From a virus: a stretch of DNA of 50,485 nucleotides. The stretch is taken from the IMG/VR virus record IMGVR_UViG_3300023284_000253, positions 1-50,485 of that record; one strand, given 5' to 3'. The translations under genes and the position numbers were made by a program. Position 1 is the first letter of the stretch. Each line of letters opens with the position of its first letter. The notes under the pieces are model-generated. The model saw nothing but the letters and a program-made list of their open reading frames with translations. It had not been told where the DNA came from and ran no database searches. Positions 1 to 50,485 of the stretch are shown in pieces.

Positions 1-144
1 CACAAACAAATACGATTTACCCCCACATATAATTGATATGTTAAATCTGTCTGAGCGTCCAGAAGAGGGGGTGATTCGTATAACGTCATTGATCGATAGC
101 CCTTTGATCCGACGGCTGATGATTGACAAGTGGGACCAGATCAC
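1..144. repeat. Terminal direct repeat, left copy
   Basis: Bases 1-144 (cacaaacaaatacgattta...gggaccagatcac) recur exactly at 50342-50485; unit length 50341 bp. Confidence 0.9.
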
Positions 145-937
145 GGAGGATTATTCTGACCTATTGCCCGCAGCGGCAGGAACTATCTTTCATGCCTATG
201 CGGAATCAATAGATACACATGAGTTAATGGCCGAGCTAAAGAATATAGTATCTGGAGATCTGAGTAAATCCAGCAGAGAGCTTTTATCAAATCTTCAGCG
301 GGTGTTAAGTGACCATTCGACAGTTATACGGGAACGTCGTTTGTCTGTGGAAATAGATGGCTGGACCGTAACTGGGCAAACAGACCATTATGAACCGAAG
401 ACCGGAGTCATTCGGGATACAAAGTTCACCAAGGTGGGATATCTTAGCTTCAACTATGAGAAACTGACAGCTCAGATGAACTGCTATGCTTATCTGATAG
501 AAACACACGGAGGAAAGGTAACAGAGTTGCACGGGGATCTGTGGTACAAGAATTGGGACTGGAAAATACCTTTGTTTCAGCCGGATCTGGATTATCCCCC
601 TATCTCGTATCAGCCTGTCAAGGTTCCTCTCTGGACAATGGCACAACGAAAACAGTATATCAAGGATAGGCTTCACTATCACACCATGGCAGACAGAGAT
701 ATGTGTTCAGCAGATGAGAGATGGGAAACCCCCTCGACCTTCTCAGTGATGAAGCCTGGGGCATCAAGATCTTTGAGAAACCTAAATACCAGGGTAGAGG
801 CAGAAGCTTGGATCATTGGGAAGAATAAGAAGGGTGTTGAAGTAGTTGAGAGACGTGGAGGGTCTCTACGTTGTTTACATTTCTGTGCCCTGGGAAAATC
901 AGGTATATGCCCCTTTTATAAGGAGAATGTTAAATGA
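2..937 (+). CDS. PD-(D/E)XK nuclease, RecB/Cas4-like; 5' end lies in the terminal repeat
   Basis: Track ORF 38..937. The frame is open to base 2 and, via the repeat, back to GTG 50334 behind GGAGA. Motifs GQTDHY, IRDTKF (DxK), QMNCYAYL (QxxxY); C-terminal Cys cluster CLHFCALGKSGIC. Confidence 0.75.
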   Translation, partial: TNKYDLPPHIIDMLNLSERPEEGVIRITSLIDSPLIRRLMIDKWDQITEDYSDLLPAAAGTIFHAYAESIDTHELMAELKNIVSGDLSKSSRELLSNLQRVLSDHSTVIRERRLSVEIDGWTVTGQTDHYEPKTGVIRDTKFTKVGYLSFNYEKLTAQMNCYAYLIETHGGKVTELHGDLWYKNWDWKIPLFQPDLDYPPISYQPVKVPLWTMAQRKQYIKDRLHYHTMADRDMCSADERWETPSTFSVMKPGASRSLRNLNTRVEAEAWIIGKNKKGVEVVERRGGSLRCLHFCALGKSGICPFYKENVK

Positions 938-1224
938 AAATGCAAGAAGCTATGGATATCTTAAACAACAAGCCAAAAGGATTTATGGTCAGCTTTGAAC
1001 GCATAGAAGGGTGCATGTTGGCGTCAGATCATTTTCCCGATAAACATGCGGGAGAGACGCTGATTGCAACAGAATATGAAGCATGGGAGCTGGCTAGGGC
1101 ATTTGCTCGTGCAACTGAAGGTAAAACTTGTAACCTATACGTCATAGACTCACACTTTGTCCCGGTAGAGGCGTATCATGCCAGGCGTATTCCTAACAGG
1201 GAGGAGAATGTGAGATGTTTGTAA
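934..1224 (+). CDS. hypothetical protein (96 aa)
   Basis: Track ORF. ATGA stop-start overlap with the upstream gene; AAGGAG upstream. Confidence 0.7.
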   Translation: MKMQEAMDILNNKPKGFMVSFERIEGCMLASDHFPDKHAGETLIATEYEAWELARAFARATEGKTCNLYVIDSHFVPVEAYHARRIPNREENVRCL

Positions 1225-1376
1225 CTATATTAACAGAAAACGCTGAATATAAGGATAGTTTTCCCAAAGCATACCTTGATGAAGATAAAGCCATCAGTGT
1301 TGGCAAGAAAAATTTGCGTGAGAATGGTGGAAGTTGGGATAGCTGGGATGTTGTTACTTTAGAAGTAATAGAATAA
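1215..1376 (+). CDS. hypothetical small protein (53 aa)
   Basis: Hand-read ORF MFVTILTENAEY... GGAGAATGTGAG precedes the ATG; overlaps the upstream stop. Confidence 0.45.
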   Translation: MFVTILTENAEYKDSFPKAYLDEDKAISVGKKNLRENGGSWDSWDVVTLEVIE

Positions 1377-1378
1377 CG

Positions 1379-1486
1379 CTGAGAGCTCTTGAGAGGCCGC
1401 TGAAGGGCCTAACCCCTTTAAGGGGTACTAGATAGCCATAAACATAGATGGTGGCTCTAAGGGGCCTTTACGGACCTCAGGAAGGA
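1379..1486 (+). repeat. Intergenic structured repeat, copy A
   Basis: Aligns with copies B, C, D and E. Shared blocks: GAGAGCTCT, hairpin AGGCC-GGCCT, TAGATAGCCATAAACATAGATGG, CGGACCTCAGGAAGGA. Ends 8 nt before ATG 1495. Confidence 0.8.
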
Positions 1487-1494
1487 TGTGAGAT

Positions 1495-1665
1495 ATGAGT
1501 CAGTTCGCAGAGTATCACAATAATCATCCTATTCGGAAGCTGACCCCTAAAGAGGAGTATGAGTTAAGGGAAGCTATTGATGACCTGGATTTTCAGCCCC
1601 CACTTGAATCGATGCTGACCCCTTGGGAACAATATGAACTGGATCAAGAAAGAGGCTTGACATGA
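1495..1665 (+). CDS. hypothetical small protein (56 aa)
   Basis: Hand-read ORF MSQFAEYHNNHP... Its SD (GGAAGGA) is supplied by the 3' end of repeat A. Confidence 0.5.
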   Translation: MSQFAEYHNNHPIRKLTPKEEYELREAIDDLDFQPPLESMLTPWEQYELDQERGLT

Positions 1666-1835
1666 GAAATTGGTGGTGTAAAATGTTTCATTGGAGGTTT
1701 TATGGGCTTCATCTAGGTATGACCCCATGCCCCGACGTGCAGTTTCAGTTCTTGTACTGCGGTAAATGCCAGAAAATGATAGGGCACACAGAACACATGT
1801 TTGGTGCGTTCAAGATGGGTCACAGAGACTGTTGA
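1662..1835 (+). CDS. hypothetical Cys-containing small protein (57 aa)
   Basis: Hand-read ORF MRNWWCKMFHW...CGKCQKM... ATGA overlap with the upstream ORF. Confidence 0.45.
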   Translation: MRNWWCKMFHWRFYGLHLGMTPCPDVQFQFLYCGKCQKMIGHTEHMFGAFKMGHRDC

Positions 1836-1851
1836 CAGAAAGGAATTTGAC

Positions 1852-2001
1852 ATGGTATCTCAAGAAGAACAGGATGCAATAGAAGAATTTAAGAGGATAA
1901 TGAGCCTCCCAGTGACCGAGGACGAGATGATTAGCATAATTTGTAAGGGCTTTCAAATTGAAAACGATAAGGGGCCTGCAAAAGGCTTAGAAAGGACTTG
2001 A
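1852..2001 (+). CDS. hypothetical small protein (49 aa)
   Basis: Internal ATG of track ORF 1801..2001 (the track start is TTG). AAGGA lies 8 nt upstream of ATG 1852. Confidence 0.45.
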   Translation: MVSQEEQDAIEEFKRIMSLPVTEDEMISIICKGFQIENDKGPAKGLERT

Positions 2002-2002
2002 C

Positions 2003-2179
2003 ATGAGCCTAGAAATGAAGTATTTTGTGCTGAAGCCTCAGGGATTGACGGCACATGCTAGGGCATCAAGACACGCTATGTATGCTTATGCCCATGAAAT
2101 AATGGTTGATGATGAGCAATTGGGTGTTGAGTTGCTAAAATGGGTAGAAAAAGAAGAACAGGATGCTGACAATGCATAA
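2003..2179 (+). CDS. hypothetical small protein (58 aa)
   Basis: Hand-read ORF MSLEMKYFVLKPQGLTAHARASRHAMYAYA... Starts 2 nt after the upstream stop. Confidence 0.5.
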   Translation: MSLEMKYFVLKPQGLTAHARASRHAMYAYAHEIMVDDEQLGVELLKWVEKEEQDADNA

Positions 2180-2543
2180 AAGTATTTGGTACGCTACTAA
2201 GGGTAACACCGATTGGATCTTTGAACGACCTGATGTTTATGATGCTTTCATAGATTCCATTCCTGTAGGTGAGAAGCTGAAGATCACAATCCAGAACCCA
2301 CAGGAGGATAAGACACTGCCTCAGTTGCGTAAATACTATGCAGGGCCGGTGAAAGCACTCCAAAGTGTTGGTTATTCTAAGCAAGAAGCTGATGGCATCT
2401 TGAAGAGACAGTTCTTGACAAGAAACAAGGGAGAGAAGGGGGAATACGTAGCGTCAAAGGCAGACTTGACCAAAGATGAACTGCGAGTGTTAATAGACGA
2501 GTCAATAATGTGGTTAACTAGTAATGGCTTATTTGTTGAATGA
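2163..2543 (+). CDS. hypothetical protein (126 aa)
   Basis: Track ORF; alternative start at 2172. No motif I can assign with confidence. Confidence 0.7.
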   Translation: MLTMHKSIWYATKGNTDWIFERPDVYDAFIDSIPVGEKLKITIQNPQEDKTLPQLRKYYAGPVKALQSVGYSKQEADGILKRQFLTRNKGEKGEYVASKADLTKDELRVLIDESIMWLTSNGLFVE

Positions 2544-2555
2544 AAGGGTAAGACA

Positions 2556-2822
2556 ATGTTTGAGATTGTAGAAACGCCAGAAAAAGACACAAAAAGAACA
2601 ATCAATATGAGGGATATGAAACCCTTGCAGGTAGGTAAAATAGTGGGGGATACTATTTATGTGGGTCATATTGTTATGAAAACCCAAATGAATGGCGGCA
2701 CCGAGGTCCTAGACCTGTCACATCCTGAATCGGGTTCTTGGTCTAGGGGTACTCTGACCGTTGAACTACTCCCCCCTGGAGAAGAGGTGCATCTGAGACT
2801 ATTTAATGAGGTGATAGAATGA
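2556..2822 (+). CDS. hypothetical protein (88 aa)
   Basis: Track ORF. AAGGGTAAGACA precedes the ATG; ATGA overlap with the next gene. Confidence 0.7.
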   Translation: MFEIVETPEKDTKRTINMRDMKPLQVGKIVGDTIYVGHIVMKTQMNGGTEVLDLSHPESGSWSRGTLTVELLPPGEEVHLRLFNEVIE

Positions 2823-3265
2823 AAGTGCGTTTAAAGACATTAGATGAGATGTTTCAAGAAGGGCTGACACTAGCAGTAAAGCCAGACCGTGTGACCTGTA
2901 AGAACAAAGAAGGATTTTATAGCGATGATGATTCACAAACTGCACAAAAAACACAAGAGTTCTACGAGACGGAATGTTTAGGAAGCAGTAGCTACTACTC
3001 CGTTTCATGCCCCGGCTCAAGAACTGGGATGTGGGCCAAGTGGGCCTGTGAGGTCAAAGAGGAGGTTGCAGTAGATACTGGCTCAACAAAAGAAGACCTG
3101 ATCGTTGCCCATAGCAATGGTTGGACCACTCGCACCAAAGGCAAAAAGTTATTTGCCACACAGGGTCAAGGTAACGAATTTGAGGTAGCAGCCCCATCAA
3201 GACACATGACACACGAGGAAGTCGAACATGAGTTGGGTTATAAATATGTAATACTACCATTTTAA
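2819..3265 (+). CDS. hypothetical protein (148 aa), C-terminus ...YVILPF
   Basis: Track ORF, tightly packed. Followed by the 19-nt motif ccattttaagaaaggaaca. Confidence 0.7.
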   Translation: MKVRLKTLDEMFQEGLTLAVKPDRVTCKNKEGFYSDDDSQTAQKTQEFYETECLGSSSYYSVSCPGSRTGMWAKWACEVKEEVAVDTGSTKEDLIVAHSNGWTTRTKGKKLFATQGQGNEFEVAAPSRHMTHEEVEHELGYKYVILPF

Positions 3266-3279
3266 GAAAGGAACAAGAC

Positions 3280-3579
3280 ATGTCGCCATACCAACAGAAC
3301 AGGACCAAAGTCAACACAGAGAACATCAATGTATACGGAATAAATAAAGATGGTAGCCGAAAGGAGTTCTACGACACAATTGGGCAAGTATTGACCTTCA
3401 GTGATGGCGAGCGGGTTGTCGTAATTAAATGGCCGAAAGCGTGGGGTATTATTGAGCCTGTGCCGCAGCGGGTACAACAAGGTGGACAACAGCAGCAATA
3501 TGTTCAACCAACCCTACAGCAGGCTCCACCACAACAAGCAGCCCCAGTAGTAGTTCCGCAGGGTGAAATACCGTTTTAA
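3280..3579 (+). CDS. hypothetical protein with Q/P-rich linker and SSB-like C-terminal tip (GEIPF)
   Basis: Track ORF. C-terminal third is QQGGQQQQYVQPTLQQAPPQQAAPVVVPQGEIPF, which resembles the bacterial SSB linker plus IPF tip. The N-terminal fold is not recognisable. Confidence 0.6.
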   Translation: MSPYQQNRTKVNTENINVYGINKDGSRKEFYDTIGQVLTFSDGERVVVIKWPKAWGIIEPVPQRVQQGGQQQQYVQPTLQQAPPQQAAPVVVPQGEIPF

Positions 3580-3703
3580 GAAAGGAACAGAGCTGGTGGC
3601 GTGTTATCACGTGGTCGGTACATCCAAAAACGCAGAATATGAGAGCCGACTCTGGCCCAGCTCATATATCAGGGTCAAGGAGGACCTTTCTTTTGGAGGA
3701 AGC

Positions 3704-4045
3704 ATGGATATTTTATTTTATCTTTTAGCGGGTCACATGTTAGCGGATTTTGCATTGCAGAGTGATGCAATGGCAAAAGGAAAGAACCGGAACAACAAAA
3801 CAATTCCTCCGCCTGGGGCAAAGTACACTCCTTGTTGGGGCTATTGGCTGACAGCTCACAGTGGGGTACATGCATTGATGGTGGCATTGGCTACGGGAAG
3901 CTGGGTACTGGGAGCATGTGAGTGGGTCATACACTGGGTAATTGATTTTCTAAAGTGTGAAAATAAGTTTGGTGTACATGTAGACCAAGCATTACACATA
4001 GGATGCAAGATTACTTGGTTTTTGTTCATTGTCATAGAAACGTAA
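3704..4045 (+). CDS. DUF3307-like integral membrane protein
   Basis: Internal ATG of track ORF 3563..4045, behind GGAGGAAGC. N-terminus MDILFYLLAGHMLADFALQSDAMAKGK fits the H-x-x-A-D-F-x-L-Q signature; several hydrophobic helices. A GTG near 3597 is an alternative start. Confidence 0.6.
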   Translation: MDILFYLLAGHMLADFALQSDAMAKGKNRNNKTIPPPGAKYTPCWGYWLTAHSGVHALMVALATGSWVLGACEWVIHWVIDFLKCENKFGVHVDQALHIGCKITWFLFIVIET

Positions 4046-4233
4046 TGAGAAAACAGAAACACATGCTTAGATACTGCCCGTCATGCGGCACCAAGCATCG
4101 GATAAATGAGTGGGGAAAATACTATGTGGGCTTTACAGTCTACCACACATCCACAGGTTCCAGTCCAGAACCGCTACTAGTTTGTACCCAGTGCAACTAT
4201 ACTTTTGGTATAAAATGGAAGCGTCGGAAATGA
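4045..4233 (+). CDS. zinc-ribbon small protein (62 aa)
   Basis: Internal ATG of track ORF 4003..4233, overlapping the upstream stop. CPSCG...CTQCN pair. Confidence 0.55.
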   Translation: MRKQKHMLRYCPSCGTKHRINEWGKYYVGFTVYHTSTGSSPEPLLVCTQCNYTFGIKWKRRK

Positions 4234-5003
4234 ATTTAGAAATAGTCCATGAAAATGCTGATGAGATCCTGGCCTTTTGCTGCTTCCACAACGACACAGG
4301 CAGGCCAAACATGTTGTTGAACAAATCGGGAGAGTTCGCAGGGAAATATGTCTGCTGGTCCTGCGGTGCCCGGGGAAACATTGCAGATCTTGGGCTGGAG
4401 GTAGACGTCAAGAAAACCAGGCGCAAGAAGAAACAATCTCCGAGAGAGATGCACGGGATATGGGCCGAACTGCCTTACGCAGATGAATGGATCGTGCCCA
4501 CGGAACATCTGAGAGCGTATGGTGTAAAATGGAACAAGGAAGAACAATGTTGGGTATGCCCCATGCTGAACCCTAAAAGTCAGATATGTGGGCTTCAGCG
4601 ACGGTTCAAGAATGGCAGGAAGATATGTGTCAGTGGGTCCAAGTTGGGAGTGTTCACCACGTCAGCCCCCTGGCAGGAAAAATTAGTAATATGCGAGGGT
4701 TATTCGGATACTGATGCAGCAGCCACACTAGGATTCTGGTCCATTGGACGCCCCTGTGCCGCTGTATATAAACCAGTGGTGGATTGGATCTGGGCACACG
4801 GTGCGAACAACAATAGGATTGTGATTATATCAGACGGGAATGAAGTAGAACGAGCAGCAGCCGTGGAGCTATCTGATCGAATAAGACTAGGCCATCGCCA
4901 CGTTAGAGTTGAGTACCCAACCCACAAGGACTTATCTGAGGACATTGCAGCAGGTCTAGGAGATCAATGGATAGAAAGGATACAAAATGGGACTAGGATC
5001 TAA
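4230..5003 (+). CDS. DNA primase (CHC2 zinc finger + TOPRIM)
   Basis: Within track ORF 4110..5003; ATGA overlap start at 4230 (alternative 4215). CHC2 finger CFHNDTGRPN...YVCWSCGARGN; TOPRIM motifs LVICEGYSD and VIISDGNE. Confidence 0.8.
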   Translation: MNLEIVHENADEILAFCCFHNDTGRPNMLLNKSGEFAGKYVCWSCGARGNIADLGLEVDVKKTRRKKKQSPREMHGIWAELPYADEWIVPTEHLRAYGVKWNKEEQCWVCPMLNPKSQICGLQRRFKNGRKICVSGSKLGVFTTSAPWQEKLVICEGYSDTDAAATLGFWSIGRPCAAVYKPVVDWIWAHGANNNRIVIISDGNEVERAAAVELSDRIRLGHRHVRVEYPTHKDLSEDIAAGLGDQWIERIQNGTRI

Positions 5004-5181
5004 CAGAATTCCAAAGAGCAACCGATCAATGGCCATCACAGCATATCTGAGCAATATCGATGTCTTGGATCACACAGAATATGTTTGCAGTTTAGAGCCA
5101 GATCGTCCAGCAAGATATAAAATGCTGTCAATATTTGTGAACACCTTCAAAAAAGGTGGATCAGACATGGTCTTGGCGTGA
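4987..5181 (+). CDS. hypothetical protein (64 aa)
   Basis: Track ORF. AAAGGA lies 7 nt upstream of the ATG; overlaps the primase 3' end. Confidence 0.55.
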   Translation: MGLGSNRIPKSNRSMAITAYLSNIDVLDHTEYVCSLEPDRPARYKMLSIFVNTFKKGGSDMVLA

Positions 5182-5285
5182 GAGGCTCTCACAGCCTGCT
5201 GGAGCGACGATCTCTTCTAAGGGCCACTAGACAGCCATTAAAAGAGATGGGGCCTTGTACACCCCTTCACGGGCCTCAGGAAGGA
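5180..5285 (+). repeat. Intergenic structured repeat, copy B
   Basis: Hairpins AGGCT-AGCCT and ATCTCTT-AAGAGAT. The 27-mer ctcacagcctgctggagcgacgatctc (5188-5214) is identical to 34448-34474. 3' block CGGGCCTCAGGAAGGA lies just before ATG 5290. Confidence 0.85.
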
Positions 5286-5289
5286 AACT

Positions 5290-5412
5290 ATGACTAGGAA
5301 ACAACAGGCAGCAGAAATCAGGAGGTTGAGGAAGGTATACTTCAACTCTCAGCATCCCAGCATGTGCAATTATTTGGTGAGACAAACGACAGAAAGGAGA
5401 AAGAAGAGATGA
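5290..5412 (+). CDS. hypothetical basic micro-protein (40 aa)
   Basis: Hand-read ORF MTRKQQAAEIRRLRKVYF... SD supplied by repeat B; ATGA overlap with the RNA ligase start. Confidence 0.35.
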   Translation: MTRKQQAAEIRRLRKVYFNSQHPSMCNYLVRQTTERRKKR

Positions 5413-6518
5413 GCAAAGCAATCATTGTAACACTGGACAACGTAAGACCACATCCCAATGCAGATAGACTGAAGCTGGCCACAGTACTAGGGCAACAGAT
5501 AGTGGTGGGTCTAGAGGCCTACGAAGGGCAGGTGATGGTGTTCTTTGACTCCTCCCTGAGGATTGATCACCGCCTTCTGAGAGACAACAACCTTTATGCC
5601 AAGGCAGAGCTTAACAAAGACCCAACTGTGAAGGGTTACTTCTCCAGTAATGGGAAGGTGAAGTGTCAGAACTTCAGAGGAGAACCATCAGAGGGGTTTG
5701 TGATGGGTCTATTATCTGTAGGGGTGTGTTACCCAGCGGTGGGTCATGAGTTTGATAGCGTGGACGGACAGCCCGTGTGCAGCAAAGCCGTGCTGGATGT
5801 AAAACTATTTAAGCCTGGAACGGCCTTCAAGAACTTCCCCAAGCATTGGGACACCAAGCAACTGATGAGAGAAGGTCTGCCAGACAACACTGAGTGCTGG
5901 GTGGAAGAAAAGGTTCATGGAACCAGTGCAAGAGTGGCCAAGATTAAGAACGAAAAGAAATGGTGGCAATTCTGGAAGCCAGATTGGGTTGTGGTCAGCG
6001 GTACTAGACGAAAGGACAACCTCTTGGGGCATATACCGCTTGTTCGTCAAGCTCTAGAAAACCAAGTAAAGGATCAACTGAAGTGTGGGGAACAGATATA
6101 TGTGGAGATCTATGGGTTTGGTGGCGGTATTGCGCAGAACAAAGAAATACAGCCAGGGTTCCATTATGACTGTAAGCCAGGAGAATTTAAGTTCCTGCTT
6201 TACAGAGTAACAATGACTGGACATAATTGGTGGGTAGAGCTTCCCAGGAAAGAGGTTTACAGGAGGGCCGAAGAACTTGGGTTGGTGAAACCACATTTAC
6301 TAGAAATAAACTCATACGATACCCCGGAAACAATCTCAAAATGGTGCAACATAAAACATTCACACTACGACCCCAATACTCTGATGGAAGGTGTATGTGT
6401 ATGGTTCCAGAAGCCTAACCTAGCATGGACCTGCTTGAAGCATAAGTCCCCAGAGTTCCTAGCTCTCACTAGTAAACAGTTTGACAAGGGAGAAGGTGAT
6501 GTAGAAGATGGGCTGTAA
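5409..6518 (+). CDS. ATP-dependent RNA ligase, DraRnl/Rnl2-like
   Basis: Internal ATG of track ORF 5364..6518, behind AAAGGAGAAAG. N-terminal HPNADRLKLATV domain; motif I EEKVHGTSARV (KxxG lysine), IYVEIYG, LKHKSPEF. Confidence 0.75.
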   Translation: MSKAIIVTLDNVRPHPNADRLKLATVLGQQIVVGLEAYEGQVMVFFDSSLRIDHRLLRDNNLYAKAELNKDPTVKGYFSSNGKVKCQNFRGEPSEGFVMGLLSVGVCYPAVGHEFDSVDGQPVCSKAVLDVKLFKPGTAFKNFPKHWDTKQLMREGLPDNTECWVEEKVHGTSARVAKIKNEKKWWQFWKPDWVVVSGTRRKDNLLGHIPLVRQALENQVKDQLKCGEQIYVEIYGFGGGIAQNKEIQPGFHYDCKPGEFKFLLYRVTMTGHNWWVELPRKEVYRRAEELGLVKPHLLEINSYDTPETISKWCNIKHSHYDPNTLMEGVCVWFQKPNLAWTCLKHKSPEFLALTSKQFDKGEGDVEDGL

Positions 6519-6807
6519 GAAACCAAACACCCCTAGATCTCACATTAAGAATTGTCTTCGCCAGCTAGTCTTACGGTCAAGAGAGAGGGCGAGAGCACTT
6601 AAAGCCACGGGATACTGCTGCACCGATTGTGGTATCAAGCAAAGCAAAGCAAAGGGACGAGAGGTGGCCATACAAGTACATCACGATCCCCCGTTAGAAG
6701 ATCAATGGGAAGAAGTGATTGATAGGGTGGTGGAGTTATTAGCGTCCCCACAATATCCATTATGCTGCCCCTGCCATGACTTACGACATGGAATATTACA
6801 CCTATGA
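6508..6807 (+). CDS. HNH-like zinc-binding nuclease domain protein
   Basis: Track ORF. CCTDCG...VHHDPP...CCPCHDLRH pattern (CxxC, HH, CxCH). Confidence 0.55.
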   Translation: MGCKKPNTPRSHIKNCLRQLVLRSRERARALKATGYCCTDCGIKQSKAKGREVAIQVHHDPPLEDQWEEVIDRVVELLASPQYPLCCPCHDLRHGILHL

Positions 6808-7169
6808 ACAAAGCAATCAAAAATAAGATTGAATGCCTGCTAACTAAGATAGGGAAGACGTGTTGCTGTGCGATATGTGGTATGGTTCCTGCTTGTCTGC
6901 ACCATATTCTGCCCAAAAGCACGCATCCACATCTGATTGCACAGCCTCTTAACTTATTACCTTTAGGCAACACGCACCACACACTGAGTGATATCTTAGC
7001 CCCTCACAGCAGTAATTGGAGAGCGAGGATAGCTTTTGACAACTGGCTCACAGAGAATCGACCTGAACAAGCAGCATGGATAGACGAGATGAGAAACGCA
7101 GTCCCGAGTCATGTTGACTGGGAAGCGGAATATCAGAATCTAAAAGACAATCAACACAACATTCATTGA
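6804..7169 (+). CDS. HNH-like nuclease domain protein
   Basis: Track ORF. CAICG...CLHHILPKS...NLLPLGNTHH pattern; ATGA overlap with the upstream gene. Confidence 0.55.
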   Translation: MNKAIKNKIECLLTKIGKTCCCAICGMVPACLHHILPKSTHPHLIAQPLNLLPLGNTHHTLSDILAPHSSNWRARIAFDNWLTENRPEQAAWIDEMRNAVPSHVDWEAEYQNLKDNQHNIH

Positions 7170-7179
7170 AAGGAACATC

Positions 7180-7422
7180 ATGTTAAAACAAGTATCACTA
7201 GCAACATCAGAGGTAGTAACCCTGACAGAAGTAGCAGAGGAAGATCCCATCTTTGCAAAACGAGGCGGGGTCTTGAGGGGCATGGTTGTCCAAGAGTTAT
7301 CGGGTTGGATTTTGAAAACTGGTGGCCTTACTGGAGCCTATGGGTACTACAAAAGTCGTACAGAATGTTTAAAACGCGGGTTAACACTGAACTACAAATT
7401 CTTTGTTGACTCAGCCAATTAA
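7180..7422 (+). CDS. hypothetical protein (80 aa), last gene of the plus arm
   Basis: Track ORF; GAAAGGAACATC precedes the ATG. Confidence 0.65.
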   Translation: MLKQVSLATSEVVTLTEVAEEDPIFAKRGGVLRGMVVQELSGWILKTGGLTGAYGYYKSRTECLKRGLTLNYKFFVDSAN

Positions 7423-7596
7423 GACAATCAGTACGGTGACAGCAGCAGCGATCAAACAAGTGGTCAAGGATACGGTCCACCTCAAATGGCTTGTGAGGTG
7501 TCGGTCAAACGCAGCGCGGAGCCATTTAAGATCTGCTCGAGTGGCGGCAGCATTTGCTTTGATCTCAGCAATGTCTTCAAACAATTGATTTGACAT
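7411..7596 (-). CDS. small tail-anchored membrane protein (holin-like candidate)
   Basis: Track ORF. ATG behind AGGAAAAG. Amphipathic N-terminus plus C-terminal TM helix VSLTTCLIAAAVTVLIVLIG. Preferred over the antisense TTG-start ORF 7403..7588. Confidence 0.55.
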   Translation of the reverse strand: MSNQLFEDIAEIKANAAATRADLKWLRAAFDRHLTSHLRWTVSLTTCLIAAAVTVLIVLIG

Positions 7597-7641
7597 TTTC
7601 TTTTCCTAGGGCCAAGGATGGCCTTTCCTTTTGGAGCAAAT

Positions 7642-7851
7642 ATGACGAAAGTTAAACAACTTGAAAAACTATTTGGTGGTAAATGGAGATACTTAGGACC
7701 AGCTTACTGGGAATGCGATGACGGGAAACATCATGTATGGGCTTTTGGCACTATCAATTGTGACAGGGATGTCTTTCCAGACCTTCTTTATAGCACCGAC
7801 TACCAACTTTTCCGTGATAACAAATTTATGCAGCATGTTTACCTATCCTGA
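7642..7851 (+). CDS. hypothetical protein (69 aa), plus-strand island between minus-strand genes
   Basis: Internal ATG of track ORF 7618..7851 with GGAG 5 nt upstream. Composition is protein-like; no competing minus ORF. 13-nt convergent overlap with the 1052-aa gene. Confidence 0.45.
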   Translation: MTKVKQLEKLFGGKWRYLGPAYWECDDGKHHVWAFGTINCDRDVFPDLLYSTDYQLFRDNKFMQHVYLS

Positions 7852-10800
7852 AACAACAATCTGAGGGCTCTTTTCTTGGCATCCCTGACTCTCTCAGCCA
7901 CCCGTGTTTTCCTGCCAGTTAACCTCTTATTCAGCTCCGCAACCAACAACAGACGAAAAGCTCCAAAGTCCTTGTCATTGAGACGAGTTTTCTGTTGAGT
8001 GCGAGACACAGACAATGCAATCCCGTTCTCAGCCAGCAATGCTTGATTTGCTTGACTAAGCTTACCCGTTACAAATGCTCCATCCTTCCGTTCCCTCTCC
8101 TGCTTCTTGGCAATGAAGTCACTGACCTTCTTAGGTTCCTTCTTTACCTCCTCATCAGCAGCGGCAAATGCCTCTTTGTTCTTCCTTGACAATGACTTCC
8201 TCTGTCTAGGAGTTAGGTCAATGAAATCTTTTCCATGGGCTTCTTGTGCAACCCTGTTCTTTAAGGCTGTTCTCTTTTTGAAAGGACTATCCTTGAAAGT
8301 CTGACCACCTACCGAAAGCATAGAGGCAACACCGGAGGCAGCAATACCGGGTGCTCTTTTGATAACTGCCTGGTACATCTCTTCCAGCGTACCATCTTCC
8401 TCCATCGTGTCATACATTGTCTGCAAAATTTCAGGTGTAATCTTGTCCAAGATAGCTTGATGAGCCTTGATATCATCCCCTATCCAGTCCTTACCTGTTC
8501 GCAACTCATTAAACAATCCAATTAACGGAGCTTCTCTAGAAGTAATATAACGCCCTATTATTTCTCCGGGATTTTTAACGGTTTGACCACCAACCCTGGT
8601 TACCGGAACTTCAGTTCGCTTCTCTCTAAGATTCGAGTAAGCTGCCACAGCCAAACGAGCCATTAGCGTATAAAATGAGGCATCGCCGCCGTGTATATCT
8701 TTGCGATCATTCTCAATTCGCACCTTACCAAAATCAGAAGACAATGGATTAGCTGAATCCCCATCCTCACCAGTGAAATGTTTCCGGACCAGATCACCCA
8801 TGGACCCAATGGCAACCATCTTAGCTACATTGGAGGCCACCATCTCAGCAGCAAAACGACGAGATCCGGGCTTATTCAAAACATTAGCAATCTGTGCTGG
8901 CCGAGAAAAAGTAACCCCCGGAGAAAAAAGCACATATCCAGCCGCCTTCTGAATATTCTGACCTGCTGGGTCTTTAAATCTAAACATCCTCAATGTATTG
9001 TTTATGGCATCCGCACGATCCACTTTAGCCTTTACTAACGCTTTTCCCGTGAAGCCCTGTTTTTGGAGATCCCTCATGGACAGTTCCCAAAGGTCCATCA
9101 TAGTACTATTCATGGACGCAGCAAATGACCTTTCAGACGCCAGAGCCAATTTTCCAATCCCTCTAACCGGCTTCAACAACCTGCGTTTGACAGGTCCAGC
9201 ATCTTGTCCCAATTCAGCCAGCCAGTTATTTATACCCGCACGTCTCCACTCAGCCCGGTCCTTGGAGAACCTACCAGCACTGAGAAAATTAAGACCGCTC
9301 TCTTTTCCATCTGAAAATAGCTCACGTCCCTCTGTCCTTTTATTCAACCTTTCAGCAAAACCTTTACTAGCATAGGCCCCAACACCTCTTCCTACATTTT
9401 TAATAAACACTCCGGGACGGCGGCCTGAAATAGGGGCTGCCTGTCGTCCAATTTGAACATCAAACGTCACAAACAGCTTAGCAGCATCGGCAAGAAAATG
9501 TAGACCCTTGCCTAACGTAAAGGGGGTAGAAGCCACCTTCTTATGAAGCTGAGATGCAACATCTGACCCCAGCACCTTTTCAATATGTGCCCACCCAGAA
9601 TCAGTAGGATTTACCCCTTTTCGCAGAGAACGAAATGCGTCCTGAGCATCACTAGCTTGAAACACTTTTATGTGTTTACCCTTAACCGGGTAGGTCTTCT
9701 TGATGGCACGCTCAATAGTAGCCATCTCCGCCTTGTTCAATGGAAGAGGTTCAAAAGTAACCACTTCCCCAGGCCCTTTAAACCCCTTCTTTACAGCTCC
9801 TAGACCGCCAGCCTCAACAGCAGCAATCCCTCCCGCAGCTTGACGCTTCCTCAGAGCCTTCCTAGAGGCCTCAGCAGCCTCCTGAGAAACCAACTTCACA
9901 CCTTTGGACCAATCCACATACTTCTGTGCCAACTGCGTCAGAGGGGCGTCAGAGCCCTCAGGAAGAACACCTGAGCGTTGAGGTGTAATCTGGACCCTCT
10001 GTCTCCCAGCCTCAGCAGCAATGTCCACACGTCTTTGTTCCCTAAGCTTTCTAACTCCTTTTCCAGCGGCCCCCGCAGCACGTAATCCAACAGGTAACAG
10101 GGCACTAGTTAAAATGTCTTCAGCGCTCCCACCCTCAGCAGCAGTCAATCCTCCAAGAGATACACCTTCAGCAACAGGCTTAGCAACAACACCAGCCGCC
10201 CCTTTCAGAGGGCTCACCAGCTTACCAGCCCCAGCAAGAGCACCAAAAGCCACCAGCCCTCTACCGGGGGCACCTCCTACAGCTTGATTCTGGGCCTCCC
10301 ACAGCACAGCTACAGGTGTAGAAGGGAATGCCTTCCTTAACAGGGCTAACTGAGCAACAAACCCAGACACACCAGCAATGATGTCAGCAGCACGGTCAGT
10401 AATTCCTTCGGCTTCCTGCATCTGAAAAGAGAAATTGGCTTGCTCCGCTTGAACCTGCTTAGCTTGCACTAACAGACTCTCGTGTCTTTGCTTTCGAGTT
10501 ATGGAGGACTCAGCAAGAACAGCAGTCTCTCCCGCATCCACACGCTCCTTGATTGCTTGTAGACGGGGGTCCTCAGCCACCCTCTTAGGTGACAGAAAAG
10601 CTCTCCGTTCTCTGGGAGAGATAGGCCCTTGTTCTGCACGGGAGATAAAATCCTCCACACTCAGATCCAAGAAGGCCCGCATTACTCCTACTTTACGGCC
10701 CCCGGTGAATCGATCAATCTGTGCTTTTACAGGGCCAGCAACCACCGTGTTAAACAACCCCTTAAGCGTTCTACCAACAAACCCCGATCTTTGTGGTTTC

Positions 10801-10997
10801 TCCGGTATTCCAAATGATGCACGAGAAGGAGACGACGCTAACCTATCCTGTTCAAACGAAGCCTCTTCCCCAAGGCTGGCAAACGGATCACGCCTAAGCG
10901 GCCCTGAGAGTCCCAGCTTAGCTTCAGACTCCTCATAAGTCAACAAACCCCCTCCCTGCTCACTTAACGTCTCATCATAGGTCTTAAGTGCCATCAA
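7839..10997 (-). CDS. giant virion protein (1052 aa), internal core/ejection or tape-measure-like
   Basis: Largest ORF, at the distal end of the late arm. Ala/Gly-rich hydrophobic segments (GALAGAGKLVSPLKGAAGVVAKPVAEG). No catalytic motif recognised. Confidence 0.6.
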   Translation of the reverse strand: MMALKTYDETLSEQGGGLLTYEESEAKLGLSGPLRRDPFASLGEEASFEQDRLASSPSRASFGIPEKPQRSGFVGRTLKGLFNTVVAGPVKAQIDRFTGGRKVGVMRAFLDLSVEDFISRAEQGPISPRERRAFLSPKRVAEDPRLQAIKERVDAGETAVLAESSITRKQRHESLLVQAKQVQAEQANFSFQMQEAEGITDRAADIIAGVSGFVAQLALLRKAFPSTPVAVLWEAQNQAVGGAPGRGLVAFGALAGAGKLVSPLKGAAGVVAKPVAEGVSLGGLTAAEGGSAEDILTSALLPVGLRAAGAAGKGVRKLREQRRVDIAAEAGRQRVQITPQRSGVLPEGSDAPLTQLAQKYVDWSKGVKLVSQEAAEASRKALRKRQAAGGIAAVEAGGLGAVKKGFKGPGEVVTFEPLPLNKAEMATIERAIKKTYPVKGKHIKVFQASDAQDAFRSLRKGVNPTDSGWAHIEKVLGSDVASQLHKKVASTPFTLGKGLHFLADAAKLFVTFDVQIGRQAAPISGRRPGVFIKNVGRGVGAYASKGFAERLNKRTEGRELFSDGKESGLNFLSAGRFSKDRAEWRRAGINNWLAELGQDAGPVKRRLLKPVRGIGKLALASERSFAASMNSTMMDLWELSMRDLQKQGFTGKALVKAKVDRADAINNTLRMFRFKDPAGQNIQKAAGYVLFSPGVTFSRPAQIANVLNKPGSRRFAAEMVASNVAKMVAIGSMGDLVRKHFTGEDGDSANPLSSDFGKVRIENDRKDIHGGDASFYTLMARLAVAAYSNLREKRTEVPVTRVGGQTVKNPGEIIGRYITSREAPLIGLFNELRTGKDWIGDDIKAHQAILDKITPEILQTMYDTMEEDGTLEEMYQAVIKRAPGIAASGVASMLSVGGQTFKDSPFKKRTALKNRVAQEAHGKDFIDLTPRQRKSLSRKNKEAFAAADEEVKKEPKKVSDFIAKKQERERKDGAFVTGKLSQANQALLAENGIALSVSRTQQKTRLNDKDFGAFRLLLVAELNKRLTGRKTRVAERVRDAKKRALRLLFQDR

Positions 10998-11002
10998 GTC
11001 TC

Positions 11003-11815
11003 CTATTTAAACAGATGACTCCATCGCTGTAGATATGCCCGATGCTCTGCGCGTCGGCCTTGAGCAACTAACGTATCCAGTATCTCCTGAGCTACCGCTT
11101 CCGTAGGTGGTCTCCGTGTCAGCAAACTATCAAAGTCACGGGTCACTTGCTCCGTCCGGGGATCGGACACACTAGCCAACTGCCTAAATGCAGCCGGATT
11201 ATCAATTGCCAAATCCTCTCTTGCCTCAGGTAATCTTGCAGCGGCCTCAGCTTCACGAAGTTGTGAGGAAAAGGACCGACCTTCTGATTCCTTCCGAGTA
11301 GGCAAACCAGCAAACGCAGCTACCTCTGGAATAGTGGGATGCTTAATACCTAGGTTTCTCCTGGCTTGATCAATCACCGATTTAGGATAGATACCCTTGT
11401 CCTCATACTCTTCAATAGATGTCAACGCCGCCAAAACTTCCTGACGATCCCTAGTCCTGATCCTCTCCTCCTCAAACAAATCATTCTGACGCTTAATATC
11501 AATCTTATTAAGTTCCCACGCCTTGGTCCTCTCAAACCTCTCCAGCTCCTTCTCAGCAACGATGTCGATCTTCTGGAAAGCATCCAGACTAGTAAGAGCG
11601 CGTCTTCGCTCACTCTCTGCCCGATTCTGAGCAACCTGCTCCGCCTGAAACGCCAACTGAGCTTGAAGTCTAGAACTCGCAGCCCTTTGTCGAGACTCTT
11701 GGGAAGCCTGACGCTCAGCTCGTGCCCGATCTTCTTTTCGCCTGTCAGCAGCACCCGCTTCCTTAGCAAGCCCGACAATAGGTGCTAGAGATCCACGATT
11801 AAATACAATAGCCAT
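11003..11815 (-). CDS. charged coiled-coil virion protein (270 aa)
   Basis: Track ORF. R/E/Q-rich heptad-like stretch ERQASQESRQRAASSRLQAQLAFQAEQVAQNRAESERRRA; stop-start overlap with neighbours. Confidence 0.7.
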   Translation of the reverse strand: MAIVFNRGSLAPIVGLAKEAGAADRRKEDRARAERQASQESRQRAASSRLQAQLAFQAEQVAQNRAESERRRALTSLDAFQKIDIVAEKELERFERTKAWELNKIDIKRQNDLFEEERIRTRDRQEVLAALTSIEEYEDKGIYPKSVIDQARRNLGIKHPTIPEVAAFAGLPTRKESEGRSFSSQLREAEAAARLPEAREDLAIDNPAAFRQLASVSDPRTEQVTRDFDSLLTRRPPTEAVAQEILDTLVAQGRRAEHRAYLQRWSHLFK

Positions 11816-12273
11816 TACGCAACTCCCGGTTCCGCTTGGATTGTCTTGATTATAGTCGGGATAAAATGTCCATCAATGTTTAAATCTATGGTGTCATCGT
11901 CTGTCTTTGCATTAAGAAAAACACCTTCAGAAACCAATAACCGGAGGCCTACCTGTGAGGCTACTGTCAGTTTACCCATGCCAAATTGCCGAACAATTCT
12001 GCTTACTGTTATTGTGGTTGGCGTTGTTCCCTCGTAAATAACGATGTTTGTAGCCGAGGCGTCGCTCACGTCCTTGGTTGCGAAAGCAAACAAACCAGTA
12101 ATGATGAATTGGTGACCTGGGATCGGTGTGTAGAAATTGAAAGCTGTGCCGGTTGCATTGAGAGACTTGAAATTACCCAAGTCAAAACCACCAGACGCAG
12201 TTTCCAATTGTGCTAGCTCATTCCACTTGGCCCGCTTGCCGTTCCCAGCATCAAGGATAACTCTCACAGGCAT
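11815..12273 (-). CDS. hypothetical structural protein (152 aa)
   Basis: Track ORF; 1-nt overlaps at both ends within the late operon. Confidence 0.75.
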   Translation of the reverse strand: MPVRVILDAGNGKRAKWNELAQLETASGGFDLGNFKSLNATGTAFNFYTPIPGHQFIITGLFAFATKDVSDASATNIVIYEGTTPTTITVSRIVRQFGMGKLTVASQVGLRLLVSEGVFLNAKTDDDTIDLNIDGHFIPTIIKTIQAEPGVA

Positions 12274-12824
12274 TACTGTAACTCTTCAATAAAGAAGCCC
12301 TTCAGGATGATTCTACCTGACGTTGACTCCGTTTCCTGGTTAACCTGAATAAAATCATTCTTAATAAGTATATTTCCTGCCAACGACTTTGTTTTGGACT
12401 CAACAATAGAGCACCAAATGCCATCGACCTGTGTGCCATCTGCGACAGACTCCTCGTCGGTGTGTGCGTCATAGTCGAACGTCTGGTTCAGAAACTTACC
12501 ATTCAGGTTAGTTGCCACAATGGCAGATCCACCAGTAAAGGCTGTCGTCGCATTCCCTCTGTTGATGCTGTAATCGCAGGTAACATTTGCCGGGAACACA
12601 GTAATCTCGGTCATAATGAGAAACAAGTCACTTGTGTTGCGTACTATTAAAACCGTATCCCCAATATTAATATCAGCATTAAGAGATACCCAAGAAAACG
12701 CTAATCCTAATTCCGATTCATGTTCAATTTGTTCTTGGGAAACTGCACGAACCAATGGCTCGCCTCGCCGAGTTCCTGGAACTTGCTTCGTAGAATTGTC
12801 GTGGACTACTTCTATGAGTGCCAT
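12273..12824 (-). CDS. hypothetical structural protein (183 aa)
   Basis: Track ORF, tightly packed in the late operon. Confidence 0.75.
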   Translation of the reverse strand: MALIEVVHDNSTKQVPGTRRGEPLVRAVSQEQIEHESELGLAFSWVSLNADINIGDTVLIVRNTSDLFLIMTEITVFPANVTCDYSINRGNATTAFTGGSAIVATNLNGKFLNQTFDYDAHTDEESVADGTQVDGIWCSIVESKTKSLAGNILIKNDFIQVNQETESTSGRIILKGFFIEELQ

Positions 12825-12826
12825 GT

Positions 12827-12988
12827 TTAAAATTCCTTTACATCATCTAGAGTTACGGGGTCATCTACAATAGCATTTCCTATCGCAATAAGAACGTCCA
12901 ATCTTCTCTTTATATCCTTCAACAACTGATGCTCGGTTATGGTGACTTCACCTTTTTTAATCTCTACTTTGGATGATCTGTTAGGCAT
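12827..12988 (-). CDS. hypothetical small protein (53 aa)
   Basis: Hand-read ORF MPNRSSKVEIKKGEVTITEH... It exactly fills the gap between 12989..13405 and 12273..12824. Confidence 0.55.
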   Translation of the reverse strand: MPNRSSKVEIKKGEVTITEHQLLKDIKRRLDVLIAIGNAIVDDPVTLDDVKEF

Positions 12989-13405
12989 CTATACCCATCC
13001 CTCTGTCGGCTCAAACGTCACATCCTCATCGCCGTCATCAAATATGTCGTATTCGGAATTTTCTCCCAACAAAGGATCAGTTCCATTAGGAATCATGGTC
13101 ACCTTATTATTTGAATGGCCCGCGTTTATTACCACGTAGTTAGTTCCATCTATTCCGGCGGGAAAAGTAACCTTGATGACTCGGATATCAGTATCACACA
13201 CAAGTTTGTGATCAGTATCCAGAAGCGTAGTGTCACTTGTCACCCTTCTAGTTTTTACAATCCTTCCCCCTTGCGTAGTAAAAAGGCCGGTAACAGTCAA
13301 GGTTCTAAAAATCTTATCGGCCGTATCAACCAAACCATTGATGAGCCTCTGAAACGTCCGCCTCTCTCTTACACCCGACTGTCTTGAATTAGGAGACAAT
13401 GCCAT
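12989..13405 (-). CDS. hypothetical structural protein (138 aa)
   Basis: Track ORF; 1-nt overlap with the upstream gene. Confidence 0.75.
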   Translation of the reverse strand: MALSPNSRQSGVRERRTFQRLINGLVDTADKIFRTLTVTGLFTTQGGRIVKTRRVTSDTTLLDTDHKLVCDTDIRVIKVTFPAGIDGTNYVVINAGHSNNKVTMIPNGTDPLLGENSEYDIFDDGDEDVTFEPTEGWV

Positions 13406-13950
13406 TAGGACGACGCCTGTGAAACAAGATTAGAAATAAGTTCAAAACTCGGAACCTCTTCCTCCACGTCAACCAAAGACTGAGCCTTAGCCCCAAGAGC
13501 CGAACTTACCTGTCGTGTTTGTGACTCCGCAATACCCTTCCGTGCCACATCACCTACATTCTCCTCAAACCGTCTACCCAATGCAGAAACACTAACTGTG
13601 TTGGACAGCCCTGCATTCACCAAGGCCTGTGCCCCAGAAGCAACATCCCGCTGTTTCACACCTTCCAACCTCTCAGTCTGCTCAGCTCCGAACTGCTGGG
13701 CATTCTTTATAATCCTATCATGCAACTCCTGAACTTGCTCAAACCTCTTCTGGACAGCCTGCTGCGCGGCCACCCTCTCCCCCTCTAGGGCGTCAATGTA
13801 CCCGTTCATCCGGGACTGGGCCACCCGCTGTTCACGAGCAAATGCCTCATACGAGGGCCTAGCAGCCGCACGGCTCTCATTAAAATCCCGACCAACAAAA
13901 GGCGCATGCCCTGTAGCAGACCACCATTCATCAAAACTTTGAACTGCCAT
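13405..13950 (-). CDS. virion protein, paralog of 13959..14720
   Basis: The C-terminal ~120 aa align with the neighbour (QRF.Q.Q.L.D.II.NA...VASG...LVN.GLSNT...ISNLV..ASS). Confidence 0.75.
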   Translation of the reverse strand: MAVQSFDEWWSATGHAPFVGRDFNESRAAARPSYEAFAREQRVAQSRMNGYIDALEGERVAAQQAVQKRFEQVQELHDRIIKNAQQFGAEQTERLEGVKQRDVASGAQALVNAGLSNTVSVSALGRRFEENVGDVARKGIAESQTRQVSSALGAKAQSLVDVEEEVPSFELISNLVSQASS

Positions 13951-13958
13951 AATATCTC

Positions 13959-14720
13959 CTAAGAGGATGCCCGTTGTACTAAGTTTGAGATTGTCCTAAA
14001 ATCAGGAACCTTGTCTTGCACATTGGTCAGAAACTGAGCCTTCTGCCCCAACGCCTGCCCCAACTGTCTATTCTTATCCTCACCAATTCGCAACCTCTCA
14101 GGACCACCAACCTCCGCCTCAAACTTTTGACCAAGACCAGCAGCCCTAGTAGTGTTTGACAGACCACGATTAACCAAATCTTGAAAACCCGAAGCAACAT
14201 TTCGTTCCTTCCTCTGTTCCAACCCCGCCAACCTCGCTTCCCCGGTCTGACTGGCGTTCTCAATGATCTGATCATACAACCCTTGAGCCTGATCAAACCT
14301 CTGTTGATTAGACGCCTGACTTGATTTTCTCTCCGCCTCCAACTGGTCAATAAAAGAGTTAATACGACTGTTATCAGCTTGCTTCACGGGGGCCGGGGAC
14401 ACCACACCACCAGCACCTACTGTCCCTCCAAAACCTCCGCCACCAAAACGACCACCACTAGTCGTAGTACCAAAACTGCCAAACCCTTCAAAATCACCCA
14501 GACCCCTGGCAGCAGCAGAAGATATTGCAACCCCGCCTCTACCTCCCCCGCCACCTACTCCTACTGAAGATGCTTCAGCACCGGGTGATATGGGGTCAAC
14601 CTGAGTCTCTCTCGGAATAAACTCCCCAGTAGAAAACTCGTCTTTTGTGTGGCCTCGCGTCGGTGCAGTCCGAGGACTACGACTTCTAGGATCACTCGCA
14701 GGAAATTTAAGATGGGGCAT
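13959..14720 (-). CDS. Gly-rich virion protein, paralog of 13405..13950
   Basis: Track ORF 13959..14741. ATG 14720 behind GGGAG avoids overlap with the upstream stop. Low-complexity GVGGGGGRGG...GGRFGGGGFGGTVGAGG, then the shared C-terminal domain. Confidence 0.75.
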   Translation of the reverse strand: MPHLKFPASDPRSRSPRTAPTRGHTKDEFSTGEFIPRETQVDPISPGAEASSVGVGGGGGRGGVAISSAAARGLGDFEGFGSFGTTTSGGRFGGGGFGGTVGAGGVVSPAPVKQADNSRINSFIDQLEAERKSSQASNQQRFDQAQGLYDQIIENASQTGEARLAGLEQRKERNVASGFQDLVNRGLSNTTRAAGLGQKFEAEVGGPERLRIGEDKNRQLGQALGQKAQFLTNVQDKVPDFRTISNLVQRASS

Positions 14721-14721
14721 T

Positions 14722-16818
14722 CTACTCCCGCCCTTCTTCACGTAACTCCGCCATGATCTTATTTATAGACCACGTCTCAGTAGCGGTTGAATTTTTAATA
14801 TGTAGCATTAGAGACCTGCCTCTTGCTCTTGCTCGTTTACGATCCGACAGCCCCCCAGCAGAAACACTTCCAGTAACATTAGGAGTAGCCGAATCCAGTA
14901 TATCCTCAATAGCCGTCTCAGGATCGTCAGCCGCATAAACCTCGTAAGTAAACGCATCAAAATCTGTGTTTGCTCCACCAGACGCTCCACCCGCCATCTC
15001 AAATCGTAATGCTCTTAACTTAATCACATCTTGAGGTTCCTGCCCACCACTCACCACCATGGGAATCGTCACAAAAGACGAGATAGCCGTATCTGATCCC
15101 CCTATGTCGTCATCTTTAGCGGCTCTGTCAACAAATCTAGTGTATCCATCAAAGCTTCCAAATACCAGTTGACGTATAGAAGAATCCTCACTATCATAGA
15201 ACAAACTGGAATATACACCATTAGACACCGGAAAGGACTGGGGATAAAACCCGTTAAGCTTCAGGCTATAGAAATAATTAGAATTAGCACCAGTCGTAAG
15301 TGTTGTAATAAACACCCATATTCCCTGGTTCTCCCGATCATAACTCAACACCACCCTCTTAGTATCAGGGTCTAAAGACTCATCCTGTAGTAAATCGGGA
15401 AGAGCTAAAGTAGACAACGGAACAATCGTTCTAGACTGGATATCCGTGATAACAGAGATCCCTTGAGACCCCATGAAATACACACGCCCGTCACTATCAA
15501 CACACCAACTACGAGGACCATACATCCCTGTAATTACTGACATCTCCGCAATTGACCCACCTTCCGCAGGGTCACCCTCAAACAAATGTATCGAATGAGT
15601 AGCCCCCACCAAAAGCAAATCATCATTCAAGGGTATCAAAGCAACAATCACATCACCAACCAACCCAGCACGTCCATCTTGACCTGCAATAGCTGACTGG
15701 TCATCACTTGCTACAAACTTCCAATCCCAAGGATTAGCCTGACGAGGCATATACCACTGTTCAGGATGAGCCGGATCTCCAGACAAAACCGTTCTAGCTC
15801 TCCAAAAACAAGATATCTCCGCCTTGGTAGGTAACGAACCATAAGTAGTAGAATCATCATTATATGGCGTCCAACTATACCAGTGCGGTGTTGTAGTAGC
15901 CTCATCCACTGCATCCATGTTAGCTGCCGTGATAATAGTGTTAGAACTAGCATCAATCACCGCCGTACCAGTCTCAAACGTCCCCGCAGACGTGTAACCA
16001 TACACATAATGAATCGAGCCAGTCCAAAAGATGTAATCTACCACCATCGTAGCCGCAGATGCACCGGCCTGTGTCAACAGATCCCCGTGTACTGGTATGT
16101 TGGTTGTAATCTGCGCCCCAGCAGATAGCCTAGTGTTAACAAAATCAACCACATACTTAGTAGACCCATTCGCCACAAACACCTTACCTAGCCCAGCCGT
16201 AGCCTGAAGTGGTTTACTCGTGTCTATAACACCGGAAGCCGCAGTCAGTTCCGCCATGTCCGAAGGCTTAGTACCATAAAAAACCTTACTGGCACTGAAC
16301 GTAACCAAGTTCTGTGTATACTTTTTGTCACTTGGAATAAAATCAGCAGAAGTCTCTCCATAAACCTCAAAATAAGAATCAGAGGCAGCCGATGTCCACG
16401 TAGACCCCGCGTCATCACTAGACACATTCAATCCATTGGCATACTGATCAGTACCCTCACCATATATAAACTGACCTGTCGACCTAGTATCAATCTTCAC
16501 AACAACCGCATACTCAGTCGCATTGCTTAACGCAACCGGCGTGGTCCAAACAAAGTCAAATAAAGCACCGGGATTTCCAAAATCAACAGCATTATAAGGA
16601 ACACTAGCCAGTATAGATCCAGTCGGCAAACTACTACCATCCACCGCATACAATTCAACATCACCACTTTTAGCTTCAACCGAACCTATCTTTAACTTAA
16701 TAGAGGTACAAGTGTAGGCAGACGTAGTCGTAAACGTCTGACCACGATAGTCAAAATTTTGCCAATTCTGGGTAACCTCAGATGTCACCGTTGTAAAGGA
16801 ATCTTTCAACGAAGCCAT
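14722..16818 (-). CDS. large tail protein (698 aa; nozzle/tubular-B-like by position)
   Basis: Track ORF, second largest structural gene. Beta-rich sequence. The functional call rests on gene order only. Confidence 0.5.
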   Translation of the reverse strand: MASLKDSFTTVTSEVTQNWQNFDYRGQTFTTTSAYTCTSIKLKIGSVEAKSGDVELYAVDGSSLPTGSILASVPYNAVDFGNPGALFDFVWTTPVALSNATEYAVVVKIDTRSTGQFIYGEGTDQYANGLNVSSDDAGSTWTSAASDSYFEVYGETSADFIPSDKKYTQNLVTFSASKVFYGTKPSDMAELTAASGVIDTSKPLQATAGLGKVFVANGSTKYVVDFVNTRLSAGAQITTNIPVHGDLLTQAGASAATMVVDYIFWTGSIHYVYGYTSAGTFETGTAVIDASSNTIITAANMDAVDEATTTPHWYSWTPYNDDSTTYGSLPTKAEISCFWRARTVLSGDPAHPEQWYMPRQANPWDWKFVASDDQSAIAGQDGRAGLVGDVIVALIPLNDDLLLVGATHSIHLFEGDPAEGGSIAEMSVITGMYGPRSWCVDSDGRVYFMGSQGISVITDIQSRTIVPLSTLALPDLLQDESLDPDTKRVVLSYDRENQGIWVFITTLTTGANSNYFYSLKLNGFYPQSFPVSNGVYSSLFYDSEDSSIRQLVFGSFDGYTRFVDRAAKDDDIGGSDTAISSFVTIPMVVSGGQEPQDVIKLRALRFEMAGGASGGANTDFDAFTYEVYAADDPETAIEDILDSATPNVTGSVSAGGLSDRKRARARGRSLMLHIKNSTATETWSINKIMAELREEGRE

Positions 16819-17054
16819 TAAGGAACCACCACAGCTATCTGAACCATATCAACTATCGGAGAAGGTGTAGGGGTAGAACTCAACAAGGTCGTAGACCACT
16901 TATCCAACCCAGGGCGCTGTCCCAGACGAATACGGTTTGCTTCCACATCAACCGGCATCACATTGTCCATATTAGGGCTCATGCCCCCTGGCTCCGAACC
17001 AGGAATACCACCCTTAAACACACCCTTGATAGGTAGATCAATATTGATACTCAT
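16818..17054 (-). CDS. hypothetical structural protein (78 aa)
   Basis: Track ORF with overlapping stop-start on both sides. Confidence 0.7.
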   Translation of the reverse strand: MSINIDLPIKGVFKGGIPGSEPGGMSPNMDNVMPVDVEANRIRLGQRPGLDKWSTTLLSSTPTPSPIVDMVQIAVVVP

Positions 17055-17380
17055 CTCTTATCTCGCTTACGCCTAGCAGAGTCAGAGATGTTGAGAAGAT
17101 CTGACCTAAGTTTGGGTGACGTGCCCTTCAAAACTCTCTTTGTACCACGATTGATCTTTTTCTTACCTGACAACTGCGTTCGCGCCTTGTCCCTAGCTTT
17201 AGAACCTCCTAACAGCCGACGTTGCAAAGCCAATCGCTCACCTTGAGACCGCTTCTGAAAACTAGCAAACGTAGGAACATCCCGCACACCACCCTGCCGA
17301 AACTTCTTCACCAGCGCAAGGTATGTCTGCTGCTCATCTGTCTTGGCTTCCAACTTCTTGGTCGCCCTATTCTTAGCCAT
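17051..17380 (-). CDS. highly basic virion protein (109 aa)
   Basis: Track ORF, about 30 percent K/R (KKKINRGTKRVLKG...ARRKRDKR). Possible DNA-binding or internal protein. Confidence 0.7.
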   Translation of the reverse strand: MAKNRATKKLEAKTDEQQTYLALVKKFRQGGVRDVPTFASFQKRSQGERLALQRRLLGGSKARDKARTQLSGKKKINRGTKRVLKGTSPKLRSDLLNISDSARRKRDKR

Positions 17381-17388
17381 ACTAACCC

Positions 17389-17859
17389 CTACCTATGTAA
17401 ACTTGTATTACCATCAACATTAGCTATGTCCGTAGCAAGATCAGTATCCGTTGGTGTACCAAGTGTAGCCGGTATAGTTGTAACCGTGGCAGTCTTAACA
17501 GTATCTAAATCGGCAGGCAAATTAGCCGCATCCAACTCAGCCAGCCGTGCCTCCGTAGACACACCCTCGGTGTATATAATCATGGGCTCCAACGTAATGT
17601 TCGCCGTAGCGGAGACCGCAGACAAGATAACCATGTCCGCGTTCGTCTCGGCTTGAGTCATATCGAATATATAAATACCCTTGGCGTCCGTGGCATCAAG
17701 TTCGGTTGGAGCAACATCATTAGTTGCCGCCGTAGCCCCACCATCTTTACTTATCTGGGCAGAGATGTTAGCAGCATCCCCCGTCTTCGGAGCATCAGCG
17801 CTTGTATCATACGCAAAAACAGCAATCTTTTGACTGGCTATATTTTTATAAATAGACAT
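17389..17859 (-). CDS. fibre/adaptor-like protein, paralog of 19006..19548
   Basis: Internal ATG (MSIYKNIASQK) of track ORF 17389..17907, placed directly after the upstream stop. Shares TGDAANI, TQAE(T/S)NAD and EARLAELDAANLP with the paralog. Confidence 0.7.
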   Translation of the reverse strand: MSIYKNIASQKIAVFAYDTSADAPKTGDAANISAQISKDGGATAATNDVAPTELDATDAKGIYIFDMTQAETNADMVILSAVSATANITLEPMIIYTEGVSTEARLAELDAANLPADLDTVKTATVTTIPATLGTPTDTDLATDIANVDGNTSLHR

Positions 17860-17860
17860 A

Positions 17861-18997
17861 CTATGCTCCAACAACAAAACCACGCAAACGCCTAACCCTT
17901 GCCACACAATCTGCGGGAAACAAAGGAATAGATATCAAAGTACCAACATTTGAGGTGTCGGTATAAGCCAACATGTACAACACATCACTAATCTTGACCA
18001 TCGAGTTATGGTTGCCAAGGGAGGCATCGTGCTCCCAGTCATCTATGTTAGCGATGTTGTCGAAATTAGAATCCATACTCAGCGTCTGCACATGCCCTTT
18101 AAGTCCCTTAGAATGGGCCACAATTAAGTGCGTAGAGTCAATTAACACTAACGAATTATGGTTAGCATTATCCGTTTCATAATTCAACGAATCAACCAGA
18201 GTTATAGTGGCTCCAGCAGTAGTAAAGCTAAACGTCTTCATGAAGCCTTCATTTGTAGGACTCGTATACGCAAGTGCGACATGCGTTTCGTCTATCTTCA
18301 CCAACGAATTCCATAGAGCCCCCACAGTATCGTGCTCAAGAGAATCTACCTCAGCGATAGTATCTGCGGTGCCAGTATCAACAGTGAAAGTTTTGAGGAA
18401 CCCGTCACCGTCCACGCCCGTAAAGGCTAATGCAAAAAGGGTATCATCTTTAATCAATGCCAATGAGTTATAGCTCACAGGTCCTGTAGTTTCATGCTCC
18501 AGGGTATCCACCAATGTGATATTATCAGCGGTGCCGCTATCAAAAGAGAAAGTCTTAATGAACCCATCGTCAGTTGTCCCGGCATAAGCTACGGCAGCAG
18601 TCGTCGCACTAAGCACTATAGATGACGTCCAAGCCCCATCGGCGGTCTCAAACTCAAACGTGTCAACCAGCGAAATAACAAACGATCCATCGATGGAGAA
18701 TGTCTTAATAAATCCATCTCCCGACGCCGTATCTGAATATGAAAGAAAAAAATGCGTAGAATCAATCAGGGCTAGAGAGCAATGAATAGTATCTACGGTA
18801 CTGAATTCCAACTGATTCAAAGACGTGACAGTTCGGCCTTTGGAGTCAAACGAAAAAGTTTCGATAAACCCATCCGAGGAAACTCCCGCGTATGCTACTA
18901 TAACATGTGTGCCATCAATCTTGACCATCGAATTCCATGCGTTAGCACTAGCGGCAAAAACTAAACTGGATGAAGTTGGAATTTCATATTCTGCCAT
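17861..18997 (-). CDS. seven-repeat (beta-propeller-like) protein, 378 aa
   Basis: Seven ~52-aa repeats with the pattern NS(L/M)V.ID.TH...AY....DGF(I/L/M)KTFS(F/V)D...I..VD.LE(H/F)(E/D)T. Confidence 0.8.
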   Translation of the reverse strand: MAEYEIPTSSSLVFAASANAWNSMVKIDGTHVIVAYAGVSSDGFIETFSFDSKGRTVTSLNQLEFSTVDTIHCSLALIDSTHFFLSYSDTASGDGFIKTFSIDGSFVISLVDTFEFETADGAWTSSIVLSATTAAVAYAGTTDDGFIKTFSFDSGTADNITLVDTLEHETTGPVSYNSLALIKDDTLFALAFTGVDGDGFLKTFTVDTGTADTIAEVDSLEHDTVGALWNSLVKIDETHVALAYTSPTNEGFMKTFSFTTAGATITLVDSLNYETDNANHNSLVLIDSTHLIVAHSKGLKGHVQTLSMDSNFDNIANIDDWEHDASLGNHNSMVKISDVLYMLAYTDTSNVGTLISIPLFPADCVARVRRLRGFVVGA

Positions 18998-19005
18998 CTT
19001 TACCT

Positions 19006-19548
19006 CTATCTATGTGTGCTATTAGCCGTTGTAGACCCATTAAAATTATCATAATCAGACAACGTAAGAGTAGCAGATCCACCCCCATGAGCTGTGTCAT
19101 CTAAAGTTACCTTATCCACAGCAGGATCAAAATATGAAGCCGCCACAATCGTTCGGGCATCAAACTCCGCCACTGTGGGGATATCCGCAACATCCGTAGG
19201 AAGATTAGCAGCGTCCAATTCGGCCAGCCGAGCCTCCGTACATACGGAAGCCAATGCAGCATCCAGCACAGTATACAACGCAGGTGGAGCACCAACCACC
19301 TGTATATCCGCTGTTGTACTTTCAGCCGCAATCAAAATATTATCAGCATTACTCTCAGCCTGAGTTATATCAAACACATAATACCCATCTTCAAGCTCAG
19401 TTGGATTTGTGTCATCAATCGCATTAGCCGCCCCACCATCTAGACGCAGATTACCTGTAATATTAGCCGCATCCCCCGTAGTGGGCGTATTATCTGTCCT
19501 TTTAAAGGCGAATACCACCCATTTTTGACTCGCTACATTCTTTTGCAT
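19006..19548 (-). CDS. fibre/adaptor-like protein, paralog of 17389..17859
   Basis: Track ORF. N-terminal ~90 aa and the central CTEARLAELDAANLPTD are shared with the paralog; about 80 percent DNA identity over ~40 nt. Confidence 0.75.
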   Translation of the reverse strand: MQKNVASQKWVVFAFKRTDNTPTTGDAANITGNLRLDGGAANAIDDTNPTELEDGYYVFDITQAESNADNILIAAESTTADIQVVGAPPALYTVLDAALASVCTEARLAELDAANLPTDVADIPTVAEFDARTIVAASYFDPAVDKVTLDDTAHGGGSATLTLSDYDNFNGSTTANSTHR

Positions 19549-19552
19549 ATAA

Positions 19553-20314
19553 CTATCCAGCCATCAATTGGTAATACATTGCCGGTGTTATCCCTGCTGA
19601 CGCTGCGGCTACTGCCGTCCAAAACTCTATTGGATCTTTGCGAAAGTACCAAAAGGAATCATTGTAGAGTTGTTGAATTTCACCAGAAGTTAAAGCTATG
19701 CTGTAGACTTTCAAATTCTCAATTTCACCGGATAAGAATCTAGATCCATTAAAACCCTCACCAATAAACATTGAAGTATCACCATCATTAGGAGCTAATG
19801 GGGTTACAGCATCAGCTTCAAACTGACCATCAACATAGATTTTCGTGTTTACCCCATCATATACACCTACTACATGATACCATCTATCCACAACTGGAAT
19901 TGTAGCGGAGAAAGCTGCATTATTGTCTGCTGTACCTCCTGTGTAGAATCTAAATTCCTCGAACTCCTCATTATTAACCATCCAAAAATCTATTGTCGTT
20001 GTATCAGTCCGCTTATAAGTTATGTCAGCAGTATCCGCCGAAAGTGTATTAAATTTCAACCAAACACTAACCGACACAAGCCCACCTAGACTAAACGTAG
20101 TTGTACTAACGGCATCGTTAACTCCGTCAAACGAGATAGCCGGACCGTTTCTACCAGAAACCCACGCAGTCTCTGCGATAAACGTCCCCGTATTCCCATT
20201 CCCACTGGAATCCTGTATTATACTTCCCCCGCCCTCATTCATCACATAGTCAGCAACAAGCCCATCAGGATAGACGACAGGCAACTCGCCAAGTAGCGGT
20301 TTATCAATCAACAT
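19553..20314 (-). CDS. LamG (concanavalin A-like lectin) domain protein
   Basis: DSSGNGNTGTF...GPAISFDGVND...VSVWLKF...WYHVVGVYDG...IYVDG...GEIENLKVYSIALTSGEIQQLY is the typical Laminin_G_3 pattern. Confidence 0.75.
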   Translation of the reverse strand: MLIDKPLLGELPVVYPDGLVADYVMNEGGGSIIQDSSGNGNTGTFIAETAWVSGRNGPAISFDGVNDAVSTTTFSLGGLVSVSVWLKFNTLSADTADITYKRTDTTTIDFWMVNNEEFEEFRFYTGGTADNNAAFSATIPVVDRWYHVVGVYDGVNTKIYVDGQFEADAVTPLAPNDGDTSMFIGEGFNGSRFLSGEIENLKVYSIALTSGEIQQLYNDSFWYFRKDPIEFWTAVAAASAGITPAMYYQLMAG

Positions 20315-20320
20315 AAGTCA

Positions 20321-20962
20321 TCACCCAATAGATGTGACCTTGGTAATCCTGGCTCGACAAAACACTGTTGATCCATCGGGGTCAAAGTTATTGTTGTATA
20401 AGATACGCACACGGTCGTCAGTGCTTAAAAGAGGCACATCCACTTGACTGACAACTTCCGTCACAGCGTTATCGATGTCCCATAGAATCGAACCTGTATT
20501 TTGCTCATGTGCCAGACCACCACGGCCAATTGTAACAGTATCGCCAGCGTCTCCACTGTTAGCAGTTTGATAAACAATCTCAGAGTTAGCTTCAGTTCCA
20601 GTATCTTCAATGAACTTAAATTTCTTGTCATTGTCCATGTTAGCTGTCACAGGATTTGTAACTGCAATGACTGTTTCACCAATCGGTTCCGTTGCATCAA
20701 GAGCAAGTGTCACTGCCGTTCCAACACAGCATATATAGAATCTTCGCACGCTCCAATTATCGGTAGCGTCACTCGTGTCTGTACCCACTTCAACAATAAC
20801 TTCAGTGCCTGTGTGGGCTGTTGTAGAGGACAGGGCTACATCAATATGCAAAGTAGCAGCAATGGAATCAGCTACGTTTATAATAGCCCCTTCTCGTAAG
20901 CCTGCTTGAGCCACCTCAGCCCACGCATCGACCTCCGTGGTAGTTTTTGTTGCGGTTGCCAT
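20321..20962 (-). CDS. hypothetical structural protein (213 aa)
   Basis: Track ORF; T/A/V-rich, beta-type composition; operon packing. Confidence 0.75.
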   Translation of the reverse strand: MATATKTTTEVDAWAEVAQAGLREGAIINVADSIAATLHIDVALSSTTAHTGTEVIVEVGTDTSDATDNWSVRRFYICCVGTAVTLALDATEPIGETVIAVTNPVTANMDNDKKFKFIEDTGTEANSEIVYQTANSGDAGDTVTIGRGGLAHEQNTGSILWDIDNAVTEVVSQVDVPLLSTDDRVRILYNNNFDPDGSTVFCRARITKVTSIG

Positions 20963-21234
20963 TATTCACGCCCTTCTAAATCAGCCTTTAGAATTGCCTC
21001 TCTATTCGTAACAAAGACACTAGTAGACACAGCAAAAGCTTCATCGGCCTGAAATTTAGCCCAAAGTTCCTCAGCTACAGCATCACCTTCCGACACCGTC
21101 TGAATCCTAGCTAGTGCAACCACATACGTTCTAGGATTAGTAGGATTGGCACTATCAACACGAGTTGCGGAGATAGACGCCGTAAACTTAGATGTATCTA
21201 TTGGTGTAATAACCGTAGTCCATGTAATTGCCAT
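20962..21234 (-). CDS. hypothetical structural protein (90 aa)
   Basis: Track ORF; 1-nt overlap downstream. Confidence 0.7.
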   Translation of the reverse strand: MAITWTTVITPIDTSKFTASISATRVDSANPTNPRTYVVALARIQTVSEGDAVAEELWAKFQADEAFAVSTSVFVTNREAILKADLEGRE

Positions 21235-21235
21235 A

Positions 21236-21763
21236 TCAATATCCAGTCACCTGAACCCTAAGAGTTGAACTAGCCACCAAAGTAGTCGCCAAAAACAACA
21301 ACTTAGAATAACCGGCAAGCTCAACTGCCACCCTAGCAATACGATTATTCCCAGAATCAATCAACCCCGCTGACTTAGGCAAACCCTCAACCGCATTTGT
21401 TATGGTGTCTACAAAAAACAACGAATTATCAGCCTCCTGAGTACCACCCGTCAGAGTCAACTGATTCAACATCGTAAAGTGATCCTCACCTCTAGCACCC
21501 CACGTTTCAAGAACCTGAGAATCACCATCAGCCGTTGTCTGAAACCGTAGCTCAAGCGTGTTTACATACTTGCCCACGTTGTAGTACAAATAAGTATTCG
21601 TAGACGTAGCAGCAGGCGGGAAGTACTGATCCACGTCATCCCACGCCCTAGCCGTCACCGCCAAAGTAGTGCCCTGCACAGTAATGTCCGTTTTTAAAGT
21701 CCGCCAGAGTTCATGGACCGTTCTAAGTGAGTTGGAAAGTGAATTAACAGGCGGTGTCGCCAT
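21236..21763 (-). CDS. hypothetical structural protein (175 aa)
   Basis: Track ORF; operon packing. Confidence 0.75.
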   Translation of the reverse strand: MATPPVNSLSNSLRTVHELWRTLKTDITVQGTTLAVTARAWDDVDQYFPPAATSTNTYLYYNVGKYVNTLELRFQTTADGDSQVLETWGARGEDHFTMLNQLTLTGGTQEADNSLFFVDTITNAVEGLPKSAGLIDSGNNRIARVAVELAGYSKLLFLATTLVASSTLRVQVTGY

Positions 21764-21772
21764 TATATTCTC

Positions 21773-22045
21773 CTAACTAGTTACCTTTTTACTTCTGTTA
21801 AAAGGCCGCAACCATTTCAACAACCAAGACCACCGACTAGGTTTAGACTGAGCAACTTGAACAGCCGCCTCAGCCAAAGCCGATTTCACAACACTAGTAC
21901 CTAATACCGCCGAAGCACGATCAAACTCATCCTTGGCAGTATCCACAGCAGACTGGGCTGAACGACGAAGAACCAAACACTCGGCTACCCGTCTATCACG
22001 CTCACTCTTTTTACTAGACTTTGCATAAACCAAATGGTCTTCCAT
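21773..22045 (-). CDS. hypothetical protein (90 aa)
   Basis: Track ORF; helical, basic C-terminus. Confidence 0.65.
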   Translation of the reverse strand: MEDHLVYAKSSKKSERDRRVAECLVLRRSAQSAVDTAKDEFDRASAVLGTSVVKSALAEAAVQVAQSKPSRWSWLLKWLRPFNRSKKVTS

Positions 22046-22057
22046 GTCAACTCCCTA

Positions 22058-22417
22058 TTAGGTAGTAACTTCGTCAGCCGAAACCCAACCAACAACCGAA
22101 CCCAACCACTTCAAGATTACATAATCAGAAGCAGCCGTAAGACTAAAATCAGGTCCCGTAGTTGTAGTCACAGTAACAGTCTCATTACTGCCCTCTGTCT
22201 CAAACACAATAGCCACGGTCTGACCAACAGATACACCATTGGGCACCGTGACAGTGTAGTTACCGTTAGCAACAGTGCTCTCGCACATAACAGAGCTGTC
22301 AACAATAAAGCTATCTCCAGGTAAACCAACCCGAACAGTGTACGTATTAGTAATATTAACTTCGTTTAAGATACCTGCCCGTGCCATGTCATACAGGATG
22401 TTACCAGTTGCACTCAT
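22058..22417 (-). CDS. hypothetical structural protein (119 aa)
   Basis: Track ORF; beta-rich (TVTVPNGVSVGQTVAIVFETEG). Confidence 0.7.
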   Translation of the reverse strand: MSATGNILYDMARAGILNEVNITNTYTVRVGLPGDSFIVDSSVMCESTVANGNYTVTVPNGVSVGQTVAIVFETEGSNETVTVTTTTGPDFSLTAASDYVILKWLGSVVGWVSADEVTT

Positions 22418-22484
22418 AATCTATCCTCACTTAGTTTCAATGTTTAAATTTAACTCCATACACCGTGAACACTTCTTCCTTATG

Positions 22485-23261
22485 CTAATGTGCTCCTTCT
22501 CCAAGCCAGATATTATTTATGTCAATCGTAGACGCATCATACGGATTAACAATACGAGGCTGCCTTCTATGAAGATTACCTATCGTTGTATCCTCATCTC
22601 TTGAACTATCAGATGCAATTAGCTCCTGAACCAACCTATCAGCCAACTGAGTGTGTATATCAAGCTTATCATCATCCTGCTGTTCAGCCGCCGCAAGACA
22701 ACTCTCTAGAATCGCCTCACACGCTCGTACACCTCCGACCAAAAACTCAGTTGTGACATCTGGCTTCAAAGGATCAATTCTAATAAAAAACTTAAACTCA
22801 TACGACGTACTACCTGGCGTAGGATACAACCACATCTCATCATACTGCCCGGTCAAGTTATTAGTACCAGTCGGCACAACAGCATAAAAATATGGAAAAG
22901 ACGAAAAAGATCCTGACGATCGCATGTCCAAAATCTGCTGCGGTGTTCGTTTTTCCAACGCAAGTTTGTATTCATCCTCACCATAAACCGGACGTGTAAC
23001 AATCTCAGCAAAGTTCTCCGGCATCTGATACTGCCACTTACCGTTCTCCGATACAACAGTGTAAAGATCTCTCAAAAACGTCCAGTCGTATGCCTGTCCA
23101 GTACGCAGATCAACAGGGTACAAAAACCTCCTATACCCACGAGCTACAATATCTTTCACAGTCGTAAGATCAGTTCCAGTGGGCACCGTGTTATCGGTAT
23201 ACCCCAAGAAATCACTCACCCGCAAAATCAAATCATTAACAGTAAGCCTCAACGTCGGCAT
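22485..23261 (-). CDS. head-tail connector/adaptor candidate (258 aa)
   Basis: Track ORF. The functional guess rests only on its position downstream of the capsid genes. Confidence 0.4.
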   Translation of the reverse strand: MPTLRLTVNDLILRVSDFLGYTDNTVPTGTDLTTVKDIVARGYRRFLYPVDLRTGQAYDWTFLRDLYTVVSENGKWQYQMPENFAEIVTRPVYGEDEYKLALEKRTPQQILDMRSSGSFSSFPYFYAVVPTGTNNLTGQYDEMWLYPTPGSTSYEFKFFIRIDPLKPDVTTEFLVGGVRACEAILESCLAAAEQQDDDKLDIHTQLADRLVQELIASDSSRDEDTTIGNLHRRQPRIVNPYDASTIDINNIWLGEGAH

Positions 23262-23311
23262 TAGTAGGGTCTCCGTGGCCTAGGCTTAGATTTAGGTTTT
23301 CTCTTTGCCAT
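23261..23311 (-). CDS. candidate 16-aa K/R/P-rich micropeptide (MAKRKPKSKPRPRRPY)
   Basis: Hand-read. Consensus AGGAGG lies 6 nt upstream of the ATG; TAATG stop-start overlap with the next gene. Confidence 0.25.
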   Translation of the reverse strand: MAKRKPKSKPRPRRPY

Positions 23312-23325
23312 TCTTAACCTCCTGA

Positions 23326-23700
23326 TCAGGTCGTACCCACCAATAAGTACTCGATCTTCGCCGCTTCCGCCGCGCCAGCATTCTTCCAGTGAATTATCCC
23401 ACTCGGATTCGGTATCACCGCTGCGGGCTCGCCGGCCTTAATCCTAAAATCAGCATTAAACGTGGTAATAAAATCAAGATCCACATCCACATCAAAACTG
23501 ATAGCTTTAATAACCAGCAACGTCTCGACCGCCACGTCACCAAGATCCAAAGCCTCGTCCGTATCAGCAACAGCAATAGTTCTATAATTATAAGTAGCCG
23601 CAGTTGGAGTTGTACCGTCGTCAGCACGATCAGAAAACTCTTGACGCTTACCAAGTCCTTCCATCACTGCTATAATATTAACAGTCGCTAATGCCGCCAT
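23326..23700 (-). CDS. hypothetical structural protein (124 aa)
   Basis: Track ORF; first gene after the terminator at 23773-23812. Confidence 0.7.
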   Translation of the reverse strand: MAALATVNIIAVMEGLGKRQEFSDRADDGTTPTAATYNYRTIAVADTDEALDLGDVAVETLLVIKAISFDVDVDLDFITTFNADFRIKAGEPAAVIPNPSGIIHWKNAGAAEAAKIEYLLVGTT

Positions 23701-23772
23701 CTACCACTCCAAAATTAGATACCGGGGAATCCTTTCCCTCAGCATCAAGAGGAGACAAGATCTTCCATCACC

Positions 23773-23812
23773 TCACACAAAAACAAGGACGGTGACCCAA
23801 TTGCCACCGTCC
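23773..23812 (-). terminator. Rho-independent terminator after the 430-aa gene
   Basis: Perfect 8-bp stem GGACGGTG/CACCGTCC (23787-23794 / 23805-23812), followed on the minus strand by TTGTTTTTGTGTG. Confidence 0.7.
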
Positions 23813-23822
23813 AAACAACCGC

Positions 23823-25115
23823 TTAGGAAGCGGATTGATAAGCTCTAATCCAGTCAACAGTGACCGTAAAATCAGCCGCATTCGCACTCTTGTGATAAAT
23901 AACCGGCACAAGAACAGACGTAGTCGGAAAGTCAGCCGCAGCAATGTTCACCGCACTTACCGCAGTTCCAGTAGACACACCGTTCACCCACATCTGAATG
24001 GTAGTACCGTTATAGTACATACCAACAACATCATAAGTATCAGCCACAGGAATAAAGATATTATCATCATGCTCATTCTGAGTCTGACTAGTCTCGTCAT
24101 AGATAAAGTCTACGGCATTACCGTCAGCTTCCTTCAACTGATAACCAATAGCCCCACCGTCAACCAACGCAGCCGCATCAGTAATCGAATCACCATCCAA
24201 AATACGAGGAATGGCCAAACCAATGAAATAATTACCACGGGTGTCCGTAAGGGTCGATTGTTTAATACTTGCCTCAAACGCCCAACTAGCTCCATCCATC
24301 TGAATAGGACAGGGCCACTGAACTTCAACAGCCTGATTATCCGTAGTACTAAACAAAATCAACTCACCATCAGCATCTCCACCAACACGAAGTCCCTCAG
24401 TCGGAGTCTTACCCGCAGCAGTAGCCGCATAAGTCGCATCCACGAAATTACTAGGTAACGCCTCACCATGAGTAAAGTCCGTCTCAAGCAGAGACCCATG
24501 AAACGGGTTCCGTCTAGCGGCATCCAAATCAAAATTATCCCAGATAGCAGCCGTAGGCAACGCCGTAGCAGCACGACCACGAGCCGAAGGTGCAGAACCA
24601 GCGACCTTAGTTCGAGTTAGCTGAACCAACACAATACCAGCAGTACTAGACCGATCAACCGTCTCCACCGCATAGCCAACAAACCCATCCTCAGTCTCAA
24701 TGGTAGTCACAGTAAAGGTAGCCGTCTCTAAATACAGTGGGTCCTTTGCAACAATGTTCCTATCCGTCCAAATGGGAACAATAGCACCGTCATACGATGG
24801 ATAAATCTCAATCTGAAGAACACCATCGGTGTCATTCACCCAATCACCAGGAGCTACAACCCCAGCAAAAAACTTAAAGTTCGCAGTCGCCGGAGTCTCA
24901 ACACGAAGATACTTACCTTCATTCTGCTCACCCTCAGCCGTAGTTCCCTGCTCAGTTGAAGCGGCCCCCGCCGTAGCCGGACCAAAACCAGTCCAGTTAT
25001 CCGTGGTGTCATAGTTGTAGCACACCGGATACCCAGCCTGCAACTGCGTAGTACTTTCATAATTAACACTAATCCGTTTAGCTTTCGGATCTAGCTTCCA
25101 AGTAGTTCTAGCCAT
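23823..25115 (-). CDS. abundant capsid-associated protein (430 aa) with jelly-roll/LamG-like C-terminal half
   Basis: Track ORF immediately after the capsid gene and before a strong terminator. The C-terminal part (WAFEASIK...YYNGTTIQMWVNG...FTVTVDWIRAY) looks lectin-fold-like. Function is inferred. Confidence 0.5.
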   Translation of the reverse strand: MARTTWKLDPKAKRISVNYESTTQLQAGYPVCYNYDTTDNWTGFGPATAGAASTEQGTTAEGEQNEGKYLRVETPATANFKFFAGVVAPGDWVNDTDGVLQIEIYPSYDGAIVPIWTDRNIVAKDPLYLETATFTVTTIETEDGFVGYAVETVDRSSTAGIVLVQLTRTKVAGSAPSARGRAATALPTAAIWDNFDLDAARRNPFHGSLLETDFTHGEALPSNFVDATYAATAAGKTPTEGLRVGGDADGELILFSTTDNQAVEVQWPCPIQMDGASWAFEASIKQSTLTDTRGNYFIGLAIPRILDGDSITDAAALVDGGAIGYQLKEADGNAVDFIYDETSQTQNEHDDNIFIPVADTYDVVGMYYNGTTIQMWVNGVSTGTAVSAVNIAAADFPTTSVLVPVIYHKSANAADFTVTVDWIRAYQSAS

Positions 25116-25145
25116 GTTCTATCCTTTCTTTATCAAAATCCACGA

Positions 25146-26252
25146 TTAGTTAGACGGATGGTTAGAAACGAGGAAACCACTTCTCGCTCTGTCGATTGAG
25201 AACATCTGACCAGCATAGTCAAGATACCATTGAGAAACTAGATGCCTCTCGAAGTCCTTCGCCTTAACAATCTTGAAATCCCATCCCTTAAGATAGGTTG
25301 GGAACAGTTCTGTCATGTTAATCCCGACGATGGGATCAGTACCGTATACAGAGGCATTAGCCGTATCAAGAATATCAACCCACACTAGCGGAATCGCACC
25401 CGGAACCTTAATGGGAGACAACGGGTAATACTGATTCATAGGCTGAGGCCCAACATGACTATTCAACTTAGCATACAACTGATTCAAAGTCAGCATCACA
25501 TTCTTGCTAGTAAACGTAGCATAACCCGTCTCAGGCACAGTCTTACCCGGAAGCATAACCGGAGGCTTAAAGTTAAGAGTCATCAACGCGTCGTTAATCA
25601 CACGCAGCAAAGTCTCATCAATTAGCCCAGCATGATCTGCATAGTACGAAGCAAACTCAGGGACAACCGTTGCACTTGAATTAAGACCACCAACATCAAA
25701 CGCAGCACCCGGAGTAGACCCATCGTTATAACGGCCCTGATACCCAGTAAAACCACCACTAGACCCCTGAGTGCCAAGAGTCAACCAGTTAAACACCGAA
25801 TACGGACTGGTATCATCATTAACAGACGCCAAACCCGACCACGTAGCAAGATGGATCTTATCAATAACCTCAGCCCTAGCCTTCTTCCACTGAAGCGAAA
25901 CCACGTCAAAAATCCGCTCCGGGTCCACGTTAGCCGAAGACTCGATGTCGTTAAACACCATGCCTCCGCTACAATGCTTGTACGTAGGAACATTATACTG
26001 CTTAGTAATGTTCTTTGCTACCAAGGTATCCTGAGCCCACTCACTAGCAAACTTCGCATTACCTACGGTTCCCGTAACCACAAAACCACGAAGTTCCTTA
26101 CCACTAACCTTCATAACGCCCGGAGCATAAAGCATATTAAAAGCCTCATACGTCCGATACGCATAACTCAATGGCGGTTCCTTAACCATGAACCGCTCCA
26201 AAGTACCATTGATAATATCTCGATTATCATTAAACAATGGTTCAGTAGCCAT
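25146..26252 (-). CDS. major capsid protein candidate (368 aa)
   Basis: Track ORF directly downstream of the acidic scaffold-like gene. Size and position are typical of HK97-fold capsid proteins; no motif proof. Confidence 0.6.
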   Translation of the reverse strand: MATEPLFNDNRDIINGTLERFMVKEPPLSYAYRTYEAFNMLYAPGVMKVSGKELRGFVVTGTVGNAKFASEWAQDTLVAKNITKQYNVPTYKHCSGGMVFNDIESSANVDPERIFDVVSLQWKKARAEVIDKIHLATWSGLASVNDDTSPYSVFNWLTLGTQGSSGGFTGYQGRYNDGSTPGAAFDVGGLNSSATVVPEFASYYADHAGLIDETLLRVINDALMTLNFKPPVMLPGKTVPETGYATFTSKNVMLTLNQLYAKLNSHVGPQPMNQYYPLSPIKVPGAIPLVWVDILDTANASVYGTDPIVGINMTELFPTYLKGWDFKIVKAKDFERHLVSQWYLDYAGQMFSIDRARSGFLVSNHPSN

Positions 26253-26288
26253 TATCCTTTTCCTTTCCTAGAGCCTTCCAGCTCACAC

Positions 26289-27170
26289 TCATTCCAAACC
26301 CATGGCCTTCATATCCTGCCGAATGCCGTCCAAGATCTCTTCACGGTCATCAGTAAACACCTTCTTGGTGGTCTTAGCCGTTCTTGCACCACTCAGCCGC
26401 TTAGATTGCCTATGCAAATCTTTGATCACACCCCGCTTAACTTCCGTCTCCAAATGTGTACCTTTGTACAAAGCAATCGCTTTGGACATGGCAACCTCGG
26501 TAGACAAGCCAGCATTCATAAAAATACGAGCATCATCAAACACCTCACTTCGGGCTTTTACTTCAGGAGAATTCGGAACCAACTGTCCCTTCAGCTTCCC
26601 ACTGGGAAACCTGGGCAGTTCCGAAAACTTCCCAAACACCGAGAACTCTTCACCGGCCTTATCGAACAACTCATTAGTTCGACGACCAAGTTCCTCGTCA
26701 CTTCGTTCTTTATCAACCTTCTTCTGGTCTTCCAGCATCTTCAACACTGGAGCCATTTCTTCTTTTATTCCCGCCTGCACTAACGCCTTAACATCAGCAG
26801 CGTCTTCCACAGATAGTTTTTCACCAGATTTAACCTCCTCGTCAACTTTCTCCTCCTCTTCCTCTTCTTCATCCCCTTTCATAGCATCCTGTATACTAGG
26901 GATCAACTCCAACAACTCTTCATTACTTCTACCCGCAGCAAACTCCACAATATCATCTTTAGTAAAGTTTGCTTCCAAAGCAACAGACGTAAACTCATCG
27001 GGTATGTCCGAGTCCTCAACTTCTTCCTTGCCCTCAACCACATCTTCCTCTGGTACAACCGCTTTCAAATCGTCAGCAATACCTTCAAGAATCTCTTCTC
27101 GATCATCAGTCGGCTTAGACTCATCAACAACCTCTTCCACCACTTCTTCCGTTTCAAGTTTATCCGACAT
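26289..27170 (-). CDS. scaffolding protein candidate (293 aa, very acidic)
   Basis: E/D/K-rich helical sequence upstream of the capsid gene. The motif DDREEIL(E/D)GI..D(L/M)KA occurs near both termini. Confidence 0.6.
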   Translation of the reverse strand: MSDKLETEEVVEEVVDESKPTDDREEILEGIADDLKAVVPEEDVVEGKEEVEDSDIPDEFTSVALEANFTKDDIVEFAAGRSNEELLELIPSIQDAMKGDEEEEEEEKVDEEVKSGEKLSVEDAADVKALVQAGIKEEMAPVLKMLEDQKKVDKERSDEELGRRTNELFDKAGEEFSVFGKFSELPRFPSGKLKGQLVPNSPEVKARSEVFDDARIFMNAGLSTEVAMSKAIALYKGTHLETEVKRGVIKDLHRQSKRLSGARTAKTTKKVFTDDREEILDGIRQDMKAMGLE

Positions 27171-27579
27171 GGTTGTCTCCTACTTTTTTTTGAGGACTTT
27201 CAGACACCATCACAGCAGGAACTGATTCCGTCTCCACCACTCCCTCAACCTCAACCAGATCAACATTGGACTCTGTAGGAGCAGGGTCCTTCCATATATC
27301 CTCCAACGCAGTAATCCTAGACTCAAGAACGTCCAAACCCACAACCGGAGCACTTTCCAACCTCTCAACCCTTACCATCGTTCCCTCAACCCTCACCACC
27401 AACTCATTATACACCTTAACGTCCACATACTCATGGGCCGGATACAAATCAGGATTAGACTCCTTTAACAGCTTCTCTCGGTCACCCTCCTGACCATACT
27501 CAGCATGACATTTGTGACATCGATGACCTGTCATCCATTGCTTCTCAAACCTGGCCTTACACATCGTGCATTGAAACAT
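27160..27579 (-). CDS. zinc-ribbon protein (139 aa)
   Basis: N-terminus MFQCTMCKARFEKQWMTGHRCHKCHAEY (CxxC...CxxC). Confidence 0.65.
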   Translation of the reverse strand: MFQCTMCKARFEKQWMTGHRCHKCHAEYGQEGDREKLLKESNPDLYPAHEYVDVKVYNELVVRVEGTMVRVERLESAPVVGLDVLESRITALEDIWKDPAPTESNVDLVEVEGVVETESVPAVMVSESPQKKVGDNHVG

Positions 27580-27592
27580 AATCTATCTCCTC

Positions 27593-27958
27593 TTAAGAAA
27601 GTTCAACATAACCACCACCATATTCACTCAGATATTTAAGTTTATCAGTGCGGTCTTTGATTACGGGCAGTAAACACCCATTGTGCTCCCTAAACTCCCG
27701 TCCTTTATGATTCTTCTTAGCCTCAGCAGCTTGATTAGGGAGATAACTTGCCCCATACATCCTCGTTCCGGTTTCACCCTCAAATGAATATGCCCTATGC
27801 TGGCTATCCGCAGTTCCTCCTGCATGGTCGGCAGCATAGGAATGCTCCGCCCTCTTACCACACAACCTACATTTACAGTGATCCTTATACTGACCGATAG
27901 ACACAAACTTGACAAATTCATGTCTACAATGGGAACAAATGAAACTATATTGCGGCAC
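27593..27958 (-). CDS. FmdB-family zinc-ribbon protein
   Basis: MPQYSFICSHCRHEF...CKCRLCGK matches the MP.Y.Y.C..C...F / C..CG signature. Confidence 0.65.
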   Translation of the reverse strand: MPQYSFICSHCRHEFVKFVSIGQYKDHCKCRLCGKRAEHSYAADHAGGTADSQHRAYSFEGETGTRMYGASYLPNQAAEAKKNHKGREFREHNGCLLPVIKDRTDKLKYLSEYGGGYVELS

Positions 27959-28358
27959 AATACACCTCCGTCAAGTGCTTCTCAATCTTTACCTGCCTCT
28001 TCTCAAACCACCCGAGTTTAGAGTTACAATGGGCACACAATAAACCCCTAACCACACCCGTGGCATGATCGTGGTCCACATGTAGATCATACCCAGCCTC
28101 ATCCACCGTCTTGCCGCAAATATTACAACCGCCATGCTGACACTCTAGTATGCTGTCGTAATCGTCCATGTTAATACCGTACTTGTGCATGTACACTGCG
28201 GACTTACGCCACCTAGGATAGGAATAAGCCTCCTTAACACACAACTTACACCAACTCCCTCTCCCAGTAGGGGATCGTCTATTCTTATAATAATCCTCTA
28301 TGTGCGTATCAACCTTACACTTGGGACAAATCTTATACCCATCATGAAATTTTGGCAT
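27945..28358 (-). CDS. Endonuclease VII-type HNH endonuclease
   Basis: CNICGK...HVDHDHATGVVRGLLCAHCNSKLG is the Endonuclease_7 signature. Paralog of 31086..31664. Confidence 0.8.
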   Translation of the reverse strand: MPKFHDGYKICPKCKVDTHIEDYYKNRRSPTGRGSWCKLCVKEAYSYPRWRKSAVYMHKYGINMDDYDSILECQHGGCNICGKTVDEAGYDLHVDHDHATGVVRGLLCAHCNSKLGWFEKRQVKIEKHLTEVYCAAI

Positions 28359-28588
28359 CAGTGAATCACCGTACTTTTAACAAGTTTAATCTGACCCGCC
28401 TGATACTGCCTTAAAAACTCCTTCAGGTTCCGACGCATCTCATCCTCCTGAACCTCTTGACCAACAGCATTAAGCACCCCCACCAACTCCTCAAAACTCA
28501 TAGAATCAATCTTCGCTTGTGTCATCCCATCCAAACTTTTGTGTTTAGGTAAAACCCTCAGTTTTTCCATGGTCTCACTCCTCTTCAT
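28358..28588 (-). CDS. hypothetical protein (76 aa)
   Basis: Track ORF; GAGGAGAA precedes the ATG; 1-nt overlap with the HNH gene. Confidence 0.6.
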   Translation of the reverse strand: MKRSETMEKLRVLPKHKSLDGMTQAKIDSMSFEELVGVLNAVGQEVQEDEMRRNLKEFLRQYQAGQIKLVKSTVIH

Positions 28589-28665
28589 TTCTCCTCAATT
28601 TTGTACGCTTCTTCAGCACGTCATTCTTCTTTTTCTTGCTCGCTACAAAAGCATCCTGCCTGTCT

Positions 28666-29334
28666 TTATCGAGCGGAAACTTCTTCTTGGCAACTCTCTT
28701 CAATCTCGTGTGTGGCATCTTTGTAATCCTCATACGCTTCTAGTATATGACTCACTGGCTCAAAAAACACTACCCCAGGAACACTCCGATCTCCACCAAC
28801 ACACATCCCAACAATTCGCAGATCCTCATCTAACAAAACACCGCCGCTAGAACCCGGTGCGCCTACTACATCCACTTGCAACACACCAGACCAAACATAA
28901 ACATCCCGAACCGAGTAGGAAATGTAACCCAATGTTATACTATCCGCGTACTCATAACCGTGAATACAGGACAGCAAATACACCTTATCCAAAACATCAG
29001 GAACTTCACCCCAATTGATAACAGGAAAACTTCCCGCTACCCTCAAAAACCCCACATCGTATTCATCGTCCCTCCATGACTCAATAATCGGATGCCACGT
29101 TCCATCCTGTGCTTCAACATATTTAAGATCTATTTCCGCACAATGACCAGCCGTAGCAATAAGGTTTGGTTCAATAGCAAACCCAGATCCCTGCCCGTAC
29201 TCTCCAACCAGCAGCACCGTAGACGGCAACATACTTACAGGTGAACTGCTACGGTTATTAACCCAAACAAAACCAGCCGCAATGACTATCCAAATACCAA
29301 CAACCAAGCATAAACTACGCACTAGTGCTCGCAT
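28666..29334 (-). CDS. membrane-anchored trypsin-like (S1) serine protease
   Basis: N-terminal TM helix SLCLVVGIWIVIAAGFVWV. Triad context IATAGHCAE (His), EYDVGFLRV (Asp), GAPGSSGGVLLD (Ser). Confidence 0.75.
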   Translation of the reverse strand: MRALVRSLCLVVGIWIVIAAGFVWVNNRSSSPVSMLPSTVLLVGEYGQGSGFAIEPNLIATAGHCAEIDLKYVEAQDGTWHPIIESWRDDEYDVGFLRVAGSFPVINWGEVPDVLDKVYLLSCIHGYEYADSITLGYISYSVRDVYVWSGVLQVDVVGAPGSSGGVLLDEDLRIVGMCVGGDRSVPGVVFFEPVSHILEAYEDYKDATHEIEESCQEEVSAR

Positions 29335-31102
29335 CCAATGGCCCCTTTATATCACTCCCTGAACCTTCGCGTCTTTGTTGCTGCCCAAGATTAGCCAATC
29401 GGCTCACCTCCGATGCGCCCCGACTATCATCCTGCTGCCCAGGAGACTTGCTGGACTTCACAATACTATTAACTTCTGGAACATCCTGAGGAATAACTGA
29501 CTTGTACCACTGCGGAAAACTATCAAACCCACCGTAATCCGCTAGCAGCTTATCCACTTGCTGAAGATCAATATCCGCACCCTGCTGTTGACGTATCTGC
29601 ATAGTAGGCAAGATCCAAGAGGTCATCAACTGGAACAACCGATTATACTTCTGCTCTGGACTAGTCCGTCGCGTACTATACGGAATAACCTTCAACATCA
29701 ACTGGTGCCACTCAGCCGCTTTATCCGCCGAGGTTAGAAATACCGGATACTCAAACTCCCCAACTCCAGGGATCGAAACCGTATTCAACACCTCAACATA
29801 AGTCGTAGGGTCTTCAGTTACAGCCCAGGACCACTTTCGTAAAATATCCTCTTCCCAACTCTGAAACCCGTTATAGAAATTGTTAACAATCCTACTTGCG
29901 TTCTCCACAACTAACTGCTCTTGACCCAACGTAGGAGCCGTAGGCCCGCGTCCACCCATTACATCGCTAGATGCAGTTCCAGACTTTGTAAATTCTGACT
30001 CAGCAAAAGACATCCACTCGTAGTTATCTTTGTTAGCACCTCCGAATGAAACCGTCTTCACCTGATCAATATTCTTAACCAATTTAACATCCATGTTACG
30101 GGCACTCAGTAAAGCCTCAGCAGCTTCTTTACCCGCTGGTTCAGCAACTATCACGTCCTTCTGAGACTCAGCTTGCTCCCGAGCAGCTCGTGCCATGATG
30201 TTCATAGTCACATCAAGATCATACCAATCCCAAGCTGGAGGAATTGGAACAGGTGAATTAGGAGGAAACTTGTAACCGAGATAGCTATAAGGACTTCCCG
30301 GACCATTCCACTCAATTGTTCTCAGCACTACTGCCTTATGCCCCATGGGCATGACAGTGTCGATTGTCCGATCTTTGAAGTTATACACATCAATGAAGGT
30401 AGACTGATCATCAAGCGCCAATTTATTCCAATCAATCGACTTCTCCGATGTCAACTCCTCCGTACTGTACTTAGTCACTAGTTTAGAATCAGCAGTAATC
30501 CAATCCGCCACCTGATTTCCATGTCGATCATGCCGAGCAAACAAATCCTTTGCATACTCGGTGGGCAACCGATAAATATCTCCCTCAAAAGCAAAATCTG
30601 TTCGTCTCTTAGCCGAAGGATCGCCAATATAATCCGCAGCTTCGATGATAGACACCCTAGGAGTGCCTACCTTAATCTGCTCTCCATCAATTGACACCCG
30701 GCGATCATACTCATAAAAAGTTCTCGCAGCGACACCACCAAACATCGAAGCAGTTGCACCCGGAATGAGAACAGTATTAGCAAAATCTTCCCGCTCAATC
30801 AAATGATTCAAAATCAACTTTAGATCAAACGCATAAGTCCTCAACTGGGGAGACAGAGGCTCAATCAAAACCCTGGGGTTGCCCTCCACTAGGTAGGACA
30901 CAATAGTAGATACACCACGATTCATCAGGTTGATCAGATGCCAACGTGAATACCCCCGCTGATAGTACCCAGATATCCATAGGTTCATCAACTTCTGCGA
31001 ATGATTAAGAGCACCCTCATACTTGGTTTGCCACGCGCGCGCAAGAAGCTGGACACGGCCTGCATAGGACTTCCTCACGTCCGGGCTATCTAATGTGGTC
31101 AT
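29315..31102 (-). CDS. portal protein candidate (595 aa)
   Basis: Track ORF. Size and position (downstream of terL, upstream of protease, scaffold and capsid) are typical. No motif proof. Confidence 0.65.
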   Translation of the reverse strand: MTTLDSPDVRKSYAGRVQLLARAWQTKYEGALNHSQKLMNLWISGYYQRGYSRWHLINLMNRGVSTIVSYLVEGNPRVLIEPLSPQLRTYAFDLKLILNHLIEREDFANTVLIPGATASMFGGVAARTFYEYDRRVSIDGEQIKVGTPRVSIIEAADYIGDPSAKRRTDFAFEGDIYRLPTEYAKDLFARHDRHGNQVADWITADSKLVTKYSTEELTSEKSIDWNKLALDDQSTFIDVYNFKDRTIDTVMPMGHKAVVLRTIEWNGPGSPYSYLGYKFPPNSPVPIPPAWDWYDLDVTMNIMARAAREQAESQKDVIVAEPAGKEAAEALLSARNMDVKLVKNIDQVKTVSFGGANKDNYEWMSFAESEFTKSGTASSDVMGGRGPTAPTLGQEQLVVENASRIVNNFYNGFQSWEEDILRKWSWAVTEDPTTYVEVLNTVSIPGVGEFEYPVFLTSADKAAEWHQLMLKVIPYSTRRTSPEQKYNRLFQLMTSWILPTMQIRQQQGADIDLQQVDKLLADYGGFDSFPQWYKSVIPQDVPEVNSIVKSSKSPGQQDDSRGASEVSRLANLGQQQRREGSGSDIKGPLDASTSA

Positions 31103-31664
31103 AAGGAGGGTCCTCCAGGTAATCTATCACTAAATCCAAGTTTTTCTCCACATGACCCACGGCAAAATTACACGCGATGCACAACAATCCCCTAATCTTT
31201 CCAGTACTATGATCGTGATCAACCGACAAAGCCCGTCTTTCATACTTCTGGTGTTTACCACACATCGCACAACACCCTTCCTGGTGTTCAAACATGCGGT
31301 TGTACTCTTCCTCATTTATGTTGTATGCCCTTAACAACCTCCAGGTTCGGTTATATTTTGGATTAGCCTCCAACCACTTTTCATGAATCTCTTTTTTATG
31401 CTCCCGTTCCTCATCTGTTTTGAGTTTAAAATAATCAGGGTCCTCTAAAATCTTCTGATCTTTCCACTTCTTAGCCTTCTGTATTGCACACACCTTACAC
31501 GAACTCGTCTTGTTATCTTGTCTGCCTTTGTGGTTATGAAACTCCTCCAAAGGCTTAACTTCCTTACACAGAATACACATCTTAGGAGGCCACGATACCA
31601 GAACTGGCTCCTGACCTGGAGAATATGGACTTTCCATAAACTGCTTATGAGTCATAGTTCTCAT
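31086..31664 (-). CDS. Endonuclease VII-type HNH endonuclease
   Basis: CAMCGK...SVDHDHSTGKIRGLLCIACNFAVG, plus an N-terminal CILCK...CKVC zinc ribbon. Lies between terL and portal. Confidence 0.8.
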   Translation of the reverse strand: MRTMTHKQFMESPYSPGQEPVLVSWPPKMCILCKEVKPLEEFHNHKGRQDNKTSSCKVCAIQKAKKWKDQKILEDPDYFKLKTDEEREHKKEIHEKWLEANPKYNRTWRLLRAYNINEEEYNRMFEHQEGCCAMCGKHQKYERRALSVDHDHSTGKIRGLLCIACNFAVGHVEKNLDLVIDYLEDPPYDHIR

Positions 31665-31802
31665 CTACAGCCCCAACTCTTTACGAAGATCATCCACGTT
31701 AATACCAGCCTCTTCCGTCAAAGCCGCCAAACTTTCTTTCATCTCAATCTGATCCTCTATCTTTTGAGCAGCGAACCACTGTTTAAAATCCAAGTTATCC
31801 AT
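31665..31802 (-). CDS. hypothetical small protein (45 aa)
   Basis: Hand-read ORF MDNLDFKQWFAAQKIEDQIEMKE... It exactly fills the gap between terL and the HNH gene. Confidence 0.5.
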   Translation of the reverse strand: MDNLDFKQWFAAQKIEDQIEMKESLAALTEEAGINVDDLRKELGL

Positions 31803-31805
31803 TAT

Positions 31806-33815
31806 CTACACCCATTGCTTCTCATCTCTAGTTCGTCGGTAGTCAATCATCTCAGCGTCCCTCATCCTCGCAGCAAAGCTTCCCGGATGGATAATCCTAT
31901 ACTCCTCTTCACTTCCCTTGGCCTGCTGAGAGGAAGCCATTTCAGCTAAACCCATAGCAATAACACGATCCCCGTGAGATGCTTTTGCACCACTAGATTC
32001 AGTTATCATAGATACAGGGCCAACATCAATTCGTTTATCAGCAAACGTATACCCTTCCATCTCATTCATAGTCTGATTATCATACAATATCAGCCTGGAA
32101 AACTGAGGATTGTCTCGTAACGATTCACGCAAAGCAGCATCCAGTTTGTTCAACATGGAAATCTTCGTGCCGCTCTGACCCGTTGTATTTTTCCACCCGT
32201 AGGCATTAGCCCATTTTCTAGTACTGTTAGGGGCACCTTCTCGTTTGTACAAAGAATAATAACCAAGCTCATCTAAACGCTCGTAAAACTCTGGAGCCCC
32301 ATTCTCTTCCCAATTAAGTAATGGAGGAACAGAACCACCAATCCAATCACAGAAAGCAACAGTCAACTCTGCAAAACTGGGTCGGGGATGATACGCGGTA
32401 ACTAAAAGCCCAACCAATTCATCAGTGTTTACATCTTTAACAGCACACACAGAATTAGAAGCCCCAGTGCCTCTGGACAAATCAGCTCCCACAGCGTAGC
32501 TATGACCCTGTAAAGGACGACCATATTTTAACTCTCCCCACCAGGATACCAAACTCTTAGATCCCCCCAGAACAAACTCAACGTCGCTGATGGACTTATC
32601 CGACACTACATAGATTATATCCCCGCGATAGCGTGGCTCCTCAACCCTCTCACGCAGCTTGGACATCAAACTAAAATCAAAGAACGTCTCGGTAGAGCCA
32701 GAGTCAAGGCATAGAATGTTCTGTGCCTTGCCGCGCTCAGTGCGTCCTGGTCGTTTCTCGTCCGAGTCTAACCATACCGTCCTGTCTATTCCAAAATTGG
32801 ACACCCCCGCGTCCGCAATAAATGAATACCCACCGCCTAATGTCGAAGTATCAACAACTTCCCCCTCCTCTACATCATCATATACGCCCGGATACGCTTT
32901 TTGAAAATAAGCCAAGTCCTTCATTATCACTTGTCCATCTTTGGGGCTTGAATATCGGCCATAGTTCTGATTCGGGCAGTCGAAGAAACTGAGTTTGATC
33001 GTATTATCTGGATGGGCGGCCATCGCCCTATCATAAGGGTGAGCCCCGCCCCACGGACCTTTAGTCGAATTAAAAATGCAACACTCCGATGTATCGGCTA
33101 AGTTTTCTAGCAGCCACGAGGCCATGGGAGGTTCTATCTGTGCGGCCTCATCAACCATAACCGATGTAGACCGAAATGACTTTCCAAAACCAATATTCGT
33201 CGTGTCACCGCGAACCGCAGAATTGTTGTCAAGACTTTGAATGAATAGCTTCTTTTTGTAAGTCTTGGGCTGCAAATACTCCGGTAGAGTGTTAATCATG
33301 TAGAGGAACTTATAAAACAGTGACTCCTCTGACCCAACTAAAACACCGTCAACAAGTTCACAGCCATCATCAACCAGTTGTTCCTTTCGAGATCCCAATA
33401 AAAACTTGCTGTTGGGACTCACAAGAAAATACAAAAGGTACATTCCTAAGATGATATACGTTGCCCCTTGCTTTCTACTCTTTAGAAAAAACAAATCTGT
33501 TGGCTCCCCATTCATACCTTTGTCAATCGCAACCTTGATTGCCCTGACCGCCTTCTCTTGGTGCGGCCATAAAATGAATGGTATATCTCTGTATCCTGGT
33601 CTGGATTGAGAATTAAAAGTCCACAGTGCCGTGTTAAACCACAAAACAGGATCAACAAAACACAGTGCAAGATATCTTTCCTTGCCCTTATTGCTCGACA
33701 GGAAGCTGTGAAGCTCCTTCCGCCTCATCAAGTTCTTGGCCCTGTTCCCCCGAAACCAATTGGCCAGCGCTTCTGGGCTCTCCGTTATTTTCCGAAAGTA
33801 CCGAGTCGATAGCAT
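31806..33815 (-). CDS. terL: terminase large subunit
   Basis: 669 aa. Walker A-like LKSRKQGATY, Walker B SVMVDEAAQIE, C-terminal nuclease-type GADLSRGTGASNS. The start is uncertain (128-nt overlap with terS; ATG 33731 is an alternative). Confidence 0.8.
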   Translation of the reverse strand: MLSTRYFRKITESPEALANWFRGNRAKNLMRRKELHSFLSSNKGKERYLALCFVDPVLWFNTALWTFNSQSRPGYRDIPFILWPHQEKAVRAIKVAIDKGMNGEPTDLFFLKSRKQGATYIILGMYLLYFLVSPNSKFLLGSRKEQLVDDGCELVDGVLVGSEESLFYKFLYMINTLPEYLQPKTYKKKLFIQSLDNNSAVRGDTTNIGFGKSFRSTSVMVDEAAQIEPPMASWLLENLADTSECCIFNSTKGPWGGAHPYDRAMAAHPDNTIKLSFFDCPNQNYGRYSSPKDGQVIMKDLAYFQKAYPGVYDDVEEGEVVDTSTLGGGYSFIADAGVSNFGIDRTVWLDSDEKRPGRTERGKAQNILCLDSGSTETFFDFSLMSKLRERVEEPRYRGDIIYVVSDKSISDVEFVLGGSKSLVSWWGELKYGRPLQGHSYAVGADLSRGTGASNSVCAVKDVNTDELVGLLVTAYHPRPSFAELTVAFCDWIGGSVPPLLNWEENGAPEFYERLDELGYYSLYKREGAPNSTRKWANAYGWKNTTGQSGTKISMLNKLDAALRESLRDNPQFSRLILYDNQTMNEMEGYTFADKRIDVGPVSMITESSGAKASHGDRVIAMGLAEMASSQQAKGSEEEYRIIHPGSFAARMRDAEMIDYRRTRDEKQWV

Positions 33816-34419
33816 CTACTGTCTCCATGTCAATAATCTCAGCCTCAATAACCTTAGCATATCCACCAGCCAACCGGTCTATTTGCTCCGCAACAGAGGC
33901 AGCATCAAGTTTGTGAGTGTGTGTCGTCTCAACCTTCTTTTCAATATACTGCTTAGAGACCCAGTCGTCGCCTCCCTCCTGCCTGTCAAGACACGACACT
34001 AGAAACATTAGCAATCTATCGTTCGATGGAATAGTTTTATGTGTCTCTTCAACAGTCACTTCCGTCCCTGGAATAAGCTCCAACGAACCATCTTCCAAAA
34101 CTTTCTGCTTAGTAACTATTTTTTTATCAACAGTTACATAACCAGCAGCCGCTCTAATTCCCTTACCAATCAGGTATGCCTTAGTTAATTTTTTACCACT
34201 GTTTGTCGCTCTCTTAAACTCGGGGTACTCACGCTTCCATTTCTGGATATTATCTCGCGTCGTCCCAAAATAAAATGCAAGGTCCTTGAGCGTGGCACCA
34301 GCCGCCACTAATTTCTCAGCAACCCCAACAAGATCGGGACTATACTTTGTAGCATGCTGAGGATTGATTCGTGGTGATCCTTCAGCCTCCCAGTCCTCTT
34401 TAGTCTCCCATCTTACCAT
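33688..34419 (-). CDS. terS: terminase small subunit candidate
   Basis: Track ORF 33688..34491. ATG 34419 behind GGGAGA is preferred because the first 24 codons are read through repeat D. HTH-like LKDLAFYFGTTRDNIQKWKREYPEF; sits upstream of terL. Confidence 0.55.
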   Translation of the reverse strand: MVRWETKEDWEAEGSPRINPQHATKYSPDLVGVAEKLVAAGATLKDLAFYFGTTRDNIQKWKREYPEFKRATNSGKKLTKAYLIGKGIRAAAGYVTVDKKIVTKQKVLEDGSLELIPGTEVTVEETHKTIPSNDRLLMFLVSCLDRQEGGDDWVSKQYIEKKVETTHTHKLDAASVAEQIDRLAGGYAKVIEAEIIDMETVDAIDSVLSENNGEPRSAGQLVSGEQGQELDEAEGASQLPVEQ

Positions 34420-34430
34420 TAAGTCTCCCA

Positions 34431-34542
34431 GCTTCCTCTCACAGCTCCTCACAGCCTGCTGGAGCGACGATCTCCTGAAATGGCTACCCAACTACCCTTA
34501 AAACACTTCGGTCCTCAGAACGGCTCACAGCGGCTCTGAGAG
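34431..34542 (+). repeat. Intergenic structured repeat, copy D (partial)
   Basis: CCTCTCACAG..., then 34448-34474 identical to 5188-5214, then a CGGTCCTCAGAACGG block. Lacks the central TAGCCAT/GAGAT block. Confidence 0.8.
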
Positions 34543-34671
34543 TAAATTCGTGGTTTTATCTGCCGATGCCGTTATAACCGTCATTATCGTTACATACTAC
34601 CTATTAATAAGGTCCACAGTATACTATGGCCCTGTATATCTTAATTCTTTTAACTATGGCACAGCAAAAAC

Positions 34672-34719
34672 AGTGGAAGCAGTTATATTTGCTGACAGAT
34701 ATGTTTCAGCTTCCACTGA
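34672..34719. repeat. Perfect 10-bp inverted repeat (hairpin/cruciform)
   Basis: CAGTGGAAGC (34672-34681) and GCTTCCACTG (34710-34719) with a 28-nt spacer that contains an inner ATAT...ATAT pair. Confidence 0.85.
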
Positions 34720-34907
34720 CTGACTCAATTGTACCAGATTACTATTCTACTGCGCACCATGTACTATAGTCCCCCTATATATATAAGCGGGGTAATTGGG
34801 CTATTTTTAGAACAAATTTTGGAATTTTTGAAAGTTTTTTCATAATCCTTATTTTTGGACTAAAAACAAAGATAAATTTTTATGTGGTTATAATCTAAAA
34901 CAATGTT

Positions 34908-34936
34908 TGCATGTGAGGTTCTCTTGTGTTAGACTT
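34908..34936 (+). promoter_or_regulatory. Candidate sigma70-type early promoter (extended -10)
   Basis: TTGCAT, 17 nt, TAGACT preceded by TGT. The 11-mer TGTGTTAGACT recurs at 43139-43149. Sits in the AT-rich region ~140 nt upstream of the first plus-arm gene. Confidence 0.4.
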
Positions 34937-35076
34937 TATATAATAAGATTTACCATTGATTTTAGTCCAAAACTGGTGATGTTGTATTTATTTTTACAAT
35001 TTAATGATTTTTCGTTTGGCATTTTGTGAATTATCCCGTTTAATATAATAGAGGCGTTATTTTTAAGGAGACAGAA

Positions 35077-35595
35077 ATGTTGACAGAAGCAGAGTTTAAA
35101 ATAGAAATGAATGAAAAATTCCATTTATTGTACGAAGAGCATAACAATAGGTTGAGAAATTGGCTCAAAAGTAAACTAAATGATGATAATGATGTTGATG
35201 ATGTAATGCAAGATGCTTGGCTCAAGATCTGGGAAAGAATTATTAAACTCCCTTTTGGTGAAATGAATACGGCATACCTGTATAGCTGTTTGAAAAGTTG
35301 CCTATATGATTTTTTCCGAAGGCGAGGTGATGGTAAAGACCCCAGTGACCAAAAGTACAAAAAAGGCTTAGGGAAAAGATACAAGCTTCAAATGACAGGC
35401 AACAAGGACTTTCTTCGGAATCTCAAGGGTTACTGGGCCGAGCGTGTCATTCATGGAGACACGTCCCTTTTGAAAACCTGCCGAGAGTTGTTCGGCGAAG
35501 CTGATTCTGCTGGGGTCATGGACCCGACTGGCAGTGAGAAAGATGATTGGGCACTTGCAATCTTAGAAGCAGATGATAAACCTGGAGAGTTGTGA
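35077..35595 (+). CDS. sigma-70 family (ECF-like region 2) protein
   Basis: FHLLYEEHNNRLRNWLKSKL...DVDDVMQDAWLKIWERI...AYLYSCLKSCLYDFFRRR fits the sigma70_r2 pattern. The C-terminal region-4 match is weak. AAGGAGACAGAA precedes the ATG. Confidence 0.65.
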   Translation: MLTEAEFKIEMNEKFHLLYEEHNNRLRNWLKSKLNDDNDVDDVMQDAWLKIWERIIKLPFGEMNTAYLYSCLKSCLYDFFRRRGDGKDPSDQKYKKGLGKRYKLQMTGNKDFLRNLKGYWAERVIHGDTSLLKTCRELFGEADSAGVMDPTGSEKDDWALAILEADDKPGEL

Positions 35596-35900
35596 TGGGT
35601 ATGTACAGAACGTATGATGAACTGTATACTGACACGGTTCACATTGTCAGTAAGTATTTACAGTCGGTGTTAAGTGATCCTGTGTATCGTAAAGAAGTCA
35701 TTGAAGACGTTTACATGAATGTTATTTACCACATGAACCAGCATCCTGATGAAGCAGTGGGCACAGGAATGGTATTACACTTTGTTGATGAGTGTCTTTC
35801 TCAATGGTATTATGATCATGATGAGGAGTTTCAGTCTGGGTATGATCAGTTGATCGAAGATTTCGAGTGGACTAACCCTTATTCAACAGGGGATGCTTAA
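35592..35900 (+). CDS. second sigma-region-2-like small protein (102 aa)
   Basis: YDELYTDTVHIVSKYLQSVLSDPVYRKEVIEDVYMNVIYH resembles region 2 only. Overlaps both neighbours. Assignment is tentative. Confidence 0.4.
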   Translation: MMGMYRTYDELYTDTVHIVSKYLQSVLSDPVYRKEVIEDVYMNVIYHMNQHPDEAVGTGMVLHFVDECLSQWYYDHDEEFQSGYDQLIEDFEWTNPYSTGDA

Positions 35901-37713
35901 GATGATCATCACGACCTATGAGGGGTTCCGGGATCTGACAGATGGGTGGGACTTTTCTCAGTTGGCATTTGACACTGAGACTACCGATCTAGACTGGTGG
36001 GAGCTGAAAATAGAGGGATTCTCTATTAGCAATGGGAAACAGTCGTGTTATGTAAACCTTAGTTCAGATGAGGAGTTGGCCGAATGGATCTTGTCCTGGT
36101 TTGTTCATCGACTCTCTGAAACTAATTTAATACTAATTGGTCATAATTTAGTATTTGACTTGAAGGTTTTGGCTAAATATGTTGGAATAGAGACCATTAA
36201 CCACCTTATGATGCGGACTAAGTTGGCTGATACCTGCACTGCCTCCTACCTGATTGATGAGAGGTGTAGCCACAAACTCAAGGGTCCAGAGGGATCGGGA
36301 CACTGCTGCGAGCGGTTTTTAGGTAGACAACCGGTTAGTTATGATGAGGCAATTAAGTATGGTGTTCTAAGCCCCGAGTTTGCTGAATATGCTGAGGCTG
36401 ATTCTGTGAACACGTTTGATCTCTGGCAGTCCGAGAAGCCTATCTTGGAACGTGACGGGTTGATGAATGTGTTTGAGGTTGAAATGGACTTCCTTCCTGT
36501 GCAGATCGAGATGGAACTGACAGGCATGGTGATTGACACAGATCGATTGATGGTCATGGAGACCGAGTTAGATCTGATCAAGTGCTCTTTGGAAGCTGAT
36601 CTGATTGAAGTTTTAGACCCTCCCGATCAGGGATACATGTTTGGTATTCCCATCGAGGCGACGCATATCAACTCTCCTACCAAGCTGCTCCCGGTGCTAC
36701 AAGAGAAGTACGGTCTTAAAGGGAAAAGTACCGATAAAAAAGCTCTAACCTCAATGTTGGGCAAGCACCCCATATTTGAGCTTATCTTGAAATATCGGGC
36801 CGTGAGTAAGCTTCTGTCTACCTATATTGTGCCCACTTGGGACAGGATTAGAGACGACAAGAGGATTCATCCTAGTTTCCGTTCTGCCCGAAGTGGGAGA
36901 CTTCAAGCACGGCAGCCCAATCTTATGAATCTAGCTAAAGAGAACAAGTGGGTTCCACAAGTAAATATTCGTAATATGTTTGTGGCTGAAGAAGAAAACT
37001 CTTTTTTAAGACCCGATTATATGGGACAAGAACTGCGTATCCTTGCCTCCAATGCGAATGATGAACGTATGCTGAACGCTTTTGATAAAGGGTGGGATGT
37101 TCACATGTTTGTTGCCAATCGATCATTGGGGTTAGGGATTCCAGCGGAACATTTGTGTGAAACCCACCCTGAGTATCCTGATGTACGAGAGAAGCATGAC
37201 ACATCTAGAACTAAATATAAAGCGGTAGGATTTGGAATTGCCTATGGTAAAACATCACATGGGTTCGCTGCTGAGTGGGGGTGTTCCAATCAACAAGCCG
37301 TAGGAGTGATTCAAAGTTATTTTAGAATGTTTCCTGGGGTTGAAAAGCACATTAAACAAGTACACAATTTTATTATTCTAAACGGATATTCGGTTACGGT
37401 TTCTGGACGCAGGAGACGGTATGACAAACCTATACGGAAGGGGGACCTTAGATCAGGGTTTAATCATACCATACAGGGTGGTGCCTCCGACCAGATAAAA
37501 ATGGCGTGTTCTTTGATGTGGCGGTGGTTTCAAGAGTTTACCATCAAACCAAAGATTGTGTTGACAATCCATGATGAAGTGATCATTGAAGCACCTTCTG
37601 ATAAAATACACTTGATTAAGGATCGAGTTGAGAGTATAATGTGTGGGGCGATGAAACTTAGATGCCCTGTTAAGGTTGAGTCCAAGATTACCCACAGTTA
37701 CGGAGATGATTGA
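35893..37713 (+). CDS. family A DNA polymerase with 3'-5' exonuclease domain
   Basis: Exo I FDTETTDL, Exo II HNLVFDLKVL, Exo III YAEADS; Pol A DYMGQELRILA, Pol B RTKYKAVGFGIAYG, Pol C TIHDEVIIE. Confidence 0.92.
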   Translation: MLKMIITTYEGFRDLTDGWDFSQLAFDTETTDLDWWELKIEGFSISNGKQSCYVNLSSDEELAEWILSWFVHRLSETNLILIGHNLVFDLKVLAKYVGIETINHLMMRTKLADTCTASYLIDERCSHKLKGPEGSGHCCERFLGRQPVSYDEAIKYGVLSPEFAEYAEADSVNTFDLWQSEKPILERDGLMNVFEVEMDFLPVQIEMELTGMVIDTDRLMVMETELDLIKCSLEADLIEVLDPPDQGYMFGIPIEATHINSPTKLLPVLQEKYGLKGKSTDKKALTSMLGKHPIFELILKYRAVSKLLSTYIVPTWDRIRDDKRIHPSFRSARSGRLQARQPNLMNLAKENKWVPQVNIRNMFVAEEENSFLRPDYMGQELRILASNANDERMLNAFDKGWDVHMFVANRSLGLGIPAEHLCETHPEYPDVREKHDTSRTKYKAVGFGIAYGKTSHGFAAEWGCSNQQAVGVIQSYFRMFPGVEKHIKQVHNFIILNGYSVTVSGRRRRYDKPIRKGDLRSGFNHTIQGGASDQIKMACSLMWRWFQEFTIKPKIVLTIHDEVIIEAPSDKIHLIKDRVESIMCGAMKLRCPVKVESKITHSYGDD

Positions 37714-38096
37714 TGCGTAAACGAACAAAGAAGGACCTACAGGTATTTAAGGATAACTTTGAATATTGGAAGCGTGAATTTGGGCTGACCCAATACTTCA
37801 CACACTTTAGAATGGAAAGATGTTTGGACGATGCTGATGCGGATATTCTGGTAAACGAATGTGGAAAAACTGCTAGAGTTAGATTATCTCCTAGCCAGAG
37901 TATTGGTGGTGATGTGAAAGCAGACTTTGAGGACGGGGGACAGCATGAAGCTGTGCATCTTCTTTTGAGTCGTTTGGTTTGGTTATACGCTAATCTTTCT
38001 AAAGCTGATGGATCTGAGGTTCTTTTGGCTGAGGAAGAGGAAGCTGTGGTTAGGAGAATTCAAACTGCACTTAATAGTCAGAAAGGAACAAAATGA
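37710..38096 (+). CDS. hypothetical protein with HExxH motif
   Basis: Track ORF. GGQHEAVHLLLSRL contains HEAVH. ATGA overlaps at both ends. Confidence 0.6.
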   Translation: MMRKRTKKDLQVFKDNFEYWKREFGLTQYFTHFRMERCLDDADADILVNECGKTARVRLSPSQSIGGDVKADFEDGGQHEAVHLLLSRLVWLYANLSKADGSEVLLAEEEEAVVRRIQTALNSQKGTK

Positions 38097-38476
38097 GTAC
38101 ATTGGAACATGCGTGGCAGATTCAATATGAAATGACATGCCAATTAAGTTCAACAGCAAGTAAAAACCGAGAGTTAGATTTGCTTCACATGGCCGTAGGT
38201 ATATCTGATGAGGCCGGTGAAGTTTTAGGTCAAGCTAAGAAAGCATTTTTCCAGGGTCACCCTTGGAAGAAAGATAAGGTCATTGAAGAAGTAGGTGATT
38301 TATTGTTTTATTTAAATCGCTTTATTCATCTTCATGGGGTGACACTAAGCGAGTGCATTGAAGCAAACGTGGTTAAATTGAATGCACGTTACCCCAATGG
38401 ATGGGACCCAGATAAGTCTCTTAATCGGGATACATCAAATGAACAGGTGGCTGTTTTTAATATAAAGGGTAAATAA
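38093..38476 (+). CDS. mazG: MazG-like nucleotide pyrophosphohydrolase
   Basis: ISDEAGEVLGQAKK and EEVGDLLFYL acidic helices, plus KLNARYPNGW. Confidence 0.8.
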   Translation: MSTLEHAWQIQYEMTCQLSSTASKNRELDLLHMAVGISDEAGEVLGQAKKAFFQGHPWKKDKVIEEVGDLLFYLNRFIHLHGVTLSECIEANVVKLNARYPNGWDPDKSLNRDTSNEQVAVFNIKGK

Positions 38477-38956
38477 ATGAGTGAACTAAAAGATGATGGA
38501 GTACTAAGAACCTTTCCTACCGGAGCCACACGAGATACCTCTGAAAACAAATTGGATTTTGAAGCATTTCTTAGTCCTAGAGTGTTAAGACGTTATGCTA
38601 AGTATTTGCATGCGAATCGTGAGCAAAGTGATGGTAAACTGAGAGCTGGTGATAATTGGCAACAAGGCATCCCAAAAGAGGTTTACATGAAAAGTCTAAT
38701 GCGTCATGTACTAGATGTGTGGGGTTTGCATCGTCAAGATCCTTTGTCAACCAGTAATATGGAGACATCTTTGTGTGCTGTGATCTTCAATGCTATGGGC
38801 TACTTGTTTGAAGAGACCCGAACAGAGAAAAAGATAGCGTGTTCTGGGAGCGAGGTATCATTGGATGGTTGCTATCTTGGTATTGCACAGGAGGTAGCAG
38901 AAGTTGATGCTGAAATGGTTCGGGTTGAATTTAACCTAGGAGAAAACAATGATTGA
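38477..38956 (+). CDS. DUF5664 / dATP-dGTP diphosphohydrolase N-terminal-like domain protein
   Basis: FPTGATRDTSENKLDFEAFLSPRVLRRYAKYL...GDNWQQGIP...SLMRHVLDVW matches the G-A-x-R-D...NW..G.P...RH pattern as I recall it. Confidence 0.55.
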   Translation: MSELKDDGVLRTFPTGATRDTSENKLDFEAFLSPRVLRRYAKYLHANREQSDGKLRAGDNWQQGIPKEVYMKSLMRHVLDVWGLHRQDPLSTSNMETSLCAVIFNAMGYLFEETRTEKKIACSGSEVSLDGCYLGIAQEVAEVDAEMVRVEFNLGENND

Positions 38957-39374
38957 AGCCTACATGTGCCACCATATCAGAGGGCCTAAGGGGGATGATT
39001 CAACTCCTGAGGAACGTGAGGCTAACCGTAATGATGCTATCAAGGTGGCTAAAGCACTTGAATCCATGATGCCAAATTTATCTGTTTATTGCCCCGGAGG
39101 TAATGACACTTGGGGAGAAGTGGCTTATAGTAGGGGTATACTTACCATTGACAAAATTTTGGAAATTGACTGCGCAATCATTGACACGATGGATTGTGTG
39201 TTGGTATATGATAAGTACCCTACTAGATCCGGGGGTATGAAGGTAGAGATCGAGTATTGTGCTAAAATGAATAAACCCTACTGTAGTTTTACGCTAGTTA
39301 ACTGGGATACCCCGCGTTATTTGGGAGTACACCTGCCCATGCTGGCAAAGAAGGAGCCCAAATGTCTGAAGTGA
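38949..39374 (+). CDS. nucleoside 2-deoxyribosyltransferase-like (DUF4406-like) protein, tentative
   Basis: Track ORF. IDCAIIDTMDCVLVYDK...SGGMKVEIEYCAKMNKP resembles the C-terminal S.G...E..A motif of that fold. Weak call. Confidence 0.35.
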   Translation: MIEAYMCHHIRGPKGDDSTPEEREANRNDAIKVAKALESMMPNLSVYCPGGNDTWGEVAYSRGILTIDKILEIDCAIIDTMDCVLVYDKYPTRSGGMKVEIEYCAKMNKPYCSFTLVNWDTPRYLGVHLPMLAKKEPKCLK

Positions 39375-40117
39375 AACGGTTAATCTGGGATATAGAAACT
39401 GCACCAAATGAGTCTTATCTGTGGCGTGCAGGTTTTGGTTTGAATATTGGTCATCACATGATTAAAAAGGAACGAGAAATAATCTGTATCTGTTACAAAT
39501 GGGAGGGAGAGGACGATGTTTGGTATGATACTTGGGACGAGGGTAGCGACAGACGGATGGTATCCGATTTCATGGCAGTTGCTTCAGAAGCCGATGAACT
39601 GATTGCGCACAATGGGGATCGGTTTGATATGAGATGGTTTAAGGGAAGATGTGTCATACATGATCTTCCTGTGCTTCCTCCTACTAAGACTGTTGACACT
39701 TGTAAGATTACTCGGAAGCATTTTGACTTGAATTCTTACCGACTGGATTATCTTTGCAAACTATTTTTTAATAAGGGAAAACTCAAGACTGATTTTGATC
39801 TGTGGGTACAGGTTATGGAGGGAAGCTCCAAAGCCTTAGATGAAATGGTTGATTACTGTTGCAGGGATGTTGTGCTCACAGAACGTCTCTGGGGACGCAT
39901 AAGGCCCTATCACAAGCCTCAAACTCATGCAGGGGTCCTAAACCACCGATCCCGCTGGACATGCCCTCAGAAGGGCTGTGAGAGCGTCAGAGTGAACAAG
40001 ACAAGAGTGTCTGCTGCGGGAATAAGGTCCCATTCCATGCAGTGCAAGAAATGTGGGATTTATTATTCAATTGCAGACAATGTGTTTGAACAGTACAAAG
40101 AAGCGAAAGGAATATGA
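39362..40117 (+). CDS. RNase H-fold DEDD 3'-5' exonuclease with C-terminal zinc ribbon
   Basis: IWDIETAP, AHNGDRFDMRW, YCCRDVVLTERL; C-terminal CPQKGC...CKKCG. Confidence 0.7.
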   Translation: MSEVKRLIWDIETAPNESYLWRAGFGLNIGHHMIKKEREIICICYKWEGEDDVWYDTWDEGSDRRMVSDFMAVASEADELIAHNGDRFDMRWFKGRCVIHDLPVLPPTKTVDTCKITRKHFDLNSYRLDYLCKLFFNKGKLKTDFDLWVQVMEGSSKALDEMVDYCCRDVVLTERLWGRIRPYHKPQTHAGVLNHRSRWTCPQKGCESVRVNKTRVSAAGIRSHSMQCKKCGIYYSIADNVFEQYKEAKGI

Positions 40118-40118
40118 T

Positions 40119-40277
40119 ATGTTGTGCCCTAAATGTGAACACCAGTATCGTCTGCTCGGGATGGACCCGGTGCAGCACATGGATGAATGGGATCAGGAGT
40201 TCCAGAATATCCCAGATAGACTTAGGATGTTTTGTCCGCACTGTGATCATGATGTATATTTACCCTTAGGAGAATGA
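40119..40277 (+). CDS. zinc-ribbon small protein (52 aa)
   Basis: Internal ATG of track ORF 40053..40277, just after the upstream stop. CPKCE...CPHCDH. Confidence 0.55.
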   Translation: MLCPKCEHQYRLLGMDPVQHMDEWDQEFQNIPDRLRMFCPHCDHDVYLPLGE

Positions 40278-40278
40278 T

Positions 40279-40542
40279 ATGCCATATATACCACCGATAG
40301 CACGAGATGAGCTAAGACTTGATTGGCGTGATGTTGAAACACCCGGTGAGTTAAACCACCAGATTAGTGTTCTACTTCATACCTGGCTAAATACAAGAGG
40401 TTTAACCTATAAAAACTTGAACGCGGCCATTGGGGCACTGGAGTGTGCTAAATTAGAGCTGTATCGTCAGGTTGCTGCTCCGTATGAGGATAAAAAGAAG
40501 GAAGAACATGGGTCTGTGTCTGGACTGGATGGAGGGGATTGA
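40279..40542 (+). CDS. hypothetical protein (87 aa)
   Basis: Track ORF; GGAGAATGAT precedes the ATG. Confidence 0.7.
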   Translation: MPYIPPIARDELRLDWRDVETPGELNHQISVLLHTWLNTRGLTYKNLNAAIGALECAKLELYRQVAAPYEDKKKEEHGSVSGLDGGD

Positions 40543-40646
40543 TGAAGATAATGAAATATATATGGCGGGTTATACGTCAGTGGCTAAAAGAAGCAAACGA
40601 GAACCACAAAAAATGGTGTGAAACTGCACAGTATCGGGAGAAATGA
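40542..40646 (+). CDS. hypothetical micro-protein (~34 aa)
   Basis: Hand-read MKIMKYIWRVIRQWLKEANENHKKWCETAQYREK. My reading of this stretch is uncertain by one base (see the rejected items). Confidence 0.3.
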   Translation: MKIMKYIWRVIRQWLKEANENHKKWCETAQYREK

Positions 40647-40647
40647 C

Positions 40648-40788
40648 ATGCGGAACAGCTTGTTAACGTGGCTTACAAAGCCTGTAGTTTGTAGCGGCTT
40701 TAATCAGGGGTGTGTATGGGAGTGGATTATTGGGGCTGTAATACTACTTGTGGTTCTGATGTCTCCCATTTTAATGATATTTTTATGA
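40648..40788 (+). CDS. hypothetical single-pass membrane micro-protein (~46 aa)
   Basis: Hand-read MRNSLLTWL...WEWIIGAVILLVVLMSPILMIFL. Coordinates are approximate. Confidence 0.3.
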   Translation: MRNSLLTWLTKPVVCSGFNQGCVWEWIIGAVILLVVLMSPILMIFL

Positions 40789-40801
40789 GAGGAGGTTAAG
40801 C

Positions 40802-41017
40802 ATGAGGTGGATTGAGTGGATTCAGCCAGCGGGCAAGACGGTAATGGACCCTGTGTATCAACGGGTGTCTGAAGAGACGGCTGTGAAGCTGCAAAAGGAA
40901 GCGTACCCAGACCACTCTGTTGATAATCAGACAAGGTTGGCTGATTTTATGACGATTCATTGGGCTTGGTTCTGTGATCCTCCTAGCACTGGACAGTTTA
41001 ATGGAGAGAAATTATGA
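40802..41017 (+). CDS. hypothetical protein (71 aa)
   Basis: Track ORF; GAGGAGGTTAAGC precedes the ATG. Confidence 0.7.
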   Translation: MRWIEWIQPAGKTVMDPVYQRVSEETAVKLQKEAYPDHSVDNQTRLADFMTIHWAWFCDPPSTGQFNGEKL

Positions 41018-41241
41018 GTAGTGTGATGAGATCCATAAAACGACAGACGGATGAGGGTAGGATAGTTGTGAAACAGCGGCGGCAACTTACTCAATTGTTA
41101 AAAAAGCTCCGATCACAGGACACAGACGAGAAGAATATTAAGAAGCATCTGGGACTCGTCAGGGTTATAAACAGGCTCAGGGCAGCCAAACAACAACTGA
41201 AAGGACCTTGGAATGATAAGTCTGTATCACAAGGAAACTGA
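41014..41241 (+). CDS. hypothetical basic protein (75 aa)
   Basis: Track ORF; ATGA overlap with the upstream gene. Confidence 0.65.
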   Translation: MSSVMRSIKRQTDEGRIVVKQRRQLTQLLKKLRSQDTDEKNIKKHLGLVRVINRLRAAKQQLKGPWNDKSVSQGN

Positions 41242-41413
41242 TGGGTTTACAACCGAGGTTGTTGGAAAGAATGTTAGGTTTGGGTTCTGTTTTGATGGGA
41301 TAGAGCTTGGTTGGTACTATGTGAGCAAAGATGAGGCTGATTGTGGAACTATTGACTCGGATGCACTAAACGTAATTTTAAACCTAGAAAGGGAGCAGGA
41401 TGAGGATGCCTAA
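41213..41413 (+). CDS. hypothetical protein (66 aa)
   Basis: Track ORF; overlaps both neighbours. Confidence 0.5.
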   Translation: MISLYHKETDGFTTEVVGKNVRFGFCFDGIELGWYYVSKDEADCGTIDSDALNVILNLEREQDEDA

Positions 41414-41609
41414 CTTTATTTACAGATGGATTCGTAAACGGGGACGTATCCCCAAATGGGTTAAGGTATTGTGGCCAGGGATTCATTGGTGTTCGGCATG
41501 GCCCTCTTTTAGCCTTGTAAATGAGCGTGGGCTGATAAATCATTATCATTGGTGCTGTTGTACACGGGAGGAGTTTTTATTCGGAGCTGAAACTACACCT
41601 AGGCTATAG
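41400..41609 (+). CDS. hypothetical W/C-rich protein (69 aa)
   Basis: Track ORF; GGGAGCAGG precedes the ATG. Confidence 0.5.
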   Translation: MRMPNFIYRWIRKRGRIPKWVKVLWPGIHWCSAWPSFSLVNERGLINHYHWCCCTREEFLFGAETTPRL

Positions 41610-41632
41610 GGGGTATAGAAAAGGAGGATGAG

Positions 41633-41986
41633 ATGAAGGTTATTATAGCAGGCAGTCGGGGTGTAACCGAGTTGAAACAGGTAGAGGAATCAATGGACCT
41701 TTCAGCGATTGACTTTTCTTATATAACTGAGGTGGTTAGTGGGGCGGCCCGAGGAGCGGATAGACTTGGGGAGGAGTGGGCCTTTGATCGTAATATTCTA
41801 ACCCAAGTGTTTTATCCAGACTGGGAGAAGTATGGTAAGGGTGCTGGATACATTCGTAACAGGCAAATGGCTAAGTATGCGGATAGGCTGGTTGCGGTGT
41901 GGGATGGTCAGTCTAAGGGTACAAAACACATGATTGACCTAATGCGGGCTGCAAACAAACCTGTCTATATCCACACCGTGTTATAA
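41633..41986 (+). CDS. SLOG-superfamily DUF2493 (YspA-like) protein
   Basis: MKVIIAGSRG...VVSGAARGADRLGEEWA...YPDWEKYGKGAGYIRNRQM...VAVWDGQSKGTKHMI matches the DUF2493 pattern. Confidence 0.75.
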   Translation: MKVIIAGSRGVTELKQVEESMDLSAIDFSYITEVVSGAARGADRLGEEWAFDRNILTQVFYPDWEKYGKGAGYIRNRQMAKYADRLVAVWDGQSKGTKHMIDLMRAANKPVYIHTVL

Positions 41987-42084
41987 GGGGGAAAAGGTTT
42001 TGATCCCTGAAAATATGTACAAGTTAGAGAACGTCTACGTCCCTCAGTACCACGCCTTCCTCTAGGTGGGCACCTACCCCACCA

Positions 42085-42127
42085 CCCCTCTTTATAGGAC
42101 GTGTACAGCCCCTCTTAGTTATAGGTC
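42085..42127. repeat. Tandem direct repeats CCCCTCTT(n)TATAGG(A/T)C
   Basis: cccctctttataggac (42085-42100) and cccctcttagttataggtc (42109-42127). A weaker third copy, ccttcctctaggtggg, lies just upstream. Confidence 0.6.
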
Positions 42128-42269
42128 CTTAGTGAGGCGTCAGTGTGGCCCTGTACATCATCCTATCAAGATAGTAGAAAGATTTATGGATTTAGCTTGC
42201 ATCTGTACTGGAGTGTTGTATACTGTACACAGAGCAGCATTCATTGACAATTGAATAGGAGGACACAGC

Positions 42270-42410
42270 ATGACCATGAGCGAAATGTACATAGCCTTGA
42301 CAGATGAGGGCTGGACACTGAACAAAGCCTATGATGAAATGAAAGCAACTGGATTCATGGGCACTAGGGATAGGTTAGTTGAGTATTTCAAGCTAATGCG
42401 AGCACTTTAA
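42270..42410 (+). CDS. hypothetical small protein (46 aa)
   Basis: Hand-read MTMSEMYIALTDEGWTLNKAYDEMKATGF... TAGGAGGACACAGC precedes the ATG. Confidence 0.5.
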   Translation: MTMSEMYIALTDEGWTLNKAYDEMKATGFMGTRDRLVEYFKLMRAL

Positions 42411-42493
42411 GGGGGATAAACCATGGACAGATCAATACTTATACTAGCATTCTGGGCTACAATAGCCCTGCTTTGATGCACCACACAAAATCG

Positions 42494-42541
42494 GATCTTG
42501 ATCAATGTGCCCTTATGGCCTTTAATCAAGGTCTCTTTTTA
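42494..42541 (+). terminator. Candidate rho-independent terminator
   Basis: 9-bp stem GATCTTGAT/ATCAAGGTC (one G-U pair), 22-nt loop, followed by TCTTTTTAT. Confidence 0.5.
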
Positions 42542-42611
42542 TACTCCCCCGGAGTCAATTGGTATTCAGGCCCTTGAAACAGCGTTATTATAAGAATGGA
42601 AGGATAGAAGA

Positions 42612-42707
42612 ATGGATGAATCGCTCAGACACGCTATGATTGTACTATGGGTTGTACTGATTATACTGGTTACAGCATATCTTAGGGAGTCAGAACACCG
42701 TCACTAA
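42612..42707 (+). CDS. hypothetical membrane micro-protein (31 aa)
   Basis: Hand-read MDESLRHAMIVLWVVLIILVTAYLRESEHRH; GGAAGGATAGAAGA precedes the ATG. Confidence 0.3.
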   Translation: MDESLRHAMIVLWVVLIILVTAYLRESEHRH

Positions 42708-42727
42708 TCACCTCTAAACCCTCACTT

Positions 42728-42835
42728 CCTCTCAGAGCTCCATAAAGGGGCCTACAAGCCACGATCTATCCAAGGGGTACTTTGGTGCCTATTTACTGAG
42801 ATCGGGCCTCTAACAGGCACACAGGAGCTCCTATT
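42728..42835 (+). repeat. Intergenic structured repeat, copy E
   Basis: TCCTCTCAGAGCTCC; hairpin CGATCT-AGATCG enclosing AAGGGGTACTTTGGTGCC (matches copy A AAGGGGTACTAGATAGCC); 3' block ACAGGAGCTCC. No ORF follows directly. Confidence 0.75.
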
Positions 42836-43120
42836 TCGACGCTGATACCATTCTTAGTCCCATTATGCTATATGTGTGCTAGTAAGAGGTATAATATGGT
42901 AAGTTTTAATATGGCACCATGTTCCCTCTGTCATCTCTCTGTTGTTCTATCTATCCTTCCTGTACTCTTTCCCTGTTTTCAGCTCGCAGATGGTGTTTAC
43001 AGCTCGGCCTTGTTGCAGAGAAGGGGTTAATCCTTGCAATAGATACAAGAGGCATTGACCGCAAGTTGTTCGTGAAACTGTCATCTTTTGACAGAATCAG
43101 ACCAAAAGAGTAGAATAAAT

Positions 43121-43149
43121 GTTTTATTTAGCCCCCAATGTGTTAGACT
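43121..43149 (+). promoter_or_regulatory. Candidate promoter (TTTAGCCCC box + TGTGTTAGACT)
   Basis: gttttaTTTAGCCCCcAATgtgTTAGACT parallels 43607-43635 with identical spacing. It shares TGTGTTAGACT with 34926-34936. Confidence 0.35.
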
Positions 43150-43272
43150 ATGTACAGCAAGGCTTCGGGGATTGGTGGTCCCGTGTAAGGGTTGATAAGA
43201 CCAATAGAGCACCTCAACAAAACGAGCCTTGTATTGTTGATTATTCATGGACAATTGAACAGGGGGCAGAAT

Positions 43273-43578
43273 ATGAGCTTACTGGATTCTATGGAATCAC
43301 ATGACTTAGGTCCTAAAGACGTCCCTATGAGCACATGGGTATACATAATGCGCCAACACCGTAGAAGCCTGGACCAATCAGAAACATCAGGCACTTCATT
43401 TGCACCATATTCGGACTATGAGGAGTATTGGGCAAGCAATCAGATTAAAACTTGCCTTTCTTGTGAATCAAAGTTACCGCCAGTTAAGTTGTATCAAAGT
43501 TTGGCTTTTCCGCTCAGTAAACCGTTCTGGCGTACTGTTTGTCCATCCTGTAACTGGATGTCAAAACCCATTGAATAG
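43273..43578 (+). CDS. hypothetical Cys-containing protein (101 aa)
   Basis: Internal ATG of track ORF 43192..43578, behind AGGGGGCAGA. CLSCES...CPSCN pair. The start is uncertain. Confidence 0.5.
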   Translation: MSLLDSMESHDLGPKDVPMSTWVYIMRQHRRSLDQSETSGTSFAPYSDYEEYWASNQIKTCLSCESKLPPVKLYQSLAFPLSKPFWRTVCPSCNWMSKPIE

Positions 43579-43606
43579 TTAGGGAAAGGGAGTGAGCAGA
43601 ATAAAC

Positions 43607-43635
43607 TTGTATTTTAGCCCCGAATAGCTTACACT
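43607..43635 (+). promoter_or_regulatory. Candidate sigma70-type promoter
   Basis: TTGTAT, 17-nt spacer (tttagccccgaatagct), TACACT. Lies 60 nt upstream of ATG 43696. Confidence 0.45.
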
Positions 43636-43695
43636 TTACAGACGTTGTCCATGTGGACGACATCGCTTTCACAAAACTAAATAGGGGGACAAACC

Positions 43696-43938
43696 ATGAC
43701 TACTGCGGAGTATTTAACCACATTAAGTCAAGAAATTTGTCAGGACAATGAATGTACGGAAGATGAGCATAATTGTGAGTCATATGCTTACTTTAACCGG
43801 ACTCCTGAAGGGTCCCATGAGTTGATGGACGTATGTATCTCAGACTATTGTCAATGTTGTTACGACGTTGCCGTACCCATGCCGTTTGAGGGTAATAGTG
43901 ATGATTTGCTCGATCAAATTGAACAGTGGGAAGATTAG
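43696..43938 (+). CDS. acidic Cys-rich small protein (80 aa)
   Basis: Track ORF; conserved initiation region ATAGGGGGACAAACCATG. Confidence 0.7.
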   Translation: MTTAEYLTTLSQEICQDNECTEDEHNCESYAYFNRTPEGSHELMDVCISDYCQCCYDVAVPMPFEGNSDDLLDQIEQWED

Positions 43939-43969
43939 GGACCAATGGTGGCCATAAGGGGGATAAACC

Positions 43970-44251
43970 ATGATAGACTGGAATTCAGTAGATTTGATTG
44001 ATATTGTAGAAGAATACGCGAATAGTCAAAACATGTACATTGGCAATCGTGATTATATGCCATGGATAGAAGCAGAAGGACAACTATCAGAAAGATTTGA
44101 CAGTGAAAATGAAGATTGGTTACACGAACACAGGGACGATGAAATTGCAATAAGTGAAGAGTTTAACAATTGGACAGACGCAATGTGCAAAAATGGGGAC
44201 CTACACCCCGAACAGTATGATAAGTATTGTTACGTAGGTAAGTATTCATAG
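43970..44251 (+). CDS. highly acidic small protein (93 aa)
   Basis: Track ORF; initiation region TAAGGGGGATAAACCATG; about 27 percent D/E. Confidence 0.7.
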   Translation: MIDWNSVDLIDIVEEYANSQNMYIGNRDYMPWIEAEGQLSERFDSENEDWLHEHRDDEIAISEEFNNWTDAMCKNGDLHPEQYDKYCYVGKYS

Positions 44252-44260
44252 GGGGTCAGT

Positions 44261-44431
44261 ATGAAAATTAGACACAACAATAACTGCAAGCGGTTGTTCA
44301 AGCAATATGATACTACATGTGCCCGTTGTCGAGAGTTGAAAGCAGGCGCAGCTCCAAGACCTGTGTGGCATGGCTATCTAGCAGATGAAGGGGCAGCAAG
44401 AATCAGAGAACTACGTAGATTAGGGGTTTAA
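44261..44431 (+). CDS. hypothetical basic small protein (56 aa)
   Basis: Hand-read MKIRHNNNCKRLFKQYDTTCARCRELK...; ATAGGGGGTCAGT precedes the ATG. Confidence 0.5.
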   Translation: MKIRHNNNCKRLFKQYDTTCARCRELKAGAAPRPVWHGYLADEGAARIRELRRLGV

Positions 44432-44434
44432 ATT

Positions 44435-44653
44435 ATGTCTGAACAGACAAATAGTGGTGGTATTGGGTTTTGTGGGCTGTTAGCCGTTGTTTTTATAGCC
44501 CTAAAGCTATGTAAAGTGATAACTTGGTCGTGGTGGTGGGTACTGTCCCCACTCTGGTTAGGATTTGCTATAGCTATGTTGATCCTAGTTGTTTTGTTAA
44601 TTATCAAGAAGCGGTGTTGGCCGCCCTGGAAGATGGTGTGCGGCTGCCAATAG
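44435..44653 (+). CDS. two-TM membrane protein (72 aa)
   Basis: Track ORF. GFCGLLAVVFIALKL and LWLGFAIAMLILVVLLII helices; W-rich connector. Confidence 0.7.
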   Translation: MSEQTNSGGIGFCGLLAVVFIALKLCKVITWSWWWVLSPLWLGFAIAMLILVVLLIIKKRCWPPWKMVCGCQ

Positions 44654-44684
44654 AAACCTGGAACCAAGCAGAAAGGGACAGAAC

Positions 44685-45020
44685 ATGAAAACGAGTAAAT
44701 TAAAATTGGGTATGATTGTCGAATATCGTGATGGACGTAGGCGCATGGTGTTTACGCAAGATGACAAACTTAAATTTAAGGGCTATAGGGGGAACAATAG
44801 TTCACTACATTACAATGATGATTTACTTGATAAAGACGGTGATTCGGGTTTAGACATCGTAAAAGTGTGGTCATCAGATTGCTTTATGTTAAGAGACATT
44901 GACGGAGATCTTGGAACACCAATATGGACTCGTGACCCTGTGATCAAGCTATCTATAGATGGCAAGGATGTCGTGTTGTCTAAAGAATCCGAAGAAAGTA
45001 TTCGTCAATCATTGAAATGA
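44685..45020 (+). CDS. hypothetical protein (111 aa)
   Basis: Track ORF; AAAGGGACAGAAC precedes the ATG. Confidence 0.7.
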   Translation: MKTSKLKLGMIVEYRDGRRRMVFTQDDKLKFKGYRGNNSSLHYNDDLLDKDGDSGLDIVKVWSSDCFMLRDIDGDLGTPIWTRDPVIKLSIDGKDVVLSKESEESIRQSLK

Positions 45021-45133
45021 GCATAGAAACCACTGACCAAATAGACTGGGGACCGCCTACTGTCATTTGCTCTGCGTGCAATTGTGTGCATGTGGACGGG
45101 GATGAGTGTCCAAGCTGTGAAAGGGAAACATGA
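45017..45133 (+). CDS. zinc-ribbon micro-protein (38 aa)
   Basis: Hand-read MSIETTDQIDWGPPTVICSACNCVHVDGDECPSCERET; ATGA overlaps at both ends. Confidence 0.4.
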   Translation: MSIETTDQIDWGPPTVICSACNCVHVDGDECPSCERET

Positions 45134-45948
45134 GCTGCAAAATTATCCAGCATAAATGGCCAGAGTCTCTTGAATTAAATGTTGGTCCGGTTGATCTGAT
45201 CTTTGCTGATCCTCCATACAATCTAGGTGTGAACTATGACAGCGATAAAACTGAAGATCAGCGGGATGAGGTTGATTATCTAAAGTTTTGTTGGGCAACG
45301 TCACGACAGTTACTAGACATACTGAGGCCTGGGGGTACACTATGGTGGTTATGTGACGCAAAAGATCTTATGACACTGACCTGCATTTCGTCTGCGCACG
45401 GCACTTTGTTGAACGGAGCGCCTATCATCTGGCATGAGCGATTTAGTCAATATCAACAGAAACGATTAACTCGTGATTACCGACTGCTTTTTCCTATTGT
45501 CAAACATGGAGCTGAGCCTACTTTTAACCCTGATGTTATTAGGGAACAAAGTGTGCGCCAACAAATGGGGGACAAGAGGGCTGATCCAAGAGGAAAGGTT
45601 CCCGGCCATGTTTGGGAATTTGATGTGCCTATGAACCTGGCAGAAGACGCTTATGAATTGGTAGATAGTGTGTGGAGAGTACGCCGACTGCAAGGAACAT
45701 CCAATGACCGTGTCAAATGGCACCCGGCACAACTACCCCCTGAACCTTTAGAACGCATTGTAAAGGGCTGGACTAATAAAAGAGATATTGTGCTAGACGC
45801 CTTTGCTGGCTCTGGAAACATGGGGTTAGTGTGTCAAAAGCTTGATCGTGAGTGTATTTTAGTGGATCAGTCTGAGAAATACTGTCAAAATATGGATGAG
45901 CGGTTGTTTGGAGTAGGACCATACCATGATCGACCTAGAACTTCGTAA
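45130..45948 (+). CDS. DNA methyltransferase (N6-adenine/N4-cytosine, beta class)
   Basis: Motif IV IFADPPYN lies upstream of motif I VLDAFAGSGN. No cognate restriction gene nearby. Confidence 0.85.
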   Translation: MSCKIIQHKWPESLELNVGPVDLIFADPPYNLGVNYDSDKTEDQRDEVDYLKFCWATSRQLLDILRPGGTLWWLCDAKDLMTLTCISSAHGTLLNGAPIIWHERFSQYQQKRLTRDYRLLFPIVKHGAEPTFNPDVIREQSVRQQMGDKRADPRGKVPGHVWEFDVPMNLAEDAYELVDSVWRVRRLQGTSNDRVKWHPAQLPPEPLERIVKGWTNKRDIVLDAFAGSGNMGLVCQKLDRECILVDQSEKYCQNMDERLFGVGPYHDRPRTS

Positions 45949-46093
45949 TTGGCGATGCTGTTCTTGTCGCAAAGTGTTTCGTGTGGTGAAAGAACCCCCT
46001 GTTCTATGCACAGTGTTAGGGTCTTATTGCAGTGTGTGCCGAGATTCTTTGGAAGAAAAAGAAATAGTGGTTGACATGCCACGTAATAACTGA
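45926..46093 (+). CDS. Cys-rich small protein (55 aa)
   Basis: Hand-read MIDLELRNWRCCSCRKVF...CSVCRDSLEE...; overlaps the MTase 3' end by 23 nt. Confidence 0.4.
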   Translation: MIDLELRNWRCCSCRKVFRVVKEPPVLCTVLGSYCSVCRDSLEEKEIVVDMPRNN

Positions 46094-46105
46094 TAGGATA
46101 TAGAA

Positions 46106-46498
46106 ATGATATCTCTAAAATCCTTCATCATTGGCAGCAGCGATCCTAACAAGTTCACCCCTGGCTGCGCTGACCTGGACCGACACCGACCTGGAGACTG
46201 TTTTAGACACGGAACTTGTGTGGTGATGGACGGTCAGTCTTGTCTGTATTTTGAGAAGGCAGTTCTTCCCACTGCGGCTGAAACGGGAAAGATCATGGAA
46301 ATGACGGCCCTCTATGAAGCTAAAGTGGGAAAAATGGCCCGTCCAACCAAGGGAATGGCACGTGCTGACCAGAGATTATGTGACTGCGGCGCACCCTTGG
46401 CACCGAAGCGAAGATACTGTGAGAAATGCCGGAAAAGACGTGCCAGAGAGACTTACAAGCTGAGTAAGAGACGATCAAGGCACAGTGTCCAGAGTTAA
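46106..46498 (+). CDS. Cys-rich VLP-motif protein with basic C-terminus
   Basis: CFRHGTCVVMDGQSCLYFEKAVLPTAAE resembles the cysteine-rich VLP domain. C-terminus RRYCEKCRKRRARETYKLSKRRSR. Confidence 0.55.
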   Translation: MISLKSFIIGSSDPNKFTPGCADLDRHRPGDCFRHGTCVVMDGQSCLYFEKAVLPTAAETGKIMEMTALYEAKVGKMARPTKGMARADQRLCDCGAPLAPKRRYCEKCRKRRARETYKLSKRRSRHSVQS

Positions 46499-46634
46499 GC
46501 ATTTTGACCTCTTGTCAATAAAGGACTTATGAGCGTTTATTTGAAGTATTGGTCATATGGGTGCCAGAAGCCAAATGTCCAGAGTTAATATGAAAAATGA
46601 GGCTAACAGAAAGAATGAAAAGAAAGGGCATAAA

Positions 46635-46928
46635 ATGTTTGAATTTCTAAATGATATCGGTAATTATAGTCAAAGAGTTGTAGCCCGACATGATCGTGAA
46701 GATGGGATTACGGTGTCTACTGTTTACTCGTCTGATGAAGGCTATGAGACTGCCCTATTAGATGTAAACGGTACTTATCCCGTGGAGAGATATGAAACCA
46801 AAGAACAGGCGGCCAGTGGGCATGAGAAATGGGTAGAATTCTCTAAAGATGGGTCGGGTAAGACTATAATGCAGTTGGGCGGTATGGGTGGTCTTGTAGG
46901 ACCAGAAGAAATAATTCTTGAGACATAA
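46635..46928 (+). CDS. hypothetical protein (97 aa)
   Basis: Internal ATG of track ORF 46557..46928, behind AAAGGGCATAAA. Confidence 0.6.
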   Translation: MFEFLNDIGNYSQRVVARHDREDGITVSTVYSSDEGYETALLDVNGTYPVERYETKEQAASGHEKWVEFSKDGSGKTIMQLGGMGGLVGPEEIILET

Positions 46929-46976
46929 ACCTCCTTCAGCTCGGGTCCAATTGAGCGAAAAAGAAAGACTGGACAT

Positions 46977-47074
46977 GGACAGGTGGCATTGACGGGATAC
47001 AGTTTCCCTGGATCTCAATGCTAGGGCAGTGGTGAGTGTAACCCGCTGATGAGGGTTAAAATCCCTCCCTGTCC
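46977..47074 (+). ncRNA. Candidate structured RNA (cloverleaf-like four-way junction) with T-run
   Basis: Closing stem GGACAGG/CCTGTCC. Arms GCATTGA...TCAATGC, CAGTGG...CCGCTG and GAGGG-TTAAAAT-CCCTC. Followed by TTTTTATTGATTCTATTTTTTTT. Not a canonical tRNA. Confidence 0.35.
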
Positions 47075-47108
47075 TTTTTATTGATTCTATTTTTTTTCAG
47101 GAGAAAAC

Positions 47109-47318
47109 ATGAATAATAAGAAAGAATATAGCGTCACCCAGATAACCGTCATACCTCCTACAGACGGTGTGATTGTTAGAGTGGGTAGTTTAACCGTTAT
47201 CATAAAGGAACAGGTTAACAACGATTCAGATATTCAAGAGGTTGCAAAGGCGTTTAGGCTCGCTTTGCAGGCAATGACCTATTCAGATGTGGTGATAGAC
47301 CAGATCATGGTCGAATAG
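47109..47318 (+). CDS. hypothetical protein (69 aa)
   Basis: Track ORF; CAGGAGAAAAC precedes the ATG. Confidence 0.7.
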   Translation: MNNKKEYSVTQITVIPPTDGVIVRVGSLTVIIKEQVNNDSDIQEVAKAFRLALQAMTYSDVVIDQIMVE

Positions 47319-47326
47319 GACTGAAT

Positions 47327-47439
47327 CCTCTCAGAGGCCGTAGGAGCCTGTTGGGCGATCGATCTCCTTTGAAGGCTGTTGGGTAGCCATAAACAGAGAT
47401 CGTGCCTTGTACCCCATCTCACGGGCTCTCAGATGGAAG
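47327..47439 (+). repeat. Intergenic structured repeat, copy C
   Basis: CCTCTCAGAGG; hairpins AGGC-GCCT and CGATCTC-GAGATCG; GGGTAGCCATAAACAGAGATCGTGCCTTGTACC; CACGGGCTCTCAGATGGAAG. Lies 22 nt upstream of ATG 47461. Confidence 0.85.
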
Positions 47440-47460
47440 CTGTAGTAAATGAGGTGATAC

Positions 47461-47625
47461 ATGAGCCGGATTCATGATGAAATAACTAAATATGACTGGG
47501 GAGACGACACACCGGAGCATAAAACAACCTACGCCCTGATTGCATTGATTGAACATCTAGAGGATAGGGGCATTTTAAGTGAGACCGATGTTGACAAACT
47601 CCTAGAGAGAATGTGGAATTTATAG
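47461..47625 (+). CDS. hypothetical small protein (54 aa)
   Basis: Hand-read MSRIHDEITKYDWGDDTPEHKTTYALIALIEHLEDRG...; GAGGTGATAC precedes the ATG. Confidence 0.5.
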   Translation: MSRIHDEITKYDWGDDTPEHKTTYALIALIEHLEDRGILSETDVDKLLERMWNL

Positions 47626-47642
47626 CCTAATGAAAGGGAAAT

Positions 47643-48008
47643 ATGATGATCACACTAAAGACATTACCCAAAGCATCAATACAGCGAGTGTTTAACCAGG
47701 TAGCAAACCATTTGTTGAAGCAAGGACGGAAGGCGAGCAAGAATGGATTATGTCAGTATCTTACTAAAGACGGATCAAAGTGTGGAATAGGGTCTCTGAT
47801 AGGAAAACGGGAATATAAACCTATCTGGGAGGGACAGGGCTGGCAAGGACCTCTTAACTTTGGTAGAGATTGTAACATACCGTATTCGTTTTTTGAGGAG
47901 ATTCAAACATTGCACGATGACACGAATGCTCGGTCATGGCGAAAAGGCTTGAAAAGCATTACGGACCGATTCGGGCTGTCTACCAGATGGATGAAGGAGA
48001 AAAGATGA
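47643..48008 (+). CDS. hypothetical protein (121 aa)
   Basis: Track ORF; AAAGGGAAAT precedes the ATG. Confidence 0.7.
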   Translation: MMITLKTLPKASIQRVFNQVANHLLKQGRKASKNGLCQYLTKDGSKCGIGSLIGKREYKPIWEGQGWQGPLNFGRDCNIPYSFFEEIQTLHDDTNARSWRKGLKSITDRFGLSTRWMKEKR

Positions 48009-48208
48009 ATGAACAAACAATACAAATGATTCTGCAATTGGCTGAACAGGGAGGGTCAATGGCTTTATGGATGTTTATGGTGGCGCAGCTTAGACCTATA
48101 ATTATATATGGAATGTTTTTTGGGTCCGCATTGTGGGGAGTTGCTCTTATTTGTAAAGCTTTTTATCATGGGTTTGAGGTGACAGACCGCAACAATAAGA
48201 GGGATTGA
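48005..48208 (+). CDS. two-TM membrane protein (67 aa)
   Basis: Internal ATG of track ORF 47936..48208 with ATGA overlap. MALWMFMVAQLRPIIIYGMFFGSALWGVALICKAF. Confidence 0.55.
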   Translation: MNEQTIQMILQLAEQGGSMALWMFMVAQLRPIIIYGMFFGSALWGVALICKAFYHGFEVTDRNNKRD

Positions 48209-48210
48209 GG

Positions 48211-48378
48211 ATGAGCGGTCTAACTGAACGAGGGCACAGGCTGATAACCCCGGAAGAGTGTGGATGCGATGACTATTATTGCAACATTTGTATTGGCGGG
48301 TTAGGAATTTGCAAATGGTGTAATGCCGCAGAGATTGAGCTAGAGCAACAAGATTGTCCAGGAGACCCCAATGTCTGA
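48211..48378 (+). CDS. Cys-rich small protein (55 aa)
   Basis: Hand-read MSGLTERGHRLITPEECGCDDYYCNICIGGLGICKWCN...; overlaps the recA start. Confidence 0.45.
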   Translation: MSGLTERGHRLITPEECGCDDYYCNICIGGLGICKWCNAAEIELEQQDCPGDPNV

Positions 48379-49285
48379 CCTGATTAAGAACATCCAGCAG
48401 CAATTCGGCGCAGAGGCTCTCCTAGACATGTTCACTGGAGGACCAAAGGTGGAGACCATTTCCACTGGCATTCCCACTGTGGACCATGTTCTAGGAGGTG
48501 GTGTGCCGAAAGGCAGGTTCATTGAGATTTATGGCCCCGAGTCATCTGGCAAAACCACACTTGCGCTGTCCATCATGGCACAGACAGAAGGACAGGTGGG
48601 GATGATCGATGCAGAGCACAGCTTTAATCCGGTCTGGGCGCAAAAACTAGGGCTTGATCCAGATAGACTTTTATTATGTCAGCCCAATTGTGGTGAACAG
48701 GGTTTGTCAGTTGCGGGGGCGTTAGCAGAATCAGGAGAGGTTCCGGTGGTGCTCATTGATTCCGTAGCTGCGCTGGTTCCTAAAGCAGAGCTGATGGGTG
48801 GTTTTGGGGAGGCGCACATTGGGCTTCAGGCGCGACTGATGGGGCAAGCGATGCGCAAGCTGTGCCCTGTGTGTGCTCATAGTGGGTGTACCATGCTCTG
48901 GATAAATCAACTAAGGTACAAGGTCGGAGTAATCTGGGGCAGCCCTGAAACGACAAGTGGTGGAAATGCACTAAAGTTTTATGCTTCACAGAGAATTGAC
49001 CTAAGAAAGGGTAAGAAAGAGGAGGCTTCACAGGAGGTTAAAGTCAAAGTACCCAAGAACAAGACCGGGACACCGTTCAGATCTACCACGTTTGACATTT
49101 ATTTTGAGCGGGGAATAGGAAAAGAAGAGAATTTGATTGACTTGTGCGTAGAACTTGGTACAATAGAGAAGGCTGGGGCTTGGTTCAGGTATGGTGAGAT
49201 CAAGCTTGGACAAGGCAAAATCAAAAGTGCAATGTTCCTTCGGGATAACCCAGAATTGGTAATAGAATTGAAAGATAAGATATGA
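48371..49285 (+). CDS. recA: RecA recombinase
   Basis: ETISTGIPTVDHVLGGGVPKGRFIEIYGPESSGKTTLAL (Walker A), VVLIDSVAALVPKAEL (Walker B), GLQARLMGQAMRKL, GGNALKFYASQRIDLR. Confidence 0.92.
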   Translation: MSDLIKNIQQQFGAEALLDMFTGGPKVETISTGIPTVDHVLGGGVPKGRFIEIYGPESSGKTTLALSIMAQTEGQVGMIDAEHSFNPVWAQKLGLDPDRLLLCQPNCGEQGLSVAGALAESGEVPVVLIDSVAALVPKAELMGGFGEAHIGLQARLMGQAMRKLCPVCAHSGCTMLWINQLRYKVGVIWGSPETTSGGNALKFYASQRIDLRKGKKEEASQEVKVKVPKNKTGTPFRSTTFDIYFERGIGKEENLIDLCVELGTIEKAGAWFRYGEIKLGQGKIKSAMFLRDNPELVIELKDKI

Positions 49286-49512
49286 GTGATTTTCCCCCAG
49301 GCAAAACAGAAAAAGATAAGCCAATCAAGATGTTTGAGTTTCATTGTCCCGACTGTGGAAAACAAGGAGGACATTCGTTTCTGTTTGAAGACGGTTCCGA
49401 GTGGGGTCAATTTATACCAGGGCTAGAAAATAAGTTGGTGTATGAGAAAGGTTGCACGACGTCCACTACCGGGTGGGTGGAGTTGACCGGACATGTAGAA
49501 AGAAATTTATGA
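49282..49512 (+). CDS. hypothetical protein (76 aa) with CPDCG motif
   Basis: Track ORF; ATGA overlap with recA. Confidence 0.65.
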   Translation: MSDFPPGKTEKDKPIKMFEFHCPDCGKQGGHSFLFEDGSEWGQFIPGLENKLVYEKGCTTSTTGWVELTGHVERNL

Positions 49513-49524
49513 AAGGAAAGACCC

Positions 49525-49866
49525 ATGAGATTTGACGATGAAGGTTTAGTGCATTACAACAATGAAGATATACGGGATTTTGCGTGTGGTACAATAATGG
49601 CTGCATCTAGAACAACCCAAGCAGCCAAAGAATGGGTGGACCGACAATGGACTCCTCCCAAGATAGGGGATAGGTTTACTACGAATGGAGTTGGAAATGT
49701 TTACATGCTTTGTCATGTCGATAACCAGTGTGTCTTAATCGAACATACCGACGGAAGAAATTGGCGGTCTCCTGTTGCAATTAAAAGCGTCCGTAATATA
49801 ACAAAACAAGAATGGGACGGAATTGCTGGAACTACATACACATTCACCCCATTGGATAAAACATAA
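49525..49866 (+). CDS. hypothetical protein (113 aa)
   Basis: Track ORF; AAAGGAAAGACCC precedes the ATG. Confidence 0.7.
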   Translation: MRFDDEGLVHYNNEDIRDFACGTIMAASRTTQAAKEWVDRQWTPPKIGDRFTTNGVGNVYMLCHVDNQCVLIEHTDGRNWRSPVAIKSVRNITKQEWDGIAGTTYTFTPLDKT

Positions 49867-50039
49867 TGAAGATGGTAGTGCAGATTGAAACAGATAGCAG
49901 AAACCGAGTACATATAAACCTGTCGGTGACGTATGGTATAACTACAGTGCGAAAAACAGGGACATGTTCCTTGGATCAAGCGTCAGCGACACTGAAGAAC
50001 ATGATAGATCGATGGAACGCAGAAGGAGATACTAATGAC
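49866..50039 (+). CDS. hypothetical small protein (57 aa)
   Basis: Hand-read MKMVVQIETDSRNRVHINLSVTYGITTVRK...; overlaps the stop and start of its neighbours. Confidence 0.45.
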
Positions 50040-50325
50040 TAACGCTGAACTGTTTAAGGAGCATAAAGACTTCTTGAAGTTCGAGAAGGTGACGCGCAGC
50101 CGAACCAGCCGTCCAGACCTGCACGCTTTTCTTCTGCTGGACGAGTTGTTTCCACAAAGGATTGAATGTACCGGAGATTTGATAGACGGAGCTGAACACG
50201 ATCAAATATGGCTTAGCGTCAAGGAACATCAGATTCAACAGTTGACCCCAGAGCAGATAGCAGAGTTGTCTATGTGCGGTGTTTGGTATGATGAAGAATG
50301 TGACAGTTTGACCATGTACGTATAG
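50035..50325 (+). CDS. hypothetical protein (96 aa)
   Basis: Track ORF; AAGGAGATACTA precedes the ATG. Confidence 0.7.
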   Translation: MTNAELFKEHKDFLKFEKVTRSRTSRPDLHAFLLLDELFPQRIECTGDLIDGAEHDQIWLSVKEHQIQQLTPEQIAELSMCGVWYDEECDSLTMYV

Positions 50326-50333
50326 GAGATACT

Positions 50334-50485
50334 GTGAAATACACAAACAAATACGATTTACCCCCACATATAATTGATATGTTAAATCTGTCTGAGCGTC
50401 CAGAAGAGGGGGTGATTCGTATAACGTCATTGATCGATAGCCCTTTGATCCGACGGCTGATGATTGACAAGTGGGACCAGATCAC
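50334..50485 (+). CDS. 5' part of the PD-(D/E)XK nuclease gene (continues as 2..937 after circularisation)
   Basis: GTG 50334 lies 4 nt after GGAGA, in frame with ATG 50379 (equivalent to 38). VKYTNKYDLPPHIIDMLNLSERPEEG... Confidence 0.6.
   Translation, partial: MKYTNKYDLPPHIIDMLNLSERPEEGVIRITSLIDSPLIRRLMIDKWDQI
50342..50485. repeat. Terminal direct repeat, right copy
   Basis: Identical to bases 1-144. Confidence 0.9.

Follow-up and report, generated by a model that had tools for sequence, protein, structure and literature searches.

A genuine, unannotated family of dispersed intergenic inverted-repeat elements is present in the operons of the phage whose DNA is analysed here (IMG/VR virus record IMGVR_UViG_3300023284_000253, positions 1 to 50,485; this whole stretch of 50,485 nucleotides is referred to as the window). 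The family is real and comprises five copies in the window. At the functional level, the reading tentatively favoured, with a probability of roughly 0.38, is that the element would be transcribed together with its neighbouring genes as a leader or intercistronic hairpin, and that this hairpin would act in the processing, stability or insulation of the mRNA. The copies are imperfect palindromes of about 115 nt and are located as follows, with scores obtained with a covariance model:

Copy A: 1377..1490, plus strand; L-type left arm, centre and R-type right arm; 105 bits
Copy B (the anchor): 5176..5289, plus strand; 94.8 bits
Copy C: 47324..47444, plus strand; 110.6 bits
Copy D: 34426..34547, minus strand; full length; 96.9 bits on minus versus 18.1 on plus, in a model that D had already entered in minus orientation
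Copy E: 42724..42846, plus strand; centre reads plus; 91 bits

A repeat search grouped A, B, C and D, all five copies were aligned by MAFFT, and a family profile search of the window returned exactly five sites. Pairwise identity is 60-70%, apart from a 27-nt stretch common to B and D. The original prediction of five related intergenic repeats was borne out by leave-one-out profiles run against the whole 50-kb window: each omitted copy was recovered (A at 7e-16, B at 5e-18, C at 6e-18, D at 1e-11, and E at 6e-8 on the minus strand and 1.6e-6 on the plus strand), with no false positives and no further match anywhere in the 50-kb window.

Bases 1-144 of the window recur at 50342-50485, and the phage genome, of ~50.3 kb, is complete. 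Plus-strand genes occupy 1-7860 and 34550-50485, and a minus-strand structural operon of 26 kb runs from 34419 down to ~7839. Most adjacent genes overlap or have less than 20 nt between them, and neither tRNA nor tmRNA was detected in the window by ARAGORN. The identifiable products are PolA, RecA, RNA ligase, a PD-(D/E)XK nuclease, a DNA methylase and MazG, together with a sigma-70 region-2 protein encoded by the first early gene and a terminase small subunit encoded by the first minus-strand gene. Three genes are of direct interest for the elements:

Sigma-70 region-2 protein gene: 35077..35595, plus strand; PF04542 (E 2e-10), phrog_1740; opens the plus-strand early arm
Terminase small-subunit gene: 33688..34419, minus strand; phrog_309 (E 8e-15); directly downstream of D read on minus
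ORF of 40 codons: 5290..5412, plus strand; starts 5 nt past B; overlap with the RNA ligase start at ATGA

No close phage was found in GenBank, where megablast of 20 kb and blastn of copy C returned nothing and tblastn of PolA gave at most 30% identity. The lineage is seen in metagenomes only; its large-terminase-like protein has more than 100 relatives, many of them on contigs of ~50 kb, and a Pfam match to the terminase of the lineage is absent.

Anatomy of the element and its place at gene junctions

All copies match their own reverse strand (E ~1e-9 to 1e-13, and 1e-5 to 1e-10 with later models), so the element is a long imperfect inverted repeat with hairpin potential in every copy. When the copies are divided at the inner helix into left arm, centre and right arm, arms of ~40 nt with TIR-like ends are found to flank an asymmetric centre of ~27 nt, which is the best-conserved sequence of the element. 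Two arm types can be told apart, an L-type (...CTCACAGCCTGYTGG..CGATCTC) and an R-type (AGATSGTGSCTTGTA..CACGGRCCTCAGGAAGG). The layout is L-centre-R in A, B and C, L...rc(L) with the centre reversed in D, and rc(R)-forward centre-R in E, whose left arm is an inverted R-type arm and whose rod-shaped hairpin is the most regular among the copies. The inner helix of copy B pairs ATCTCTT (5210-5216) with AAGAGAT (5242-5248). The ends carry terminal inverted repeats (TIRs) of ~14-17 bp (CTTCCTCTCAGAGCYCC / GGRGCTCTGAGAGGAAG); C and D have them in full, A, B and E only in part, and those of copy C are the fullest of the set (TCCTCTCAGAGGCC ... GGGCTCTCAGATGGAAG). The end palindromes, TGAGAG-G-CTCTCA and CTCT-C-AGAG, have spacers of 0-1 nt; with so short a loop no RNA hairpin can form, and their appearance is rather that of DNA sites.

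The description of D had to be corrected on two points. It had been taken for a partial copy in an all-plus family, and it is full length, ends 11 nt ahead of ATG 34419 of the terminase small-subunit gene, and lies in minus orientation (39.9 bits on minus versus 26.0 on plus in the leave-one-out search). On the minus strand its centre, AAGGGTAGTTGGGTAGCCAT, matches exactly over 15 nt a copy from a related phage (L2, see below) and over 13 nt copy C, and its purine-rich 3' end, GAGAGGAAGCTGGGAGACTTA, leads directly into ATG 34419, the start codon of the gene that opens the minus-strand structural operon. The orientation of E is ambiguous, the centre reading plus and the arms matching better on minus. 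The centre and the gene that follows it point in one direction in all the clear copies (7 of 7), even in D, which is read on the other strand; chance would give this outcome about once in 64 to once in 128. One arm of D (34448-34474) and the left arm of B (5188-5214) have an identical stretch of 27 nt in a family whose copies are otherwise ~65% identical, a sign of exchange between copies.

The placement of A, B and C at gene junctions is as originally described. Their starts adjoin stop codons, 0-8 nt after them: A follows TAA 1374-1376, B contains within the element TGA 5179-5181, which is the stop codon of the preceding ORF, and C begins 5 nt past TAG 47316-47318. In-frame TGA codons also stand at the 5' edges of A (1380-1382) and C. 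At the other end, the elements stop 5-22 nt upstream of ATG 1495, ATG 5290 and ATG 47461, respectively, with C 17-22 nt ahead of its start codon. It was also correctly noted that the 3' block supplies the Shine-Dalgarno (SD) sequence in A and B, where AGGAAGGA stands 4-8 nt ahead of the ATG, namely 8 nt ahead of ATG 1495 in A and at 5278-5285 in B, as the SD for ATG 5290. In C and D the GGAAG block of the element is not the SD, and separate GAGGTG and GGGAGA motifs are closer to the ATG; GAGGTG is the own SD of ATG 47461. Four copies are thus adjacent to a start codon (5-22 nt), three of them also adjoining the preceding stop in tightly packed operons. Copy E and two of the copies in relatives (L2 and the one in L046) are located in long non-coding spacers, not in tight junctions; that of E measures 340 nt, and the element follows a 31-codon ORF (42612-42707) and precedes ATG 42896 by ~50 nt. 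The ORFs downstream of the elements are small and have no PHROG family match.

The idea that the element occludes the SD is contradicted by the predicted accessibility of these sites. For the four start-adjacent copies, A, B, C and D, the unpaired probability is 0.47-0.75 at the SD and 0.35-0.66 at the AUG, as compared with 0.56 +/- 0.17 and 0.48 (sd 0.17), respectively, in 42 other genes. A riboswitch-like or SD-occluding leader was rejected on this basis. Since predicted accessibility equals the genome background, the hairpin would insulate the ribosome-binding site (RBS) and not sequester it.

Copies in related phages

Relatives were reached via PolA and the large terminase. The closest one, the Logan contig L045, is 70% identical in portal, 69% in a capsid-region protein, 60% in TerL and 45% in PolA, and the PolA proteins of the element-bearing relatives are only 45-47% identical to that of the window. 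Terminase small-subunit homologues occupy the matching position in L045 and L044. The 15.7 kb read of L045 carry two diverged copies of the element, L1 and L2 (leave-one-out E 5e-5 and 1e-8, respectively, within L045), and a covariance-model search such as had been proposed with the original prediction, run as model R1 over 633 kb of relatives, added one weak match in L046 and no other new copy:

Copy L2: L045 14735-14858; in a 550-nt spacer, upstream of a promoter-like TTGCAC-N17-TATACT
Copy L1: L045 15536-15660; starts at the stop codon of an ORF
Weak eighth copy: L046 12706-12828; 29.4 bits, E 6e-4

The core common to the copies reads ACGATC..AAGGG(G)TA.T..GGGTA....TAA.A..GATCG. In the L046 copy the arms are recognisable and the centre has been swapped for AT-rich sequence. 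By profile and covariance model, copies are absent from 63 JGI loci around TerL relatives (30-57% identity) and from L044, L047, L114 and L115. A scan of IMG/VR for AGCCATWAAMAKAGATSG gave 43 single matches, about the chance expectation, none confirmed by profile, and a scan of the same collection for ACGATCTN{2,4}CCAAGGGGTACT gave none; a scan of GTDB genomes for AGCCTGYTGGRSSRWCGATCTC returned three chance matches within unrelated sequence. A RecA-anchored search recovered mostly bacterial RecA and one relative of 2.4 kb, which lacks the element.

When the early regions of the window and L045 are compared, the elements constitute the sole DNA-level similarity, and the small early proteins are unrelated. 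The ORFs preceding B and L1 are likewise unrelated, both ending in ...GCG TGA inside the element. On the 3' side, the first 27 nt of the ORF at 5290..5412 resemble the sequence just after L1 (81% over 27 nt), a match whose E-value alone is not significant and which is collinear with the elements; B and L1 thus probably share a 3' flank. The presence of copies 60-70% identical to each other in one compact genome, together with their recurrence in two relatives with unrelated flanking early genes, argues for retention by selection.

Folding, covariation and known families

The evidence that the family is a selected RNA structure is weak. Folded singly, A, C and E give rod-like MFE structures, and z-scores range from +0.3 to -2.9 with a mean of about -1.3 (B -0.3, L1 +0.3; combined z about -3.3). 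These z-scores are equal on the sense and antisense strands, and an attempt to call the RNA strand by folding energy was dropped because the strands are symmetric. RNAalifold gave -0.67 kcal/mol for seven copies, that is, essentially no consensus structure. The sole helix conserved column by column is the inner CGAUCU/AGAUCG, paired in 79% of cells and nearly invariant. The compensatory changes on which the case for a selected structure had been built hold up only in part. Those in the second hairpin are not found, since B, C and E have the same AUCU/AGAU core and one-sided changes alter the length of the helix. In the first hairpin a few two-sided changes stand (C-G in A, U-A in B, G-C in L1), under one of the two possible alignments of A only. 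With no RNAalifold consensus, modest z-scores and a near-invariant inner helix, the argument from compensatory change was overstated.

An outer stem shows a two-sided change as well, with CUCUCA/UGAGAG in D and CCCUCA/UGAGGG in L046. A four-helix rod model reaches a covariation of 0.263, versus 0.146 +/- 0.03 in shuffles, with 67% of cells paired versus 32-44% with slid partners, values that are biased upward because the helices were chosen from the same alignment of n=7; the support that this model lends to a structure is suggestive. In the chosen helices G-U cells outnumber A-C cells by 24 to 8, and more column-wise helices are found on the sense strand; both are weak signs of strand bias and are confounded by the G-rich composition of the coding strand. 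It is important to remark that DNA palindromes and symmetric protein-binding sites would be just as likely to show concerted change in their inverted repeats.

As for known RNA families, the statement that the element was recognised as none of them agrees with Rfam, which gave no match in the whole window at the gathering score and, in scans of single copies, nothing at E<=10 for B or at E<=1 for A, C, D and E; permissive scans of each copy yielded just two noise matches of ~10 bits. Rfam matches to hammerhead, twister, pistol, hatchet, HDV-like, Y RNA/YrlA and tRNA-like families were not encountered. A hammerhead core was also rejected on reading the sequence, as was SECIS, a TAA standing ahead of the TGA in A, and a tRNA-like fold was discarded for its wrong topology and the negative ARAGORN result. 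An integron attC site does not fit either, the GTTRRRY-like motif lying in the centre instead of the end and no integrase being found among the proteins scanned. The proposed promoter role found no support in sigma-70 consensus scans of D, E and the 34.4-50.5 kb arm, which includes C; A and B were read by eye. Scans for a hairpin-plus-U terminator were negative at D, E and C, and the sequence after the 3' arm is purine-rich and without a T run in A, B, C and D. Dam-type control through GATC clustering was dismissed, GATC being neither depleted nor concentrated (211 observed versus 245 expected), and so was a longer D/E unit that would include a promoter, the flanks having no significant similarity (z 2.5 and -0.4).

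Function of the elements and comparison with known systems

In the favoured reading, the elements would be transcribed within polycistronic phage mRNAs in the sense direction of the next gene and would fold into an irregular self-contained hairpin, with arms of ~40 nt, a CGAUCU/AGAUCG closure and the asymmetric centre of ~27 nt. Such a hairpin would have a part in processing, stability or insulation comparable to that of the RNase III sites in T7-group phages: cleavage within it by a putative nuclease, or protection by it, perhaps with a protein partner, would separate the fates of the upstream and downstream cistrons, and the downstream RBS, just past the 3' arm, would remain free. A function in the sense direction and, consequently, the hairpin are favoured by the orientation rule, by the way the element fills the gap between stop and start codons, and by its persistence, both within compact genomes and in relatives whose neighbouring genes are unrelated. 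Against it stand the RNAalifold result, the modest z-scores, the equal folding of the antisense strand, the short spacers of the palindromes and the location of E, L2 and the L046 copy in long spacers. In addition, RNase III would not need a conserved centre, and that of L046 is fully replaced.

The T7-group sites (R0.3, R0.5, R1.1 and others) are irregular hairpins of mutual similarity that lie between cistrons, co-oriented with transcription and leaving the RBS free. The elements described here, as putative hairpins, would resemble them in all these respects, and their ORF positions and orientation place them in the sense strand of leaders or intercistronic regions of putative transcripts. 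Unlike the T7 sites, they are about twice as long, have a conserved asymmetric centre and TIR-like ends, and include a copy in the leader of an opposite-strand late operon; sequence similarity between both groups is absent. A T7-type site is further marked by a stable duplex spanning some two helical turns and interrupted by an internal loop, and by specific RNase III cleavage; for the duplex, the elements give the rod-like folds of A, C and E alongside the modest z-scores and the missing RNAalifold consensus.

Close behind the hairpin, though still less likely than not, comes the possibility of a palindromic DNA repeat that is mobile or recombinogenic, comparable to a non-autonomous MITE or to a PeSL junction cassette. 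Such a repeat would spread or persist as DNA, would carry a stop codon on the 5' side and, on the 3' side, a purine-rich block resembling an RBS, and would act as a point of homologous exchange at which small neighbour genes are swapped, any effect at the RNA level being secondary. The reshuffling of two arm types, with the centre inverted relative to the arms, together with the 27-nt B/D identity, the TIR-like ends, the supply of stop and RBS and the flanks of B and L1 (a 3' flank probably in common, next to unrelated preceding ORFs), is what gives this explanation its rank. The in-frame TGA codons at the edges of A and C, the fact that the early region of the window resembles that of L045 in DNA at the elements alone, and the small downstream ORFs without PHROG match point the same way. 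By contrast, direct reading of the flanks of all five copies revealed no target-site duplication (the CTG after GGAAG in C and D belongs to the element), no transposase or integrase was found among ~40 proteins scanned, the 60-70% identity outside the B/D stretch speaks against a recent transposition burst, and the exact-pattern matches in GTDB and IMG/VR are at chance level only. Random insertion would not be expected to give a uniform orientation to the downstream gene, and where scans were made the sigma-70-type promoter and U-tract terminator of a PeSL are missing. The hairpin and the recombinogenic DNA repeat are not mutually exclusive. Considerably less probable than either is a DNA regulatory site, bound by a dimeric phage regulator or forming part of a promoter used with the phage sigma-like protein, that would time the downstream gene through nested inverted repeats, namely palindromes of 9-13 bp (CTCTCAGAG / TGAGAG-G-CTCTCA type) and CGATCTC...GAGATCG. 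The sigma-70 region-2 protein of the first early gene is a candidate only for the trans-acting factor, nothing linking it to the elements. D occupies the position expected for a late promoter or operator of the 26-kb structural operon, an analogous pair of CTTTCAAAGAG boxes precedes the terS-like gene of L045, the spacers around E, L2 and the L046 copy bear promoters, and all three exact CTCTNAGAG palindromes of the window are inside elements; the end-palindrome spacers too short for RNA folding and the folding without strand asymmetry are equally in its favour. A pair resembling -35/-10 boxes at sensible spacing is lacking where scanned, however, the 5-22 nt between the ends of A, B and C and the ATG leave little space for a promoter and leader, and 115 nt is very long for an operator. 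Moreover, the centre varies at the would-be -10 positions (CATAAA, CATTAA, CTATTT, GGTAAG) and is wholly replaced in L046, and the 9-bp palindrome with one mismatch occurs at chance frequency (25 found, 19.8 expected).

A more speculative proposal, and a long shot, is that the element could be a self-propagating palindromic junction cassette, in which the arms could be re-templated from each other and the centre could flip. It would supply the gene upstream with a stop and the gene downstream with an RBS region, and a dedicated RNA- or DNA-binding factor of the phage or its host would read its conserved centre (AAGGG-UA-U-GGGUAGCC) in the sense direction. The least likely explanation of all is that the copies are decaying remnants of old duplications, presently functionless and tolerated between genes. 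High divergence between copies, the rearranged arms of D and E, the lack of the conserved centre in L046 and the weak thermodynamic and covariation signals would suit it. Yet ~570 nt of repeat have been kept in a compact phage genome where most neighbours overlap or are less than 20 nt apart, and the element recurs, with consistent orientation and end blocks, in relatives with PolA 45-47% identical.

Several described repeat families resemble the elements without including them. Correia/NEMIS, ERIC and RUP are MITE-like palindromes of host chromosomes, present in tens to hundreds of copies with target-site duplications and forming mRNA hairpins. The elements share with them a size of ~100-130 bp, an intergenic position, TIRs such as those sought in a MITE (CTTCCTCTCAGAGC... 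/ ...GCTCTGAGAGGAAG), putative co-transcription and hairpins potentially able to affect mRNA fate; they differ in being five diverged phage copies without target-site duplication and without a match in bacterial genomes to the pattern tried. The missing duplications led to rejection of their membership in the MITEs. PeSL cassettes of T4-type phages are defined by a strong sigma-70 promoter and a functional terminator (PMC2839356, PMC4122927). Like PeSLs, the elements are dispersed intergenic stem-loop repeats among small ORFans, at junctions where the neighbours differ between related phages, and recombination between element copies is plausible judging from the 27-nt B/D identity and the B/L1 flanks. 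They were not assigned to the PeSLs, as promoter and terminator were not found in scans of D, E and C. Among described phage features, the SAS/ESAS of Cluster K mycobacteriophages come nearest in layout; in them a 13-bp SAS (GGGATAGGAGCCC) is located 3-8 nt before the start codon and the ESAS has 17-bp inverted repeats with a spacer of 4-13 bp, with 11-19 copies per genome (PMC3203893). These are found mostly at non-structural genes, are gene-oriented and conserved across related phages, and their function is still unknown (PMC3203893). In both systems imperfect inverted repeats precede a conserved block that contains the SD and stands a few nt ahead of the start codon; both follow the orientation of the gene, occur mainly at non-structural genes and recur in related phages, the likeness being confined to layout. 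The elements have arms of ~40 nt, a centre of ~27 nt and five copies, their purine block is the SD in A and B only, and there is no sequence similarity; with sequence and dimensions different, they do not belong to the SAS/ESAS.

The corrected anatomy, with a reversed D before the terminase gene, two arm types and an orientation rule, makes the question of function directly testable. If the elements act as processing or stability hairpins, they would offer a handle on the punctuation of long operons in an uncultivated phage lineage and a new RNA family for covariance-model libraries. If they act as junctions for recombination, the PeSLs of T4 would have a second counterpart among repeats that shuffle small early genes, one that, unlike the PeSLs, also gives its neighbours their stop and start signals. 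The self-propagating junction cassette, if true, would link gene-cassette shuffling and expression control in one unit, a kind of phage punctuation not described before.

Stop codons at the edge of the intercistronic copies

An in-frame TGA is present at the 5' edge of all four intercistronic copies of the palindromic repeat, that is, A, B and C in the window and L1 in the closest relative, the contig L045. These regions are located as follows:

A, window 1374-1382, 5'-edge TGA region
B, window 5176-5181, 5'-edge TGA region
C, window 47316-47324, 5'-edge TGA region
L1, L045 15541-15546, 5'-edge TGA region

In B and L1 the edge TGA itself terminates the upstream ORF (...GCG TGA), and in A and C the true stop (TAA or TAG) comes first, with the edge TGA following one codon later.

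Counterparts in related phages

An eighth, weak copy was detected with R1, the covariance model of the family, in a third phage, L046 (12706-12828; 29.4 bits). The arms are similar to the L-type arm (CAGCCCCTCACAGCCCCTG), but AT-rich, unrelated sequence occupies the place of the centre. This copy is placed inside a 770-nt spacer, upstream of a promoter-like repeat, TTGCAT-N17-TATACT. In L045 (8741-8861), two CTTTCAAAGAG boxes flank a hairpin-rich stretch of ~110 nt immediately upstream of the terS-like (terminase small-subunit) gene, a position analogous to that of D, although the sequence is different. This stretch is followed by the iteron-like repeats CTAGTGTAC and CCTAATGG.

Other features of the window

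42408-42425, 43681-43698 and 43955-43972, 18-nt block TAAGGGGGATAAACCATG (SD + ATG), repeat family D14, preceding three plus-strand genes
34780-35076, AT-rich stretch (~300 nt) preceding the sigma-like gene
31806-33815, minus strand, large-terminase-like protein, 669 aa
1-144 and 50342-50485, exact 144-nt direct terminal repeat

The TAAGGGGGATAAACCATG block, with two of its three copies identical and the third 83% identical, is a second start-associated repeat, distinct from the A-E family. Downstream of D and of E, the motif TTTTAA(C)TATGGCAC is common to 34640-34662 and 42896-42918 (local alignment z 2.5); TATGGCMC is repeated near these sites. The AT-rich stretch contains TTGCAT-N17-TAGACT (34908-34936), similar to the early-promoter repeats TTGCAT/TTGACA-N17-TATACT of L045 and L046.

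The large-terminase-like protein has no match in Pfam and more than 100 metagenomic relatives; one of them falls in a Thorarchaeota MAG and another in a Deltaproteobacteria MAG, a placement that probably reflects mis-binned phage contigs. The exact repeat at both ends indicates that the window is a complete genome, and it represents either terminal redundancy or an overlap from circular assembly.

An identical stretch in copies B and D

B and D share 27 exactly identical nucleotides (5188-5214 and 34448-34474). When the transcribed strands are considered, perfect complementarity over these 27 nt is predicted between the D leader of the minus-strand late operon and the plus-strand mRNA in its B region. 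This identity may be either the trace of a gene-conversion event or, possibly, the basis of antisense pairing in trans.

What the first reader, a model, noticed from the sequence alone, without database searches (positions are those of the whole stretch)
35077..35900. Two tandem sigma-region-2-like genes head the early arm; no phage RNA polymerase is present
The first plus-arm gene (172 aa) has a clear sigma70 region-2 pattern: DDVMQDAWLKIWERI...AYLY...DFFRRR. Its region 4 is at best weak.

The overlapping next gene (102 aa) again looks like region 2 alone: YDELY...VSKYL...EVIEDVYMNVIYH.

The genome has no RNA polymerase. Temporal control therefore probably works by redirecting the host core enzyme, as T4 gp55/gp33 or SPO1 gp28/gp33-34 do. 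A split or paired truncated sigma arrangement would be unusual. The conserved intergenic repeats are obvious candidate targets.
Basis: partly seen in the sequence, partly recalled or inferred. Interest (0 to 1): 0.62.

Follow-up and report, generated by a model that had tools for sequence, protein, structure and literature searches.

The report
Phage sigma lacking region 4, plus partner
The first early gene of this uncultivated 50-kb phage encodes a real sigma-factor region-2 domain with no region 4. The small, very acidic gene that overlaps it is only weakly like the same domain, so the pair is a plausible but unproven two-part device for redirecting the host RNA polymerase.

Summary
Gene 1 (35077-35595, 172 aa) carries a real Sigma70_r2 domain. 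Pfam gives E 2e-10 and 40.7 bits against a cut-off of 24, and an ECF alignment I built gives hhalign probability 96.7%. Its region 4 is undetectable, not merely weak. Residues 89-172 score nothing against ECF profiles, have no relative among 5.8 billion proteins, and no region-4 match exists in any of the six frames of the genome.

Gene 2 (35595-35900, 101 aa) has no homologue among 1.84 billion representatives. Its likeness to region 2 is marginal but recurs:
- ECF profile, p about 0.007;
- an ungapped 70-residue alignment to gene 1, p = 0.005;
- 11 of the top 50 PDB fold matches of a mediocre model are ECF sigma-2 domains, none significant.

Its net charge is -16 and it lacks the basic DNA-contact residues, so it looks like a partner or decoy, not a second sigma.

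No RNA polymerase is recognisable in the genome. Related phages carry a region-2-like gene or a stand-alone region-4-like HTH gene at the same locus. No target promoter was found.

This is a new variant of the known phage sigma / split-sigma theme (T4 gp55/gp33, SPO1 gp33/34), and its function is untested.

The parts
34420..35076 (.). Divergent control region between terS (minus arm) and the sigma gene (plus arm). The half next to the sigma gene is AT-rich.
   Evidence: Sequence read. The consensus sigma-70 promoter scan was not above shuffles, 7 sites against 4.4 +/- 2.3. The terS start is probably ATG 34419, by comparison with the L003 terS.
35065..35071 (+). Ribosome-binding site AAGGAGA of gene 1
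   Evidence: Read directly from the sequence; it lies 5 nt upstream of ATG 35077.
35077..35595 (+). Gene 1: 172-aa protein with a region-2 domain and no region 4
   Evidence: ORF. Pfam Sigma70_r2 E 2e-10. phrog_1740 'RNA polymerase sigma factor' E 6e-6. The only cluster member among 5.8 billion proteins.
35116..35340 (+). Region-2 domain of gene 1 (residues about 14-88), with the motifs DDVMQDAWLKIWE, AYLY and DFFRRR
   Evidence: Six-frame PF04542 match at 35128-35328, 42.3 bits. TIGR02937 positions 2-74 of 165 at 35116-35334. hhalign 96.7% to my ECF alignment. A poor AF2 model still gave ECF sigma chains as nearly all of its top 28 PDB matches, over 66-86 columns.
35341..35592 (+). Orphan C-terminal half of gene 1 (residues 89-172): a basic stretch (pI 9.9, residues 85-125) followed by an acidic tail (pI 4.1)
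   Evidence: No score at all against the ECF HMM or by hhalign. A region-restricted search of 5.8 billion proteins found only the protein itself. No PF08281 or PF04545 match in any frame there.
35584..35589 (+). Ribosome-binding site GGAGAG of gene 2, inside the end of gene 1
   Evidence: Read directly from the sequence. The ATG at 35595 shares its A with the TGA stop of gene 1.
35595..35900 (+). Gene 2: 101-aa orphan, net charge -16, predicted four-helix protein with a marginal likeness to region 2
   Evidence: An exhaustive phmmer search of 1.84 billion representatives found only itself. AF2 pLDDT 62.5 with helices 7-25, 29-49, 57-74 and 77-93. Eleven of the top 50 Foldseek PDB matches are ECF sigma-2 chains, all with E above 0.7. 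A Smith-Waterman alignment to gene 1 gives p = 0.005. Charge.
35893..37713 (+). Family A DNA polymerase, third gene of the same tightly packed operon
   Evidence: PF01612 and PF00476 are recorded for it. Its start overlaps the stop of gene 2.

Best explanation
Gene 1 encodes a minimal sigma factor derived from the ECF type. It has kept region 2, the module that docks on the beta-prime clamp helices of core RNA polymerase and reads a -10-like element. It has replaced region 4 with an unrelated basic-then-acidic C-terminal half.

The gene is transcribed first, by the unmodified host holoenzyme, from the AT-rich zone at 34800-35076. Its product then redirects host core enzyme to phage middle or late promoters that need only a -10-type element, as T4 gp55 does.

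Gene 2 is translationally coupled to gene 1. It is most likely a strongly diverged, hyper-acidic copy of the same region-2 fold that has lost its DNA-contact residues. It would act through protein-protein contacts, either as a co-factor of gene 1 (a gp33-like role) or as a competitor of host sigma for core enzyme. It would not be a second promoter-specificity factor.

Shown: the domain content, the absence of region 4 and of any RNA polymerase gene, the operon layout, and the orphan status of both proteins. Inferred: core binding, promoter recognition, timing, and every role assigned to gene 2.
For: Region 2 of gene 1:
- Pfam E 2e-10, above the gathering score.
- 40 ECF families in NCBIfam, all limited to the N-terminal half.
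- Own ECF HMM 37.7 bits, 0 of 3000 shuffles; hhalign 96.7%.
- Fold matches are almost all ECF sigma-2.

No region 4:
-. TIGR02937 matches only positions 2-74, 29.4 bits against a cut-off of 42.9.

No phage RNA polymerase or other recognisable transcription factor:
-.

Operon coupling:
- Overlapping stop and start codons, and ribosome-binding sites.

Gene 2's resemblance to region 2:
- NCBIfam SigK and PRK12541 at E 0.009 and 0.02, collinear.
- Own HMM p = 0.007.
- An ungapped 70-aa alignment to gene 1, p = 0.005.
- ECF sigma chains make up 11 of the top 50 PDB fold matches, and 3 named phage sigmas are among the top 13 in BFVD.

Gene 2 is unlikely to bind DNA:
- Residues 1-75 carry -8.1 net charge, against -2.2 to +7.9 in 34 real ECF region-2 segments.

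The locus is a sigma-domain locus across the clade:
- L003 gene B is region-2-like, hhalign 62.6%, E 7e-5.
- Relatives L004, L010, L011 and L014 carry a stand-alone region-4-like HTH there, hhalign 91.6%, E 8e-7.

Precedent for a region-2-only factor working with a separate acidic helper:
- PMC7892883.
Against: - There is no functional data of any kind.
- No conserved promoter motif was found upstream of the late or other operons.
- Gene 2's sigma signals are each at noise level. hhalign gives 1.1%, no better than control proteins. All Foldseek E-values exceed 0.7, on a model of pLDDT 62.5. The signals are also not independent of one another.
- Neither protein resembles gp55, gp33 or AsiA by sequence, and none of these appears among the fold matches.
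- The AF2 model of gene 1 is too poor (pLDDT 43.6) to exclude a structurally cryptic region 4 in residues 89-172.
- Both proteins are singletons, so there is no conservation to argue from.
Confidence: 0.5

Rival explanations
1. This is an ordinary ECF sigma / anti-sigma operon. Gene 1 is a complete ECF sigma whose region 4 has diverged beyond sequence detection. Gene 2, immediately downstream and overlapping as anti-sigma genes usually are, is its soluble anti-sigma factor and sets the timing of the switch.
For: - The gene order and the stop/start overlap are the classic ECF arrangement (anti-sigma context reviewed in PMC7826278).
- At 172 aa, gene 1 is long enough for region 2 plus region 4.
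- Gene 2 is about 100 aa, helical and acidic.
- The nearest IMG/VR relatives of the region-2 domain are full-length ECF sigmas. One of them (L221) is followed by an 86-aa acidic protein.
Against: - Residues 89-172 give no region-4 signal at all.
- That stretch ends in an acidic tail where a basic recognition helix should be.
- Gene 2 has one cysteine and no HxxxCxxC motif.
- Gene 2 has no Pfam anti-sigma hit.
- Its weak fold matches are to sigma chains, not anti-sigma chains.
Confidence: 0.17
2. One or both proteins are region-2-only decoys. They occupy the beta-prime clamp helices of host core enzyme and displace host sigma, shutting off host transcription. They confer no promoter specificity, and phage genes rely on host sigma-dependent promoters throughout.
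For: - Both proteins are first in the early operon.
- Region 2.2 is the main core-binding determinant, and the corresponding motif DDVMQDAWLKIW is well kept in gene 1.
- Gene 2 is too acidic for DNA contact.
- No phage-specific promoter motif was found.
Against: - Gene 1 also keeps the region 2.3/2.4-like segment (AYLY...DFFRRR). A pure decoy would not need it.
- Blocking core enzyme would also block the phage, which has no polymerase of its own.
Confidence: 0.13
3. Gene 2 is an unrelated orphan early protein. Its resemblance to region 2 comes from chance and from its being a small helical protein. Gene 1 acts alone, or with a host factor.
For: - hhalign probability is 1.1%, with a score no better than 24 control proteins of the same genome.
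- There is no Pfam sigma hit.
- Unrelated families (AAC(6'), peptidase M14) score equally well.
- All fold matches are non-significant, and ATP-cone domains rank higher.
- It has no homologues at all.
Against: - Four partly independent tests all point to the same domain, in the same register, at p about 0.005-0.01.
- The tandem genes at the same locus of relative L003 are also weakly alike, p = 0.015.
Confidence: 0.35

Closest known systems
T4 gp55 (late sigma) with its co-activator gp33
   Same: A phage without its own RNA polymerase uses a small factor of 172-185 aa that has only a region-2-type domain plus extra C-terminal elements. A separate acidic helical protein of about 100 aa accompanies it. 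In T4, gp55 binds the clamp helices and reads a -10-like element, while gp33 sits on the beta flap in place of region 4 (PMC7892883).
   Different: - There is no sequence similarity to gp55 or gp33, and neither appears among the fold matches.
- Gene 1 is clearly of ECF sequence type, whereas gp55 is too diverged for that.
- The two genes here are adjacent and overlapping.
- No sliding clamp gene was recognised in this genome.
SPO1 gp33/gp34, B. subtilis SigO-RsoA and Tn916 Sig7-8 (two-subunit split sigma factors)
   Same: Two small adjacent genes of a mobile element or phage together supply sigma function (bioRxiv 10.64898/2026.10.01.756105; PMC7826278 cites the SigO-RsoA work).
   Different: In SigO-RsoA and Sig7-8, one subunit carries region 2 and the other region 4. 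Here no region 4 is detectable anywhere in the genome, and the second protein looks, if anything, like another region 2. The region-4-only proteins are in other members of the clade, not in this phage.
Group 4 (ECF) sigma factors, including phage-encoded ones
   Same: The region-2 sequence is typical ECF. SigZ, FecI and Sig70_bacteroi1 are the best models. The nearest viral relatives, L220 and L221, are 30-33% identical over region 2.
   Different: It lacks region 4 and falls below the TIGR02937 cut-off (29.4 against 42.9 bits). Phage sigmas with only a detectable sigma-2 Pfam domain have been noted before, for example Gp01 of Bacillus phage vB_BceM-HSE3 (cited in PMC7826278).
T4 AsiA and soluble anti-sigma factors (as models for gene 2)
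   Same: Small, acidic, all-helical early phage proteins, or sigma-adjacent proteins, that act on the transcription machinery by protein-protein contact.
   Different: There is no sequence match to any PDB chain at E up to 10, no zinc-binding anti-sigma motif, and no anti-sigma chain among the fold matches.

Membership tests
Sigma-70 family, group 4 (ECF) | Region 2 domain (Pfam PF04542) above the gathering score | tested here: met
   Gene 1: 40.7 bits against 24, E 2e-10, residues 18-84. The six-frame search gives 42.3 bits.
Sigma-70 family, group 4 (ECF) | Region 4 domain (PF08281 or PF04545) in the same polypeptide | tested here: not met
   No match in gene 1 or anywhere in six frames of the genome at E up to 10. 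The C-terminal 84 residues give no score against my ECF HMM or by hhalign. A structurally cryptic region 4 is not excluded, because the AF2 model has pLDDT 43.6.
Sigma-70 family, group 4 (ECF) | Full-length score above the curated TIGR02937 / NCBIfam cut-offs | tested here: not met
   TIGR02937 gives 29.4-29.6 bits against a cut-off of 42.9, matching model positions 2-74 of 165 only. All equivalog models score far below their cut-offs.
Sigma region 2 fold (applied to gene 2) | Significant profile or fold match to region 2 | tested here: inconclusive
   - No Pfam hit.
- NCBIfam ECF hits at E 0.009 and 0.02.
- Own HMM p = 0.007, rank 48 of 4619.
- hhalign 1.1%.
- Alignment to gene 1, p = 0.005.
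- Eleven of the top 50 Foldseek matches are ECF sigma-2, but with E above 0.7 on a model of pLDDT 62.5.
T4 gp55 / gp33 late-transcription pair | Sequence or fold homology to gp55 (gene 1) and gp33 (gene 2) | tested here: not met
   phmmer against all PDB chains, which include gp55 and gp33 complexes according to PMC7892883, gave only ECF sigmas for gene 1 and nothing for gene 2 at E up to 10. The PHROG scan gave no gp55 or gp33 family. Neither is in the Foldseek top 50.
T4 gp55 / gp33 late-transcription pair | Binding to the beta-prime clamp helices and the beta flap; -10-only late promoters; activation by a sliding clamp | not testable with these tools
   This needs biochemistry. No clamp gene was recognised, and no candidate promoter motif was found.
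Two-subunit split sigma (SigO-RsoA, Tn916 Sig7-8) | One subunit with region 2 and a partner subunit with region 4 | tested here: not met
   Region 2 is present in gene 1. No region-4-like protein exists in this genome, and an hhalign screen of plus-arm proteins against the relatives' region-4-like family found none.
ECF anti-sigma factors (applied to gene 2) | Anti-sigma domain with an HxxxCxxC motif or a Pfam anti-sigma match | tested here: not met
   It has a single cysteine and no such motif (sequence). There are no anti-sigma families in Pfam or NCBIfam at E up to 10.

The most novel reading that the evidence does not exclude
This phage lineage has taken an ECF sigma apart into single-domain proteins kept at one locus, at the head of the early operon. 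This phage has a region-2-only factor with a new C-terminal module, plus a hyper-acidic, DNA-blind duplicate of region 2. Sister phages have a stand-alone region-4 HTH instead. The two region-2 proteins would act together on host core enzyme as a new kind of two-subunit specificity device, one reading the -10 element and the other occupying a second sigma-binding surface or evicting host sigma. Such a device would need no region 4 and no -35 element.
Probability: 0.2. Interest if true: 0.7.

Novelty: new variant of a known kind. Interest (0 to 1): 0.45.

Why it matters
Phages that lack their own RNA polymerase must reprogram the host enzyme. Only a few ways of doing so are understood mechanistically: T4 gp55/gp33/gp45, SPO1 gp28 and gp33/34, and phiEco32-type ECF sigmas.

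A clearly ECF-derived factor that has dropped region 4, paired with a possible degenerate region-2 copy, would be an evolutionary intermediate between ordinary ECF sigmas and the unrecognisably diverged gp55 type. It would show how -35-independent initiation can arise.

The locus also varies between relatives: region-2-like genes in one, stand-alone region-4-like genes in others. That gives a natural series for studying how sigma domains work when separated. Small orthogonal single-domain sigma modules also interest synthetic biology.

Against this, phage sigmas with only a detectable region 2 are already on record. Both proteins are singletons, and nothing functional is known.

Tried and rejected
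1. Close relatives of either protein. None were found. tblastn and blastn against 50,697 phage records gave nothing. IMG/VR pattern scans gave nothing. The word-indexed search of 5.8 billion proteins found only the protein itself. The exhaustive phmmer search with gene 2 found only itself, plus one repetitive 763-aa protein at E 5e-4 that I take for chance.

2. Structure prediction. Only single-sequence models were possible. Gene 1 gave pLDDT 43.6, unusable for the C-terminal half. Gene 2 gave pLDDT 62.5.

3. The idea that the two ORFs are one frameshifted sigma with region 4 in gene 2. Rejected. Gene 2 aligns to region 2, not region 4, and no frame holds a region-4 match.

4. The idea that gene 1's C-terminal half shares a module with the C-terminal extension of the relatives' region-4-like proteins ('LRNxL' followed by an acidic tail). 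Rejected: hhalign E 0.04 and HMM p = 0.05.

5. Promoter discovery. The sigma-70 consensus scan was not above shuffles. K-mer enrichment over 22 intergenic gaps returned only ribosome-binding-site or start-codon words. The TAGTAT / TATA..GGGGG motifs are local to the terS upstream region and are not genome-wide.

6. Pfam region 2 or region 4 in five related IMG/VR records: none at E up to 1.

7. The 268-274-aa first-gene family of another subclade (L007, L013, L216, L219) gave only a weak region-2-like signal, hhalign E 0.009 and probability 4.6%.

8. The 86-aa acidic gene after the L221 sigma, compared with gene 2: p = 0.01, not pursued.

Full report
**Setting.** The window is a complete 50,485-bp IMG/VR phage record with direct terminal repeats. 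It has two arms. A minus-strand structural arm runs from terS/terL at about 34.4 kb down to 7.8 kb. A plus-strand replication arm starts at 35,077 and wraps through the record end to about 7.6 kb. The finding concerns the first two genes of the plus arm, which sit across a roughly 585-657-nt divergent region from terS.

**Observation.** Gene 1 (35077-35595, 172 aa) follows an AAGGAGA ribosome-binding site. Gene 2 is listed from GTG 35592. The in-frame ATG at 35595 shares its first base with the TGA stop of gene 1 and lies 5 nt after a GGAGAG site, so a 101-aa product is more likely. Its TAA stop overlaps the start of the family A DNA polymerase gene. The three genes therefore form one tightly coupled early operon.

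**Gene 1 has a real region 2.**
- Pfam Sigma70_r2 scores 40.7 bits, E 2e-10, against a gathering score of 24, over residues 18-84.
- PHROGs gives 'RNA polymerase sigma factor' at E 6e-6.
- NCBIfam lists 40 ECF-type families (SigZ, FecI, Sig70_bacteroi1 and others), every one aligned only to about residues 11-99.
- I built an ECF profile from 34 ECF sigma genes of five bacterial genomes. Against it, gene 1 scores 37.7 bits over model positions 18-100, with 0 of 3000 shuffles reaching that score. hhalign gives 96.7%.
- Even a poor single-sequence AF2 model (pLDDT 43.6) returned ECF sigma factors as nearly all of its top 28 PDB matches. These aligned over 66-86 columns, that is, region 2 only.

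**Gene 1 has no detectable region 4.**
- Residues 89-172 obtain no score at all against the full ECF profile or by hhalign.
- Six-frame searches of the whole genome with PF08281 and PF04545 find nothing credible.
- TIGR02937 matches only positions 2-74 of 165 and stays under its cut-off, 29.4 against 42.9 bits.
- The C-terminal half is a basic stretch (pI 9.9) followed by an acidic tail (pI 4.1). It has no relative among 5.8 billion proteins.
- The caveat is that the AF2 model is too poor there to exclude a structurally cryptic HTH.

**Gene 2 is an orphan.** An exhaustive phmmer search of 1.84 billion representative proteins finds only the protein itself. There is no PDB sequence match at E up to 10 and no Pfam sigma hit.

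**Signals for a region-2 relationship in gene 2.**
- (a) Two NCBIfam ECF models hit at E 0.009 and 0.02, collinear with the N-terminus. Unrelated AAC(6') models score the same.
- (b) My ECF HMM gives 2.4 bits on model positions 22-68, with empirical p = 0.007 against shuffles and rank 48 of 4619 phage ORFs.
- (c) An ungapped 70-residue Smith-Waterman alignment joins gene 1 residues 11-80 to gene 2 residues 3-72, with 10 of 2000 shuffles as good.
- (d) The AF2 model (pLDDT 62.5, pTM 0.51, four helices) has no significant Foldseek match. However, 11 of its top 50 PDB matches are ECF region-2 chains. The best is 9m9d_F, with probability 0.60, TM 0.55 and 2.8 A over 71 columns. Three named phage sigma factors are among the top 13 BFVD matches.

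**Signals against.** hhalign gives only 1.1%, with a score no better than 24 control proteins from the same genome. ATP-cone domains rank above the sigmas in the fold search. The four positive signals are also correlated with one another. I put the chance that gene 2 has a region-2-type fold at about 55-60%.

**Gene 2 is unlikely to be a sigma in the functional sense.** Its net charge is -16. Residues 1-75 carry -8.1, whereas 34 real ECF region-2 segments range from -2.2 to +7.9. The invariant Q and the K of region 2.2, and the basic end of region 2.4, are replaced.

**No RNA polymerase.** PF00940 is absent, although that search had no positive control among the 14 bacterial control genomes. 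The only ORF of sufficient size is 1051 aa. It lies at the far end of the structural arm, is rich in Ala, Gly, Lys and Arg, lacks a DxDxD motif, and has no Pfam, PHROG or PDB match. The plus arm contains recognisable genes for DNA polymerase, an exonuclease subunit, a primase, RecA by its sequence pattern, an RNA ligase, MazG, an exonuclease and a methyltransferase. It contains no other transcription factor and no sliding clamp.

**Relatives.** The DNA polymerase has relatives at 40-48% identity, and their contigs keep the terL-terS | early genes | polA layout. The slot before polA is variable, but it repeatedly holds sigma-domain-like genes.
- In L003 (a 50,192-nt Logan contig) there are two tandem genes of 127 and 128 aa. 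The second is region-2-like: hhalign 62.6%, E 7e-5; NCBIfam Sig70_bacteroi1 at E 0.0055; shuffle p = 0.003. The two are weakly alike (p = 0.015).
- In L004/L006, L010, L011 and L014 the first early gene is a 112-130-aa protein. A four-sequence alignment of it matches ECF region 4.1-4.2 (hhalign 91.6%, E 8e-7), so it is a stand-alone region-4-like HTH.
- Another subclade (L007, L013, L216, L219) has a 268-274-aa first gene with only a faint region-2-like stretch (E 0.009).
- None of these relatives' proteins is detectably homologous to gene 1 or gene 2 by sequence.
- The nearest IMG/VR relatives of gene 1's region 2 (30-33% identity) are ordinary full-length ECF sigmas with a clear region 4.

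**Mechanism.** The best-supported reading is that gene 1 is a minimal sigma of ECF origin. The host holoenzyme would express it first, and it would then direct core enzyme to phage promoters through a -10-type element alone. This is the logic of T4 gp55, whose region-2-homology domain binds the clamp helices and reads the late -10-like element while the acidic five-helix gp33 occupies the beta flap (PMC7892883). Two-subunit sigma systems are also known from SPO1 (gp33/34), B. subtilis (SigO-RsoA) and Tn916 (Sig7-8) (bioRxiv 10.64898/2026.10.01.756105).

Gene 2 is co-translated with gene 1. It is best seen as a protein-binding partner or competitor, possibly a degenerate duplicate of region 2. 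All functional steps are inference.

I could not identify target promoters. The consensus scan and the k-mer enrichment over 22 intergenic gaps gave nothing. The reiterated TAGTAT/ACTAG words and the TATA..GGGGG box upstream of terS are shared in kind with L003, but they are local features that could equally be pac or origin elements.

**Rivals.**
- A canonical sigma / anti-sigma pair with a cryptic region 4.
- Region-2-only decoys that evict host sigma.
- Gene 2 as an unrelated orphan.

Their evidence and refutation tests are listed in the fields above.

**Novelty and score.** Phage sigma factors that diverge from the region-2-plus-region-4 plan are on record. These include proteins with only a detectable sigma-2 domain (PMC7826278, citing Bacillus phage vB_BceM-HSE3), and the split-sigma idea dates from T4 and SPO1. 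What is new here is threefold:
- an unmistakably ECF-type region 2 fused to an orphan C-terminal half;
- a possible hyper-acidic region-2 paralogue coupled to it;
- a clade in which the same locus holds either region-2-like or region-4-like single-domain genes.

I rate it a new variant of a known kind, with interest 0.45. The 'two tandem region-2 genes' claim is only suggestive, and the function is untested.

Noticed in passing
L004:3311-3703, L010:2570-2944, L011:3133-3489, L014:2439-2792: In four related phages the first early gene encodes a 112-130-aa stand-alone region-4-like HTH. A four-sequence alignment matches ECF region 4.1-4.2 with hhalign probability 91.6%, E 8e-7. The proteins have a conserved C-terminal extension ending ...IVEKF or ...IREIF. 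Pfam alone does not see the domain.
   Followed up: partly
L003:3276-4029: A sister phage (a 50,192-nt Logan contig) has two tandem overlapping genes of 127 and 128 aa in the same slot. The second is region-2-like (hhalign 62.6%, E 7e-5), and the two are weakly similar to each other (p = 0.015).
   Followed up: partly
L007:1892-2716, L013:1898-2716, L216:2458-3264, L219:72-893: Another subclade starts its early arm with a conserved 268-274-aa protein of unknown family. Residues about 44-95 give a faint collinear match to ECF region 2 (hhalign E 0.009, probability 4.6%). It is followed by an N6/N4 methyltransferase and polA.
   Followed up: partly
window 34590-34800 (minus strand) and L003:2860-3100 (minus strand): Upstream of terS, both phages have reiterated TAGTAT/ATAGTA/ACTAG words and a TATA...GGGGG box between the late side and the AT-rich early promoter zone. 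The words are not enriched elsewhere in the genome. They could be pac, origin or regulator sites.
   Followed up: partly
window 33688-34491 (minus): The terS ORF as listed starts at TTG 34491. Comparison with the L003 terS (MARVANTEEYIEKGAYRINP...) suggests the real start is the ATG at 34419 (MVRWETKEDWEAEGSPRINP...). The first 24 codons of the listed ORF would then be intergenic repeat sequence.
   Followed up: partly
window 7839-10997 (minus): A 1051-aa protein rich in Ala, Gly, Lys and Arg lies at the distal end of the structural arm. It has no Pfam, PHROG or PDB sequence match and is the largest gene of the phage. It may be an internal or ejected virion protein.
   Followed up: partly
L221:2420-3489: In a 189-kb IMG/VR contig, a full-length ECF-type phage sigma (239 aa) is followed after 90 nt by an 86-aa strongly acidic helical protein. 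The layout recalls gene 1 / gene 2 here. Similarity to gene 2 is only p = 0.01.
   Followed up: partly
window 1-150 and 50334-50485: The record ends repeat its beginning. The peptide MLNLSERPEEGVIRITSLIDSPLIRRLMIDKWDQ is encoded at both ends, in line with IMG/VR's 'direct terminal repeats' call. The exonuclease gene at 38-937 therefore really starts at about 50334 (MKYTNKYDLPPHIID...).
   Followed up: no
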